A stretch of DNA of 64,000 nucleotides from Cycas panzhihuaensis (taxonomy: Eukaryota > Plantae > Cycadophyta), in NCBI GenBank assembly GCA_023213395.1, contig CM041465.1, positions 225,811,741-225,875,740 of the forward strand. The letters run 5' to 3'. The translations under genes were made by a program, and so were the position numbers. Shown here piece by piece: positions 1 to 64,000 of this stretch. Below the pieces are notes generated by a model. It saw only the letters and a list, made by a program, of their open reading frames with translations, was not told the origin of the DNA and did not search any database. Numbering within the stretch: the stretch's first letter is position 1; each line of letters begins with the position of its first letter.

Positions 1-2087
1 GACCCTAAAAGGGTCCAATCCATTATGAATTGGCCTATAGCCAAAAATATCACTAGCATCAGAGTTTCTTGGGTGTAGTAGGAATTTTATATTGTTTTAT
101 CAAAGTATATTTTGACATAGTCGCACCCTAAACTAATCTAATAAAGAAGGAAGAATTCTTATAGAATATATTAACAAAAGTGGTCTTCTAATCATTAAAG
201 AAAATTATAATAACTACCCTAGTTTTAGCCATACTAAATTTTAATAAGCCATTTGAGTTAGAATATGATACTTTGGGAGTTAGATTTGAAGTAATCCTAC
301 TCTACCAAAACCATCCTAAAGCTTATGAGAGTGAAAAAATGAACTCAAGAGAATATCTAAATCATATTTATAATAAAGGAATACTCACAATAATATATGC
401 CATCTACTAATAGTGCCAATATTTTATAGGGAGAATGTTCTTAGACAAAATAGATCATGGTAGCCTTAAATATTTTCTAAATAAAAAAATCATTATCAAA
501 CAAAAGCAAAAATAGGTAAGTTAGTTATAATCATTTATTTTTCATATTATACACAATAAAGTGAAGGTGAATGTAGTGGTATATGCATTATCTAAGGTTC
601 TAGAAGAAGCCACCCTCTAAGTAATTTTAATATCCACCCCCAAATGGATACAATACTTAACATATGAGTACATGTAAGATTCAATATCTTAGTAGATACT
701 CTAGAAAATCTAAGATGGGTTGTGGATAAGATATGAGTTTAAAGGAATCTAATACTATGGAAATATCTCTATCCCTCATACATCACCACTCAAGGATAAG
801 ATCTTCCATAACACATAAATAACACCATTATTAGACTATTTAGGCATTGATAAGACCTATTGGTAGATTTATAATAGGGTTTTTCAAGGGAATAAAAATA
901 TGCATCTACTAGTTTATATCAAAATGTGATATTTTCTAGAGAAATATATGTGAAAACATTAGAATTCTAGGACTACTTCAATCCTTACACATTCTAGATT
1001 GAAAGTGGAAAGAAATTTTGATGGGCTTTATTATAGGCCTTTCTAAATATGAAGGTAAACACTCAATTTTCATCATGGAAGATTAGTTAATAAAATATGC
1101 ATATTTCATAAGTATTCAATCTATAACTAAGTGTATCTAAATAGTTGACCTATTCATCAAAGAAATCCATTAACTACATAGCTTTCCCAAGGTGATAGTG
1201 CATGACTATGACTCTAAATTTATGAGTAATTTTTGGCAAGACATGTTTTATCAAATTGGAACCAAACTCACAATGAACACAACATATCATCCATATATAA
1301 ATGGCTAGATAGAAGCAATGAATAAATGTTTTGAAGGCTATCTTTGAAATTTCTCATTAGACAAATAACAACACTAGCATAAGTGTTTTTACCTTATCGA
1401 ATGTCAGTATAACACCACACATCACACATCAACAAAGATGACTCTCTTCTAAGTTTTATATGGGTATGAATCCCTATCTCTCCTCACATGGGCCAATAAC
1501 TCCCATGTATTGGTTATACAGGATTAACTAGAATATATGGCCTATATAGTATAAATCTTAAAATGCAACCTCAACCTAGTAAGAAACTGCATGAGGTAAT
1601 AATTAGATTTGCATATATCTAAATTATCCTTTAATATGGGAGACTAGTTATTTTTAAGGATTAAATGTTATAAGTATTTCATTCTCAAATAATTAAGGAA
1701 TTTAAAATAAAATCCATATTTTTATAAACCATATTATATTTTTAAACATGGTGGAAGAAGTAGCCTAATGACTCGATTTACCATCTAGTAGTAAGGTGTA
1801 TATTGTATTCCATATCTTATGCCTTAATCTAAAATTGGAACAAACTATCATATCCTAAGATGAATTCCTCATCTTAGATGACAATGGTAAACTACTTGTG
1901 GAACTAAAAGGCATCCTCTTAACTTAGACTAAGTAACTATGTTCAAAGGAGATTTATGAATATATGATCAAGTGGAAGGAACTCAATGAAGAAGATGGTG
2001 TATGGGGATTAGAAGCATGGTACCAATAGCATTTGCACGTCCCTATACTTTGAGGAAAAATCATATACTTAGGGGAAGGGGAAAACT
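1..2087 (+). pseudogene. pol: Decayed Ty3/gypsy chromovirus pol 3' half (RT end, RNase H, integrase, chromodomain)
   Basis: Manual translation gives DPKRVQSIMNWP..FLGVVG (RT thumb), NFNKPFELEYDTLG..IDHGSLKY..NVVVYALS (RH), GLLQSLHI..KWKEILMGFIIGL..TYHPYING*IEAMNK (INT) and YEYMIKWKELNEEDGVW (chromodomain), with many stops and frameshifts. Confidence 0.9.
2069..2082 (+). other. Polypurine tract of the chromovirus
   Basis: TTAGGGGAAGGGGA directly after the chromodomain, preceded by the chromoviral-type TTGAGGAAAAATCAT motif. Confidence 0.7.
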
Positions 2088-2596
2088 CATAACATTTCTT
2101 CCAAATTGCCAACTAACTCCATCTTCTCTTTTTATTCACTCTTTCTTTAACCATATTAGGGCTGGTCTTATTTTTTATAATATTCTCTCCCTTATTAGCT
2201 TAAAAATTAACTTCCACTATGACACTTTTTACTTTGACATAAAATATGCATAGCCCTCATTTTAATCATTATGGTGGAATAGTTACTAGAGCTCTTGAGT
2301 TGCCTTCCTATTTGGGACTATTGTAGCAGGATACTTCACTTCAAAGAGGGTACATTTTTGTGATACTCATTATTGTAAGTATTTAGATAATTTCTTGTAA
2401 ATAATATTGAACTGTTATGGTTATTTTTTATAATTAACATATATTTATGAATGTATGAGATCTGCTTCCTATTGCTTTAGAATTATCTTAATATTATATG
2501 ATATATCTAGAGGTTGCTTTATGAAAATAACAAAAATGTGTGTGAATTTAGTTGATTAGGTGTGAATCCCCACTAGATTTCCCATAGAATTTTACA
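2088..2596 (+). repeat. Probable 3' LTR of the chromovirus (borders approximate)
   Basis: Follows the PPT, starts CATAAC (decayed TGTAAC) and ends ..TTTTACA. The partner LTR is not in the window, so the right border is unverified. Confidence 0.4.
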
Positions 2597-3289
2597 AGAC
2601 AAGTAGTTACTTATTGGATATAACTTCTAAAATAACCCTTAATTACTTTATAACTTGTATTATAAGTTGCATCAACTTTAGACTTCAAACAATGGATAAA
2701 TACATAACTTAATAGTTAGTAGTACTTACTTTTAATGGATGAGAGATTGTTTTAGTTCGTACCTCACGTGTTCTATAATTATAACTCATAATGATCTTCT
2801 TATTTTTTGGAACTTAATGTCTATTTTAGAAATGGCCTAGGCAATTAAAGGCATCTAACAAATAAAATTAATATATTTTTAGTTTACATATCTATACTAA
2901 TACTTCTAATATATTATTCTTTCATATTAGTTTTCTTACTTTACCTTAATATAAAAACTTAATATTATTTAAATATTTTACAATTCATCAAAGTAACATT
3001 TTTGTTTATCCTTAAGATATACGTGGGACTAAGATCCCAGTTTTGAATAATTTCCATTTCAATTCTTAGATGCTCATACTAAAACCAAATGTGATTTTGA
3101 TTAAGAAAAAACTAACCTCTTATTACTTAATTAGGTTGTGGGTTCTTTAAAGTACATAATATGAAAAAAAAAAAAAAAAGTAAAGATAAAGTTAACTAAC
3201 TATTTAAACTTACACTTTCTAAGAGACTCTAAAAGGAATTTATAATTATAAATTTTTAAATCAAATAAATAAGTACATTTGTTATTGGG

Positions 3290-3540
3290 TTGTGAGTTTA
3301 ATAAGAAATCTTGGTAGATTTATATCAATAAACTCTCTTGAATGGTAACATTAATTATAAATATTTAGTATGCCTACTCTCATTTCCCATCATCATTTTT
3401 TAAAATTACAATTAAAAATACCAAAATAAATTAGATTATGAGTCTACTAAGAAATCTAAGTAGATTCTTATTAAAAAACCTTCTAGTTATTAATATTAAT
3501 TATATACATTCATTATGCCTACTCTAATTTTCTCTCCTCT
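3290..3540. repeat. Degenerate ~147 bp tandem duplication
   Basis: TGAGTTTAATAAGAAATCTTGGTAGATT..TATGCCTACTCT at ~3293/3370 recurs as TGAGTCTACTAAGAAATCTAAGTAGATT..TATGCCTACTCT at ~3439/3514. Confidence 0.6.
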
Positions 3541-4031
3541 TTGTTCAACATTAATTCATTCAAAACATGACATAATAAAATAAATAAAATCACAGTGTAT
3601 TATTATAAGTCTGCAACTAACTATAATCTTCTTATGATCCATATCAGTGATAAGAGAAGATATAATTTCTCTTATATGAAGTGATACATTCCTTCTCTCT
3701 AAAGTTAGCCTTGTCTAGTATATTTTCCATCTATTTTCAAGATGTATAAATTAATGGTCATAACTCATCCTATCCCATTAATGCTAATTAGTTATTGATA
3801 ATCTAGTACTTTACCTTCTAGAAATACTTCATGAAAAAATATGAAATAGATATCATCCATTATCTTGATCATACATAACAAGAATTTAAAGAATAATACA
3901 TAGGTATTTACATGGGAATCTCTTGTAGGAGAAAACCCACAATTGAAACATGATAATTTTAGTATATTGAAATGCATTTGGTTTAGTAACCTACTAAGGT
4001 TATTTAACTTTAATGGTTTGACTTGTAAGGG

Positions 4032-4199
4032 CTTAATACATTACTACAAACCATTATGAGGTTTGTTTTTTAAACACCCTAAATAGTGCATCTCACTAAT
4101 CACTATGACCCATCACTTAATACATCACTACAAACCATTATGGGGTTTGTATTTAAAACACCCTCAATAGTGCACCTAACTAATCACTATGACCCATCA
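4032..4199. repeat. 84 bp tandem repeat, 2 copies
   Basis: CTTAATACA(T/C)ACTACAAACCATTATG..CACTATGACCCATCA starts at 4032 and again at 4116. Confidence 0.9.
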
Positions 4200-6199
4200 T
4201 CATGTCATGTGACTATGATAATTGTGTCTCTTTACATCTCATTAGACCTCTAGCTAAACCACATAAGTCATTAAACTAGTACATAGTTAATATTAATTGA
4301 GTTTGGTAGCATCCCTCCTTAATGCAAATTGGGATCATATTTTCTAATCAATTTTATTATCACAAAAGAAGGTGAGAAGTGCCATTGCTATATTTTTTAC
4401 ATTTGATACATCCCTCCTTAAAGATAATTTCACTTAATTAAATCTGACATGCTTTTAAGTCCCTAAATATTTACATAGCTTCTATATATGCTACATACCA
4501 AGAAAGGTATTTGCACCTTTTAATGGGCTCAACTACCTCTCTTTAACAGTTGTTTTTATAACGAACGCACTCTAATTAGTCATGCAATGACTTCTAGCTT
4601 TCCAAGTGGCTTCGTTTGCATTATACATGCTTCATATGCAAGTAATATGTAACAAAGTGGTTTCTCCAATACTTGAAGAAATCACAAGGGGATTTATATG
4701 ACTTAAACATAGCCCTCTATGGCTTTTACCTACATTGATATAGCCTCCTATGCCATAACACAAGTTTAATACAATTCAAATATCTGTAAAGATCTTTATA
4801 ATAGCATAAATACTTTACTTGATAAGTGAATATATATTTCAATAGGTATACATAGAGTGCCTCACTTTAAATGCTTCATTATAGTTTCATTATATTTGTA
4901 GTATAACATATATTTCCTTAAGTGGCTCTCAAAGGTGTCAAAAACCTTACCATCGCCTTAACACTCCCTTAGTATTCACACAGTCCTCATATAGCTTCAC
5001 TGACAAAAAATGCTTCATATGTAGCTTCTAAAGCTTCAAACGCATCACCTTTTCCTATATCTATATTAGTGCATTTTCAAATAGCTTCAAGTGATCGTAA
5101 AACCATCTCAACTATATTCATTTTATTGATAAAATTTAAACACTTTGAATGGGTTAAATGTGGCTTCCTTTCTCCAAAATTCATATATGTAGCCTCCATG
5201 ATGGCTTTCATAAGGTTTGCATATCAAATATAGCCTCACATATACTTCATACTTCTCTGAATTATTTCAATAGTATTTCTATCCTTAAAAAACCATCCCT
5301 AAAGCTTCAAAATATACTAATGTAGCTTTATGTATAATACATAAGCTCTATACATTCTTTACTACTTCAAAATCTCTTTAAAATAACTTCATATAGCTTC
5401 ATATAGATTTCAAACAATTTCTTATTAGATACTCAAGCTTATATTGGCTTTATGATTGTAATATTTTATATTATACAACTTCACATGTGGCTCACACATT
5501 CACACATATCCCCCATGCTTTGCTCTACTTTAATAAGCTCTTTCATGACCTTCACATGCTCTCGTGTGGAATGAAATCACTTTATCAAGTATTAGATGCT
5601 TCATATGCATTAATAATAGCTCTATTTTTCTTTGTATAACACTTACTTAAGCTCTGCACTACTTTATATAGCTCCCACACATTTTGTTTTGCTTTGAATG
5701 GATTTGAAGTTAGCTCAAATGGCCTTCAAACACTTCCATTGCCTTCAAATGGCTTGTATAGAGGTAAAATTGCCCCATGTGGTCTTCAAACATCATATAT
5801 AGCATTAAAGGTTGGATCAATGGCCTAGGAGGTTAAGTAGAAAGACTAAAATATAAAGAAATATGGCTAAGAAAAACACCACATTTGTATAAAGACTCTT
5901 TATTTTAGTTTCTAAAAAGTATTAAAGGTTGGATCAATAGCCTAGGAGGCTTTGAACTTGATCATAGATGAATGGAGATTTCTTAGAAGTTTTCATTCAA
6001 CTCCCATATAGTAGGAATAAGAGGATTCATCTAGGGGACTCATCAAAAAGGACTCAAGTTAATTAAACTTATTTTGTAAAGAACATTTCCTAGATATCAT
6101 GGTAATAACTTTTAAAGAAGGAGAAACCAACACCAAAGTGAAGATGAGGATGAAGAAAATACCTTACCCTAGATGACCAATGATCCTCTAGATCACAAG

Positions 6200-6730
6200 G
6201 TCATGATGTACACGATAAGATTTAAGACATTATCCCTAAATTTTTTAGTAATGGTTCAATAACTAAAGAGAAACATCTAAAATTCTTTCCTCTCATAATC
6301 AAGATGTTCAACATCACACATGTTGATATAACTATAAGATTGTTCATACATTTATTAGAATGATAGGCTATAAATTAGTTTTAAGGCCTACAACATGGTT
6401 TTGTTACTAACTAAGGCACTTTAATGGTCACATTTGGGCCTAAATATTTTAGTTCAGGGTTAAATGCTTTTATAGTTAAAGAACTGACAACTATTTAAAG
6501 AGGGCCTAGGGAAATGATTTTTACATTTATGGAGAGGTTTGAGAAGACTATTATTTTTATCTCAATTGGTGAGAAGCTATCTAACCAATCTTAATTCAAA
6601 TATTTTTTAGAAGGCATTGATCATGAAACATACATGGCAGTAATGGGTAAGTTCTTAAGAACTTTCAATGAGGCTAAGGATATAGTTTTAGAATTTGAGA
6701 GAATGATGAATAGATTTAGAAAAATAAATT
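6200..6730 (+). pseudogene. gag: Tat-type gag (retrotransposon gag domain), decayed
   Basis: IIPKFFSNGSITKEKHLKFF..THVDITIRLFIHLLE**AIN*F resembles the Tat gag motif LPKF.G...EEHL..F...HEDV..RLF..SL.G.A..WF. Confidence 0.75.
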
Positions 6731-7369
6731 CAATATATACTACACCCTTACCAAAAGAGAATATTTGAACTACTCATAACCCTAACCAATGTTCTCAAGC
6801 ACTTTTTAGAAGGATGAATAATGATTTACAATACTGGAAGAGACAAGTAAAAGAAAACGATACCCAATAACTAGTCATTATATTTTCATGACATGATCAT
6901 GGCTTTGTTTGTCAATTCAAACCTAGAAGACACATAGGATGTAGAAAACATGAACTTAACCATTATGACTAGAGCACAAAATACATGACAAGGAGTCCCT
7001 AATAATGATAAAAATTAGAGGAGTGACAATTCAAGACTTGTTGATCAAAATGTTGGGCATTTAAATTATAGAGTGATAAATAATAATGTGTCAAATCCAC
7101 CATATAAAGCTCAAGACAATCCAACTAGATAAGTTATAGAGGAGTATGATATAATAAGAGACTTATAAAAATACTCTATTAACATGAGTTTATAGAAAGC
7201 CCTAAAGCACCCAAATCAAAACAAGAGACTTATAGAAATGCTTTAGTCTACTTGAGTAAGCAGTAATACAAAAATATGTATAATAGAGAAGGAAGAAATT
7301 ATGTAGACTACTTATTTGCCAACTTGTTCTAAGAATCTTGCCTTCTATGTTTCCATGTATATTTATGAT

Positions 7370-7731
7370 AACTATATACTTCATAATTGTATAGTAGATA
7401 CAAGGGTTGCTCATAATGTTATACTCTATATAGTTATAAAGGCACTAGAATCAGACTATTCTATAATAGATTAATTAGTTAAAGCTTTTAATTCATGATC
7501 ATCATGTACATTGAGATAAATAAAGACCTAACACTCACTCTCATTTCCAATACTAATGTTTTGGATCTAGTAATGATAGTAGTTGTTGATATACCACCAA
7601 TTTACAAAATTTTATTGGGTAGAGATTGGGTAGTGGATATTAGCATTATACCTAATGTTTGCATGAAGATTATTACTTTTCTATTGGGTAATTATCTAAT
7701 TACTATTCATAAGAGGATAGACATCCTATGA
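7370..7731 (+). pseudogene. Aspartic protease, decayed
   Basis: LHNCIVDTRVAHNV (catalytic-motif region) and VVVDIPPIYKILLGRDW (C-terminal motif, ORF 7495-7731). Confidence 0.8.
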
Positions 7732-7869
7732 AGGTTCAAAATAGAGAGGATAATATACTTAGTTACCTATTTAAAGACACTAGGTTAGGGACTTATTTAA
7801 TCTTCACTGAAGAGGAATCATTACCAACTAAAGAGGATGCAGAATATCATGCCTTGAAAAAGTTAGATG

Positions 7870-8260
7870 CACTAGTTTGGACTCTGTATTTTAACAACAC
7901 TAAATCTAAGTTCAAAGTAGGAGTTGGTGTAGTATTAATATCTCCTCTAGGACATTTTTTTCTATTTTCTTATAATTTAGCCTTTAATTACATTAATAAC
8001 ATAGCAAAATATGAAGCTCTTATACTCAGTTTATAAAAGGCATGTGACTTTAAGGTTAAAGAATTAAAAGTCTTAAGAGATATATAATTGACTATTATGT
8101 AGGTTCGAGAAGTATATGATATTGCATATGACAGATTGAGAACATACAAAGTAAGCATCTCAAAATTAATGAATGATTTTGAAGCATTTAATATATAGCA
8201 CATCCTAAGGGATGAAAATTAATTTGCAAATTCATTAGTTATGGATGCATCATCGATGAA
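7870..8260 (+). pseudogene. Additional archaeal-type RNase H (aRH) between PR and RT, decayed
   Basis: WTLYFNNTKSKFKVGVGVVLISPLG..FNYINNIAKYEALILSL..ELKVLRDI*L..HILRDEN*FANSL matches the WxLYFDG..GAGxVLISP..TNNxAEYEAL..GDS..HIPRxxNxxADxL pattern. Confidence 0.88.
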
Positions 8261-8430
8261 TAGAGAAGATGTTGTTAGCCATAGAAAGGGATCTTAGAGG
8301 TAATTATTAGTTCTATTATCTTTGATAATTTAAGTTATTAGCATATATTTAAGAATGAGGAGCAATTAATAAGGTTCATATTAAGTGAAGATGAGTTCAT
8401 AAGATTTTGTATAGATGAAATTGAGTTAAT

Positions 8431-8878
8431 TGTTGGGTGTAATGTCATCACTCAACTCCCTCTTACCTACCAGGATTGTGCACCTCAATTTAGACATGTG
8501 ATGCTCAACATGTCAAGGTAAGTTAAGGTAAGTTGAGTTAGTTTCATTTGAGTTAAGTTAGTATTATTTTATTATTAATTTGAATTCAGGGGTTGAGGAG
8601 TTTCCCTCCTCCCCCAAACTATAAATGTTAAGGGGTGTACAACCCTGGTGTCTTTAGACACCACCTACTTTTGAGGAAGATTTGTAACACTCATTCTGCT
8701 ACAATGGATTGAACAACAAGGCTCTCATGTGGCTATGCTATTGTAATGGTGATACACTGCTGTATTGATGCAATACTAGTTTGTACTTATTTGATATATG
8801 TTCTAACCTGTTAGTTTGCAAGCATATTTTCTATCATTTTGTATTAGAGCATTGTGGCTCCATATATTGTTTCCTACA
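8431..8878 (+). repeat. 5' LTR (448 bp) of Copia-derived element
   Basis: TGTTGGGTGT..TTCCTACA, near-identical to 12923-13313, with a TATAAAT at 8620-8626. Confidence 0.95.
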
Positions 8879-8880
8879 TT

Positions 8881-8892
8881 TGGTATCAGAGC
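8881..8892 (+). other. Primer binding site, tRNA-iMet type
   Basis: TGGTATCAGAGC 2 nt after the LTR end. Confidence 0.95.
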
Positions 8893-10299
8893 AGGCGATT
8901 GCTGACCTGCTGAAGCTTTGAAGAAGAGCACTAAGATCTACTGGCACTTTACAACAGATTTTTTTTTTACAAGCAATATATATTAACTAGATTGGTTTTC
9001 TGAAATTTTTAGCAAGTTCTATATATTATTATTTTCATGATTTTGATTATTTTTGAGCTATATTTACGGTTCAACAAATATTCGAGATCTATTTTCAGAT
9101 TTGTGCAGATCTACAAAGGATTTTCAGCAGCAAGCTATATACATTTAAGTTTATTCTTATATTTGAGTTATTTTTACATTCGGATCTCTGATTTATCATA
9201 TATTTTGTGATTTACAAGTTTTTTATCTACTTATTTGATATATTTTTTGCAGATTTGCAAAAGAGCATCAGTTGCATGTAAAAGTTATCAAGTTTTTTCA
9301 GAGATCTACAACTTATTACTTGGATCCGCTAATTTCTATTATAAACTGCTTATTGTATCGCTTTTTTCAAAGATTTTATGCTATATTTAACTCAGATCTA
9401 CATATTTTCATTATATTTCTGACTATTTTTCAAGATTGTTACAGATCTATAGTTTTTTGGGCATATTTAGCCGTCTGCAATCTTGGAGAATGCACTTGGA
9501 AATTTGAAGAAGCCTGCTATAAATACGTTTTAGTTGCTCAACCGTCCGACTTTAACATAGCTATATATTTGCTCGTTGAGATTACAGCGAGCTCACCGTC
9601 TTTGGAGAAGACGGATCTGGATTCCATCTCTTGTGGAGAAAGATCTCCCGCTCGGAAGTTTGCTCTCCATACGGAAACCAGGTTCCTCGTTTCATTTTTT
9701 ATTTTTAATATATGTCCCTTATTTGCTCCTTTTGATCTCCGATATATATGCACTTGAATATATATGTACTTGATAGATTTATAGTTTATATACTGGATTA
9801 TTTTTTACAATTTGTACATTTATTTACAAACATATATAGCCGTTTGTTGGTTCTCTCTGCTATTGAGCCGTCCCGTCTCTGTGCACATTCATCCCGTCTT
9901 CTGTGTGGCCTCAAGGCCGTCCCGTTTTCTGCGTGCATTGTTCTGTGTTAACTCTGGCCATCGCCCTATATTCTCTGCACACCCATGTCACCACGCTGTC
10001 GTTGAACACCTCGTATGCTTTGCGTTTTGAATGCCTCGGTCACGTCACCACCTCTGCGTTGAACGCCTCAGTGTGCTGCGTTTTGAGCAGCTGCGTCGTA
10101 GGCGTTCCACGTTTGATTGCCCTTACGCTCTCTATATTCCAATCTCGCGGTTGCATTTCTTTGCGTCGCCCCATTTTATTGCATCACCGTCTCGTAGTTT
10201 GATGGTCCTTGTTAGTTTATTGCATCGCCGCCGCCGTGGTATTTAATTGCGTCTGCGTTTTAATTTCCGTATACGCAGCGTTTGTATCTCCGTGATTAA

Positions 10300-10400
10300 C
10301 TGTCTCCGTTTGGGTTTGGATTCGAAGCCCGTTTGGGTTTGGATTCGTCGCCTCCGTCTTCGCTGTCTCCGTTTGGGTTTGGATTCGGCGCCTCGGTCTT
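10300..10400. repeat. Three copies of CCGTTTGGGTTTGGATTCG
   Basis: Exact 19-mer at ~10306, ~10329 and ~10369. Confidence 0.9.
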
Positions 10401-10490
10401 CGTGGTTATCGGCGCGCTTGCGTCAAAGGTCTCTGTTCAGCTCTGTAGCATTTGCTCTGGCAATCGGTTTGGTCCGTTTGGGCCCGTGCG

Positions 10491-10695
10491 TGTTGCTTTT
10501 CCAATCTGCATTGCTTTGGCGCGTTTGAATGTGTATTTATTGTTTTTCCAATCCGCATTGCTTTGGCGCGTTTGAATGTGTATTTATTGCTTTTCCAATC
10601 CGCAATCGTTGATCTTTTTGTGAACCTTTGATCTCCGTTCCACGGGTTTTGCATGTGTATTTATTGCTTTGGCCCGTTTGAATGTGTATTTATTG
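10491..10695. repeat. ~47 bp tandem repeat, about 4 full or partial copies
   Basis: TTGCTTTTCCAATC(C/T)GCATTGCTTTGGCGCGTTTGAATGTGTATTTA repeated. It explains the duplicated FQSALLWRV in the ORF track. Confidence 0.9.
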
Positions 10696-12220
10696 CTCTC
10701 GGCTGCAGATTTGATTTGCGTGGCCCCCCAATCGGCGTTTCTCTTTGATCTCATCGCTATTGCTTTCCGATCGGCTTGCTGCATATTCAGCTGCGTTTGG
10801 GATCTGCCCTTGCGTTGGCATTTGTGCCATTCTTTAATCGTATTTAGGCGTTGCCATATTGCATTGCGTTGCGTTCTTGGTTATGCGCTTTTTATATTTA
10901 TTATTAATCGTATATATGCGTTGGCATCTTGCGCTGTACGTTTCTTAACGTTGCATTTTGTGATAAATTACATTATTATTGTTCATTTTTATTTATTCTA
11001 TATTTTAAAATTTGTGTTAAAAGGGTTTACGTTCTGTTTTAACTCGACGAGCGAGTTCACCCTCCTGGTATCGGAGGTTTTCTGTTATCTGAGTGGTCTC
11101 GGGTTCAATCCTAGCCCAGTTCAGTTTCCGACTATTTTTTAAAGAAGTTTTTTCATTTCTAAACTTTATTTTTTTTTAAATTTCAAAATTTTATTTTTTC
11201 ATAGGGTTATTGGCGCATTTTCGGCCATAACTTCTTTTTGGCTCATCGGTTTCAGACGAAACCTGCGCCATCAGCTCAGAAATTTTCCGTAGATCAATTT
11301 CGACTGGTCATAAGACCGTTTTGGTGCCCATTTGACCTCGTTTCACACCTTTTAACATTGGACTTTCGAAATTTCAGCAGTTTTTACATTTTTGATAAAA
11401 TCGGTTTTGAACTAGCTGCTATTTATTGTTGGTAAATTGTTTTGTGTCTGAATTTCTTCTATAGCAATCTACGTCATATAGACTCCAATACCCATCTTTT
11501 ACTTTAATTTTTTGACTTTATTTTCACTGATTTTTTAATCGTTAAAATAAGAAATTTAGTTGATTTTACTGTTTTTGAACTTTCTCCATAAAGATACTTG
11601 TCACTTTTTCACTATAACTTTTGCAATTTTTATCAGATTTCATTTCCGTCAGCTTCGTTGGGAAGCTGACTCATTTCTCTTCACTGTGATATATTTTTTC
11701 ATATATTTTGACATATTTTGCTTATATTTCAAATCAGCTAAAGTTGAGTCATTTTATTGGCCTAAATCTGTTGTTTTTTACACCTATTCAATATATTTTT
11801 TCAAAATTTTCAATTGGCAGAATATTGATTACTTTATATATAATATTTGATCATTTGTTCAAATTTTCCTGAGATTAATTAGTACTTTTATACAATTTTT
11901 GCCTACCTTGCTCCTGTTAGGCTCCATAAGGAGGTCATTCTCTTAGCATCATTCAAAACGTGACTTATTGGTATCCATTTTCAAAACCGTCTATTTTATT
12001 GGATTCACATCTCATCAATCTACATATTGATAAAATTTTAAGCTATTCTGACCTCATTCAATATAGTTTTCAATCTGTTAAAGTTGAGTATATATATACA
12101 TCCTAACAAGCTTGTCTTCGTTCAAAATTTTAAAGAAAATTCTAGTTTCTATCTCATTGTTTATTCAAGATTTCTACTTGATCTTATCATCATTTTCTTA
12201 TTGATTAAATTACTTTCAAA

Positions 12221-12993
12221 ATGGCACAATTCCCCATTTTCAATGGCCATAACTATTCACTATGGTATGATACTATGCACACTTACTTTATTGAACGCAA
12301 TCTTTTGAAGTATTTACAACATGAATATGACCTTAGCCTTAAAGAAAATTTTAGAAAAGATAATGAAGTGTTAGGTTTATTATTTTGCACTATGACTGAT
12401 GATGTCTTTTCATTAGTTTACAATTAACAACATCTAAGTCTGTTTGGGATTTATTGATTTCCATTTATGGGGGAGATATCCCCACTGTATTTGATGAAAC
12501 TTTTGATGAGCATGTGAGACAGGTGACAGAACAGGTAGATCATAACGACAACACCAATGAAGATTCAGATCAAATGCAGGACCACCTTGTTGCACAAGGG
12601 TTTGATCCTCCATTTGAGGGGGAGCATCATGAAGACGAATCTTATGACATAACGAAGAATGAACCTGGTGATATGACAACTGTTCAAAGCATAAAGAGTA
12701 TAAAAGTTCAAGTCCAAATTATAGCTACTCATCTACTTTTGCATCAAGTTTCATCTACCTATAGTCTTCCTACATCATTCTATAATAAAGAGATATATGT
12801 GACTATAAGGGTGAGAAGCATTGACAAAGATCAAGATTGGAATTTCAAAGTTTTTTTCAAGTACCAGTTCCACAAGTTCAAGGAAAAGATACAAGTGTTC
12901 GTGCTGACATTAAGGGGGAGAATGTTGGGTGTAATGTCATCACTCAACTCCCTCTTACCTACCAGGATTGTGCACCTCAATTTAGACCTGTGA
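12221..12993 (+). pseudogene. gag: Minimal Copia polyprotein remnant: gag N-terminus fused to RNase H C-terminal tail (one frameshift near 12420)
   Basis: FPIFNGHNYSLWYDTMHTYF..LLKYL and, after the shift, TTSKSVWDLLISIYGG (copia gag motifs). The tail DKDQDWNFKVFFKYQFHKFKEKIQV..LRGR resembles the copia DQxADIFTKxL..F..FR.KL..LRG end running into the PPT/LTR. Confidence 0.7.
12912..12922 (+). other. Polypurine tract
   Basis: AAGGGGGAGAA immediately before the 3' LTR TG. Confidence 0.9.
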
Positions 12994-13313
12994 TGCTCAA
13001 CATGTCAAGGTAAGTTAAGGTAAGTTGAGTTAGTTTCATTTGAGTTAAGTTAGTATTATTTTATTATTAATTTGAATTCAGGGGTTGAGGAGTTTCCCTC
13101 CTCCCCCAAACTATAAATGTTAAGGGGTGTACAACCCTGGTGTCTTTAGACACCACCTACTTTTGAGGAAGATTTGGAATACTCATTCTACTACAATGGA
13201 TTGAACATCAAACTAGTTTGTACTTATTTGATATATGTTCTAACCTGTTAGTTTGCAAGCATATTTTCTATCATTTTGTATTAGAGCATTGTGGCTCCAT
13301 ATTTTTTCCTTCA
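12923..13313 (+). repeat. 3' LTR (391 bp) of Copia-derived element
   Basis: Same as the 5' LTR apart from a 55 bp and a 2 bp deletion and about 7 substitutions. Confidence 0.95.
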
Positions 13314-13589
13314 TTAATCACATGGAATAGGCCAACTCCTACTAATGAATATATTTATATAAAAATGACTTATAAAAGAGCTAAAAAACTTCCTAAGGGA
13401 TTAATCACCTTAGAAGACATATTTAATCCAAATGAGTTTTGTAAGAAAATAGAAGGTAATCTAGACTAAAGCACTAAAGAGAAATTTGTAGAAAGGAGTA
13501 CCTTATAGCATTAGTTCCTAAGAGGATCTTAAGAATATATTATTAAATAAAGCCTATATAGAAGAAGAAGTTCAAGAAATTCTTTCTTT

Positions 13590-14870
13590 GTGTCATGAAT
13601 AATGATATGTCTTTGCTTGGTCTTATGAAGATCTAAAAGGATTCAATCCTCAAATTATGCAATATACAATTCCTCTGAAACCAAGCTTAAAATCTTTTAG
13701 ATAGAAGTAAAGAATTATTAATCTAAAGATCGGATAGCTTATATGGAAGGAGATTCAAATTTTTAAGAATGTTGATATTATCTACACAATCCTATATTAT
13801 AAATGGATAGCTAATCTAGTCTCATTCAAAAAGAAGAATGAGGAGATAAGGCTTTGCATAGACTTTAGAAATCCTAATAAAGTTTCTTTGAGAGATAATT
13901 ATCCTTTACCTAGAATGAAATAATTATTATAAGTAATTATAATCTCAAGGATAATGTCTTTATTAGATGAATTTTCTAGACATAACTATATACTGCTTGA
14001 TGAACCTACTACTCTATGGGGAAACTTGGCTTATATTAAGATGCCATTTAAATTAGCTAAGGTAGGGGCTACTTTCAAAGAGTTGTGGACCAAGCATTTA
14101 AAGGTCTTTAATTCATAATCACAGTAGTTTATCTAGATGATATAATAATGTTCTCAAAGGACAAAGTTGACCATGTTAAACACTTGAGGCAAGTTTTCAA
14201 AAGGTGTATACAATTTAGAATTTCATTCAATCAAAAGAACACTATCTTTGGAGTTATGGAAGAAAGGTTATTGAGTCATATTATTATATAAGAAGGTATA
14301 TATATTGATCTAGATAGAATAAAAGCAATCCAAGAACTATCATTATGTAAACATAGGAAGGCACTGTAATCTTTCTTTGGCAAGATCAACTTTCTAAGGT
14401 AGTTTATTCTATATTTTACCAAGATCACACTACTTATTAATAATTTGCTAAAAAAATATTCACCTTTCAAATGGGATCAATGGCTCAAGCTGTATTTGAT
14501 AAGATCAAGCAAGTTATAACTTAAGCTCTTAGGCTTGCTACCCCAAATTTCAATAGGGATTTTGTTATATACACTTATGCATTCAAAGGTTCACATGCAA
14601 CAACTCTTCTTTAGAAAAATTATCAAGGCAAAAACATACCCATAACATTCTTAAGTAGGAGTCTAAAGGAATATTAGATAAAATATATTGATATAGAAAA
14701 ACAATCCCATGCTTTAGTAAAGGCCATTAAAAATTTTAAATATTATATCACATATAATCATATGATGGTCTACATCCCAATGTCTTCAATTTAAAGCATA
14801 CTTACAAATACATATTCTTCAAGGAAATTGGCCAAATGGATTATTAAAATTCAAGAATTTGACTAAGAGA
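13590..14870 (+). pseudogene. pol: Tat-type RT and degenerate native RNase H
   Basis: VFAWSYEDLKGFNPQIMQYTIPL, WIANLVSFKKKNEEIRLCIDFRNPNKVSLRDNYPLP, MSLLDEFSRHN, MPFKLAKVGATF and VVYLDDIIMFS. The RH region DFVIYTYA..YIDIEKQSHALVKAIKNFKYYI lacks the canonical TDAS/TDH aspartates. Confidence 0.9.
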
Positions 14871-15009
14871 TAAAGCCTATTAAAGCTATTAAGGGTTAAG
14901 GACTATGTCGATTGATTATTGAATATGAATTGCAGAGGTTGATTAAAGTTAAATAAGAAATAGAACATGTAGATGAGAACGTGACAAATAACACATAAGA
15001 AGGGACCTC

Positions 15010-16270
15010 AAAGTACTCTCTTTTCTTATAAGACATTAAATATTATTTAGAGAATGGTGAATGTCCTAACCATTTAGATAGGAGAGGTCACAGGACCTTG
15101 AAAATAAGAGAAAAGTTGTATATGCTTGTTAAAGGAGAGCTATAGAGAAGGAATTTTGATGGTATGTTGTTAAGGAGCTTGACATCAAAAAAGGATCAAG
15201 AAGTAATAAGGAAATTCTATATTAGGATGTATGGAGGCTATCTTTCAACTAAAGCTATTGCCCATAAAATTATAAGAGATGGCTTCTATTTGCCTACTAT
15301 ATTTAAAGACACTTATCTAAATATTAGGAATTATGAAGCCAACAAAAGATTTATTGGTAAATAATAATTAAATAAGATGCCTCTTAAAATTGTATATATT
15401 CACCAACCATTTGAGAAGTGGGGGTTGGATTTCATTAGTTTGATAAACCTACCTCCTAGTAAGGGTCAAACATTTATCCTCATAGTTACTGATTACTTTA
15501 TGAGATGGGTTAAGGTAATTGCTGCCAAATGGACCATTATTAAGGTTATTATCAATTTTCTATAATAAGTGATCATGCCAAGGTTTGGTATCCTACCTCT
15601 CCTTGTTTCAAATAATGGAGTAACATTTACATCGAATGAGATGCTTATTTCTTATTGTAAAAATAGAATATGCTTAAATACTTATTCAAACTAATACCAG
15701 CTAGGTAAAGGTTTAGTTGAATCATCAAACAAAAATCTCATTAGGATCCTAAAAAGAGTAGTCAAGTAAAATAAAAAAGACTGGCATGCTAAAATCTAAT
15801 TGGCTCTTTAGGAAGACTATACTACTACTAAAGAAGAATTAGGTTACTCTCCTTTTTCCTTTAGTTTATGGGAGAGAAGCCATACTACCTTTACACTTAG
15901 CTTTTAAGGCACTAGTATTGGTGTATTTAGAGGATATAGGATAATATGTCATTAGTGATAAAATCTTGAAGTTGTTAATGCTAGAGAAAAAAGAAGAATC
16001 TAAGGATAATTTCCATTGTCATCAAGAAAAGATAAAGAAATTTTTTGACAAAAGATATGTTTGAGATAGGCATTTCAATCTTGGAGACATAATGTTAATG
16101 TGGGATAAGGCCAAAGAGAAACCAAGAGCATATAGAAAATTTGACACACTATAGATTAAACTCTATACTATCTCACAAGTATTAGGTAATAACGCTTTTA
16201 GGCTAAAAGATCACAATAGATAGTAACTACATGTTATGGTGAATGGAAGTTTTTGAAGTTCTATTACTAA
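15010..16270 (+). pseudogene. pol: Tat-type integrase
   Basis: GGYLSTKAIAHKIIRDGFYLPTIFKD, PFEKWGLDFISLINLPPSKGQTFILIVTDYFMRWVKV, GLVESSNKNLIRILK, and a GPY-like end followed by VNG..LKFYY*. Confidence 0.9.
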
Positions 16271-17835
16271 AGAGGAGGAGGATTGTCCAAATACTCTTTA
16301 AGAAATTGTAAATCATGTATATATTTTCTTTTTTAGTATGAGTTACATTTAATTTATAAGTATTTTTAGAAAAGTAGAATAAGGAGCTACTTCTGACCAC
16401 CCATAAGGGGATGATTAGAATTAAGGAGGCCTATGTTACCCCATTAGGGTGTAACTATGAAGAACTTTCATGTTAAAATTATGAATGGATTTAATGGAAT
16501 ATATATTTAAAAGAAAAGTTTAAGTTGTTGATTACATAAGATAACGATAACAATGGAAATTTTGACTAAAGGTATTACTGTAATGAAATTTTTGACAGAG
16601 AGGTGGTCTATGTTATGAAGAGATAATTAGATGAATTTATGTGAAACCCTACAAGAAAGGTTCCCTATAAACATCTTATTTAAGAAAACATGATATTCTA
16701 CAGGACACTCTTATGTCAGACAATAGGTTGCAGGAGAATAAAAGATGCATGTTGTTCCCATAGAGCGATTTCTCATATACATGTTTCATTCAAGAGATAT
16801 GCTTATGAAAAATGAAGTCACATGCAAGAAGGTTTCATATGAGATATGTTGAGTGAGAGACTAAAACATGCAATAAAAAAAATAAAGCAAAAATAATACT
16901 TACATAATTGTCTCTTGCACGAATAATATTTCTCTAAGCCAATGAGTGAAGAAAGAACTTTCACACGGGATGGCTTTATGTGGGAAAGAAACATGTGAGA
17001 ACACTCTCATGTGTGTTTAATTCTTAAAATATTACCATCTTGAATTCCCATGCCAATATTAATACAAAGGTACCTAAACTTTTGAATTGGCATCGATGAG
17101 ATTAATCTAAAGTGTGCCAAATTAATGCAAAGCATGTGGCATTAAATGTAAAAACATAGATGATATATCAACTGCTCTAGTGTCATTTGAGATGTAAAGA
17201 AGTAGAAGACCATTGGGAGGATGAAGGCAAAAGTTGCAAATAACAATTTGTATTTCATGTATTAATAAGTTGGTAATTTGGATTTCATAATACTTTGTGG
17301 TCATTTATTCATTTATTAAGTAGATAAGTTGTAAGGTTGTAATTGTTTATAAGTCCTAGTAATAATCAAAGATAATATTGTGAGTTATAATGGATTAGAT
17401 CTCTAATTATATTAATGATCAAAAGATAAAGGAGGACCCATATAATAATGTGGGTTGGTTAGGATTGCCCTTATGCCAAAGATGTTTCCATGTCATTAAT
17501 TAATAGGGTAGTTATCTCTATGTTTAGATAAGGAAGCTAGATTGATTATAGGACCTAATAAATAACCCATTGCCTTACTCATTATTAAATATATTTGAAG
17601 GATTTTTCAATTTCCCAAACCAAATGTATTATTTGACATTGATAGGTTGCAGATTTGAGTACCAAGGGACAAATAATTTATAAAGTATATAAATGAATGG
17701 TATAAGGAGTTGTTAAAGAAGATAATGAAAAAGGGAGTACAAAAATTAGAGATATTTCAAGACAATATTAGACTTTAGATTTCACTTCTTTCTAGGGTTT
17801 TTAGATGCAATGATGATTTATAACTCATACTATTT

Positions 17836-18001
<166 letters not shown>

Positions 18002-18029
18002 TAATTTCTAAGTGTATAAAAGATAATTA

Positions 18030-20200
18030 CTTCATAAATTGGGCCAAAATTGTGAGTTAGAACTTATGTGATCAACTTAGTGGGTTGTATGAAGACACCC
18101 CATTTTATATGTCTTCTTAATTAATATGTATAATATTAAGGACAATCTGGTACCCTAAATTTCTATTAGATGTTAATATAGAGAATGTACCTCTATAATT
18201 TTAATATTCTAAGATATGGATAGAGATAGCACAAACTATTGTTTATTCTTGGCTGAAGAATTTCTATATTTTTTCAACTACTCTTATACATCCTTTGGTA
18301 AGAATAGACGAAGATAAAAAAATTTGGCTAACAAGAATATAACATATCTAATATGGTGATTTTTACCTATTTGACAATTACATCATTATATGATTATATG
18401 GTTTCAAAGGTTTTGCTTTTAATCTGCTTAGGTATACATCTCCCATACTATTTTTCATAGAAATATATAGGCAACTTGCACTTATTAGAGGTAGATTATA
18501 CCCCACCTCCAAAAAAGATTCTTATTAGCCTAAAGAGATGATTGTTGGATATAGGAAAGTTAAAGAATGGAGAGAAGCATATGAGGAGGGTAAACCCCTT
18601 ATTATAAGTGATATGAAAAAGACTCCCCCAAGATATTATAACCCTAATGGGGTAATAACCTATTATATCATAAGCATCAAGATAACTCCCAAATAGCATA
18701 ATAGTGATAATATTGAATCCTACAAGAATCAAGATGATGAAGATAAAATTTTCAAAATTGAGTGAATCTTTTACTAAATTATAGATCTATGTATTCCATA
18801 ATTAGTTAATTTTCCTCTAAAGGAAACATTTGAGAAGGGAGAAACTAGAATTTCAAGTAAAAGAGTAGAGAAGGAGGCTTCAAAAGAAATAAAGAAAATT
18901 AAAGCATTAGAAAACCAAGGTGAGAAGGAAAAGGAAAAGAAAAAAATAATAAAATTCATTCTCACATCTTTGCCACCACCTTTTCTTAGCAAAAGGAGGT
19001 ATAAGCTAATATGACTAAGGAGGAACAAATATAAGTTTTCTCTAAGGACTTAAATAGTTGACCATCTCCTTTCCATCTTCTAGAGATGAAGTAGAAACCA
19101 TTGAATGCACCCATTAAGTTAACATTCATCCATATAAGAAAGAGATCACTAATATAATTTTCTCTAATTTTATCAAAGTCCCAAAAAATAATTAAAGAAG
19201 TAGGGTATATAGAAAAAAGCATTAGTAATATCTCATCATGAGTAGGTCAAATCTCTAAATGGTCCTAGAATAATAAAAGGTATAACAAAGGTAGAAGAGA
19301 GGTTCTACCAATGGAGTAAATAAGAAAGGATTCTTAAGAAGATAGTAGTCAAAGGAAAGAAGGTTGTTACGGTCCACTATGGAAGATACCATTGTTGAAT
19401 CCATGGACTTATACCTAGCCATTGGCCAAATGGTATAGGATAAATTTTTTACCTTGCAAGTTTAGTTTCAAGAAGTTATAAAGGAAAATACTACTATAAG
19501 ATAAGAGAATTTAATGTTGAATCAAAAATTTAAGCAATTGATGAACACTTGGTAAGGGGTTATTAGACAAATATCAGGTGAAGAGACTGAGCTTAAAATG
19601 AATGAATTACTTAATAGTTCAATGGTTGTTGTTAAAGCTTTGTAATTGGTGGGGAAATATATAATTAAAATCTTTAATGAAGACTAATTCTTAACGCCTC
19701 ATATATAGAGATTCTTTCATAAACTCTTCTTCTTACAAAGTAAGGTCCAAAGGCTTAAATTTTTTGCACCTAAATTATGAAATACATACTCTATAGAACT
19801 ATAATCAAAAGGTACCTCCTTTAAATTCAAGAGTAAAATGATAACAAGAGGAGATAAGAATAAGGAAGGTCATAAGAATTTTATAGAAGCTACTACTAAG
19901 CTATTGGATAAAAGGAAATAACAAGTTGACTTCACTATAGCAAATGCTGCAGATAAATAGGTCATAAGAGTTTAGATTTGGAGAGCACAACATGTTAGAT
20001 TGAGAAATCTATTAGAGAAACAAGACTAAAAGACTGGTCCCATCAAAGAGCAAGTGTATAAATTAGAAGGATCCCTAAAGATGACAAGCCCTTTATTGAT
20101 ATAGATCTTACACATAAAAATAGAAGTTAAAGTTGGGGCATTTTCTTCAAATCCTGTTACAAAATAAGACAAGGCTTCTATAGGCGACAACATTTAAAAT
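18030..20200 (+). pseudogene. Decayed extra (non-pol) ORF of an LTR retrotransposon 3' region
   Basis: Residual protein-like text [24 protein letters not shown] and GDFYLFDNYIII*LYGFKG..LLRYTSPILFFIEIYRQL, then a Lys/Glu-rich tract, located just upstream of a copia-style PPT. Confidence 0.45.
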
Positions 20201-20406
20201 TCTTTACTTTGGTATAAGTCAAATCATAGAGATTGTATGGTTAGATATGGGAGATCAAATATTAATTGTTTTCAATAATTTGCCCATCTTGTCTAACTAC
20301 CATACTAAAGATAAGAAAATTCCCTAATAGTCTTACCATAATAATGACATTTTTAACTACCACACTGCACCAATTATCTAGAATAAAAGGAGTATTTATA
20401 GATAGT

Positions 20407-21300
20407 AAAGGGGGGATTATTGTTAGAGATATGAGTGATTTATACTAAGGAGGAGTGACAAGAGGAGAAGATTCACTTGTTTTCTATCTATCTTTGGTTT
20501 ATTGTTTATGTGTATGCTTATTGTCAAATGATTATAATTCAAGGTAAAAGGACTAGTATGAAGAAATCTACTAGATCCTAAAAATCCTTTGATAGGCACA
20601 TTTTAATGCTAAAGATTTTAGGTTACTATTGGTTTGGTCAATTTGTATCAAGAGTTTATTCTAAGTAGCACATCCATACTTAGTTATCTCATTATAAATA
20701 TATTATTTTGGTCATTATAATACAAATATCTCAAGATTATACTTTGTTTCATCTTATTTTGTTAAATGCATTATTTGATGGTATGTGATTAATCATGTAA
20801 TCATGTGAACTAAGATTTGACTTATTTATTGATATGAGCTCCTTTATCATTTACTCGATGATCCATGATTAAAAAGTGCCTAAATACCAATTAGGGATTT
20901 TTGATAATATTATAAACTTTAACCTAGGATTATCAAGGATATATAAAACTTTGTTTCTTTATATTTTACATGTTGGTATAAATGAAGGATTGAGTGAAAT
21001 GCTAGCAAGTGTAGTCAAGATCTAACTCCATCTCAATATCACTAAGAGTCTTTACTTGGTAGTTTAGATTTAGTGAATTAAGACATTGACTCAAAACACT
21101 TTGACAGATAAGGAAAAGCATGAGTTGAATCCACCTTATACATATTAATCTTATAAGGTCCATTAACTCTGATTGAAGGTTTTCTCTATGTGAGAGTTAT
21201 GCACTTTCCTTGTGTTAAGCCTTATGAACACACATACTAGAATTTCCCAAAGGTATCTCAAACTAGGCACAAAGAGTAGTTAAAGTAGCAATAGAAAGTT
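20407..21300 (+). repeat. PPT and start of a probable Copia-type 3' LTR (right border unknown)
   Basis: AAAGGGGGGATTAT followed by TGTTAG at 20421, like the copia AAAGGGGGAGATTGTT junction. No partner LTR seen. Confidence 0.45.
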
Positions 21301-23164
21301 AATTAAGTACTCTCCACTTTTCGTTACTTTTAAGCCTTTAGAATTTCTCTTCCTATTTTTTTAGTGGCCTCCTTATGACATCATATTATCATGATTACAT
21401 TTTTATCATTTTTAATGGATTTAATAAGGCAACTCTTTCCCTCTACTTTATAACAAATCTATTAATACTTCCTGTATAATAAGCATATTCTTTTACATGT
21501 GTGGACTTAGTTTTTATTTCCATCTAGTATTATTTATTATAGAGATTCTAAGTTCTTATGATGTCATTAAAGATATATATTAAATATATCAAATAATGCT
21601 TTAAAATTCTCTTTTATTTTTCATCCTCAAATGGAGTGGTGAATTGCATCCTAGTTCATATATTTTATTTTATTAAGTAAGCAAAATGAAAAGAGGAGGT
21701 TGTTTGCTCAATAGAGTAGGGTTTTTTATCTTAATTAATGTGACACCTAAAGCTAAAATAAACCTAAAAAAAAAGGTGAATCTCAAACGACAAACAACAC
21801 TATCTTATATATGATAAAAGTTTATAAGAGTGTGGTCACTAATTATGCCAAATTATAATAAATTATGTGATTTTTAATAACGAAAAGTTCTTCACTCATA
21901 ACATACACTAATACTACTTTTATTATTTTTTTCAAAAATAAATTAAATAGGGTAAAAAAGATGCTCTTACCTGGTTTAACATTGAGGATGTATGTCCACT
22001 TGATGTATGTATCCTTATTGTTATGCTTATATGATTCCTTCCCTTCCTTCCACCTACACGATATTATCATAAGGAAAGCTACCAAGTAGCCTATTAATCA
22101 TTAGAGAAAATCAAATGTAAACCTCTATGAGGGAAACAAGGAGTACCTTAAAATAAGGATAGGGCATTATGTATGTATATATTTATTTATATGAGTAACC
22201 ACTTAACAAGTTCTCTGAAGTAATAAATCAAACAAATAAGCTAAGAAAGGAAATAAAATAAAAATATGTAAGTAAATAAACAAATTGAAATAAAATATCA
22301 AAGATATTGATGTTGATTCTATAACAATACGATGCAAAAGGATCTTACTTAAGCATCAACATGCAAGGAATGATGATAACATCAAACCATTCTATCTAGA
22401 AAAATAGATCCCAAAAATGAAGGAAATTATGATATTTATAGTTAGAATGAAGGGGATGAAGAGAGAAAAAATCATAAAATATATTGTAGAGTCAATTTTT
22501 TAGACTAATAAATATTAATTGTGTTATTCTAGAAGGATATTATGAAGTTTGTCTTGATCACTATAAGATTAGAATAATGGGAGAAGATAAAATCATAAAA
22601 AGGACATAATTTCCTCATGCGATATTCATTTTTTAACCTATGACCACTCGATTTATATCTACTAGAGGAGATCTACACAATATTATAGATAAAATTAGTA
22701 CTTTCATTCAATATCAAAGTAAAATAATAATAATTATAATAATAAAGAAAATAAATAAAAATTAAAAAACATAGAAATACTTGTATTAACTAAAACTTAG
22801 AGAGTCATAAACTCATGTTTAACGTATAATATAAATAACTTAAAAGGGAGTTTAACCTGTGTCTAGCCCATATAAATCAACTCAAAGGAGTACTAGCTTA
22901 TGTTAATATGATATAGACACTCAAAGTAACTAAGAGAGTGCCAAACAATAATAATGAATCATCTATAAAATAATGGCAATTGAGAGAAATTACAATGGAG
23001 AAACTATATCATAATGATTGTTATAACTAAATGGACTACTTACAATATCATATCTCCTTAAGGAAATAGGTATTATAGAGAACATATTTTATACTATTAT
23101 TGGAAATGGGGATATAATATGCACACACAAATTAAGTAAATGCTAAATCACATGTAACATCAAG

Positions 23165-23560
23165 AGTTATGGTCTCCACAACCTAAGGATGGTATAACCT
23201 AGTAGGTTAATGCTAAAGAGTTAATGGTGGTTAGTGTTAACAGTATCTCATAGGGTTGCACTACATTTAAGAGTATACATGGGTTAATAAAGTGTATTAG
23301 CATGAGGATTAATAATGATGTGATATTTAATAATTAATGTAAGGATTAATAGTAATGAATTCATAAAGTAGTACGTATATTTTATCTATAAATATATCAC
23401 CTTATTCATTGTAAGAGTTTATTTTATTTCTAATACAATTCTTTTTTAATCTTCAATGAATAAAGATAAATATCTCAAATTCGATATATTTTATTCGATT
23501 CCATTTGAGGCTTACTTACATATCTTGAATGTTTAGGTAACAAATACTAGGTCTATTATA
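23165..23560 (+). repeat. 5' LTR of non-autonomous element
   Basis: AGTTATGGTCTCCACAACCTAAGGATGGTATAACCTAGTAGGTTAATG..GTCTATTATA aligns with 26357-26746 (about 80% by eye). Confidence 0.85.
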
Positions 23561-26356
23561 AGGGGTATTAGAACCTTAATTCTTGATTTTTCCTTCTATT
23601 TCATCCCTCCACTTTTCCTTCCATTTCATCCCTACACTATCTCCTTTTACTCTATATTTTTTAATATCATTTCCTTTTATTGAAAATCCATTTTACTAAG
23701 TAGTCATTTTATTAGGATTCTCTCTAAAATTTAATAGACTTGTTGGTGTTATAAATTAATAATAATATTATTTTTTACCTTGCCACTACATTTGTGTTAT
23801 TATGTTATTACACCTCCATATTCACTATGTCTCTATGATACTCATCTAGCTACTACAAGAGCATTTATCCATGTTGTATATTATGTCTTCATTGGCATTC
23901 ATGGCTATTATTATTGACAATTATTATACTCTCATCTATCTCTAAGGTCACAGAATTAATTGTACTAGTTCAATTATGTAGTATACCTATCTTACCTACA
24001 CTCATATGACTCTTTTATTTTATGGAAGACAGATTCTATGAAGGCTATTGTTTATTTTTTATTTTTTGTATAATAAAATTTTTAGCCCCATAGTTATTTA
24101 AATTTTCATCTTTTAATGCCTATCTATGTTTGATCTCTTAGATCTCATAATGCAGTAATCATCAAAGACTACAAATAAAATCTAAATAGGAGCTTTTAAG
24201 CCCTAGTGGTTGGGTTATTAAGCACATTATTCCAACTAGGTATCCTTTCCATCTACTCTTCCTTATCATCCTAAAAGATAAAGACATGAGAAGAAGTTAG
24301 GAGGTCAATTAAAATTCATCATGTGATAGGAGTTGCCTTGTTAAACATTGAATCAACTCACTAGTTGACTTGCATGCAATTCCTTCTTAGATGGAGTTCA
24401 TCTCCTTAAACTTGGGTCTTATAGATGAATTTGGATTAACTCATAGGTTATGCCTTAGAAGCATGGTTATTGGGAGGATCCCCTTTAGCCCATAAATCAC
24501 CTTAGAAGGCATCTTAGTTATTAGATCTCAAAATTTCACTCACCTCCAAATCTTCTTAAAAATTCATTGTGAGGTGGGACTATGCATTAACAACTTCAAA
24601 ATTAGGAAGGGATAATATGAGAGGAATGCTATCGAGGTTTAAGGCCAAACAAAATAGTTGCTTATGGTAGTTTTCATCTAATGGCTAAAACTGTAGGAGG
24701 TTTTGTAGCATCTCTTTTGAGCGCATGTTAAATGAATCTGCAAGAAAGAAGTATGTCGCTCTTTTAAATGCTCTAAAAGCATATTTAGGTTATCCTCTAT
24801 CCTTTCTTATTTTAATATACTATATGATCTATTTGTAATGAATGATTTTGGCACTATTTTCTTAGTGGTAGCAACTACACATAAATCTTAAGCCTTGAAT
24901 ATCTCAATCATTACTTTGAACCCGTAGAGCTACCTTTTCCATTATATAGGAACAATAGATATTCTTAAAACTTGTATAAATTGTGAGAGATTGTACTACT
25001 TGGGGTTTCTTACAAGTTGTTTGAATACTTCTTTATAGATTTTGTAATTGCATAGTGGTTTTCAATCCTTTTTAGATAGTAGTATAGGTAGTGTGTAGGT
25101 AAATAATGTTAAATTGTTAACTTTAGATGTGTTATATATAAAAGGAAATGACATACTAAAAAGTTATCATTTATAATATGTTAATATAACATCTAACATA
25201 ATATAAATATAACTAAAGAATCACTTATGACCTTCCTCCTTTCTTTGAAGTTATTCATAGTAGAGGGGACTAATTGGATGGGTCACCTTATTAAAAAATA
25301 AGCATAGAACCTTGTAATTAAGTAGGCTTAGGAGAGCATATATGAAAAATTTTAATTATTATTGAAGATATTTGATTAATTTCCTACAAGAAAAAAATAT
25401 ATAAAAGAAAAATGTTATTCATCATTTCAAATGACCTCTCTGAGTTTGAGCTCAATGTCTCTATTGATCTTAAAGAGTGGATCACTACATTTATGAATTT
25501 TATAGGGATTAACTTTATGGTGAGGATGAAGGTGATTGGATCTTGATTACCTCTAAATAGTTAGATAATCACCTCTACCTATAGATGAGAACTTGTTACT
25601 ATACATATCATATATATAATTATTAGATTTTCATTTTATGCCTTTTCTAACATGTTAAAAAGACATCTCATGCAAGGGACCAAATCTAAATGAAGGGAAT
25701 CATCAAAAAGATAATTTTGAGGCTGCATTAAAAGAAGAAACTTTAGAAGCTAAATTTCATAAACTCCCAACTATTAACATAAATTTTTTCATTTCACAGG
25801 TTTATGATAAGCATATTAAAGTCCCTCCCTCACTTACATCTCCTTCAAATGATAGTGTGATCAACCTTAAGTTAGTTGTCTTGGAAGAAGTCCATGTGTT
25901 ATTTGTTCATAAGGTAAACATTTGAATGATAAGAAATATTCTCTTCCCCCTTATGGTGGTAATTTGGATAACAATGTAGTGCTTCTCCTCTTTAAAGGAT
26001 ATAATCTTGGTTTATGTCAGTAGAATACTTAGAATCTTTGCATGGTTGACAAGAAACCAATATCCTATAATTTACAAGTGTAATTGGGTCCTTACTTTTA
26101 TGAACCTCTAACTTATTATATAATGGGTCCTCGTTTCTTTGATTATAATAGCTACTTAAAGAGTCTACACCTTCTTGATTCACAAAATCAGTTAGCAGGT
26201 ATTGTGCATATCTTCTCACCATTAAGTTATACAGCAATAATCTTTATTCATTAACATTAGGATCAAAGGACTACCTATGATATTTTGATAGTAATAAGGG
26301 GTGGTCAAATCAAATTTTAATGGTTGAGAACAATCATTTCTTAAAGAGGAATGAAA

Positions 26357-26746
26357 TGTTATGGTCCTCACAACCTATGGATGGTATAATCTAGTAGGTT
26401 AATGTTAAAAAGTTACTAGTGGTTAGTGTTAGTAGCATCTAATATGGTTACACTACATTTAAGAGTACATATGGGTTAATAAAGAAATGCACATAAGAGT
26501 TAATAATAATGTTGTAGTTGGTAATTAATCTAAAGATTAAGGTTAACAAGTTCATAAAGTGACATGCATATTTTGTTTATAAATACACCACCTTATGTAT
26601 TGTAAGAGTTTATGTTATTTATAACACAATCCTTTTGAATCTTCAATGAAGACCAATATCTCAATTTCCATCTGCTTTCTTATCTTCCATTTGAGGTTTA
26701 CTTATATATCTTGAATGTTTAGGTAATAGATGTCAGGTTTATTACA
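26357..26746 (+). repeat. 3' LTR of non-autonomous element
   Basis: TGTTATGGTCCTCACAACC..GTTTATTACA with intact TG..CA ends. Confidence 0.88.
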
Positions 26747-29700
26747 TCAGGCAAAATGACAAGTAAATACAAGTAATCAAATATAGAATCAAGTAAATGG
26801 CAAGTAACTAGATGTGATCTAATGCATATCTAAGTATATGTAATGAGAAAGAAAATAAATTATATCTAAGATTCCTAGATTTTAGGGAGAGTCCCAAAAT
26901 TGAGGAAAGTTACCTCCTTGGCAATGGAGCTTATGTAATAAAAAGAAAATGTTACAACATTATATCCTACATTTATACATATAATATTGCCAATGTTTTC
27001 TCTATGTTTTGCCAAGGTTTTTTTAATATGACTTAATGCAATTGAGTAGATGGAAGAACACACAAATGAAATCTTATAGTAAATCTCTAGGGTGCAAAAG
27101 GATTGTGTAGGGATGGGTGTGAGCATATACACCTCACAGGGCACTCATGTGTCTCTTGTATACATGTGTGAGGACTAAAATTTATTGTTTCTAGGCTAGA
27201 TATAACCAAGGGCAATGCATGTATATAATGTACCTAATGTAGGTCAAAAAAAGGTAATAATACATATGGCAAGTTAGTCGTTAAGAATAGACAAACCTAA
27301 TATAACTATATGCACTTTTTAATTGGATGCACTTAGCAGGCAGTCCTGACTAGCATTCACATTTTAGCCTCATGAGTTTGAGGACTCATAATAAATGTAA
27401 TCTTCTCTTTTGTCTAAGCCCATAAGTATATAAGTAAAACACATAGAATAAATATGCAATGCGATGTGACGCATAAAGGAAAGAAAGTATTCTTTTTATC
27501 CTTTTTGTTATTTTTTCACTTTTTTTTTTGTTTTATTTATTTTTTCCTTTTTTTTAAAATAAAAAAACTACTCATATAAGAGCAAGGTCTAAAAGGAAGT
27601 AAACAAATACAAATTAACAAGTAATCTTGTCTTCCTTTTCCTTACACCTTTTCTTTTCAAAATGAAACTAAAAAAGTTAGGAGTACTTTTCCCTTTTTCT
27701 TTTCTTTTTTTTTTTTTTTTTTAGAAATAAAATAAAGAAAAGATCACTTTAAAGTGGGGTTTGAAGGGGTACCTAGAGAATCACTTCATCTACCAAACTT
27801 TATACTTTTCATGATCTTCTTTCTCTACTAAATGGCATATAATCTCAAAGTAAGGTTAAGCTATCATATGATAAAAAATTGGATTTCTAGAGAAAATCTG
27901 ACAGTATTTCTACTTGATGGATCACTATATGATGATAAAAAGTTTGTTGTTTAACCTTAAAATACCATAAAATACTTAAATAAATAAAGTTAAGCTTACC
28001 TTATGCTTTGAAAACTCGTGTCAAAAAATCAGTAGCACTCTAATTATGCAATAGGCACCCAATCTTATGAAGAAGAATAAATGAAGGAATGAGAGTGGAG
28101 AGAAGAGATTGAAACTCCTCTAAAACACTCCCAAAACTTATAATCATACTAAAAAAACTCCATCTACAATGTAAATGAAGAGGACACATAAAAAGAGAAA
28201 CCAAGACTATGGAAAAATATGCCTAAAATATCAAGAAATAACCACTAAGAGCATATAAACCACTAGTTTAGTGAGATAAATATGAGAGTCTTAGAAAGGG
28301 CTCCTAAGTCTCCCAAATATGATGGTAAACCAAATAGTACTTGGTTGTAATTCCTTCCTGTAAAGTCTTTTGGCTTATGGACAAAATAGCAAGCAAGAAA
28401 CAAAGCAAAAGAAAGCCAATAAAAGATGAATTAAGTGGTGCTTATCTCATCCAAAGTGGAAAAAGAAACATAAGCATAATATGGAATTGACTTACTAACA
28501 ATGTTGGGGAGGATTACCTCATCCCATTAAGTAAAGAAGGAACTAATGATTGAATTCTCCAACTTTAGGGCACTTTAACACCATTAAAGCATTAATCTCT
28601 AAGTTAAGATAAAGAAAAACATATGTAGATCAGGCTCATCACCGGATCTTAATGAAAAAATGGAAACATAATAGTAGTAGTATGATACAATCACTTGACC
28701 CCCCTTCCATTGGAAAAATAAGAGGTTAAATAAATGAGGATGAGAACTAGATAGCTAGTTTCTAGCCCATGGTATGAGAAAAAATAATGGACTCAAATCC
28801 ATCGGTGTTGCCCATGGATTTCCTCTAAAACCATGTCAATCCATGTGCTTTTTGATGTGACAAGGCTCCTTGAGCTTGATAAAATTGATGTGATGAAACA
28901 CGCAATTAATAAATGTTAATTATAAATTGCATAGGTGCAATAAATATATTGTGTGATGCCCTCATATCAATTTCTGGGTAGGTGACAATCATATCACAAA
29001 GAACTTTATGGTATCATGAAGAACTTCATGGTATTGCTTTTCTCTGGTGAATAGTCACTTTGCTATATAAAAATCAAAGCAACCAATTATTAGGCAATGT
29101 AGTATGTAGGAAAGAAAATGGGATAGTCTAGACAGTAAGAAAATAATAGAAAATTAGGTAAAAATAAAAGTAAAATGAGGGAAATAATGATAAAAATAAG
29201 ACAAACAATAGGGTAAATAGATCAACAAGACCTTATAGAAGTACTAAATGACCTTTCCTAACCTAGCAAGCCAAAAGAGTAGACTAAACCACCATCAACT
29301 GATATCAAAATCATTATCGATTAAAGAAAACGTGTCTTACAAAGCTAGCAAATAAGCAAACAAAAGCATATATTTTATATAAAATATTAAATGCTAAGTA
29401 AAATAGAGGAGTGAGCACATACATTTTCTTAGCTATCATTATTATATCTATGATGTTCTCAGTTTACAAGAAATAGTGACACACTAGGGATTAAATATAG
29501 AATGTTTAATTTTATTATCGTCAAAATATTTTACTGCTTTGAACAATCATATACTAACATAACAATATTAGTGTGATATTAATTAATCTAAGCAAGTACA
29601 TAAAGACTAAGATTTGCTCAACTTTCTCTTATATATGTGAATGGATAGTGTTATAAAATAATATCAATAATCTAAGACATATATTAGAAAGAATAATATG

Positions 29701-29931
29701 ATAGATATGGAAGAGTACAAAACTTAGTCATTATGCAGAACAATATAGTAATGTGGAATCTCTATGTCCTAACATGAATCAACCTAAGGCATGATATCCA
29801 ATAATGACAATTTTAACATCACACTCCATGTAGCTATGATATCTCTTTTGTGTATGTCAATCAAGCCTACAATCTAGAGAATGATAATGTGAAGCTAGTG
29901 TGAACTAATGCCACTGAACCTGTGGGTTGAG

Positions 29932-30115
<184 letters not shown>

Positions 30116-30766
30116 CAATTAGGTCTATGGTTTAACAAATGATGTTATAGGACTAATGAGACTATTCACCATTGAATCTACAAAGAAGTTGATGATATGT
30201 AATCAATACAAGGTTATTAATTTAATGAATTACTGGGTGAAACTCATAAACAAATCATTAATGAACCCATCAATATATTTAGAGCATATCAAAGAATACT
30301 TTTTTTTTCTTAGTATCAAATCTTTTGTAATATTTTTTTTATGATCCAAATCTATGATTTAGTGAATGGTTGTGTGAGACTCATAAAAAATTAATCCACC
30401 ATTAAATCTATAGATATGATAATAATCTCATATGATCAAGCATAAGGGACTCAAGATATAAGAGTTACCTTTGAATGTAAGTGAGGAGAAATTAGTTAGG
30501 TCAAGGATGTCTACCTAGTTGCATGAGCATTTAACAAAATATAAATTCCTACATGACTAAAGTATTAACCTATTAGACCAAACTAAGGGAAATTTTAGAG
30601 TGCCAATTACATGTTAATTTATAATTTAGGTCAAGGGCACTAATATATATGAATGTTTATATATGATAGGCCATGACTAAATATTCCAAGTAATCCTATA
30701 TTATAGGGATTATGAGAAATCATATTAGTACATATAATAAGAGTGAGGGATGAAATATATATCATA

Positions 30767-31075
30767 GTTTATACTTATTACAGAGTATACATGACTAGTT
30801 TATACTCTTATGGGAGTGCATGTGACTTAACATAGTTCATGGTCTTTAGCAGTTAATATTTTTAGAGTTTTACTTTACACATATTGTAGGGATTATGCTA
30901 CAGTTTATCCTTGTTATATAGTATGTACCATTGTTTATCCCCATTACATATTAGGTCATAGTCTATACTCATTGTAGAGTGTATGTTATAGTTTATCCTC
31001 ATTACAAATTATGTCATAGTTTATACTTATTATAGAGTGTATACCATTGTTTATACTTATTACAGAGTAAATTCC
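30767..31075. repeat. Degenerate 28-30 bp minisatellite, about 9 copies
   Basis: Units GTTTATAC(T)TATTACAGAGTGTATG(T/C)CATA start at 30767, 30798, 30903, 30933, 30961, 30991, 31019 and 31049. Confidence 0.85.
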
Positions 31076-33541
31076 ATCTTGTAGTATCCAACACTTATAA
31101 TTAAAGTGACTCTTTATGCCATGAAGAGTACACCAAGGACCAGTGTAGCTAAGTGGGTATGGAATACATTTATTAATAAAATTAATAATTTTAACTTATG
31201 GGATGACTTGTATAAGAGGCTCCAAATGTTGACTAGGGCTAATTTGATATTGTGATGGAGGAAGTTGATAAGAATGGCTGGGTTGAGATGCACAACTACA
31301 TTGCACTCTTTATATGAGAGGATTCAAACCTTAGTTAAGTGTGGATAACTTGATTTTATAATTAAGAAATTTGGTGTAGTTGTGGACTAGGTGCCCCAAT
31401 GGGATTTAATGGTAAGGGATTATATGAAGTAACATCTTAAGATGGGATAATTTAAGAATATAAACCATATCCATATTACACCTAGGCTTATTTCACCAAA
31501 GGTTCTAAAATTATATGAAATAAAGATGAAATCACTGATATAAATGCATTAATACCATTACATGTTAGTAATAACATCTACAGAATTAACTATAGTTGAT
31601 CATAAGAGGTTATTTAAACATTAAGGGTCATATACCTTAAAGATGGAAGTGTCTTTTCCATAACTTGAACTATAGAAAAGATAAAAGCCCAATTAAAGAA
31701 AGATGAAGATGATTATGAGAGAGGTAATAAATTTATCGATGACTATGGAGGTGAAGGAAAGCTAAATCAAGAAGCTCTCAATGGTTGTTCTATAAATGGA
31801 GAGATAGGAGACTCAAAAGCAGAAGTTCATGACTCAACTTTAACTTTTAGAAAAGGTAAAGGAGATGGACAATGTGAGCTAACTTCATTTTTGGGCAAAG
31901 TTGAAATAAAGGGAGAAGGTACATGTTTGAGCTCAAGTATGTCTCCTACAAGGGCTTTATTAGTAAAAGGATTAAAGGATTTTGAAGGAGTATTATGTTG
32001 TTATAAACATTATACATCAAAAGGAAAGCTAGATTATGTGAATATAAATAGACAAATTCATCAAAATCACAATAAATGGATAAGGAAAATTGAATAGGAT
32101 TAATTTCCATAAGAGATTAAAAAGATGAACTACAAGTGCAATTCCCATAAAAATGGTAATGAGGGTGGAATTCAAGCTATTTTTCATGATTAAATTGAGA
32201 GGGGTTTCAAGAGTCAAATGGATGTATAAAGTTATTCATTGTGTACGTGTCTAAGTTAGGGTTTTGATGCTTCTTTTGAATCATAAATCTGATATCAAAT
32301 GACAAAGATATAGTAAAAATAGCATTATTATTAAGAAAGTATATCATGATAGCAAATTTTATAACATCAAACTTCAACCATTAAATCAAGGATTAAAACC
32401 TAAATGAACAAGGTCAAACAACCACTTGTTTTGTCTACATATGAGCAAGGATTACATTAGTTCATATATAATGTGAATTTCATGTTGTATATGAGAGATA
32501 TTAATGAAAATATGAAGAAGAATCATGAAGAATAGTGTATTAAGAGCACAAAAATACACTTGAAATTTTGAAGGTTGATGTTTAATGAATAAAATCTTTC
32601 CTAATTAATAATGAAAAGTGGTCATGCAACCACTCATTTTAATGGGGAGTAAGTGTAAGGCACAATAGAGTAGATGATGCCTAAATCTAAGGTCACACAT
32701 GTGAGTCAATGGCAAAACAATAGTGTTAGGTCACTAAAAATAAATTTTAACTAAAACTTTTCATGTAGCCCTCTTAACTCAAGGTGTAGTTGTATGAAAA
32801 GAGCACAAAATCATATACTAAGGTACAAGGGTCGACGTGAAAAGTTATTTAATTTGGTTTAATATACATAAGAACTTTTGAAAAGTGCAAAAAAAATTAA
32901 AAAAAAATTATTTTTAATGCACTTAGCATATTGCATTGACTATGCAATTGCATAACCTTACATGGAGTTGCTTAGTGAATTACAAAGAGATTGAGTGGAA
33001 TCTCCATTTAGGTGTTGGGTAGATCTGATTAAAATCATAATAGCTATCTAGATCTATACTTAGAACATAAAAAAAATTGCACAAAACATAAAATTCAAGC
33101 AAGTTGTTCAGAGTGAATATACATGGGTGGATGGTGATGAAGTGAACAACATTTTACATAATAAAAGGTGAGTTTTCTGAAAAGATATTTGTCATATTGT
33201 AATGTGCTTTTCTAGGTCCCTAAGGTTCTTTTGTTACAACAAACACATAATATATTTGGTCATACCAAAAAATATAAAAGCATCTTCTATGAAATATATT
33301 TATTATTTCATTTATTTAATCTTCTATTGCATTTCAATTTATAGGATTAATATGTGAAAATAAAGAAATATTATGTTGCCATTTCAATAATAGTTCTTAT
33401 AACATGTCAAAAAACTCCAGGAGAAGAAATTATTTACTTTCATTTATCCTTCCTATATATTAAACATGACACATATATATAATAAAAGATAGTATTGGTT
33501 TGTTATAGGCTAATGGAGGAGAATTGTTGGGACAAAAAACT

Positions 33542-33610
33542 ATGCCTAAACTAGGTTCTATCAACCCTTAGCACATCAATGCCTAAACTAAGTTCTACTA
33601 ACCCATAACT
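33542..33610. repeat. 37 bp tandem duplication
   Basis: ATGCCTAAACTA(G/A)GTTCTA..AACCC twice. Confidence 0.75.
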
Positions 33611-33899
33611 CCTATGGAAAGTAATGCATCCTATTATCTTCTCATGAACTTTCTACTTTCCAAGATCCTAATTAAGAATTTTAACAGATGGAATTCACCT
33701 AGCTCTAGGAATCCCCATCAACACACACCCCGTTCCCTTCCAAAATATATGTATGGTAGGATTTTAAAAGGTCATCACCACTTTCTTCTTGGTTATGTAT
33801 TTTTATCACTAATTAATCTTATAATATAGTTTGTAATCCTCCTCCTAATTAATACTTTATTTTTCTGTTAAGGAGGATTTAGCACATTATAATTCTATT

Positions 33900-36800
33900 C
33901 CCCTTACTTGTAGTTGTCCTCAATAATTCTTCTTTTTTTTTTACATCAAAACATATAAACTAGGTTAGCAAAATAATTTTGGGTATTAATTTTACATAAA
34001 TTCTTCTCTTTTTTGAGTAGCACTATCATCATTACAAAACATTCATTTTATTTAAATTAAAAAAAAACAAAAAAAAACTTATTTATAAGTTGCCTAATTG
34101 TCCTATCCAAACTTTTCTCAAATTTTATAGGGAATTCACTTCTAAGTTTTATGGTTATCTCATTCTATTTAATTAGGTATATTTTTTTTTATTAAGCTTA
34201 CAAAGAATACCCTTTGAATTTTAAATTGAGGATAGAATTTAAGCTCATAGGCTAAATTTCTTATGCATCAAAATATTTCAAAAGGACCATAATATCTAGG
34301 AGTTAACTTTGTGTACTTTTTTAGTTTCAAGGAATTTTGTTTGCCTATAACACAAAGAAAGACTTTATCTTCTAACTGAAATTCTCTAACCAAATGTTTT
34401 AAATCAGTAAAACTTTTCTATTAATCTTGTGTTATCTTTTAATTATTTTTATCTTTATAAATTACATATTCTATTTCTATTAAAACATTATTAAACTACC
34501 ATTTTTGATATATCAGATCAGATTGAGAAATAGGTGTATTATAATTTCTTCCATAAATGGATTCAAAGGGTTACATTTTAATAAAGGAGTGAAAACTATA
34601 ATTATATACAAATTTTACTAAGTGTAAATAATTCTTCAAATGGAAAGGTATTTCAGTAGTATAAATTCAGATCATATCCTTTACTACTTGATTTACCCAT
34701 TCTATTTAGCCATTAGTCTTAGGGTGATAGATAATACTCATTTTAAGAGTAGTTCTTATCTTGTGAAAAAAAAGTTTCCCAAAAACTAGAAGTAAATGAA
34801 GTAAAAAGTTTCCCAAAAATTTCCATCAAATGCAATGCTCTTAGGTACTCTGTGTAACTAAAATATTTTGTTTGCAAATATGTGGGCTATGTCCTTCCCA
34901 ATAGATTTGATTTTAGTAGGAATAATATGTGCTATTTTAGTTAGTCTATATACCACAACTAAGATAATGTCATGACCTTTCAAATTATGGGGTAGACTAA
35001 TGATAAAACCCATACTTATTAATTCTCATTTCTATCTAAGAATGTCTAATAATTATAATAATTCATGAGTTCTACATTGTTCTGCCTTAACTTTTTGGCA
35101 TAAAAGACATTTTTAGACATATTATCATATATTTAGTTTTATTTTAGGATTAAAGAAGTTTTTCCTAATAGATATCCACCTATAGGGATATTATAGGCGT
35201 CCTTTGGAATTTTGCCTTTTATTTTGGGAGTCTTTAGTATGCATAATCTTCTTTTATAATAAAGTAATCCATTATTTGATAAGCCATATTTTTCTACTTA
35301 CTTTTTGTGATTAATATGGCATCAAGGATTTTGGATTTGGGCAAGGATTGGTTGAAAAATGTACATCATTCAAACTTGTTTTTACAAGGGATATAACATT
35401 AATATAACTCCTCTTTTGCCTAAGGGTATTTTCCACCTGCCACCTTATTTTATTTCTCAAGCATATATTGCATATCAAAATCATGTTCTATGATTAATTC
35501 CATCTAATACTCTTGTCACATATTTAAGTGTGATTGCTTAAATATATATTATAAGCTATGATGATCTATGTTTAAGGATAAATTTAACTCCTAAAAAATA
35601 ATGCTACCAAATTTTTAAAGCATGTACAATACTTAGTAATTCTATATCATAGGTGGGGTAATATTTTTTAACATATTACAATTTTCTTAATTTAGAGCTT
35701 ATGACCCTTCCATATTATATTAGAACTCCTCATAATATGTCCTTGTTAGCCTTAATAATTACTAAGTAAGATTTGTTGGGAGTAAGAATATCAAATACAA
35801 ATGTTGTGGTTAATGATTTTTTAAATATACAAAAGGCTTCTTCACATTTTGATGCCCATATAAATACTTCCTCCTTTAGGATTAGGTCTGTCAATGATGC
35901 AATAAATTTGGAATATCCCTTAATAAAATCTTGATAAAATCCTAATAATCTTAGGAAAGTATGTACCTTATGTGTGTCTTTTTGTTGTGACCATTCTTGT
36001 ATAGCTTTTATTTTTTCAGGATTTAAGGCAATACCTTCTTCTAAAATGACATGTCTTAAATATGAGATTTCTATTTTTAAAAATTCACATTTACTTTATT
36101 TAGCATATAACATATATTTCCTTAATTTTTCTAGTACTTTTTGGATGTTTTGTTCATGTTCCATTTTAATTTTTAAATATATCAAGATATTGTCTAAAAA
36201 TATGATCACAAATATATCTAAATATGGTCAAAATACATTGTTCATTAGGGTCATAAAAATGGTAAGCATGTTGGTCAACCCAAAAGGTAAAACAATAAAT
36301 TCATAATATCCATACCTAGTACAAAAAGTCATTTTAAGCATATCCTATTCCTTAATTATAATTTGATTATATCCTAACTATAAATCTATTTTTAAGAAAT
36401 ATTTTACACTATTTAGTTGATCCAAAAGATTGTTAATCCTTAGTAATTGGTACTTACTCTTTATTGTTAATTTATTAAGTTGCCTATAATCAATGCATAA
36501 TCTTAGCGTGTCATCTTTCTTTTTAACAAATAAAACTGGTACTCCATGTGGAGAAATATTGGTCTAATTTTGCCTTGCTCTATTAACTCTTATAATTGTG
36601 CTCTAAGCTCCATTTATTTTAGGATGGATTATTAATATAGAGCCCTTGATATTGATTTTGCTCCAAGTATAAGATCTATTACATGCTCCACTACTCTTTT
36701 TAGGGGTAGTTCCTTAATTTTTAAAGTAAATACATAATTAAATTCTTTAATAATTGGATGACCAATATGATCATTATTACATATTTGGGTGTTTTTAATT

Positions 36801-37260
36801 ACCAATATACAAAAATGTTTATATCTTTTATGAATGCATCTTTTGATCTACGTTGTGGAAAGGGTAGATAATCATGTGGTTCTTTCTTCCCCTTAAATGA
36901 TCTTAGATTTATCAGGATGTCTAGGTATTATAACCTATTTGTTATAGTAACTAACATATATATTATTAGGTTTTAACCAAACCATTCTTATTATGATATC
37001 ATATTTTCTTAAGTCCGATAATTAGAAATCTACAAATGTTTGATAACCATATATCTCAAATCTTAATTTCTCCAAAATAGAGGTAATTTGCTTAAGTGTT
37101 TTATCATTGACTAATTCTACATAAGAGAGTTTTATTTTTTGGTGTACTAATTCTAATTTTTTCACTAGTTTTGGGGAAATAAAGTTGTGACTACTCGCAG
37201 AGTCAATCAACACAATAAAGGATTGATTGTTTATTCTTACCTTGACTTGTATAAGAGATA
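33900..37260 (-). pseudogene. pol: Decayed chromovirus pol (PR-RT-RH-INT)
   Basis: MLIDSASSHNFISPKLVKKL (PR), [60 protein letters not shown] (RT), and LHRVPKSI and AYEL (INT/GPY). Confidence 0.9.
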
Positions 37261-38236
37261 ATTGGTTATGTATAGTATCTTATTGAATGACAGCATGGAT
37301 ACAGTCAAGGTTGTATTAAGTCTTTTATGGTTGGGGTTCTCCCTTCTGATAGGTTTTTCTTTTAATCGAGGGTAGTTTCTTTTCAAATGTACTTCCATAA
37401 ATTCTCAATGCTAAAGAGTTTTTGTCAAGTTTCTTGCTTTTGATTCTACTTTTGATTATTTATTTACTCTAAATCTTTTATGAATGAGCTACGACAAGAA
37501 AATTTCCTCTTAGCATTATTATTTATTCTTTTGTCTACATAGGATTTTCCCTAATGTCGAAAGGCACCATCTTTATAAGTGCCCTCTCACTCATGTAACC
37601 ATTTCTTTCTTCTCTTTTTGCCTAATCTTTATTCTTCATATCTCTCCATGAGAATAGTTGCTTCATCTACTAAATCTAGATTCTCATCCCATACATTAGC
37701 ACAGTACTATTAATTAATCCCATTTATAAATCTCATGAGTCTATCGTTTCCTTGAGCAAATAAAATAAATTTATTTAAGGTCTTGAATTGTTCTTTGTGT
37801 TAGCCTACACCAGGATTCCTTTATTTCAAATCATAAAATTCATTTAATATATTTTAGAGGAAATTCTCATAAATAAAGTTATCACAAAACCTCTTTTTGA
37901 ATTTTTTTCATGAGATCAATTTAGTTTTCGTTTTGTGATTTATAAGTACATCATATCATTAGGTGAGGGCAAGCTCATTTAACTAATATATAGTGATTTT
38001 AGCCTTGGTATTACTAAATTGTTTTAATTTGAAATGCCTTTCAATTTGTCTAATAAATTTCTTACTTCTTCTCTTATGCCTCTTGTCCTTTTATATTCTG
38101 GAAGCTTTAGTTTTATTCTATAATGATCAATCTCCTTTTATTCCCTTTTTCTTCTTTTTCATCAAGAGTTTATATTTGTTTCTATATCAGATTCATTATG
38201 GCTAGAGGATTTCCCACTACTAAACATTAATTTTGT

Positions 38237-38653
38237 TATAATATTCTAGATCTACAAATTGTACCCAATGACACTTTAGGAAATACTTGAGAGCTTAAAG
38301 ATTCCTTTATTACAATTTCAGAAAACATAAATACATCAATGGAAGGTAAGAAAGCTTAATGATCACCAAAAGGGAATGTACTCTCATATAATCTCAAACA
38401 ATAATAAGATAGTATAAGTGTTTTATTTATAGATATTTGGCCTTATATAGGCAAAATTTGCCACTAACACTAACATCCTATTGGTGGCCCCTTGGTCCCT
38501 CCAATCTCACTGGTGGAGGTATGCAACCGGTACACACTGATTAACAATTATCCTTAACCTTCTCTTCCTTAATCATGTGGTTGTGGTTTAGCCTTAACCT
38601 TCTTTATATAATCAAATGCTCTTATGTCACTAACTTTAGAATGTTGTGTAATA
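38237..38653 (-). repeat. 3' LTR (417 bp) of Reina-like chromovirus
   Basis: Aligns end to end with 62084-62495. PPT AGGGAGAGGGACC on - at 38654-38666. Confidence 0.92.
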
Positions 38654-38669
38654 GGTCCCTCTCCCTAAG

Positions 38670-40668
38670 ACATTAAGTCCACGAAGCATTGAAGGTGTGG
38701 GCGTTACTGGATAAATTCTTTAGACTCCCACGTTGCTTCATCAGGATCATAGTTAGTCCACTACACTAAGTACTTAAAAATGGTTCTGTTTTGAAGATAG
38801 TGTTGGCGAGAAGCTAGGATGACCATTGGGGAGATCATAAGGACTTCTTCTTCATGGAGAATAGGGAGGGTTGTTTTAGGTACATCAACTTTTCCAAGGT
38901 ACTTCTTTAGCCAGGACACATAAAAGGTATTATAAATTTTGTAATTTAAGGGGAGGTCCAAGATATAGGCAACTTCACCAATTCCATGAAGAACTTTATA
39001 GGGACCATAGTAACGAGGGATTACCTTTTGGGTTTTTTGATGGCATAGGGATTGTTACTTATAGAGTTGGAGATGAAGGAAGACTAAATCACCCATAGCA
39101 AATACTCTTTCGGATAGGTCGCAATCAACCAATTACTTCATTCATTTTTGAGTTGTTACTAGGTTTTGCTTAATAGTATGTAAAATTTAATCTATGTCTT
39201 GTAATTTTTTGTTCAAAGATTAGTGGCTAACATATGGTGGGATGATGGGGGATACCCATAAAGTGCCATAAATAGGGTTATTCCTATAAAAGATTGATAA
39301 GAGGAGTTATACCAATACTCTACTGGTGCCAACCAAGAAGTCCAATGATTTTGATGGTCTGATATAAAACATTGTAGGTATGTTTCTAATGTTTTATTAA
39401 GGGCCTCTAATTGGCCATTAGTTTAGGGATGATAAGATAAGCTCATGTTGAAAGAGGTTTTAGAAGCCCAAAAAAGTTCTCAATTAGACACAATAGTGGA
39501 TGGGAAGATGTGAAGATGAAAGATAAATTGGATGTAAAGGTCAACTAGTTAGGGGGCTTTATATGTAGTATACACTAGTAAGAAGTAGGTATACTTAGTC
39601 AAGTGGTCAATGATAACCCAAATTAAGTCATAGCCTATAGATAATGATAGCCCCACAATGAAATCCATGAAAATATCTTACCACTTACCTTAGGGAATTA
39701 TTGACAATTAAAGGAGGCCAAGTTGAGCTTTAGTCTTAATATTATTTTATTGGCGTGTTTCATATTAAAAAACATACATGAGGATGCTGGACTTCGTGTG
39801 GGGCCAGTAAAATTATGATCAAATTTGATGGTATGTTTTATCGAACTTGGAGTGATTACTAAGAGGGATATTATGGTATTCATTTAGGATGTAAGGAATG
39901 AATGGAGACACTAGGTGGATAAAAATGTAATTTTGATATAGAAAGTGATTATTATGCAAGGTTCAATATTTATGATTTTGGACTTTATTGGTCCATATGG
40001 CAAAATTAGCCTAAGATTCATTATCATGGACAAGATCATCCATCTAAGAGGGTTGGGGAAGGGAGATGGCTTGAATGGCTGGGTCAACTAGAAGATGAGA
40101 AAGAGCATTTGCAAGCACATTATCCTTGCCCTTTTTATAAGCAATGGAGAAGTTGAAACTTAAAGTTTATTGACCCACTTAACCTATTCTTCTAACAAAA
40201 CTGGTTGGTCTAGTAGGTGTCAAAGGCTAGGGTGGTTAGTTAGAATGGTAAACTTGGATCTAAGTAAATATTAGTTCCACTCATCTATTGTATGAAGAAT
40301 AGCCCACATTTCCTTTTAATATGTTAAAAGGCAACATTTATGGTTTTTGAGCTTTTAACTTTTAAATAAAATAAGATAGAAATTTCATATAAGGACAGAT
40401 CTGATCTTGACACTAAAGGTATCACATTCTATATAAAATGGTTATGAGAAATTAAGGGTAGTGAGGAACAACATAGAGGACATGAATGTTTTTAGGTGGT
40501 CAAAAGCATTGATAGTGCTAAGTAACCATTGAAATAAATCTTTGTGTAGTAAATTTGCCAGGGGGCTACTATAGTAGCATAATTTTTTATAAAGAGACGA
40601 TAAAATCTAGTTAATTCAAGAAAAGCCCATAATTAAGTTAGGTTTTTTCTGTGTGGGCTATTAGATAA
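38670..40668 (-). pseudogene. pol: Chromovirus RT end, RNase H, integrase and chromodomain, decayed
   Basis: YRLFIKNYA, KKGKDNVLANALS, DIFMDFIVGL..VIIDHLTKY, SYHP*TNGQ, YYGPYKVLHGIGEVAYILDLP, and ILASRQHYLQNRTIFKYLV*WTNYDPDEATWE (chromodomain). Confidence 0.9.
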
Positions 40669-43625
40669 TGGGATCATGTCTATGGGGATGGTAACTACAC
40701 CTAACTAGGATTAAGACTATCGATGGAAGGCTCTGGGATAAAGGGATCAAACCAACAAGTGCAAGGAAGCACCCACACAGGGCGTCCGTGCATCGGAACA
40801 CAGGTTCAGCACCCATGAATGGCACACGACTTCCTCTAGGTAACTTAGCTTCTAATTTTGAAGGGGAGCATAGGTGAGGGATGTCCTCGGTTGCTCGAGT
40901 AACCTCGAAACAAGGGTGTTCCCGCCCTTGGATGGCTGGAAGAGGAAGGCAAGACCCAATGAGGAAGCAGGTCCTCATTTGAGGGAAACTAGGGGATGTA
41001 AGTGATATGTGTATAGGTATGATGAGGTAAGCAGGGGATCTTAGGGGATGAATCCTCTAGGAACTAAGCCGCTTGAAGAGGATGTTGGGTGGACAAAGAG
41101 TGGTGGTAGAAAGGGTTCCTACCACTTTATGCGTGAGGGGGTCTAATCTCTATATGCAACAATGGGGTAAAGACTAGTCGTATGTGTGTGCAAATGAGAG
41201 ATATATAAAGCATATATATGCAAAGAACGATAAATATACTTTCCCTCTCAAAGATGAATCCTCATTCTCATTTCATTTTAAACAAGGGAAGGAGAAACAA
41301 AGAGATAGACTAAGATATCATACAAAGTACACAGCAATGTAATTGATCAAAAGAAAAGAAGAGGGGATATCCCTTAACAGATGTTCTTTCCTAAAATACG
41401 AACTAATGTGCAAGATGATGATGTAAGTTGGTTTCCTTTTACTTTATTCCCTTATGTCTTTTCATGCAAACATACAAGCTAAAAGAACTAAGAAAAGACC
41501 AACGAAATGAAAGTGGCATACCTAGAAGAACGATGCAGTTGAAATATGATCTTCATCTTACGCTATACCCACTTCCTCTTTTCCCTTTCCTATCGCATAA
41601 GTAGCGTAGGGTTTCCTTACCTCCCCTAAAATGAAAGGAAAGTAGTAAGAAAATGCAAAGGAAAAAAGGGACTATATAAAGGCTAGAGCAACCAAAGGAA
41701 AGAAGGCTAAGAAACGCACCTGGATTATCGTCGTTTACCTTTATCTACAAATGGCACAGTAAACCTGCAATCATAAAGTTCCTTGCCCTTTCCAAAGAGG
41801 ATGCTAGGATACAAAGCCAATATATATATATTTATGTAATAGTAAAATGCTAAAATATTGCACGTTAGAATGTTTCAAGTTAAGTAATCTTCCACTAAAA
41901 GTAACTCTACAATCTCCCAAGAAAACAAACAATACAAGCTAAGGTAAAGGGGAGGTTAGCCTCAGAATGGCTAACCCTCTGACAATTGCACCTCCACGCT
42001 ACCCTTAGACACAGGAAACAATAGATTAGGATAGCTTATTGGTGGTAGATAGTGAGGGAAACAAATATCATGAGGTTTGTGAAAGTTGCCTATGTTGCAA
42101 GTATGCTACGTGCAGCAAATTACAATGTTGACTAAGTCACAACCCGAGATGGGTGAGGGACACCATTTGGGGCTAGTAGATCTACCCAAGAGAGGTATGC
42201 AGGCCTAGAAACAGTGCAGCAAGGGCTACATACACTGATATCTAACGCAAGCTGAATCCTAAAGACTCCCTGGCAATACAAGAGAGGCACAAGTGGAGGA
42301 GAGGAAAGAGGAGAAAGGGGTTGCCCTTGAGGAGCAGGCCTAGTAGGTATGGGAACCTACCTTGGCTCCTTTCTCTCACTCTTTATGGGTCCTCTCCCAC
42401 AGCCTCCTTGGAAAAACTAAGAGAGGGTAGGGAGATGAAGGGGGCAGAAAAATCAAAAATGGAGGAATACCTCCTGCATACACTAAAATATAAGGAAAGA
42501 AAGGATGTGCCCAAAGATCTAACCTTTTAAAAGTCAATCCAAAGGAAAGACATGGAACAACAATGACATAATACCTGTTGTACTAAGTAGGAAGCAGGTC
42601 TACCCCTAAAAATAGCAAGAGATAACATATCTAATATGCTTACAGGGGATCCTTAGGAGGATGCTCTAATCTGAAGACAAACTTGTTGAAAGATGTAGGA
42701 AGGGCATGGAGGCTAGACTTTGGCATGAATTCTTACTTGGAGATGTTTGTTAGTGAGCCTACTACCACATATCAGAGCTACAATGGGTGGATCTTAGGTT
42801 GGAGCACATGGAACTTGAGTGTTGTAGGGCGTTCCTGTAGAAAACTCCTGTGGAAGAGAGAAAATAAGGTGGAAGAAGAGAAGGAAAATGAGGTTGTTTT
42901 GGGCTTTATACCTAACCCTAGGTTGAATGGACGATTAAGGTTGAGGTAAGGCTCAAGGGGTGTCAAAGCCAAGTAGCAATTTCGTGAATAAAGTGAAAAT
43001 TTCCATGGTAGATTTTAAAAATTATTTTATGACAGTTGCTCACGGTAAACCTCGCAGTACCATGAAGTTTACTACAGTATCACAACATTTGCCACAGTGC
43101 GATGATAAAGACCAAAATAGGCTAAAAAGATGATGCATGGGAGCCTTAAAGAGGGTACCCCAGGCCTAGGAGGGGCCATCCCTCTATCCAGATGTCTGGG
43201 GATAGTCAAATAAAGTAGATGACCTAAACTGGATCGGGTACCAAAGCGGCAGGACTCCCGAGAAACTGATACTAGAGTAAAGATAAACCAATCACACTCA
43301 GCGAGGTGCTAAGGGTTATGATATGGCAAGGGGTGTGACGGATCACATGGGTTGAGTGGTGCCTAGGACAACATGGAGGTGCATAGGAGGGTTATGGAGT
43401 GCCATGGGGATGCATGTCTCAATGATTGTCATAGGCTGAAAGAGTAACAAGCAGTATGATTAAGCAATAGGTGCAAGATGATCACTCAAATGTGTCAGTC
43501 AGCTATGCAACGAAACAATGCTTCTATTTACCTTTCTACATAAGCAGTAAAGACAAAGGATAGAAGCATAGCTACACTTACCTAAGTCGACTTGCCAAGA
43601 ACCCATTCCTAAGAGTTGGGAAACA
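40669..43625 (-). repeat. 3' LTR (2957 bp) of Tat-type element
   Basis: TGGGATCATG..GGGAAACA is collinear with 55300-58262 (about 85-90% by eye, mostly transitions). Confidence 0.96.
42895..42922 (-). promoter_or_regulatory. LTR TATA box (copy at ~57540-57560)
   Basis: - strand TAGGGTTAGGTATAAAGCCC followed by a CT-rich leader, conserved in both LTRs. Confidence 0.55.
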
Positions 43626-43636
43626 CTGCCCCCTTA
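43626..43636 (-). other. Polypurine tract of Tat-type element
   Basis: - strand TAAGGGGGCAG immediately before the LTR TG. Confidence 0.85.
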
Positions 43637-44123
43637 GTAACAGAGCCTCACAACTCAGAGGCGTAATACAACGATGAATGCTGGAAATATAATGTTAGTG
43701 GCACATGTACATACAAAATATAATAATAGTAAAAACTAAGGGTGATGGTGAGTATTATGGTGGAACGCATGGGTGTAGTGGCAAGGGTGAGACAATCATA
43801 GGAGCTGCCTATATGTCATCGTATAGACAATAGGTAATAATAACGAATGAGGGGGATGACCCCATCGTAAGAATAAGATGAATGGGTGGTGAAGGCCACA
43901 TATAAGACTCAATAGATGTCGTGAACAAGGAGCTATATACAGATACAAATCAAGGATAATGAGTATTATGTGTTGTGGTGCTAAGAGTAGACTAAAGAAA
44001 ATAAACCTGGAGGTCGCCATAGTTTAACCTCATTAGTAGCCAACTTTCGGAGGTGCGAACAGATTGTAATATGAAGTGCACGATGACCCAAGACTTGGGC
44101 TCATGGGTGACTCGACAAGTCTC

Positions 44124-44546
44124 TCAAGGTGGGTCACTAAGAAGAGAAAGGCGACGCTCAAGGACGAGGTGAACTAAGCTATTTACCTCAGCGTTGAGAG
44201 CCCGCAGAATATGTCGAATGTCGATGGATGAGAAACAAGACAACAGGGATCTCATAGTCGAGGCAAGGGCTCTTAAGCATGGGCACCGCACCTGATAAAC
44301 CCAAGTGAGATGAGACACCACAACCTAAGAGTCATAAAGGAGAATGATGGGTCCATGGTGGAAGTAGAGTGCATTAGTAAGGGCCTCAATAATAGCTGTG
44401 TACTCAACTTCGTTATTGGTGGCTTTGGGAAGGAAGATCCTGGAATGCATGAAGTCGTGTCTAGAAGGGTCATGGAGAATCCACATAGTGGCAGAGGGGC
44501 CAGGGTTGCCATGACTTCCACCATCGGTAAAAATGAATAAATCCAT
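44124..44546 (-). pseudogene. Stand-alone archaeal-type RNase H (aRH), ~140 aa, one nonsense codon
   Basis: MDLFIFTDGGSHGNPGPSA..ATNNEVEYTAIIEAL..YDS*VVVSHL..RHILRALNAEVNSL. ORFs 44325-44675 and 44124-44321 are in the same frame, separated by one TAG (CAG>TAG). D, E, D catalytic residues are present and the last D is N. Confidence 0.92.
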
Positions 44547-45869
44547 AACAAAAATGAAGGTCTCAATAGAGAGAAGAATGATGATGGGGCTAGTGAGTGG
44601 AGAGGACCCAATAGTAAGAAATCGTCGTAAACGACCGAAATGGTTGTTAACAAAGGCTGAAGGAGGCAGGAACACCCAAAGACAAGGCTACCCGAAGGTG
44701 AAGAGGGTTGTTTGACGGACAAGGAAGGGTTATCCGATGGACAGGGAAGAACCAGCAGTAAAAGGCCCCTTTAGGAGTGCTAAAGGTCGCTCAAGGAGGC
44801 AAAACGCAGTCCTAAACAAGGGGGACACTTCCTTTGGAAACCCCAGATGCGCGAATGGGCAGCGAAAATGGATCCAAGATGGCAAAACGAGTATAAACTC
44901 AAGTATATATGGAGGCGACATGTAAAACGAGGTAGAAGGGGCCTCGCAAGGCCAAAGAAGGAGCGCCACAAATGCACCCGGCAGGTCCAAAGAAAAAGAA
45001 GGCCATAGGGGCAAAATTGGAGATGGACCTAGAAGGTAAAGGTAATCATGGAAAGGAGACAGTCTCAAGGGCTGTCACGATGAGAGAAATGAGAGAAGTG
45101 CCCGTCGGGGCCCCGGCCTATATAAAGGAAACTCGGTGAAAATGGAATTCATTTTCACAGGCTCGCGAACGATTCAGAGCCCTTCCCCTTACGCAACGAA
45201 GCGTTGCCCAACTTCGAAGGCACACAGGGAGAGATCTGACTGCTAGATTAGGACGCAGAGATAGCCGATGAGACCAGGGAGATGAGATGGCAGTAGTGAG
45301 ACCAGATCCAGTGAGTGGATTACTCGTACCCAAACCCATTTCATCATTTGAATTTCGTTAATTTTTAATAGTTTTAATGTAGTTTTGGGCCCCTTAAGGA
45401 TAAATAGTGATCTCCCAGAGTCCAAATTAGACCCAACGAGAGGTGAGACCAAGGCATTAAGCAACCCTGGTCCTTGTGGGTCTAAGTGTGACCCACCTAG
45501 GCAAAAATATTTTATCTTTTAGGTAGGAAACCCACCCATTTTGAGGGGTGACGTTGGCACCACAGAAAAAATTGCATTGCCACGATCTTTACTGTGGGGC
45601 TGGTGAGACATGGATAAAATCTTAATAGGCCCCATGCTAAACTCTGCGATACCACAGAGTTTAGTGCAGTGCAAGGGCAGACTAGCTAAAAAATATAAAG
45701 GATGGCCCGAAGGACAGCCAGACCTCAATCTAAGAGGAGTGAGAGGCAGTCCTGAAGGCAGGCAAGTAGATTTGGCTGGATTTTGACTAGTTTTTGGGGT
45801 GTTTTGCAGGCAGTTATTGTGGTGGACAACCACGAGAATATAGGAGTGGCCATATTCACTTTCATTGAG

Positions 45870-47744
45870 ATGATGACTCAAGGAGATTGACGAGTGCTAG
45901 GGAGATGCGGCCTATTGAAGGCCATCAGGATGCCATAATATATGTTAGACTAGCACCTCCTAGTGGACATTATCTCACACTGGGATCGACGGAGGTATAT
46001 GTTCCATCTCCCCCAAGTGGGAGATGTCACAGTCACACTAGGAGATGTTAGGAGGATCCTAGGAGTACCAATGGTAGGAGCACTAGCATCACTAAGCGCA
46101 TTGCCTAGTAATGACGTTGAACATAGGGAGGCAGCGACCTATTTCACATGTCAGGACCAGTGGGAGAGTAGAGGCATACCAGTCCAGAGTATGATCATGT
46201 CTAGGATTCCTTGTGTGAGGAAGTTGATTACACTGTGCATTCTATTCTGGATATCCTGGAAACAAAATTATAAGGACATGCCTGGCAGATGGATGGATAT
46301 GTTAACGAGATGTGAATTCAGGGAGAGATTGGTCTGGGCTACCTTGATAGCAGCAAATTTGATTGCCTAGCTAGATGCCATCAGGGTAGCAGGGAGAGGA
46401 GGACTGTCATACAACATATTATTACAGTGCTGGTTCTTTAATCACTTTGGAGCAGTGGCACCACCGGGAGGGCCCCACTTGATCTCAGTTTGGGCTTTTA
46501 TAGTCCACAGGTGGCAGACTTAATTCAGGGAAATCAATGACTAGGTACATATCAGGCACTCAATGGAGGCCACATCACTAGACCTCCTCACCATGGAAGA
46601 CTACACATCATATCTGTATAGAGGGGTAAGGTGGGATAGTGATGATGAGGTAGGAGGAGTAGGAGGTGCCCGTGGCGAGGGAGACGATGATGATGGAGGT
46701 GATGGAGATGATGAGGCCAGCCCATCAGGAGTAGTAGGTGGAGAGGTGGGTCCATCAAGGACCGTAGGAAGAGAGGCAGGGCCATCAGGAGCCACAGGTG
46801 TAGAGGCAGGTCTACCAGGGACTATAGAGAGAAGTGGAGCTTCTCAGACACCGGTCCGGAAGCTGAGGATAGTTAGGAGAGCCCAGGCAGTGGCAGCATC
46901 AGCATAGGAGGGTGGAGGTGCCCCGACAGGCTAGGCAGTCGAAGAGGTGGTACCAGAGGAGGAGGAGGTACCAGTAGTGGATGGACGACCCGAGGAGGAG
47001 GTGATCATCTGAGTCAGGGAGCCGACAGTTCCAGCAGGTGAGATACTACCCTTTTCCCTTCATCTTTCGATCACCAGCTATCTAGTTGTTGTACTTTATT
47101 TAAATTATTTGGTGAACTTATGGATGTGTATACTGACACGTGGCATGTTAGATTTTGTAGGAGTGGTGGACATCGGGAGGTTGATTAAGGCGATAGTCCG
47201 AGAGACGTTTCCCTGGATCTACACTAAGGGACAGCCTCCTATCCAGGTAGGGGAGGAGCCATGGTCGGCAAGAGACCACATGGCAGCATTCACCCCTTTA
47301 GTTAGGGCCAGAGATGTATGGGCAGTAGAGTCCTAAGAGCACGAGGTGAGAATAGGATGACTACAGGGAGAGCTAAAGGTGACCAAAGCAGAGAGAGATG
47401 CTCTACGAGGCCAGGTCCAGACTCTAGAGGATCAGGGAGGAACTGGTGGTAATGCAGAGAGTCACATTAGGATAGCGATACTAGAGGAGCAGCTCTAAGG
47501 AGTGGAGGGTAAGAGGGATCGTATCAAGACACGATACGATCAGCTAGTGGGTCAGATGGCATCGAGGCCATCGAGGAGCATGACATATACTCACACAATA
47601 GCGATGACCCTGAGGAGGTCTTAGGATGAGGGGAGCGAGGCAAGGACCTCCCAAAGGCGTAGGAGGAGTCTCAGAGGCATGTGATCCCCAAGAGAGGGAT
47701 CACATAGACCAGGAGATGACACCCTAGGAGTAGGGCAACACTAG
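45870..47744 (+). pseudogene. Antisense accessory gene: plant mobile domain (PMD), acidic/Gly-rich linker and coiled coil; predicted intron 47038-47160
   Basis: LLVDIISHWDRRRYMFHLPQVGDVTVTLGDVRRILGVPMVG, LVWATLIAANL and LLQCWFFNHF match the PMD motifs (ERW..T.TFHLP.GE.TITL.DV..ILGLP..G; SWG.AVLA.LY; LLQ.W). ORFs 45963, 46563 and 47109 share one frame, broken only by point stops. Confidence 0.85.
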
Positions 47745-48406
47745 TGAGTAGGATATATTAGTTTTTAATATGGGAAAGCACCGGACCTCCAGGGAGTCAC
47801 CATATATCATCACATGATCGTACTCTTCCCTGCAAGGATTCCAGCTTCTCGCAAATGATGTACCATACCATTTGTATGATATGACACATGATGATAAATG
47901 ATGTATATTTGCTTTTATGCGTATGTATATATATATGTATGAGGGTGCAAGGATGCACGATGAGCTGTATGTTATGATGTTTTTTTTTTTTTAGTTGATT
48001 ATCATATAGTTTATGATGGAGGATTATTTGAGCTACACATACTTCCTTTCATGCAGGTCCATACTCCTAACAGGCACACAGACAATTACCATGAGCAGAG
48101 GCGATGGACATATGTGAGGCTAAGAGGTAGGGTGGCACACATGTCCACATGGGAGCATAGTGGGATATGCAAAAGAAGCGTTAGTGGGAAGGGAGTGAAG
48201 ATACTCCTAGGAGTGACAGAGGCAATACACCCAATTAGGAAGATGGGGCCCTAGAAAAGTGGGACAAGAGGTTCCATGAGAAGAAACCTAAAGAAGCAAG
48301 AAGGCCACACTAAGCCGCCATCCCACCTGTGACTAGGGGGAATGGGGATACACCTAGGGTGGTAGTTTAGGCTCATTTTGGAGCGCATAGAGAAGAGTGA
48401 CATAGT

Positions 48407-49700
48407 CATGCATAAATTTTTTTTAGGAATTTCCCATTAACAACCTTCTTAAATTCGAGGCCCTCTAGGGTGGCGATCCTGTAAGCGTCGTTCCCAAGAC
48501 TCTCGAGAACAACAAAAGGGCAACCCATTTGGGTCCGAATTTGGTCAGGCTATCATGGACATATTCTAGTTTGAGGACGTAGTCCTCAGGATGTAAAGGA
48601 TAGGAATGAAGGTGTTTATAGTAAGTCCTCCATACACTAGCCTTAGAGGCAAGGTTGACCTGGTAGGCGGCTAAGCATTTCTCATCCAAGGCCTCGAGGT
48701 CTAGGAGATCAGGCTGGCAGATAGACTCCTCGTCGATAAGACCTCAGAGAGAGACCCGCATAGAAGGAATCTCCACTTCCAATGGGAGAACTGCCTCCAT
48801 CCCATAGACTATGGAGAAAGGAGTCATTCTCGTAGCCATACAGATAGATGTGCAATACGTCCATAGAGCAGAAGGGAGTTGAAGATGTCAATCTCTTTGA
48901 GATTGGGTAACGGTTTTCTTTAGAATATTTATAAGAGTTTTGTTAAACGATTTGACTTGGCCATTGGCCTGGGGGTAGTAAGGAGAGGAAGTTTTATGAG
49001 AAATGTTGAATTTCTCACAAAGCTAACCCATCTCTTTATTACAAAAAGGAGTTATGTTATCCGTGATTAGGGCATCAGGAACCTCGAAGCGGTAGATAAT
49101 ATGTTGATAGACAAAGGTGGCTATCATCTTATCAGGAGTAGTAGTCAAAGGAATGGCTTCCACCCATTTAGTAAAGTACTTTGTAGCAGTTAATATGAAC
49201 TTGTGCTGCAATGAAGAGGATGGGGATATGACTCTAATGAGGTCCAACCCCCATTAGGAGAAGGGCCATGGAGATATAATAGGGTGGAGAGCCTCGGAAG
49301 GCAAGTGGGTGATGTTGGCATGCTCCTAGCATCGCCGACATCTCATGGCGTAAGCATGGGCATCCTTAAAGAGGGATGGCCAATAGTATCCCATATGGAG
49401 GATCCTTTGGGCCATGGATTAGCCCCCAAAGTGGCCCCTGCAAATCTCATTGTGGCATTCACAGAGTATCTAGTTCACTTCATTGAGAGTGACACAGTAA
49501 AGAAGGATCCCATCGAAGGATATCTTGTACAATACCTCACTCATAAGGAAGTACTGCCTGGTAGTAGCTTGAATACAAGACCTAACTTTATCGCTAGCAT
49601 CAGGGTGATACTACTGTTGAGTGAGGTATTGTACGATATCCCCATACCACTCACTATCAGCAAGCAGATAAGGAGAGGAGTCCTGAATAGCCAGGATGGG
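48407..49700 (-). pseudogene. pol: Tat-type integrase
   Basis: HNEICRGHFG..GYYWPSL, PWPFS*WGLDLIRVISPSSSLQHKFILTATKYFTKWVEAIPL, SSPYYPQANGQVKSFNKTL and KFGPKW..AYRIATLEG..VNGKFLKKFYA*. Confidence 0.93.
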
Positions 49701-49789
49701 CTTGTCAAGGAGAGTGTCATCAATAGGAATGTCCAAAGGGTTCAAGATAGGAGTGTCAATGATCTGCTCAGCCACTACCATCCCCTTCT

Positions 49790-50150
49790 TTGACTTCCTG
49801 TTAACGATGTAGAGGTTAAATTCCTAAAGGAGAACGGCCCACTTGCCGATCTTACTTGTTAGGTCGGGTCGGGTGAGTAAGTAGTGCAGGGGAACGGATT
49901 GAACGATCACCTGAGTAGTATTCCCAAGCAAGTAATGCCTGAACCTCTTGGTTATATGTACCAAGGAGAGGCATTCCTTCTCCGCAGAGGAGTAATTGAG
50001 TTCAATAGCCACGAGGGTGTGACTAATGAAGTAAATAGCCCTCTCAGCTCCTGAACCATCCTCCTGGGCTAACATGGTGCCCATAGATTCATCAATTACT
50101 GAGGTATATATGATAAATGGCCTATCAAAAAGAGGGAGCACCAATGTCAG
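49790..50150 (-). pseudogene. pol: Native RNase H, degenerate (tether-like)
   Basis: RPFIIYTSVIDESMGTMLAQ..NYSSAEKECLSLV..RFRHYLLG..IVQSVPL..KIGKWAVLL, with the TDAS and TDH aspartates absent. Confidence 0.9.
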
Positions 50151-51110
50151 GGTAGAAACGAGGGCTTCCTTAAGTTCTTCAAAGGATCATTGGGCCTTAG
50201 AAGACCAAATAAACAGGGCCCCCTTCTTTAATAGGTTAGTGAGCGGTTTGGCATTTATGGCGAAGTTCACCAAAAAAGGCCTGAGGAAACCAAGCCTACC
50301 TAAAAATGACTTAATCTGTCATTGGGTTTGAGGAGGTGGCATGTTAAGGATGGCCTTGACTTTATCAAGGTCAATTTGGATCCTTTGCTTTGACACAAGG
50401 AAACCAAGGAATTTGCCAACTATCACGGTAAACATATATTTAAGAGGGTTGAGGCTTACATGGTATTTGCGGCATTGTATTAAGATGGCCTGCAAATCAG
50501 AAGGGTGATGGGCTCTGACGTGTGAGAGACCCATCATGTCATCCATGAAGACCTCCAAGGATTTGTTGATAAGATCGTGAAAAATGAACTGCATCTCCCT
50601 TTGATAAGTGGCGCCTGCATTCTTAAGTCTGACAGGCATCGCCTTATAGGCAAAAGTACGCTACGGAGTGGTAAAGGCCATCTTATGATGGTCTTTATAA
50701 GAGATTTAAATTTGGTTATAGCCAGAAAAGCCGTCCATTAAGGATATGACTTCGAAAACAGTAGTTCGATCGATAAAGGGAAGTGGGAAATTATCCTTAG
50801 GACATGTGTTATTGATGTTACAGAAATCAACATATATCCGGATTGTCCCATTTTTTTTAGCAACGGGGACAATGTTAGACACCCACTTAGGGTAGTCGAT
50901 GGAAGTGATTAATCCTGCATTTAGGAGTTTCTCAACTTCTATTTTTACAGTAGCTAAGAGCTTAAGGTGAAGAGGGTGTTGCTTCTGATGCACGGTGTGA
51001 GCACCAAAAATAGTGGTAACGTTGTGGGTCACGATTGAAGGATCAATTTCCTTTATATTAGAGTAGTCCCATATAAAAACATCTCAAAACTCCTAGAACA
51101 AAAGGATATA
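50150..51110 (-). pseudogene. pol: Reverse transcriptase
   Basis: WVSNIVPVAKKNGTIRIYVDFCNINNTCPKDNFPLP, SLMDGFSGYNQI and MPVRLKNAGATYQREM..EVFMDDMM. Confidence 0.95.
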
Positions 51111-51959
51111 CTCCTTCACTTCATTAGAAGAGCATTCCACCCCTACCTTAATGACTTTGCCTAGGGCAAGGACTATGTCCTGGGTTGCCCCCACGCACAT
51201 GGCATTCCCCTCTTCAAAGTGGAGGGGGCTTAGTCAATAGGAAGGGATGGAATGGGGGATGGAATTGGGTCAGCGAGAGAAGACCTAATAGCCAAGACCT
51301 TCTAATAGCCAAGCCTATGGTGACTAGAAGTAAGGTTGGGTGCAGAGCCCGCTAAGTGCTCAAGCAAGGCTTCATCATTCTCAAAGTAGTCCACCCCCAT
51401 GGATGATCATACTTTGAGAAGATGAAGGGTGAAGGGAAGTAGAGACAGCAGGACCATGGTGGTCGTCACGCTGCTCGTTGTACCCGACAGACTCCATGGA
51501 AGAGTCGGGGAGAGGTCCCTTACAAGGGACAACGTGAGGCTCCCCAACCTCGTTACTTTTGTGCGACAACGAAGGGGAGGACTCAAGGAGCACCTGATCA
51601 ACAAGGGCGATGACATGAGACATAAGAGAAGAACTAGTCTCTCCAACTATAAAGGTTCCAGAGTAGGATCTAGAATGAAAGAAGTGCCCTCTACTCATGC
51701 CCAGAAGGGAAATTGGGTGAGGGAGATCCTCATCCTCGCCATTAGACTCATCGTCACTAAGTATGGCAAGGTACCCGTAACTTCCAACACCAATAGGGGT
51801 GAAACACATAGGGTTGGAAGAAGAGGATGAAGGGTCTTCTTCCAAAAGAGATGAGTTAGGGATGTCAATAGAACAAGCAGAGGCATGGGTAGAAAGGCCT
51901 TTATCACCTTTCGCTTGGCCATGACCTACTTGACGGGATTGACATAGTTGTTTGGTGGG

Positions 51960-52330
51960 AGGAAGCTCCCAGGAGATGACTCTCATTCGCCCTTCATGGA
52001 TGAATTTAGGTTGTCCCCAGTGGGACGAGCACATGGCCCCCATCTGATCGAGCCATGGGCATCCTAACAAAAGATTATAGTCGACGTCAATGTCGAGAAC
52101 TACAATATTAGCGAGGACAGTCTTGTCCTCAAGAGTAAGCAAGATAGACACTAATCCCAAGGGTGTCTTTTCACTACCATTGTAGCCTTGACACCGCCAT
52201 GGAACTAGTCCTAAAGTTGATATGCCAAGCTCTTGCATAATGCGCAAGGGCATAGCATTAATAGAAGAACCATTGTTGACAATGATTCTTCGTAAAGTAT
52301 AATCTGGAGTATCGATGGTAATAGTGAAAG
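51960..52330 (-). pseudogene. pol: Aspartic protease
   Basis: RRIIVNNGSSINAMPL (catalytic D>N) and VLDIDVDYNLLLGCPWL. Confidence 0.88.
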
Positions 52331-52699
52331 GGAAATGCCATTGGCGCTCCCTTTCGCTAGTAGGGGAAGATCCTTCAGATCAAAAGAGATGACGGGCTCA
52401 CGACTCAGGGTGAGACCCAAGGCGTAAACAGGTGTGTCACCCAATCCTAAAGCCTCTAAGAGTAGTGTGTGTTGTTCAGGGTAGCTCCTCAAGATGTCCA
52501 TTATGGACATTCTGGCAGCCACAGTATGAAGCTCATTAACGACAGAGAAAGGCTTCTCCTTTATAGTGGGTTAGGGAAGAACCATTTGAAAGTCATAACA
52601 ACTGGGGCACACAAAAATAGTCTTGGGGAGTACAGGGTCTTCCGGAAGAGAAGTTTTCAGAAGAGGATCAAGGTGAGATATAGACGAGAGGCACAGTTC

Positions 52700-55135
52700 C
52701 CCTCTTTGATCGCTTGAGACCAGGTTAAAGCGTACAATGGGGTAGTCTCAAGCAACTGAATGACCTTCTTTCCCTTATTCTAAGATCGCAAAGGTGAACG
52801 AGTATGTCGGTTAGGGAAACCCGAGGAAGAGGACAAATTCCTTACATCCTTCCTTTTGGCTTGTGAAGGGAGAGGGTTTGGAGACCTCCCTCGGTTTCAG
52901 TTATTCTTTTGTTAGGGGTTACGATCACGTTCCCCGTATTTGGGGAAGGGATCTCTATGAACGAGCTGGTCTAGGTTGGGCCTAGACACCCGTTTAGGGA
53001 AAGAGTCGCATTGCGAGGTAGCCTTAAGATACTGTACTCGACACTGAGAATCATCGTGGAAGCACTCCCCATGGATGGAGCACCACTTCTTCTCAAGGAA
53101 GGAGTCAAGTTTTCTCGCTTAAGAGGATTGGGTATTACCACCCCTGGAAGCAGCGGCTTGGGAAGCCTGGTGAACTAACTTATTAGACGTGGGAGATGGA
53201 GCCTGGAGCTTGAGCTCCTTCATAGTTCATTCAAATGAATGTATGGCTAAAGTGAGAGGGTCTAGGGTCTTCTCGATAGAATGGGAAGAAGACCTAGTGG
53301 GTTGCTGAGTTTTGGTTTCTTTTAATGGTGGTGGTGCCTCATGTCGCTATGAGGACTTTAAAGGCTTCTTGAGTCCAGTATGGATCTCAATGGCCTCGAG
53401 TGCCAAGCACTTCGCTATGGCAGAGTCGCATGTAGTTGCCCCAATCTTAAGGACTTCTACATGGACTTCTGGGTGAAGGCCATTGACAAAAAGGTCCCTC
53501 TTCAACTCCTCGGGCAAAGTAGCCTTAGTGGAATGAAGAAGGTCATGCAAATACCACACAAAGTCATGATTCATTTCATCGTGACCTTGTCTAAGCAACA
53601 GAAGGGATTTCATTCCACTCTCAAATGGGCAAGCCATGTCAAAGTAATTGACGAACTCATCCATGAGCTGCTAGAATGAGAAGATAGAATGCACGAGTAG
53701 GAAATAAAACTATTTGAGGATGTCGCCTTGAAGAGATCACAGAAATAGTTTCATGAGGATGTGGTCATAGGACTAGTAGTCAATGCATGCCATAGAGAAA
53801 CTATGAACATGCTCTATTGGGTCTTGCAACGAAGTCCCATCGAATTTGGGGACTTGAGGAAGGTGAGGCAGTAAGTTAGTTCTTAACGCCTCAATAGATA
53901 AAGGAGTTGACTGATAGTCCATAAAAGGATGCACCCTCGACTGGACTATAGGATCAACATAAGCTAGAAATGATGGCGGGTAGGTTTGCCCAAATCCTCC
54001 TTGGAGGGTTTGGTTTGAAAGGGGATGTTATCCTCCTACTGCTTGGTGAGGAGGCACAAATCCCACATTCAAAGAAACCTGCATGGGAGAAGATAGGTAT
54101 GACATACCTATCCCTCCTAGAGAGTATGCTCCTTGTTGAAAAGAAGCTTGAGGGAATAAGCCTTGGGAAGGAGTTGGCCCTCCTTACAAAGGCGTGATAT
54201 AAGGTGTCATACAAGATGGCGAAAAGGAGGGGTGAGGAACCAGATTCTGCCTATATAGGCTGCTTGTGGACGGTGCGATCCCATAAGGATGCAAAGGGTC
54301 CACCCTATAAGCAGGTAGGGAGTTCCCTTTACCATGCCCCCATGGTTGAGTAGTGTAACCGGGAGGCACATAAAGAGAAAGGTCCCTAGGTTGGTATTGA
54401 AAGTGTGTGGGGATGGACCCCACGTGACTAGAAGTAGGGGGACATGTGGGTTCCCTAGGTCTAGTAGGTGGATAAACAATGGTGGGAGGAGGACTAGTGG
54501 TTTGACTAGTTAGGGACATGCTCAACCTGAGTTGGAAAGATGACATGCCCTGAGTGGTCCCCAAGGAACATACATCATTAGGGGAAGAAGAAGAGGTAAA
54601 AGGCATGCTCATCATGGGTATATCAACTAAACGATATGAGTGAGATGAAGGAGATATAGAAGAAGGGGGCACAATGCTTCGTAAGACGTTCTCAAACCAC
54701 TTTTGGTGTGGTTGGAGATGGGCAGCTTAGAAACATTAGCTCAAGGCTTCTGCTACATTGGCAAGAGGGGTATCTGAATGATCGTAAGAGGTAGAAGGGG
54801 CCTCATACAAAGCAGACCCCGTAAGATGATCCTCATAAGAATCACCATGGTGGTGGTGAAACTCTAAAGGGATGAAGGTTTTGCTCCATGAGTAGAGGAA
54901 TAGTGAGACTGGGGGTGTGGCTAGTCACCTAGATAATAAATGGGATCTTCGCTTCCTTGGGCAGACCCTTGGAAGGAAGTAGGTGGCTTAAGGGAATCAA
55001 ACACATAAGCGTGGTATGCCTAATCTGAAAGAGATCCCTCCATGATCAGATTGGGATCCGATGTGGGAAGGGAATCATATAGGGGCTCTTCCAATAACGG
55101 AGGTAGGCCTCACAAGGGACGTGAGAATCGTCATA
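52700..55135 (-). pseudogene. gag: Tat-type gag with Pro/Ser-rich N-terminus and zinc knuckle
   Basis: VPKFDGTSLQDPIEHVHSF..ILMKLFL*SLQGDILK*F..MDEFVNYF..LRQGHDEMNHDFV..FVNGLHP and WCSIHGECFHDDSQC (Cx2Hx4Hx4C). Confidence 0.85.
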
Positions 55136-55280
55136 TGCAAGTCCTGCCTATGCTCTAAAAGAAGAGAGAAACAAGGTAGTGTACATGTTAGGGGATGCCT
55201 AATAAGATCAAAAGGGAAAGCTACCAAGATATAGTAGCACCAACAAAAAAGGGAGAAAGATTAATTCCCTTACTGGCAGG

Positions 55281-55298
55281 TCCCTAGTATGGTCGCCA
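55281..55298 (-). other. Primer binding site, tRNA-Arg type
   Basis: - strand TGGCGACCATACTAGGGA 1 nt after the LTR CA, resembling the TGGCGACTCxxCTGGGGA PBS of Ogre/Tat elements. Confidence 0.8.
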
Positions 55299-55299
55299 G

Positions 55300-58262
55300 T
55301 GGAATCACATCTACAGGGATGGTAACTACACCTAGCTGGGATTAACACTATGGACGGAAGGCTTCGGGATAAAGGGATCAAATCAATAAGTGTAAGGAAG
55401 CATCCACACAGGGTATCTATGTGTCGAATGCAGGTTTAGGACCCATGAATGGTGCACGACTTCCTCTAGGTAACTTAGCTTTTGATTTTGAAGGGAAGCG
55501 TAGGTGAGGGATGTCCTCGGTTGCCCGAGTGACCTCGAAACAAGGGTCTTCCTGCCCTTGAATGGCTGGAAGGGGAAGGCAAGAACCAGCGAGAAAGTAG
55601 GCCCTCGTGGAGGGAAATTAGAGGATGTAAGTGATATATGTGTAGGTATGATAAGGTAAGTGGGAGATCTTAGGGGACAAATCCTCTAGGAACTAACCCA
55701 CTTGAAGAGGATGTTGGGTGGACAAAGAGTGGTGGCAGAAAGGATTCCCGCCACTTTATGCATGAGGGGGTCTAATCTCTATATGCAATAATGGGGTAAA
55801 GACTAGTCATATGTGTGTGCAAATGAGATATATATAAAGCATATATGTGCAAAGAACGATAAATATAGTTTCCCTCTCAAAGACGAATCCTCACTCTCAT
55901 TTTGTTTTAAATAAGGGAAGGAGAAACAAAGAGATTGACCATGATATCATACAAAGTGCACGTCAATGCAATCGATCGAAAGAAAAGAAGAGGGGATATA
56001 CCCTAAGAAATGTTCTTTCCTAAAATGTGAACTAATGTGCAAGATGGTGATGCAAGTTGGTTCCCTTTTACTTTACTCCCTTATGTCTTTTCATGCAAAC
56101 ATACAAGCTAAAAGAAGCAAGAAAAGACTGACAAAATGAAAGCGACGTACTTAGAAGAACGATGCAACTAAAACGTGATCTTCGTCTTGCACTACACCCG
56201 CTTCCTCTTTTCCCTTTCCTATCACATAGGCAGCGTAGGGGTTTCCTTACCTCCCCCAAAATGAAAGGAAAGTAGTAATATAATGCAAAGGAAAAAAGGG
56301 ACTATATAAAGGCTGGAGCAACCAAAGGAAAGGAGGCCAAGAAACGCGCCTGGATTGTCGTCATTTACCTTTCTCCGCAAATGCTGCAGCAAACCTACAA
56401 TCACAAAGTTCTTTGCCCTTTCCAAAGGGGTTGCTAGGATACAAAGCCAATATATGTATATTTATGTAATAGTAAATGCTAAAATGTTACACGTTAGAAT
56501 GTTTCAAGTTAAGTAATCTTCTACTAAAAGTAACTCTACAATCTCCCAAGAAAACTAACAACACAAGCCAAGGTAAAGGGGAGGTTAGCCTCGGAATGGC
56601 TAACCCTCTGACAAGTGCACCTCCACGCTACCCTTAGACATAGGAAACAGCAGATTAGGATAGCCTATTGGTGGTAGATAGTGAGGGAAACAAACATCAC
56701 GAGGTTTGTGAAAGTTGCGTATGTTGCAAGTATGCTACGTGCAGTAAATTGTAACGTTGGCTAAGCCACAACCCAGGATGGGTGAGGGACATCGTTTGGG
56801 GCTAGTAGAGCTACCCAAGAGAGGCATGCAGGCTTGGAAATAGTGTAGCAAGGGCTACATACACTGATATCTAGTGCAGGCCAAATCCCAAAGACTCCCT
56901 GGCAATACAAGAGAGGCACAAGTGGAGGAGAGGAAAGAGGAGAAGGGGGTTACCCTTGAGGAGCAGGCCTAGTAGGTATGGGAACCCACCTTGGCTCCTT
57001 TCTCTCACTCTTTGTGGGTCCTCTCCTGTAGCCTCCTTGGAAAAACCAGAAGAGGGTACGGAGATGAAGATGGCAGAAAAACTGGAAATGAAGGAATACC
57101 TACTACATACACTAAAATATAAGAAAGAAAGGATGTGCTCAAAGATCTAACATTTTACAAGTCAATCCAAAGGAAATACATGGAACAACAATGACATAAT
57201 ACCTGTTGGGCTCAGTAGGAGGTAGCTCTGCCCCTGAAAACAATAGGAGATAGAAGATCTGATATGCTTACAGGGGATCCTTAGGAGGATGTTATAATTT
57301 GAATACAAACTTACTGAAAGTTGTAGGAAGGGCGTGGAGGCCAGACTTAGACATGAATCCTTACTTGGAGATGTTTGTTGATGAGCTTATTATCATGGAT
57401 TAAAGCTACAATGGATGGATCTCAGGTTGGAGCACAAGGAACTTGAGTGTTGCAGGGCGTTCCTGTAGAAAACTCCTGTGGAAGAGAGAGAGAAGAGAGA
57501 AAAGAAGGTGGAAGAAGAGAAGGAAAATGAGGTTGTTTTGGGATTTATACCTAACCCTAGGCTGAATGGACGATTAGGGTTGAGGTAAGGCTCAAGGGGT
57601 GTCGAAGCCAAGTGGCAATTTTGTGAAATTTTTAAAATTTACCATGGCAAATTTTAAAAAATGTGTTATGACAGTCGCCCTGCGGCAAACTTCGTAATCT
57701 GAAGTTTCTGCGTCTCATGACATTTTCCGGTCATGATGTGACAGAGACCAAAATAGGCCAAAAAGAGGATGCCTGGGAGCCTTAAAGAGGGTACCCTAGG
57801 CCTAGGAGGGGCCAACCCTCTATCTAGATGGCCGGGGACAGTTAAATAAAGTAGATGACCTAAACCAAATGGGGTACCGAAGCGGCAGGACTCCCAAGAA
57901 ACCAATAACTGGAGTAAAGATAAACCAATCACACTCGGCGGGGTCCTAAGGGTTGTGATATAGCAAGGGGTGTGACGAATCACATGGGCTAAGTGGTGCC
58001 TAGGACAACATGGAGATGCATAGGAGGGTTATGGAGTGCCATGGGGATGCATGTCCCACTTATCGTCATAGGGTAAAAGAGTAACAAGCAGTATGATCAA
58101 GCAACAGGTGTAAGATGATCACTCAAATATGTCAGTCAGTTATGCAACAAAACAATGCTTCTATTTACCTTTCTAGAGAAGCAGTAAAGGCAAAGGATCG
58201 AAGCATACCTGAACTTACCTGAGTCGACTTGCCAAAAACCCATTCCCGAGAGCTGAGAAACA
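55300..58262 (-). repeat. 5' LTR (2963 bp) of Tat-type element
   Basis: TGGAATCACA..GAGAAACA, adjacent to the PBS. Confidence 0.96.
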
Positions 58263-58267
58263 GACAA

Positions 58268-60620
58268 TGACAGAGATTTTGTTAGGGTTGACTCAGACGC
58301 CTTCCATAGAGATGATATACTCAAGGTATTATAATTTGATTTTACCAAATTCATATTTAGAGATTTTAGCATATAGTTGGTTTTAGAAAATCTATAAGGC
58401 AGACTCTAAATGTTGGACATGGAGGGTCATGGTAGTACTATAGATAAGGATGTCATTAAAGAAAACAATGATAAATTTGGGAAGGTAGGATGCAAAGATT
58501 TTATTCATTAGGGCCTAAAAAGTGGTAAGGGCATTACATAATCTAAATAGCATGACTTAGAATATAAAATGTACATTATGGGTTTAAAAAGTCATTTTAT
58601 ACTTGTCTTTAGGTATAATAAGAATCTAATAATACCCTAATTGTAGGTCAAGTTTAAAGAAGAACATGGCCCATGAATTTCATCCAACATGTTATTGATT
58701 TAGGAGGTCATGATTTTGTTCTTAATAGTGAGTTTATTTAGTTCTCTATAATCGACGTAGATTCGAAAAGAACCATAATTGTTTTGGACTAATACAATTG
58801 ATGCCACGTAAGGGCTCTTGTTGGGTTAGATGATACTCATGTCTAGGAGCTAAGTTGTGATACACTCAATTTTATTGTTTTGAAAATATGAGATATGGTA
58901 TGGGTAGAGGCTGGTGGGATTATGTGGGTGATTTAATTCAATGTTATGGTGGAATCTATAATTAGGGGGAAAGATTCCTAATAAAGGGTTAAAAATATAT
59001 TGGTACTTGTTGAGGATTGATTGGATATCTGGATGGACATCTAGTTGTGGTTGAATATTATTGATTTTGATAATGTAATCAAGACTCCTATTAAGTTACT
59101 GACTCATTTATTTAGGGGTGATCAATTTATTGGGTGTAGATTAGAGACCATACAATTTATAAGTTTGTCCAAATTGGTCTTTAAACATCATAAATAGAAT
59201 ATGTGGAGAGTTGTTGGTATTATAGTTGCCTAAGGTCTAAAGCCATTGGATGCCAAGGATTGCATCTAAGCCTTTAATAGATAAGGCATAAAAGTCAGAT
59301 CAGAGGTGATACATTCTAATTTGAACTTGAAGATTGTAAATAACCCCAACATAGTGGAGGTTATAATGGCTAGGTAAGGAGTAATTAATTCTTATTTTTA
59401 GTTTAATATAGAGGTTCAACTACTTGGCGATTGTAATATGGAGGAAGTTTAGTGATGCACGACCATCTATTAAGATTATGAAGGGGTTCTTCCTTAGAGT
59501 TCATTTTATACGTAGTGGGTCAGGACAAGAAGAAGAGGAAATAGTGGATAGGGAAGGTTCAGGGGTAGGTTCGTGTTTGAGTAGGGGAAGCGATTCCAAA
59601 AGGGGTTCTTCTATAGTTTCTTCTTTTGAATTAGAATTGAGGTCGATGGTGAATATTATTTTTCTAGCTTTACAAACTTGAGCATGTCCATCAAGCCATT
59701 TTTTCGTGCATTAAGTACAAAGACTAGCTACCTTGTGCCTATTTATGTCTAAAGTGGGAACCCTTATCAATGTTGTTTCTATTAGGGCACATTTTGTTGA
59801 CCTTTCTACTTGGCCTTCTACTGGTTCCCTATGCATTTATTTGTTCTAGACCTCGAGGGCCTATAAGGATTATATTGACTTAAGTGACTAGACCATGCTA
59901 ATTCCCTTCTAAAGTTAGTTATTGGTTCTACTGTAAACATCACTTCTATCACCTTAGCTACATTAATAGCATCTTAAAGGTTGGGAGGAGAGATAATCTA
60001 GAGTCTCATTTATATATGATCTTTTAGTCTAGCTATATAGGTTACAATGAGTGTCTACTTGTTGAGATGTTGAGTGACTTAGTTATGAAGGTCTTGAAAT
60101 TCATTTGTGTAAGCTTCCACTAAGGCAGATTATTTAAGCCTAGTCATTTGACTAAAAAATAAATGATTCTAGATTTTTTTTTTATTGTTCAAAGAAACAT
60201 TTGCAAAAGATGTCCCATGTTTGGTTTGCATGATATTCCTAAGCCCATCATTTATACTAATGGTATGCTTTTCCCTCCCAATGAATGGAAGCAAATATCA
60301 ATTAATTAGCCAGAGATATCAAGCTGAGCAAGAAGTAGGAGTCTAACATATTAATCTAGGTGCAAGCAGCATCTTTGTTGAGATTTGAATCAAAGATTGG
60401 TATATTAATTTTATGATTAAAGGTTGGTTGACAAATAAATTGAGGTGGTGGGGCTCCACCTTGAGAGGTGCCACCTTAGGAAGTGTTACATATGGCTGTT
60501 AAGGAGATACTAAAGGTTTGAAATTATTGTAACATAGCAGTGATCTATCCTGATAAGTCTGCAAACTACTTTTCTAGCTTCTCATACAATGATGTGACTT
60601 CAACTTCCAAAGTAGAATGC
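58268..60620 (-). pseudogene. Reina-like chromovirus gag, PR and RT N-half, decayed
   Basis: gag KINIPIFDS..FASIHWEGKAYH, PR ILIDGRASLNFLH, and RT PYPYHISYFQNNKIE..SPYVASIVLVQK..SFRIYVDYRELNK..FIVFFNDILIYS. Confidence 0.85.
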
Positions 60621-61130
60621 ACTCGCCTTGGTTGGTTGGTTACATCACGAAAGTAAATAAGAAAGTGATATGATGAAGTGGGATGTAGCAAGAAGAAGGG
60701 GATAGTAGAAATGGGAGAGACTAAATAAAATGGGTAGTTTTAAAGAAGTAGGGATGTATGAGAAAAGAAAACAAGAGAAGGGGAGAAACATGGGGTGTGG
60801 GTTATCGATAGACTCTTAATCCCAGATGTGAAGTAAGAATATAGGTCAACGGGGTGTACATGGTACTTATATGCCATTTTCCCCAAGATTTGAAAGTTAA
60901 AACTAACCTAGTTAATCTTTACTAGTATGACGCACTAATTACAATAGGATAGGTGAATTTCAGTGTTAGTTTTCAAGACATGTCTTAGGTATGGGTAAGC
61001 GCAAAAATTATTTGTAAAATCCATCCTAATGCAAAATGACTAGTGTAACGTGCTAATCAAAATAAGGTTTAAAGTTTCAATGGTAAGTTTTATGTTATGG
61101 ACTTGTATAGTTAGTCATGACTAAGTGGAG

Positions 61131-61275
61131 TTTTTTTTTTTCCCTCTCTTTTTTTCTTTTTTCTTTTTTTTTTTTTTAATTTTTCCTTTTTTTTTTCTTT
61201 TTTTCTCTTTTTCTTTTATTCTTCTTCTTCTTCTTTTCCTTTCCCTTTTCTTTTATTTTTTTAATTTTTCTATTT
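61131..61275. repeat. T/C-rich low-complexity tract in chromovirus 5' UTR
   Basis: Directly visible poly-T/TTC runs. Confidence 0.85.
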
Positions 61276-62069
61276 AAATATTATGACTTAAGATCTAAAT
61301 CAGAAAGTGGAGCAAATGAAGTAAGATGTAAGTAATACAAGGTGGCCTACCAACCACTAGACAATGTATGCTTAGTCTTGTGGGTATGCTAATAAACTTT
61401 TGAAGCAAAAGTTTGGGGAAAATAGCTTTATGGTACTAACTGGTAACCATTGTACTGTAGGACTTCAATGGCTAGTAGGTTGTCTATGCTAAGAAGGATT
61501 CAGTACCTATAAGGGTCCTCCTATATACCCAAAGGTATGTGGAGGCATAAATTTATAGTTAGGTTCTATCTAGGGCTTAGTTTAGGAGTGTGATCTTCAG
61601 TCCTTCACACAAAGGGTAGAATGTCATAATATGCTTAGCTAGAATGATAGATCCTTATGATGTTTAAAGACCTCTAATATAGGATCTCTACCTAACTACT
61701 TGGATAACTTCCACGTAGAGTCATCTACTAAGGAATGAGAAGTACGAGAGAGAAAGGGTAGCCACTAAGTAGAGTTATCTACACTTGGACTGATAACTCC
61801 AATACAAAACTTGAAATAAGTAACTGAACTAAAAATAAATACAAAGGAAAAAAAAATTAAAGTGTTGGGAGTTACCTAGGGGAAGAAATTCCTCTTTCCT
61901 CGTGACTCTTGAGTGGTGCTAGTTTTGTTCCTCAATCTTCATAGAGAGAGTACTAAGAGAAAGTCTTTCTTTGATCTCTAATTGGGTAGAGAGAGTACTT
62001 GATCTAACAAAAAAAAAAATCTTATTTTTTTTAATTCCCATTAAGAAACTTCCCATGATCACGAGATTG

Positions 62070-62081
62070 GCTCTAATACCA
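62070..62081 (-). other. Primer binding site, tRNA-iMet type
   Basis: - strand TGGTATTAGAGC (1 mismatch to TGGTATCAGAGC) 2 nt from the LTR. Confidence 0.88.
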
Positions 62082-62083
62082 CT

Positions 62084-62495
62084 TGGAACATTATAGATCT
62101 ACAAATTGTACTCAAGGACACTTTAGGAAATACTTGAAAACTCAAAGGTTCCTTTATTGCAATTTTGAAAAATACAAATACATCAATTAAAGGTAAGAAA
62201 GCTTAATGATCACTAAAAGGGAATGTATTCTCGTACAATCTCAAACAATAATAAGACAACATAAGTGTTTCATTTATAGATATTTAGCCTTATATAGGCA
62301 GGTTGCTAACTCTAATATCCTATCGGTGGCCCCTTGGGTCCTCCAATCTCATTGGTGGAGGTATACAACTAGTGCATGTGGATTAACGATTATCCTTAAC
62401 CTTCTCTTCCTTAGTCATATAGTTGTGGTTTAACCTTGACCTTCTCCATGTGATTAGATGCACTTATATCACTAACCTTAAAATGTTGTATAGCA
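62084..62495 (-). repeat. 5' LTR (412 bp) of Reina-like chromovirus
   Basis: TGGAACATT..GTATAGCA followed by TSD TTTGT. Confidence 0.92.
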
Positions 62496-63714
62496 TTTGT
62501 ACTATTAGAACTTATATCAAACTTATCTTTTCCTCTCTTTCTTTTATTTCTATGGGTAGGTGTTTTTCCCCTAATTTTCTATTTCTTATTACTTTTCACT
62601 AAGGGTTCACTCTCAGTTTTTTATGCATATTCTTCTATATTGGCCCCTACCAAAGCATGGAAGCATTATTTGTTTGCTCTATTCTCCTTTTCATTTTCTA
62701 CCTTATGTCTTATTTTAGTCAATTCATTCATCATCATTTTTAGACTTATTTCAAGAGCTTGGTTTTCTTTTTAACATTTTAGCTAGATTAAAGTCATTAT
62801 TAGTATCCATGGGTTTGGTTTAATGTCCATCTTATGTTTTTCAAGTTATGATATTAATTCTTAAATGAGTGAAAATTTATTTAAAAAGTTATCATTAGAA
62901 ATTTTAAATTAACTAAAGGTATGGAGGTTTTGATACTAGCCAAGTTGCATATGCTAGTTTGCTCCCTTCCAAATAGTTTTTCTAAAAAGTACCTTATGGA
63001 TTTGTTTACAAGGGAATGGATTTACAACCTAAATGTTCTTCTTTTTTTCTCATACAAGTCAATAAATAGTATTCATCTATATCTTTACTATTTAAGGTTC
63101 TTAATCTTACCTTTACCCTACTTAAAATATGTTATATTGATTAAACCTTAAGTATTTGGTTGTTATGGTCCATAACTACCTTTTAATGGTTTGATTAATA
63201 TCCATAATTCATACCTACTATTGGTTGGCATTGGGTCTTAGTCAATAATTATTTAAAAAGCACTAACATATAATTATGTCCTAACTCATAACACATAATA
63301 AATATAAGCAAATATAGATGTATTCTAGTACTTATAAGGTTTTTGTAATAATTTCATTTTGTTCTTACATTAACATTTGCATTACAAGCATTAGTTTCTT
63401 CATTATGTCTTTGAGGGGGCATTAGGAATTAATATAATATTGCTTAGTGATGAATTTATATCATAAGGTGGGTTATCTAATTAATAAGGCAATTTTAGAA
63501 CTTATAAAATGTGTAGTCTTAAGTTAGCTTTATATAGGACTTTAGAGTATTATTTATTAGGTCACATTCCAAGGGTTTTCTTTTCTAGTGTTTAAAATTG
63601 TTACATGATATAATAAGCTTGACTTAAGCAGCCATGACCTTGTTAAAAATTTAGTATTCCTAAGGAACATTTATATGTAATGAGTTTCATAAGTTATTTC
63701 AACATTAGGTTTAA

Positions 63715-64000
63715 TGTTACAGTCCAATTCATAAAAGATCACACCAAATTGACAACAAGAGAGCACAAAATAGAAATTTTACTAATATTGTAGTATAAAT
63801 TACATTCAAATCACAAGAGAGCTTAATGGACACCAAAAGAAGACATATATGAGTATAATCTTTACAAGAGATAATGGTTGCATAAGACCCTTAATTTACA
63901 AATGTGATGCCTTAAATAGACAAAAGTGGTTGTTAACTCCTAACATCCTATTTGTGGGCCTTGCGGCCTTTAATCCCATTGGTGGAGGTATGTAGCCCAT
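63715..64000 (-). repeat. Start of a further LTR related to the Reina-like LTRs (runs off the window)
   Basis: Begins TGTTAC and shares AGCTTAATG..CACCAAAAG, CTAACATCCTAT and CATTGGTGGAGGTAT in the same order as 38237-38653 and 62084-62495. Confidence 0.65.

Follow-up and report, generated by a model that had tools for sequence, protein, structure and literature searches.

Structure and gene content of the element

The window analysed here is a 64,000-nt stretch of the Cycas panzhihuaensis genome (assembly GCA_023213395.1, contig CM041465.1, 225,811,741-225,875,740, forward strand), and all coordinates given below are positions within it. A complete but decayed Ty3/gypsy LTR retrotransposon of 17,594 bp occupies 40669-58262 on the minus strand (Table 1); it sits inside an older chromovirus. 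Reverse transcriptase (RT), native RNase H (RH) along with integrase (INT) were identified by Pfam matches and by likeness to Ty3 RT, and they lie between the LTRs in the order RT-RH-INT, which is the Ty3/gypsy order. RH leads directly into INT with no archaeal-type RNase H (aRH) between them, the protease-like stretch shares the frame of RT, and the integrase of the present copy has a frameshift near its end. Over 2946 aligned bases the two LTRs share 88.9% identity, the differences comprising 256 transitions and 71 transversions (K2P 0.123). The primer binding site may be of the tRNA-Arg type. The native RNase H has Ser at two of the three positions that align to acidic Ty3 residues which we take to be catalytic, and both Ser codons are more than one base change away from Asp. 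The RNase H within Pol is in this sense degenerate.

Two further genes, pointing away from each other, lie between INT and the polypurine tract: an aRH gene on the sense strand of the element and a PMD gene on the antisense strand, with starts 740 nt apart. This is the arrangement proposed in a preliminary description of the locus, which had put the end of INT near 48407 and the polypurine tract at 43626; the integrase stop codon is found at 48408-48406 and the edge of the 3' LTR at 43625. The same description had each gene staying in one frame broken only by point stops, and this is borne out, with one stop in the aRH and 14 stops without a frameshift in the PMD frame. The present copy is dead on account of these stops. 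Pfam profiles agree with both domain assignments (RVT_3, E 1.1e-12, and RNase_H, E 4.3e-08, for the aRH; PMD, E 1.2e-10, residues 34-266 of the PMD frame).

Table 1. Features of the retrotransposon and of its two-gene module (window coordinates; strand + is antisense to the element)
Feature	Position	Strand	Remarks
Target-site duplication, left copy	40664-40668	.	right copy 58263-58267; 4/5 bases equal
3' LTR	40669-43625	-	2957 bp, TG...CA; aligned with 5' LTR
Polypurine tract	43626-43635	-	read from sequence
aRH, archaeal-type RNase H	44124-44546	-	140 aa, ATG 44546, one internal stop; Pfam
Intergenic region	44547-45286	.	between the start codons; candidate internal promoter(s), 5' UTRs
TATA-like block	45119-45127	+	motif match only
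PMD exon 1, predicted	45287-45310	+	8 codons; ATG 45287 in phase 0 with donor 45311
Intron 1, predicted	45311-45809	+	499 nt, GT-AG; consensus donor, T-rich acceptor
PMD exon 2	45810-47037	+	PMD domain ~45909-46607, then acidic Gly/Ser-rich linker
Intron 2	47038-47160	+	123 nt, GT-AG, 41% T, in frame; X24 contigs
PMD exon 3	47161-47744	+	two coiled-coil segments ~47349-47564, basic tail
Candidate 3' UTR and polyadenylation region	47745-48000	+	T-rich, TGTA motifs; inferred
Integrase	48406-49730	-	own stop codon, 3859 nt ahead of aRH start
Reverse transcriptase and native RNase H	49731-51083	-	Pfam; Ty3 comparison
gag and protease region	51084-55269	-	recognised by eye; Pfam gag match sub-threshold only
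Primer binding site	55281-55298	-	one base past 5' LTR
5' LTR	55300-58262	-	2963 bp

The two-gene module is family-wide and not private to the present copy. When sequencing runs were mapped to 43400-49400, contigs from each of three DNA runs (X1, X2 and X4; three organisms) covered all 30 bins of this region and tiled most of the intergenic region; among the contigs listed, none spanned integrase, PMD and aRH together. A further run, X24, carries a guessed RNA label and a species label that is that of the best DNA run. Its contigs are 80-87% identical to the present copy and come from relatives of it. X24 cover is absent in four of the 30 bins, including 44606-44806 and 45410-45610, the latter inside predicted intron 1; a gap in cover without a joining contig was not taken as evidence, and contig depth was not used for ranking genes.

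The stand-alone aRH

A sense-strand aRH of about 140 aa had been anticipated, and the frame read here encodes 140 aa. Judged by stops only, so short a frame does not stand out from chance (141 of 2000 shuffles are as open), and the call rests on the domain matches. The best solved structures are 4e19, 3u3g, 4h8k and 3hst (E 5e-15 to 6e-11), all four of which we take to be archaeal-type RNases H; the next 24 solved matches are weaker (E 7e-05 or worse). The active-site residues D8, E48, D72 and R115 are present, and R115 aligns with an Arg in each of the four structures. The fourth acidic position is occupied by Asn122. At the corresponding base, 44183, 64-85% of contig depth in the three DNA runs and all of that in X24 differs from the present copy, and the Asn looks like a private loss of this copy.

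Relatives of the aRH were taken from the best 150 of 5532 matches in a 1.84-billion library. Three of them (P0009, P0011 and P0012) are close, with 62-67% identity, and all three have Met in the column of the aRH ATG. In P0009 this Met is internal residue 38 and hence a genuine Met codon; in P0011 and P0012 the first residues are gene-caller starts. P0006, with 44% identity, is a complete ORF of 142 aa. No long aRH-like protein above 43% identity occurs among these best 150 matches, and the seven of 154 proteins that reach 42% identity over 60 residues are all at most 257 aa long; the relatives are fragments on short contigs, and a fused form may exist elsewhere. In a quick-method tree of 155 rows and 140 columns, the aRH groups with its three close relatives (SH-aLRT 99) and with P0006 and P0032 (91); the deeper forks lack resolution and no origin was inferred from them. 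A word-based search gave two distant matches among 31 candidates, and a pattern scan of metagenomes gave 551 pattern matches, none of which was confirmed.

The integrase stop and the aRH ATG are 3.86 kb apart and the entire PMD gene lies in between, which excludes fusion of the aRH to Pol in a single ORF. An N-terminal extension of the aRH was also considered and rejected: the frame upstream of the ATG has two stops in 176 codons, which is within chance expectation (739 of 2000 shuffles are as open). As two catalytic acidic residues are missing from the native enzyme, the aRH is likely to provide RNase H activity in trans, in agreement with the role that the preliminary description had given it.

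The antisense PMD gene and its probable introns

The PMD frame (45810-47744) runs over 644 codons, and the remaining five frames of the region contain 25-61 stops. None of 2000 dinucleotide shuffles had 14 stops or fewer in its best frame (mean 31.8), and the frame has 2.2 stops per 100 codons, similar to the 1.7 counted for pol. The openness of exon 3 alone is not significant (255 of 2000 shuffles), so that the call of this exon rests on its domain matches. Its coiled-coil heptad score was reached by none of 1000 shuffles, and it has a weak Pfam Striatin match (E 0.008). The best of five coiled-coil models consists of two long helices with pLDDT 84-92 and the other four were poor; fold prediction of the PMD from four sequences gave a mean pLDDT of 34.

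Three relatives of the PMD protein align without gaps at 57-66% identity and carry residues at all four of the stop positions that they span, which speaks for coding constraint. Listed variant rows (40 of 2287) include two of the 14 PMD stops, and other copies differ from the present one at both. A full-length search, in which 7994 candidates of 354-1127 aa were scored, gave no match, and a shorter search gave three fragments, the relatives just described, none extending to a splice junction.

Two different X24 contigs lack intron 2. One skips 135 nt with 12 nt between and the other skips 124 nt with 1 nt between, that is, a net 123 nt in both. When 123-nt GT-AG, GC-AG or CT-AC introns were placed at 23 start positions, only 47038-47160 on the plus strand was possible. 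One of the two contigs, 2138 nt long and aligned over 45834-47767, resembles a near full-length mRNA; X24 record 20 also aligns up to 47767 and ends 76 nt further on. DNA contigs of X1, X2 and X4 traverse the intron (19-30 contigs per run at 47115), and the joints listed were 15 of 331 and 12 of 46, so that a DNA form without intron 2 may exist. Splicing of the PMD gene, as seen in these relatives, is therefore probable, provided that X24 is RNA. Judged from the sequence, a short exon further upstream is the probable start of the gene, and three of five candidate donors for intron 1 are in phase. The earlier estimate of a PMD, acidic and coiled-coil gene of about 600 codons was thus right in its domains and frame, but its count includes the 123-nt intron and likely missed the upstream exon. 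The view of the module as separate from gag-pol holds for both genes, the aRH having its own start and the PMD gene, in relatives and if X24 is RNA, its own spliced antisense transcript.

A nested insertion of the PMD segment, which had been named as a possible objection, was rejected: self-BLAST of 43626-48500 gave the self match alone, no repeat marks an insertion there, and the module is covered in all three DNA runs.

The region between the two starts

The CpG observed/expected ratio is higher in 44547-45310 (0.71) than in five other parts of the element (0.29-0.52), which weakly suggests reduced methylation. A TATA-like block lies 168 nt upstream of the PMD ATG and fits the consensus better towards PMD than towards aRH; a pyrimidine-rich patch begins about 25 nt from it on the aRH strand. 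The TATA-like motif is also present at a loose end common to 51 DNA contigs of X4. Two X24 contigs (44885-45241 and 44990-45164) cross the block uninterrupted, which would fit genomic RNA driven by the LTR, starts that overlap, or carry-over of DNA, and not a clean divergent split; the contigs reveal neither start site nor strand. From these motifs, an internal promoter serving the PMD gene appears likely, and we infer that it may also drive the aRH.

Relationship to known Tat elements

The names TatIII (REXdb), Tat lineage III (Ustyantsev 2015) and structure 3, clusters Tat H and I (Biryukov and Ustyantsev 2023), are treated here as equivalent. The element likely belongs to this gymnosperm lineage, all of the TatIII structural features tested having been found in it. 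PMC4408406, PMC6317226, PMC7264820, PMC13468544, PMC5418596, PMC11963269 and 10.1101/2024.09.27.615353, as well as the supplement of PMC10508981, were available in part, and statements citing them refer to those parts.

In gymnosperm lineage III, an aRH after INT, placed at the C-terminus of Pol, and an antisense 3' PMD ORF have been described (PMC4408406). Among 39 TatIII elements of 12,682-17,270 bp, the aRH follows INT, a 5-bp target-site duplication is present in 92%, and the primer binding site corresponds to tRNA-Arg in 64% and to tRNA-His in 15% (PMC6317226). An antisense ORF of at least 250 codons was found in only 18% of these 39 elements (PMC6317226); decay and introns would depress such a count. 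In structure 3, which occurs in Pinaceae, Cycas and Ginkgo, the aRH is in a separate ORF, and how it functions from there was posed as a question; structure 3 makes up 12-47% of the aRH-bearing Tat elements in eight of nine Pinaceae genomes and 68% in Cycas, and the native RH is degenerate in all aRH-bearing Tat structures (PMC10508981). Reports on whether the post-integrase aRH lies within Pol have been termed 'controversial' (PMC13468544).

The present element shares with TatIII the order gag-PR-RT-RH-INT-aRH with the aRH in a separate ORF, a 3'-located antisense PMD ORF, the degenerate native RH, the 5-bp duplication (here imperfect) and the protease in the pol frame. It differs in its length, slightly over the published range, and has LTRs of 2.96 kb. 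Further differences concern points that the available texts do not state for TatIII: the PMD gene is placed between INT and the aRH in a head-to-head arrangement with the aRH, it probably contains an intron, and a coiled coil follows the PMD, a feature which the available text of the 2015 paper gives for lineages IV and V only. Ogre elements (Tat lineages IV and V) likewise have large LTRs and an extra ORF with PMD and coiled coil, which in lineage V is antisense and in the 3' position. However, their aRH is fused in pol between RH and INT, which are directly joined here, their protease is fused to Gag, and their hosts are angiosperms. Retand and maize Grande resemble the element in having an antisense accessory gene between pol and the 3' LTR, and the Grande gene23 has its own promoter and a nuclear product (PMC7264820, PMC11963269); however, gene23 encodes a TRP28 domain instead of a PMD, the Retand aRH is inside pol, and no second divergent gene was found in the available parts of the literature searched. 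Membership in Ogre or Retand was rejected since no aRH lies between RH and INT inside pol, and membership in TatI or TatII (structure 2) since Pfam gave no RNase H match between protease and RT in three frames of 51084-55269. Arabidopsis MAIN, MAIL1 and MAIL2 have the Pfam PMD domain in common with the antisense gene but are host genes of the PMD-C clade.

The preliminary description had seen precedent for each part and knew of no description of the combined layout; the degree of novelty that this implies is not supported. A separate post-integrase aRH (PMC10508981, PMC13468544) and an antisense 3' PMD ORF (PMC4408406) have been published, as has their joint presence in the TatIII lineage. Whether the layout was already the documented TatIII norm, a point the preliminary description had itself raised, is answered largely in the affirmative for both parts, and the layout is probably the norm of the lineage. 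The order INT-PMD-aRH, a start Met common to the aRH and its three close relatives, a shared promoter and introns in the PMD gene were not found stated in the available literature texts, although structure figures and the REXdb element table may show the order. No PMD was found in the available part of the supplement of PMC10508981, and the available text of PMC13468544 mentions neither PMD nor antisense nor promoter. The details added here are the gene order, the aRH's own Met, the probably spliced antisense gene and the candidate promoter.

Proposed expression of the module and alternatives

One possible scheme, which as a whole we consider slightly better than an even proposition, is that of a decayed, likely TatIII element with a free aRH working in trans and an antisense PMD gene, both expressed from the 740-nt region. 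LTR-driven genomic RNA would give Gag and a Pol with a dead native RNase H. A short sense RNA, starting in the intergenic region and ending in the 3' LTR, would encode the aRH, and the free 140-aa protein may enter the particle and serve RT in trans by cutting the RNA strand of RNA/DNA hybrids. The PMD gene would be expressed from its own spliced antisense mRNA, as in the relatives if X24 is RNA; retrotransposition would leave its introns in place, since the genomic RNA, being of the opposite polarity, is never spliced at these sites. An own promoter for an antisense ORF has a precedent in maize Grande gene23 (PMC7264820).

The PMD-coiled-coil protein might be nuclear, bind element DNA and oppose host silencing. 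This role as an anti-silencing factor is drawn by analogy with PMD-C proteins, which are motif-binding and counteract silencing by Polycomb (10.1101/2024.09.27.615353); retrotransposon PMDs (PMD-A) form a clade separate from that of MAIN and MAIL1 (PMC5418596), and no function of gypsy-borne PMD-A proteins was found in the available parts of these two sources. The fullest form of the scheme, in which one bidirectional promoter makes both an indispensable free RNase H and a spliced anti-silencing protein that keeps promoter and LTR open, is rather doubtful and is offered tentatively.

In a different scheme, possible though not the one we expect, the aRH would be expressed in the manner of env, from an LTR-started subgenomic RNA spliced just upstream of it; the internal promoter would serve PMD only and the head-to-head layout would be incidental. 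The aRH is indeed in the env position, sense and between pol and the 3' LTR, for which barley Bagy2 relies on splicing (PMC7264820), and the minus strand upstream of it has four acceptor-like sites, one of which (44657) has a pyrimidine tract. The preference of the TATA-like block for the PMD direction and the X24 contigs that cross it fit this scheme as well. However, the pyrimidine-rich patch near the block lies on the aRH strand, CpG is better retained across the entire intergenic region, and no joint leading into the aRH is present among those listed for 43400-49400, a region that excluded the LTR leader.

A passenger status of the PMD gene, or action mainly through its RNA, is unlikely; in this reading the antisense transcript would pair with genomic RNA and damp the element via small RNAs, and the protein would have no silencing role. 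Antisense ORFs have been suggested to cause such damping (PMC7264820), the PMD mRNA would have about 2.7 kb of complementarity to the genomic RNA, and the small share of TatIII elements with a long antisense ORF could be read in the same way; yet the frame is held over its whole length, identity with relatives is ungapped, the splicing is in frame, the coiled-coil periodicity is intact, and no repeat or inverted end inside 43626-48500 marks a nested insertion. Least probable is that the aRH is a C-terminal Pol domain joined by splicing the 3.9-kb PMD block out of the sense RNA: the lineage III aRH has been put at the extreme C-terminus of a putative Pol and Ogre splices within gag-pol (PMC4408406), and few stops interrupt the frame upstream of the aRH, but that openness is within chance, the integrase closes with its usual tail and stop, the domain-start Met is kept in the three close relatives, no long close relative is among the best 150 matches, and the aRH has been termed a separate ORF (PMC10508981).

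Implications for the lineage

The aRH of this element has its own Met and is separated from the integrase by 3.86 kb that contain a complete antisense gene, which favours the separate-ORF description. The question of how such an aRH is expressed is narrowed to a region of 740 nt, and the predicted promoter between the genes would account for the production of a separate RNase H. Since structure 3 is abundant in Pinaceae and Cycas, the answer would hold for many copies. A search for antisense and spliced transcripts has been called for in a review (PMC7264820), and the intron reported here is a first sign of splicing of the PMD gene; such introns would also explain undercounting by surveys based on ORF length. 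If the scheme with a single bidirectional promoter is true, an essential replication enzyme would have been split from Pol and placed under joint control with a counter-defence factor, and other copies could borrow it in trans.

Sequence context of the Tat element

An older chromovirus (38240-62492), lying on the same strand, has the Tat element inserted in its RT region; a protease-like match is found ahead of the insertion, and RH, integrase, SH3, and chromodomain are found past it. Elsewhere in the window, at 8431-13315, an LTR-like pair encloses a 4-kb interior, the middle of which is strongly T-rich and internally repetitive, and no Pfam matches were obtained from this interior in six frames. 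This is likely to be a young non-autonomous LTR element. Two short open frames resemble retroelement fragments by eye, the one at 7713-8036 a further Tat-type RNase H and the one at 35730-36095 an RT, and neither has a retroelement-family Pfam match at E 0.05.

Repeats in the window
Feature	Coordinates	Description
Chromovirus flanking repeats	38240-38650 and 62087-62492	411-bp, 85% alike
LTR-like pair	8431-8880 and 12923-13315	ungapped parts 98-99% alike
Older direct repeat pair	23166-26744	393-bp, 80% alike, spacing 3.2 kb
Long microsatellites, (AT)n and (ATAC)n	17754-18081 and 29852-30130	

A TATA-like block is also present in the Tat LTR at 56298-56314, with a counterpart at the matching place of the 3' LTR. 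It faces antisense to gag-pol, and closely resembles, in equal orientation, the internal block at 45119 between the accessory genes.

Position and possible absence of the accessory genes

For structure 3, the Tat arrangement with aRH after integrase, the main text of PMC10508981 places aRH ‘upstream of pol’, which is probably a slip; the order is given as INT.aRH in its Table S3, and aRH is assigned to the 3'UTR in the 2026 paper (PMC13468544).

In two contigs, one from each of the DNA sequencing runs X1 and X4, position 44038 is joined to 48357 and both accessory genes are left out. The short side of this joint measures 21 nt. The contigs possibly represent a deletion derivative, which would need aRH in trans, or the joint may have arisen by chance.
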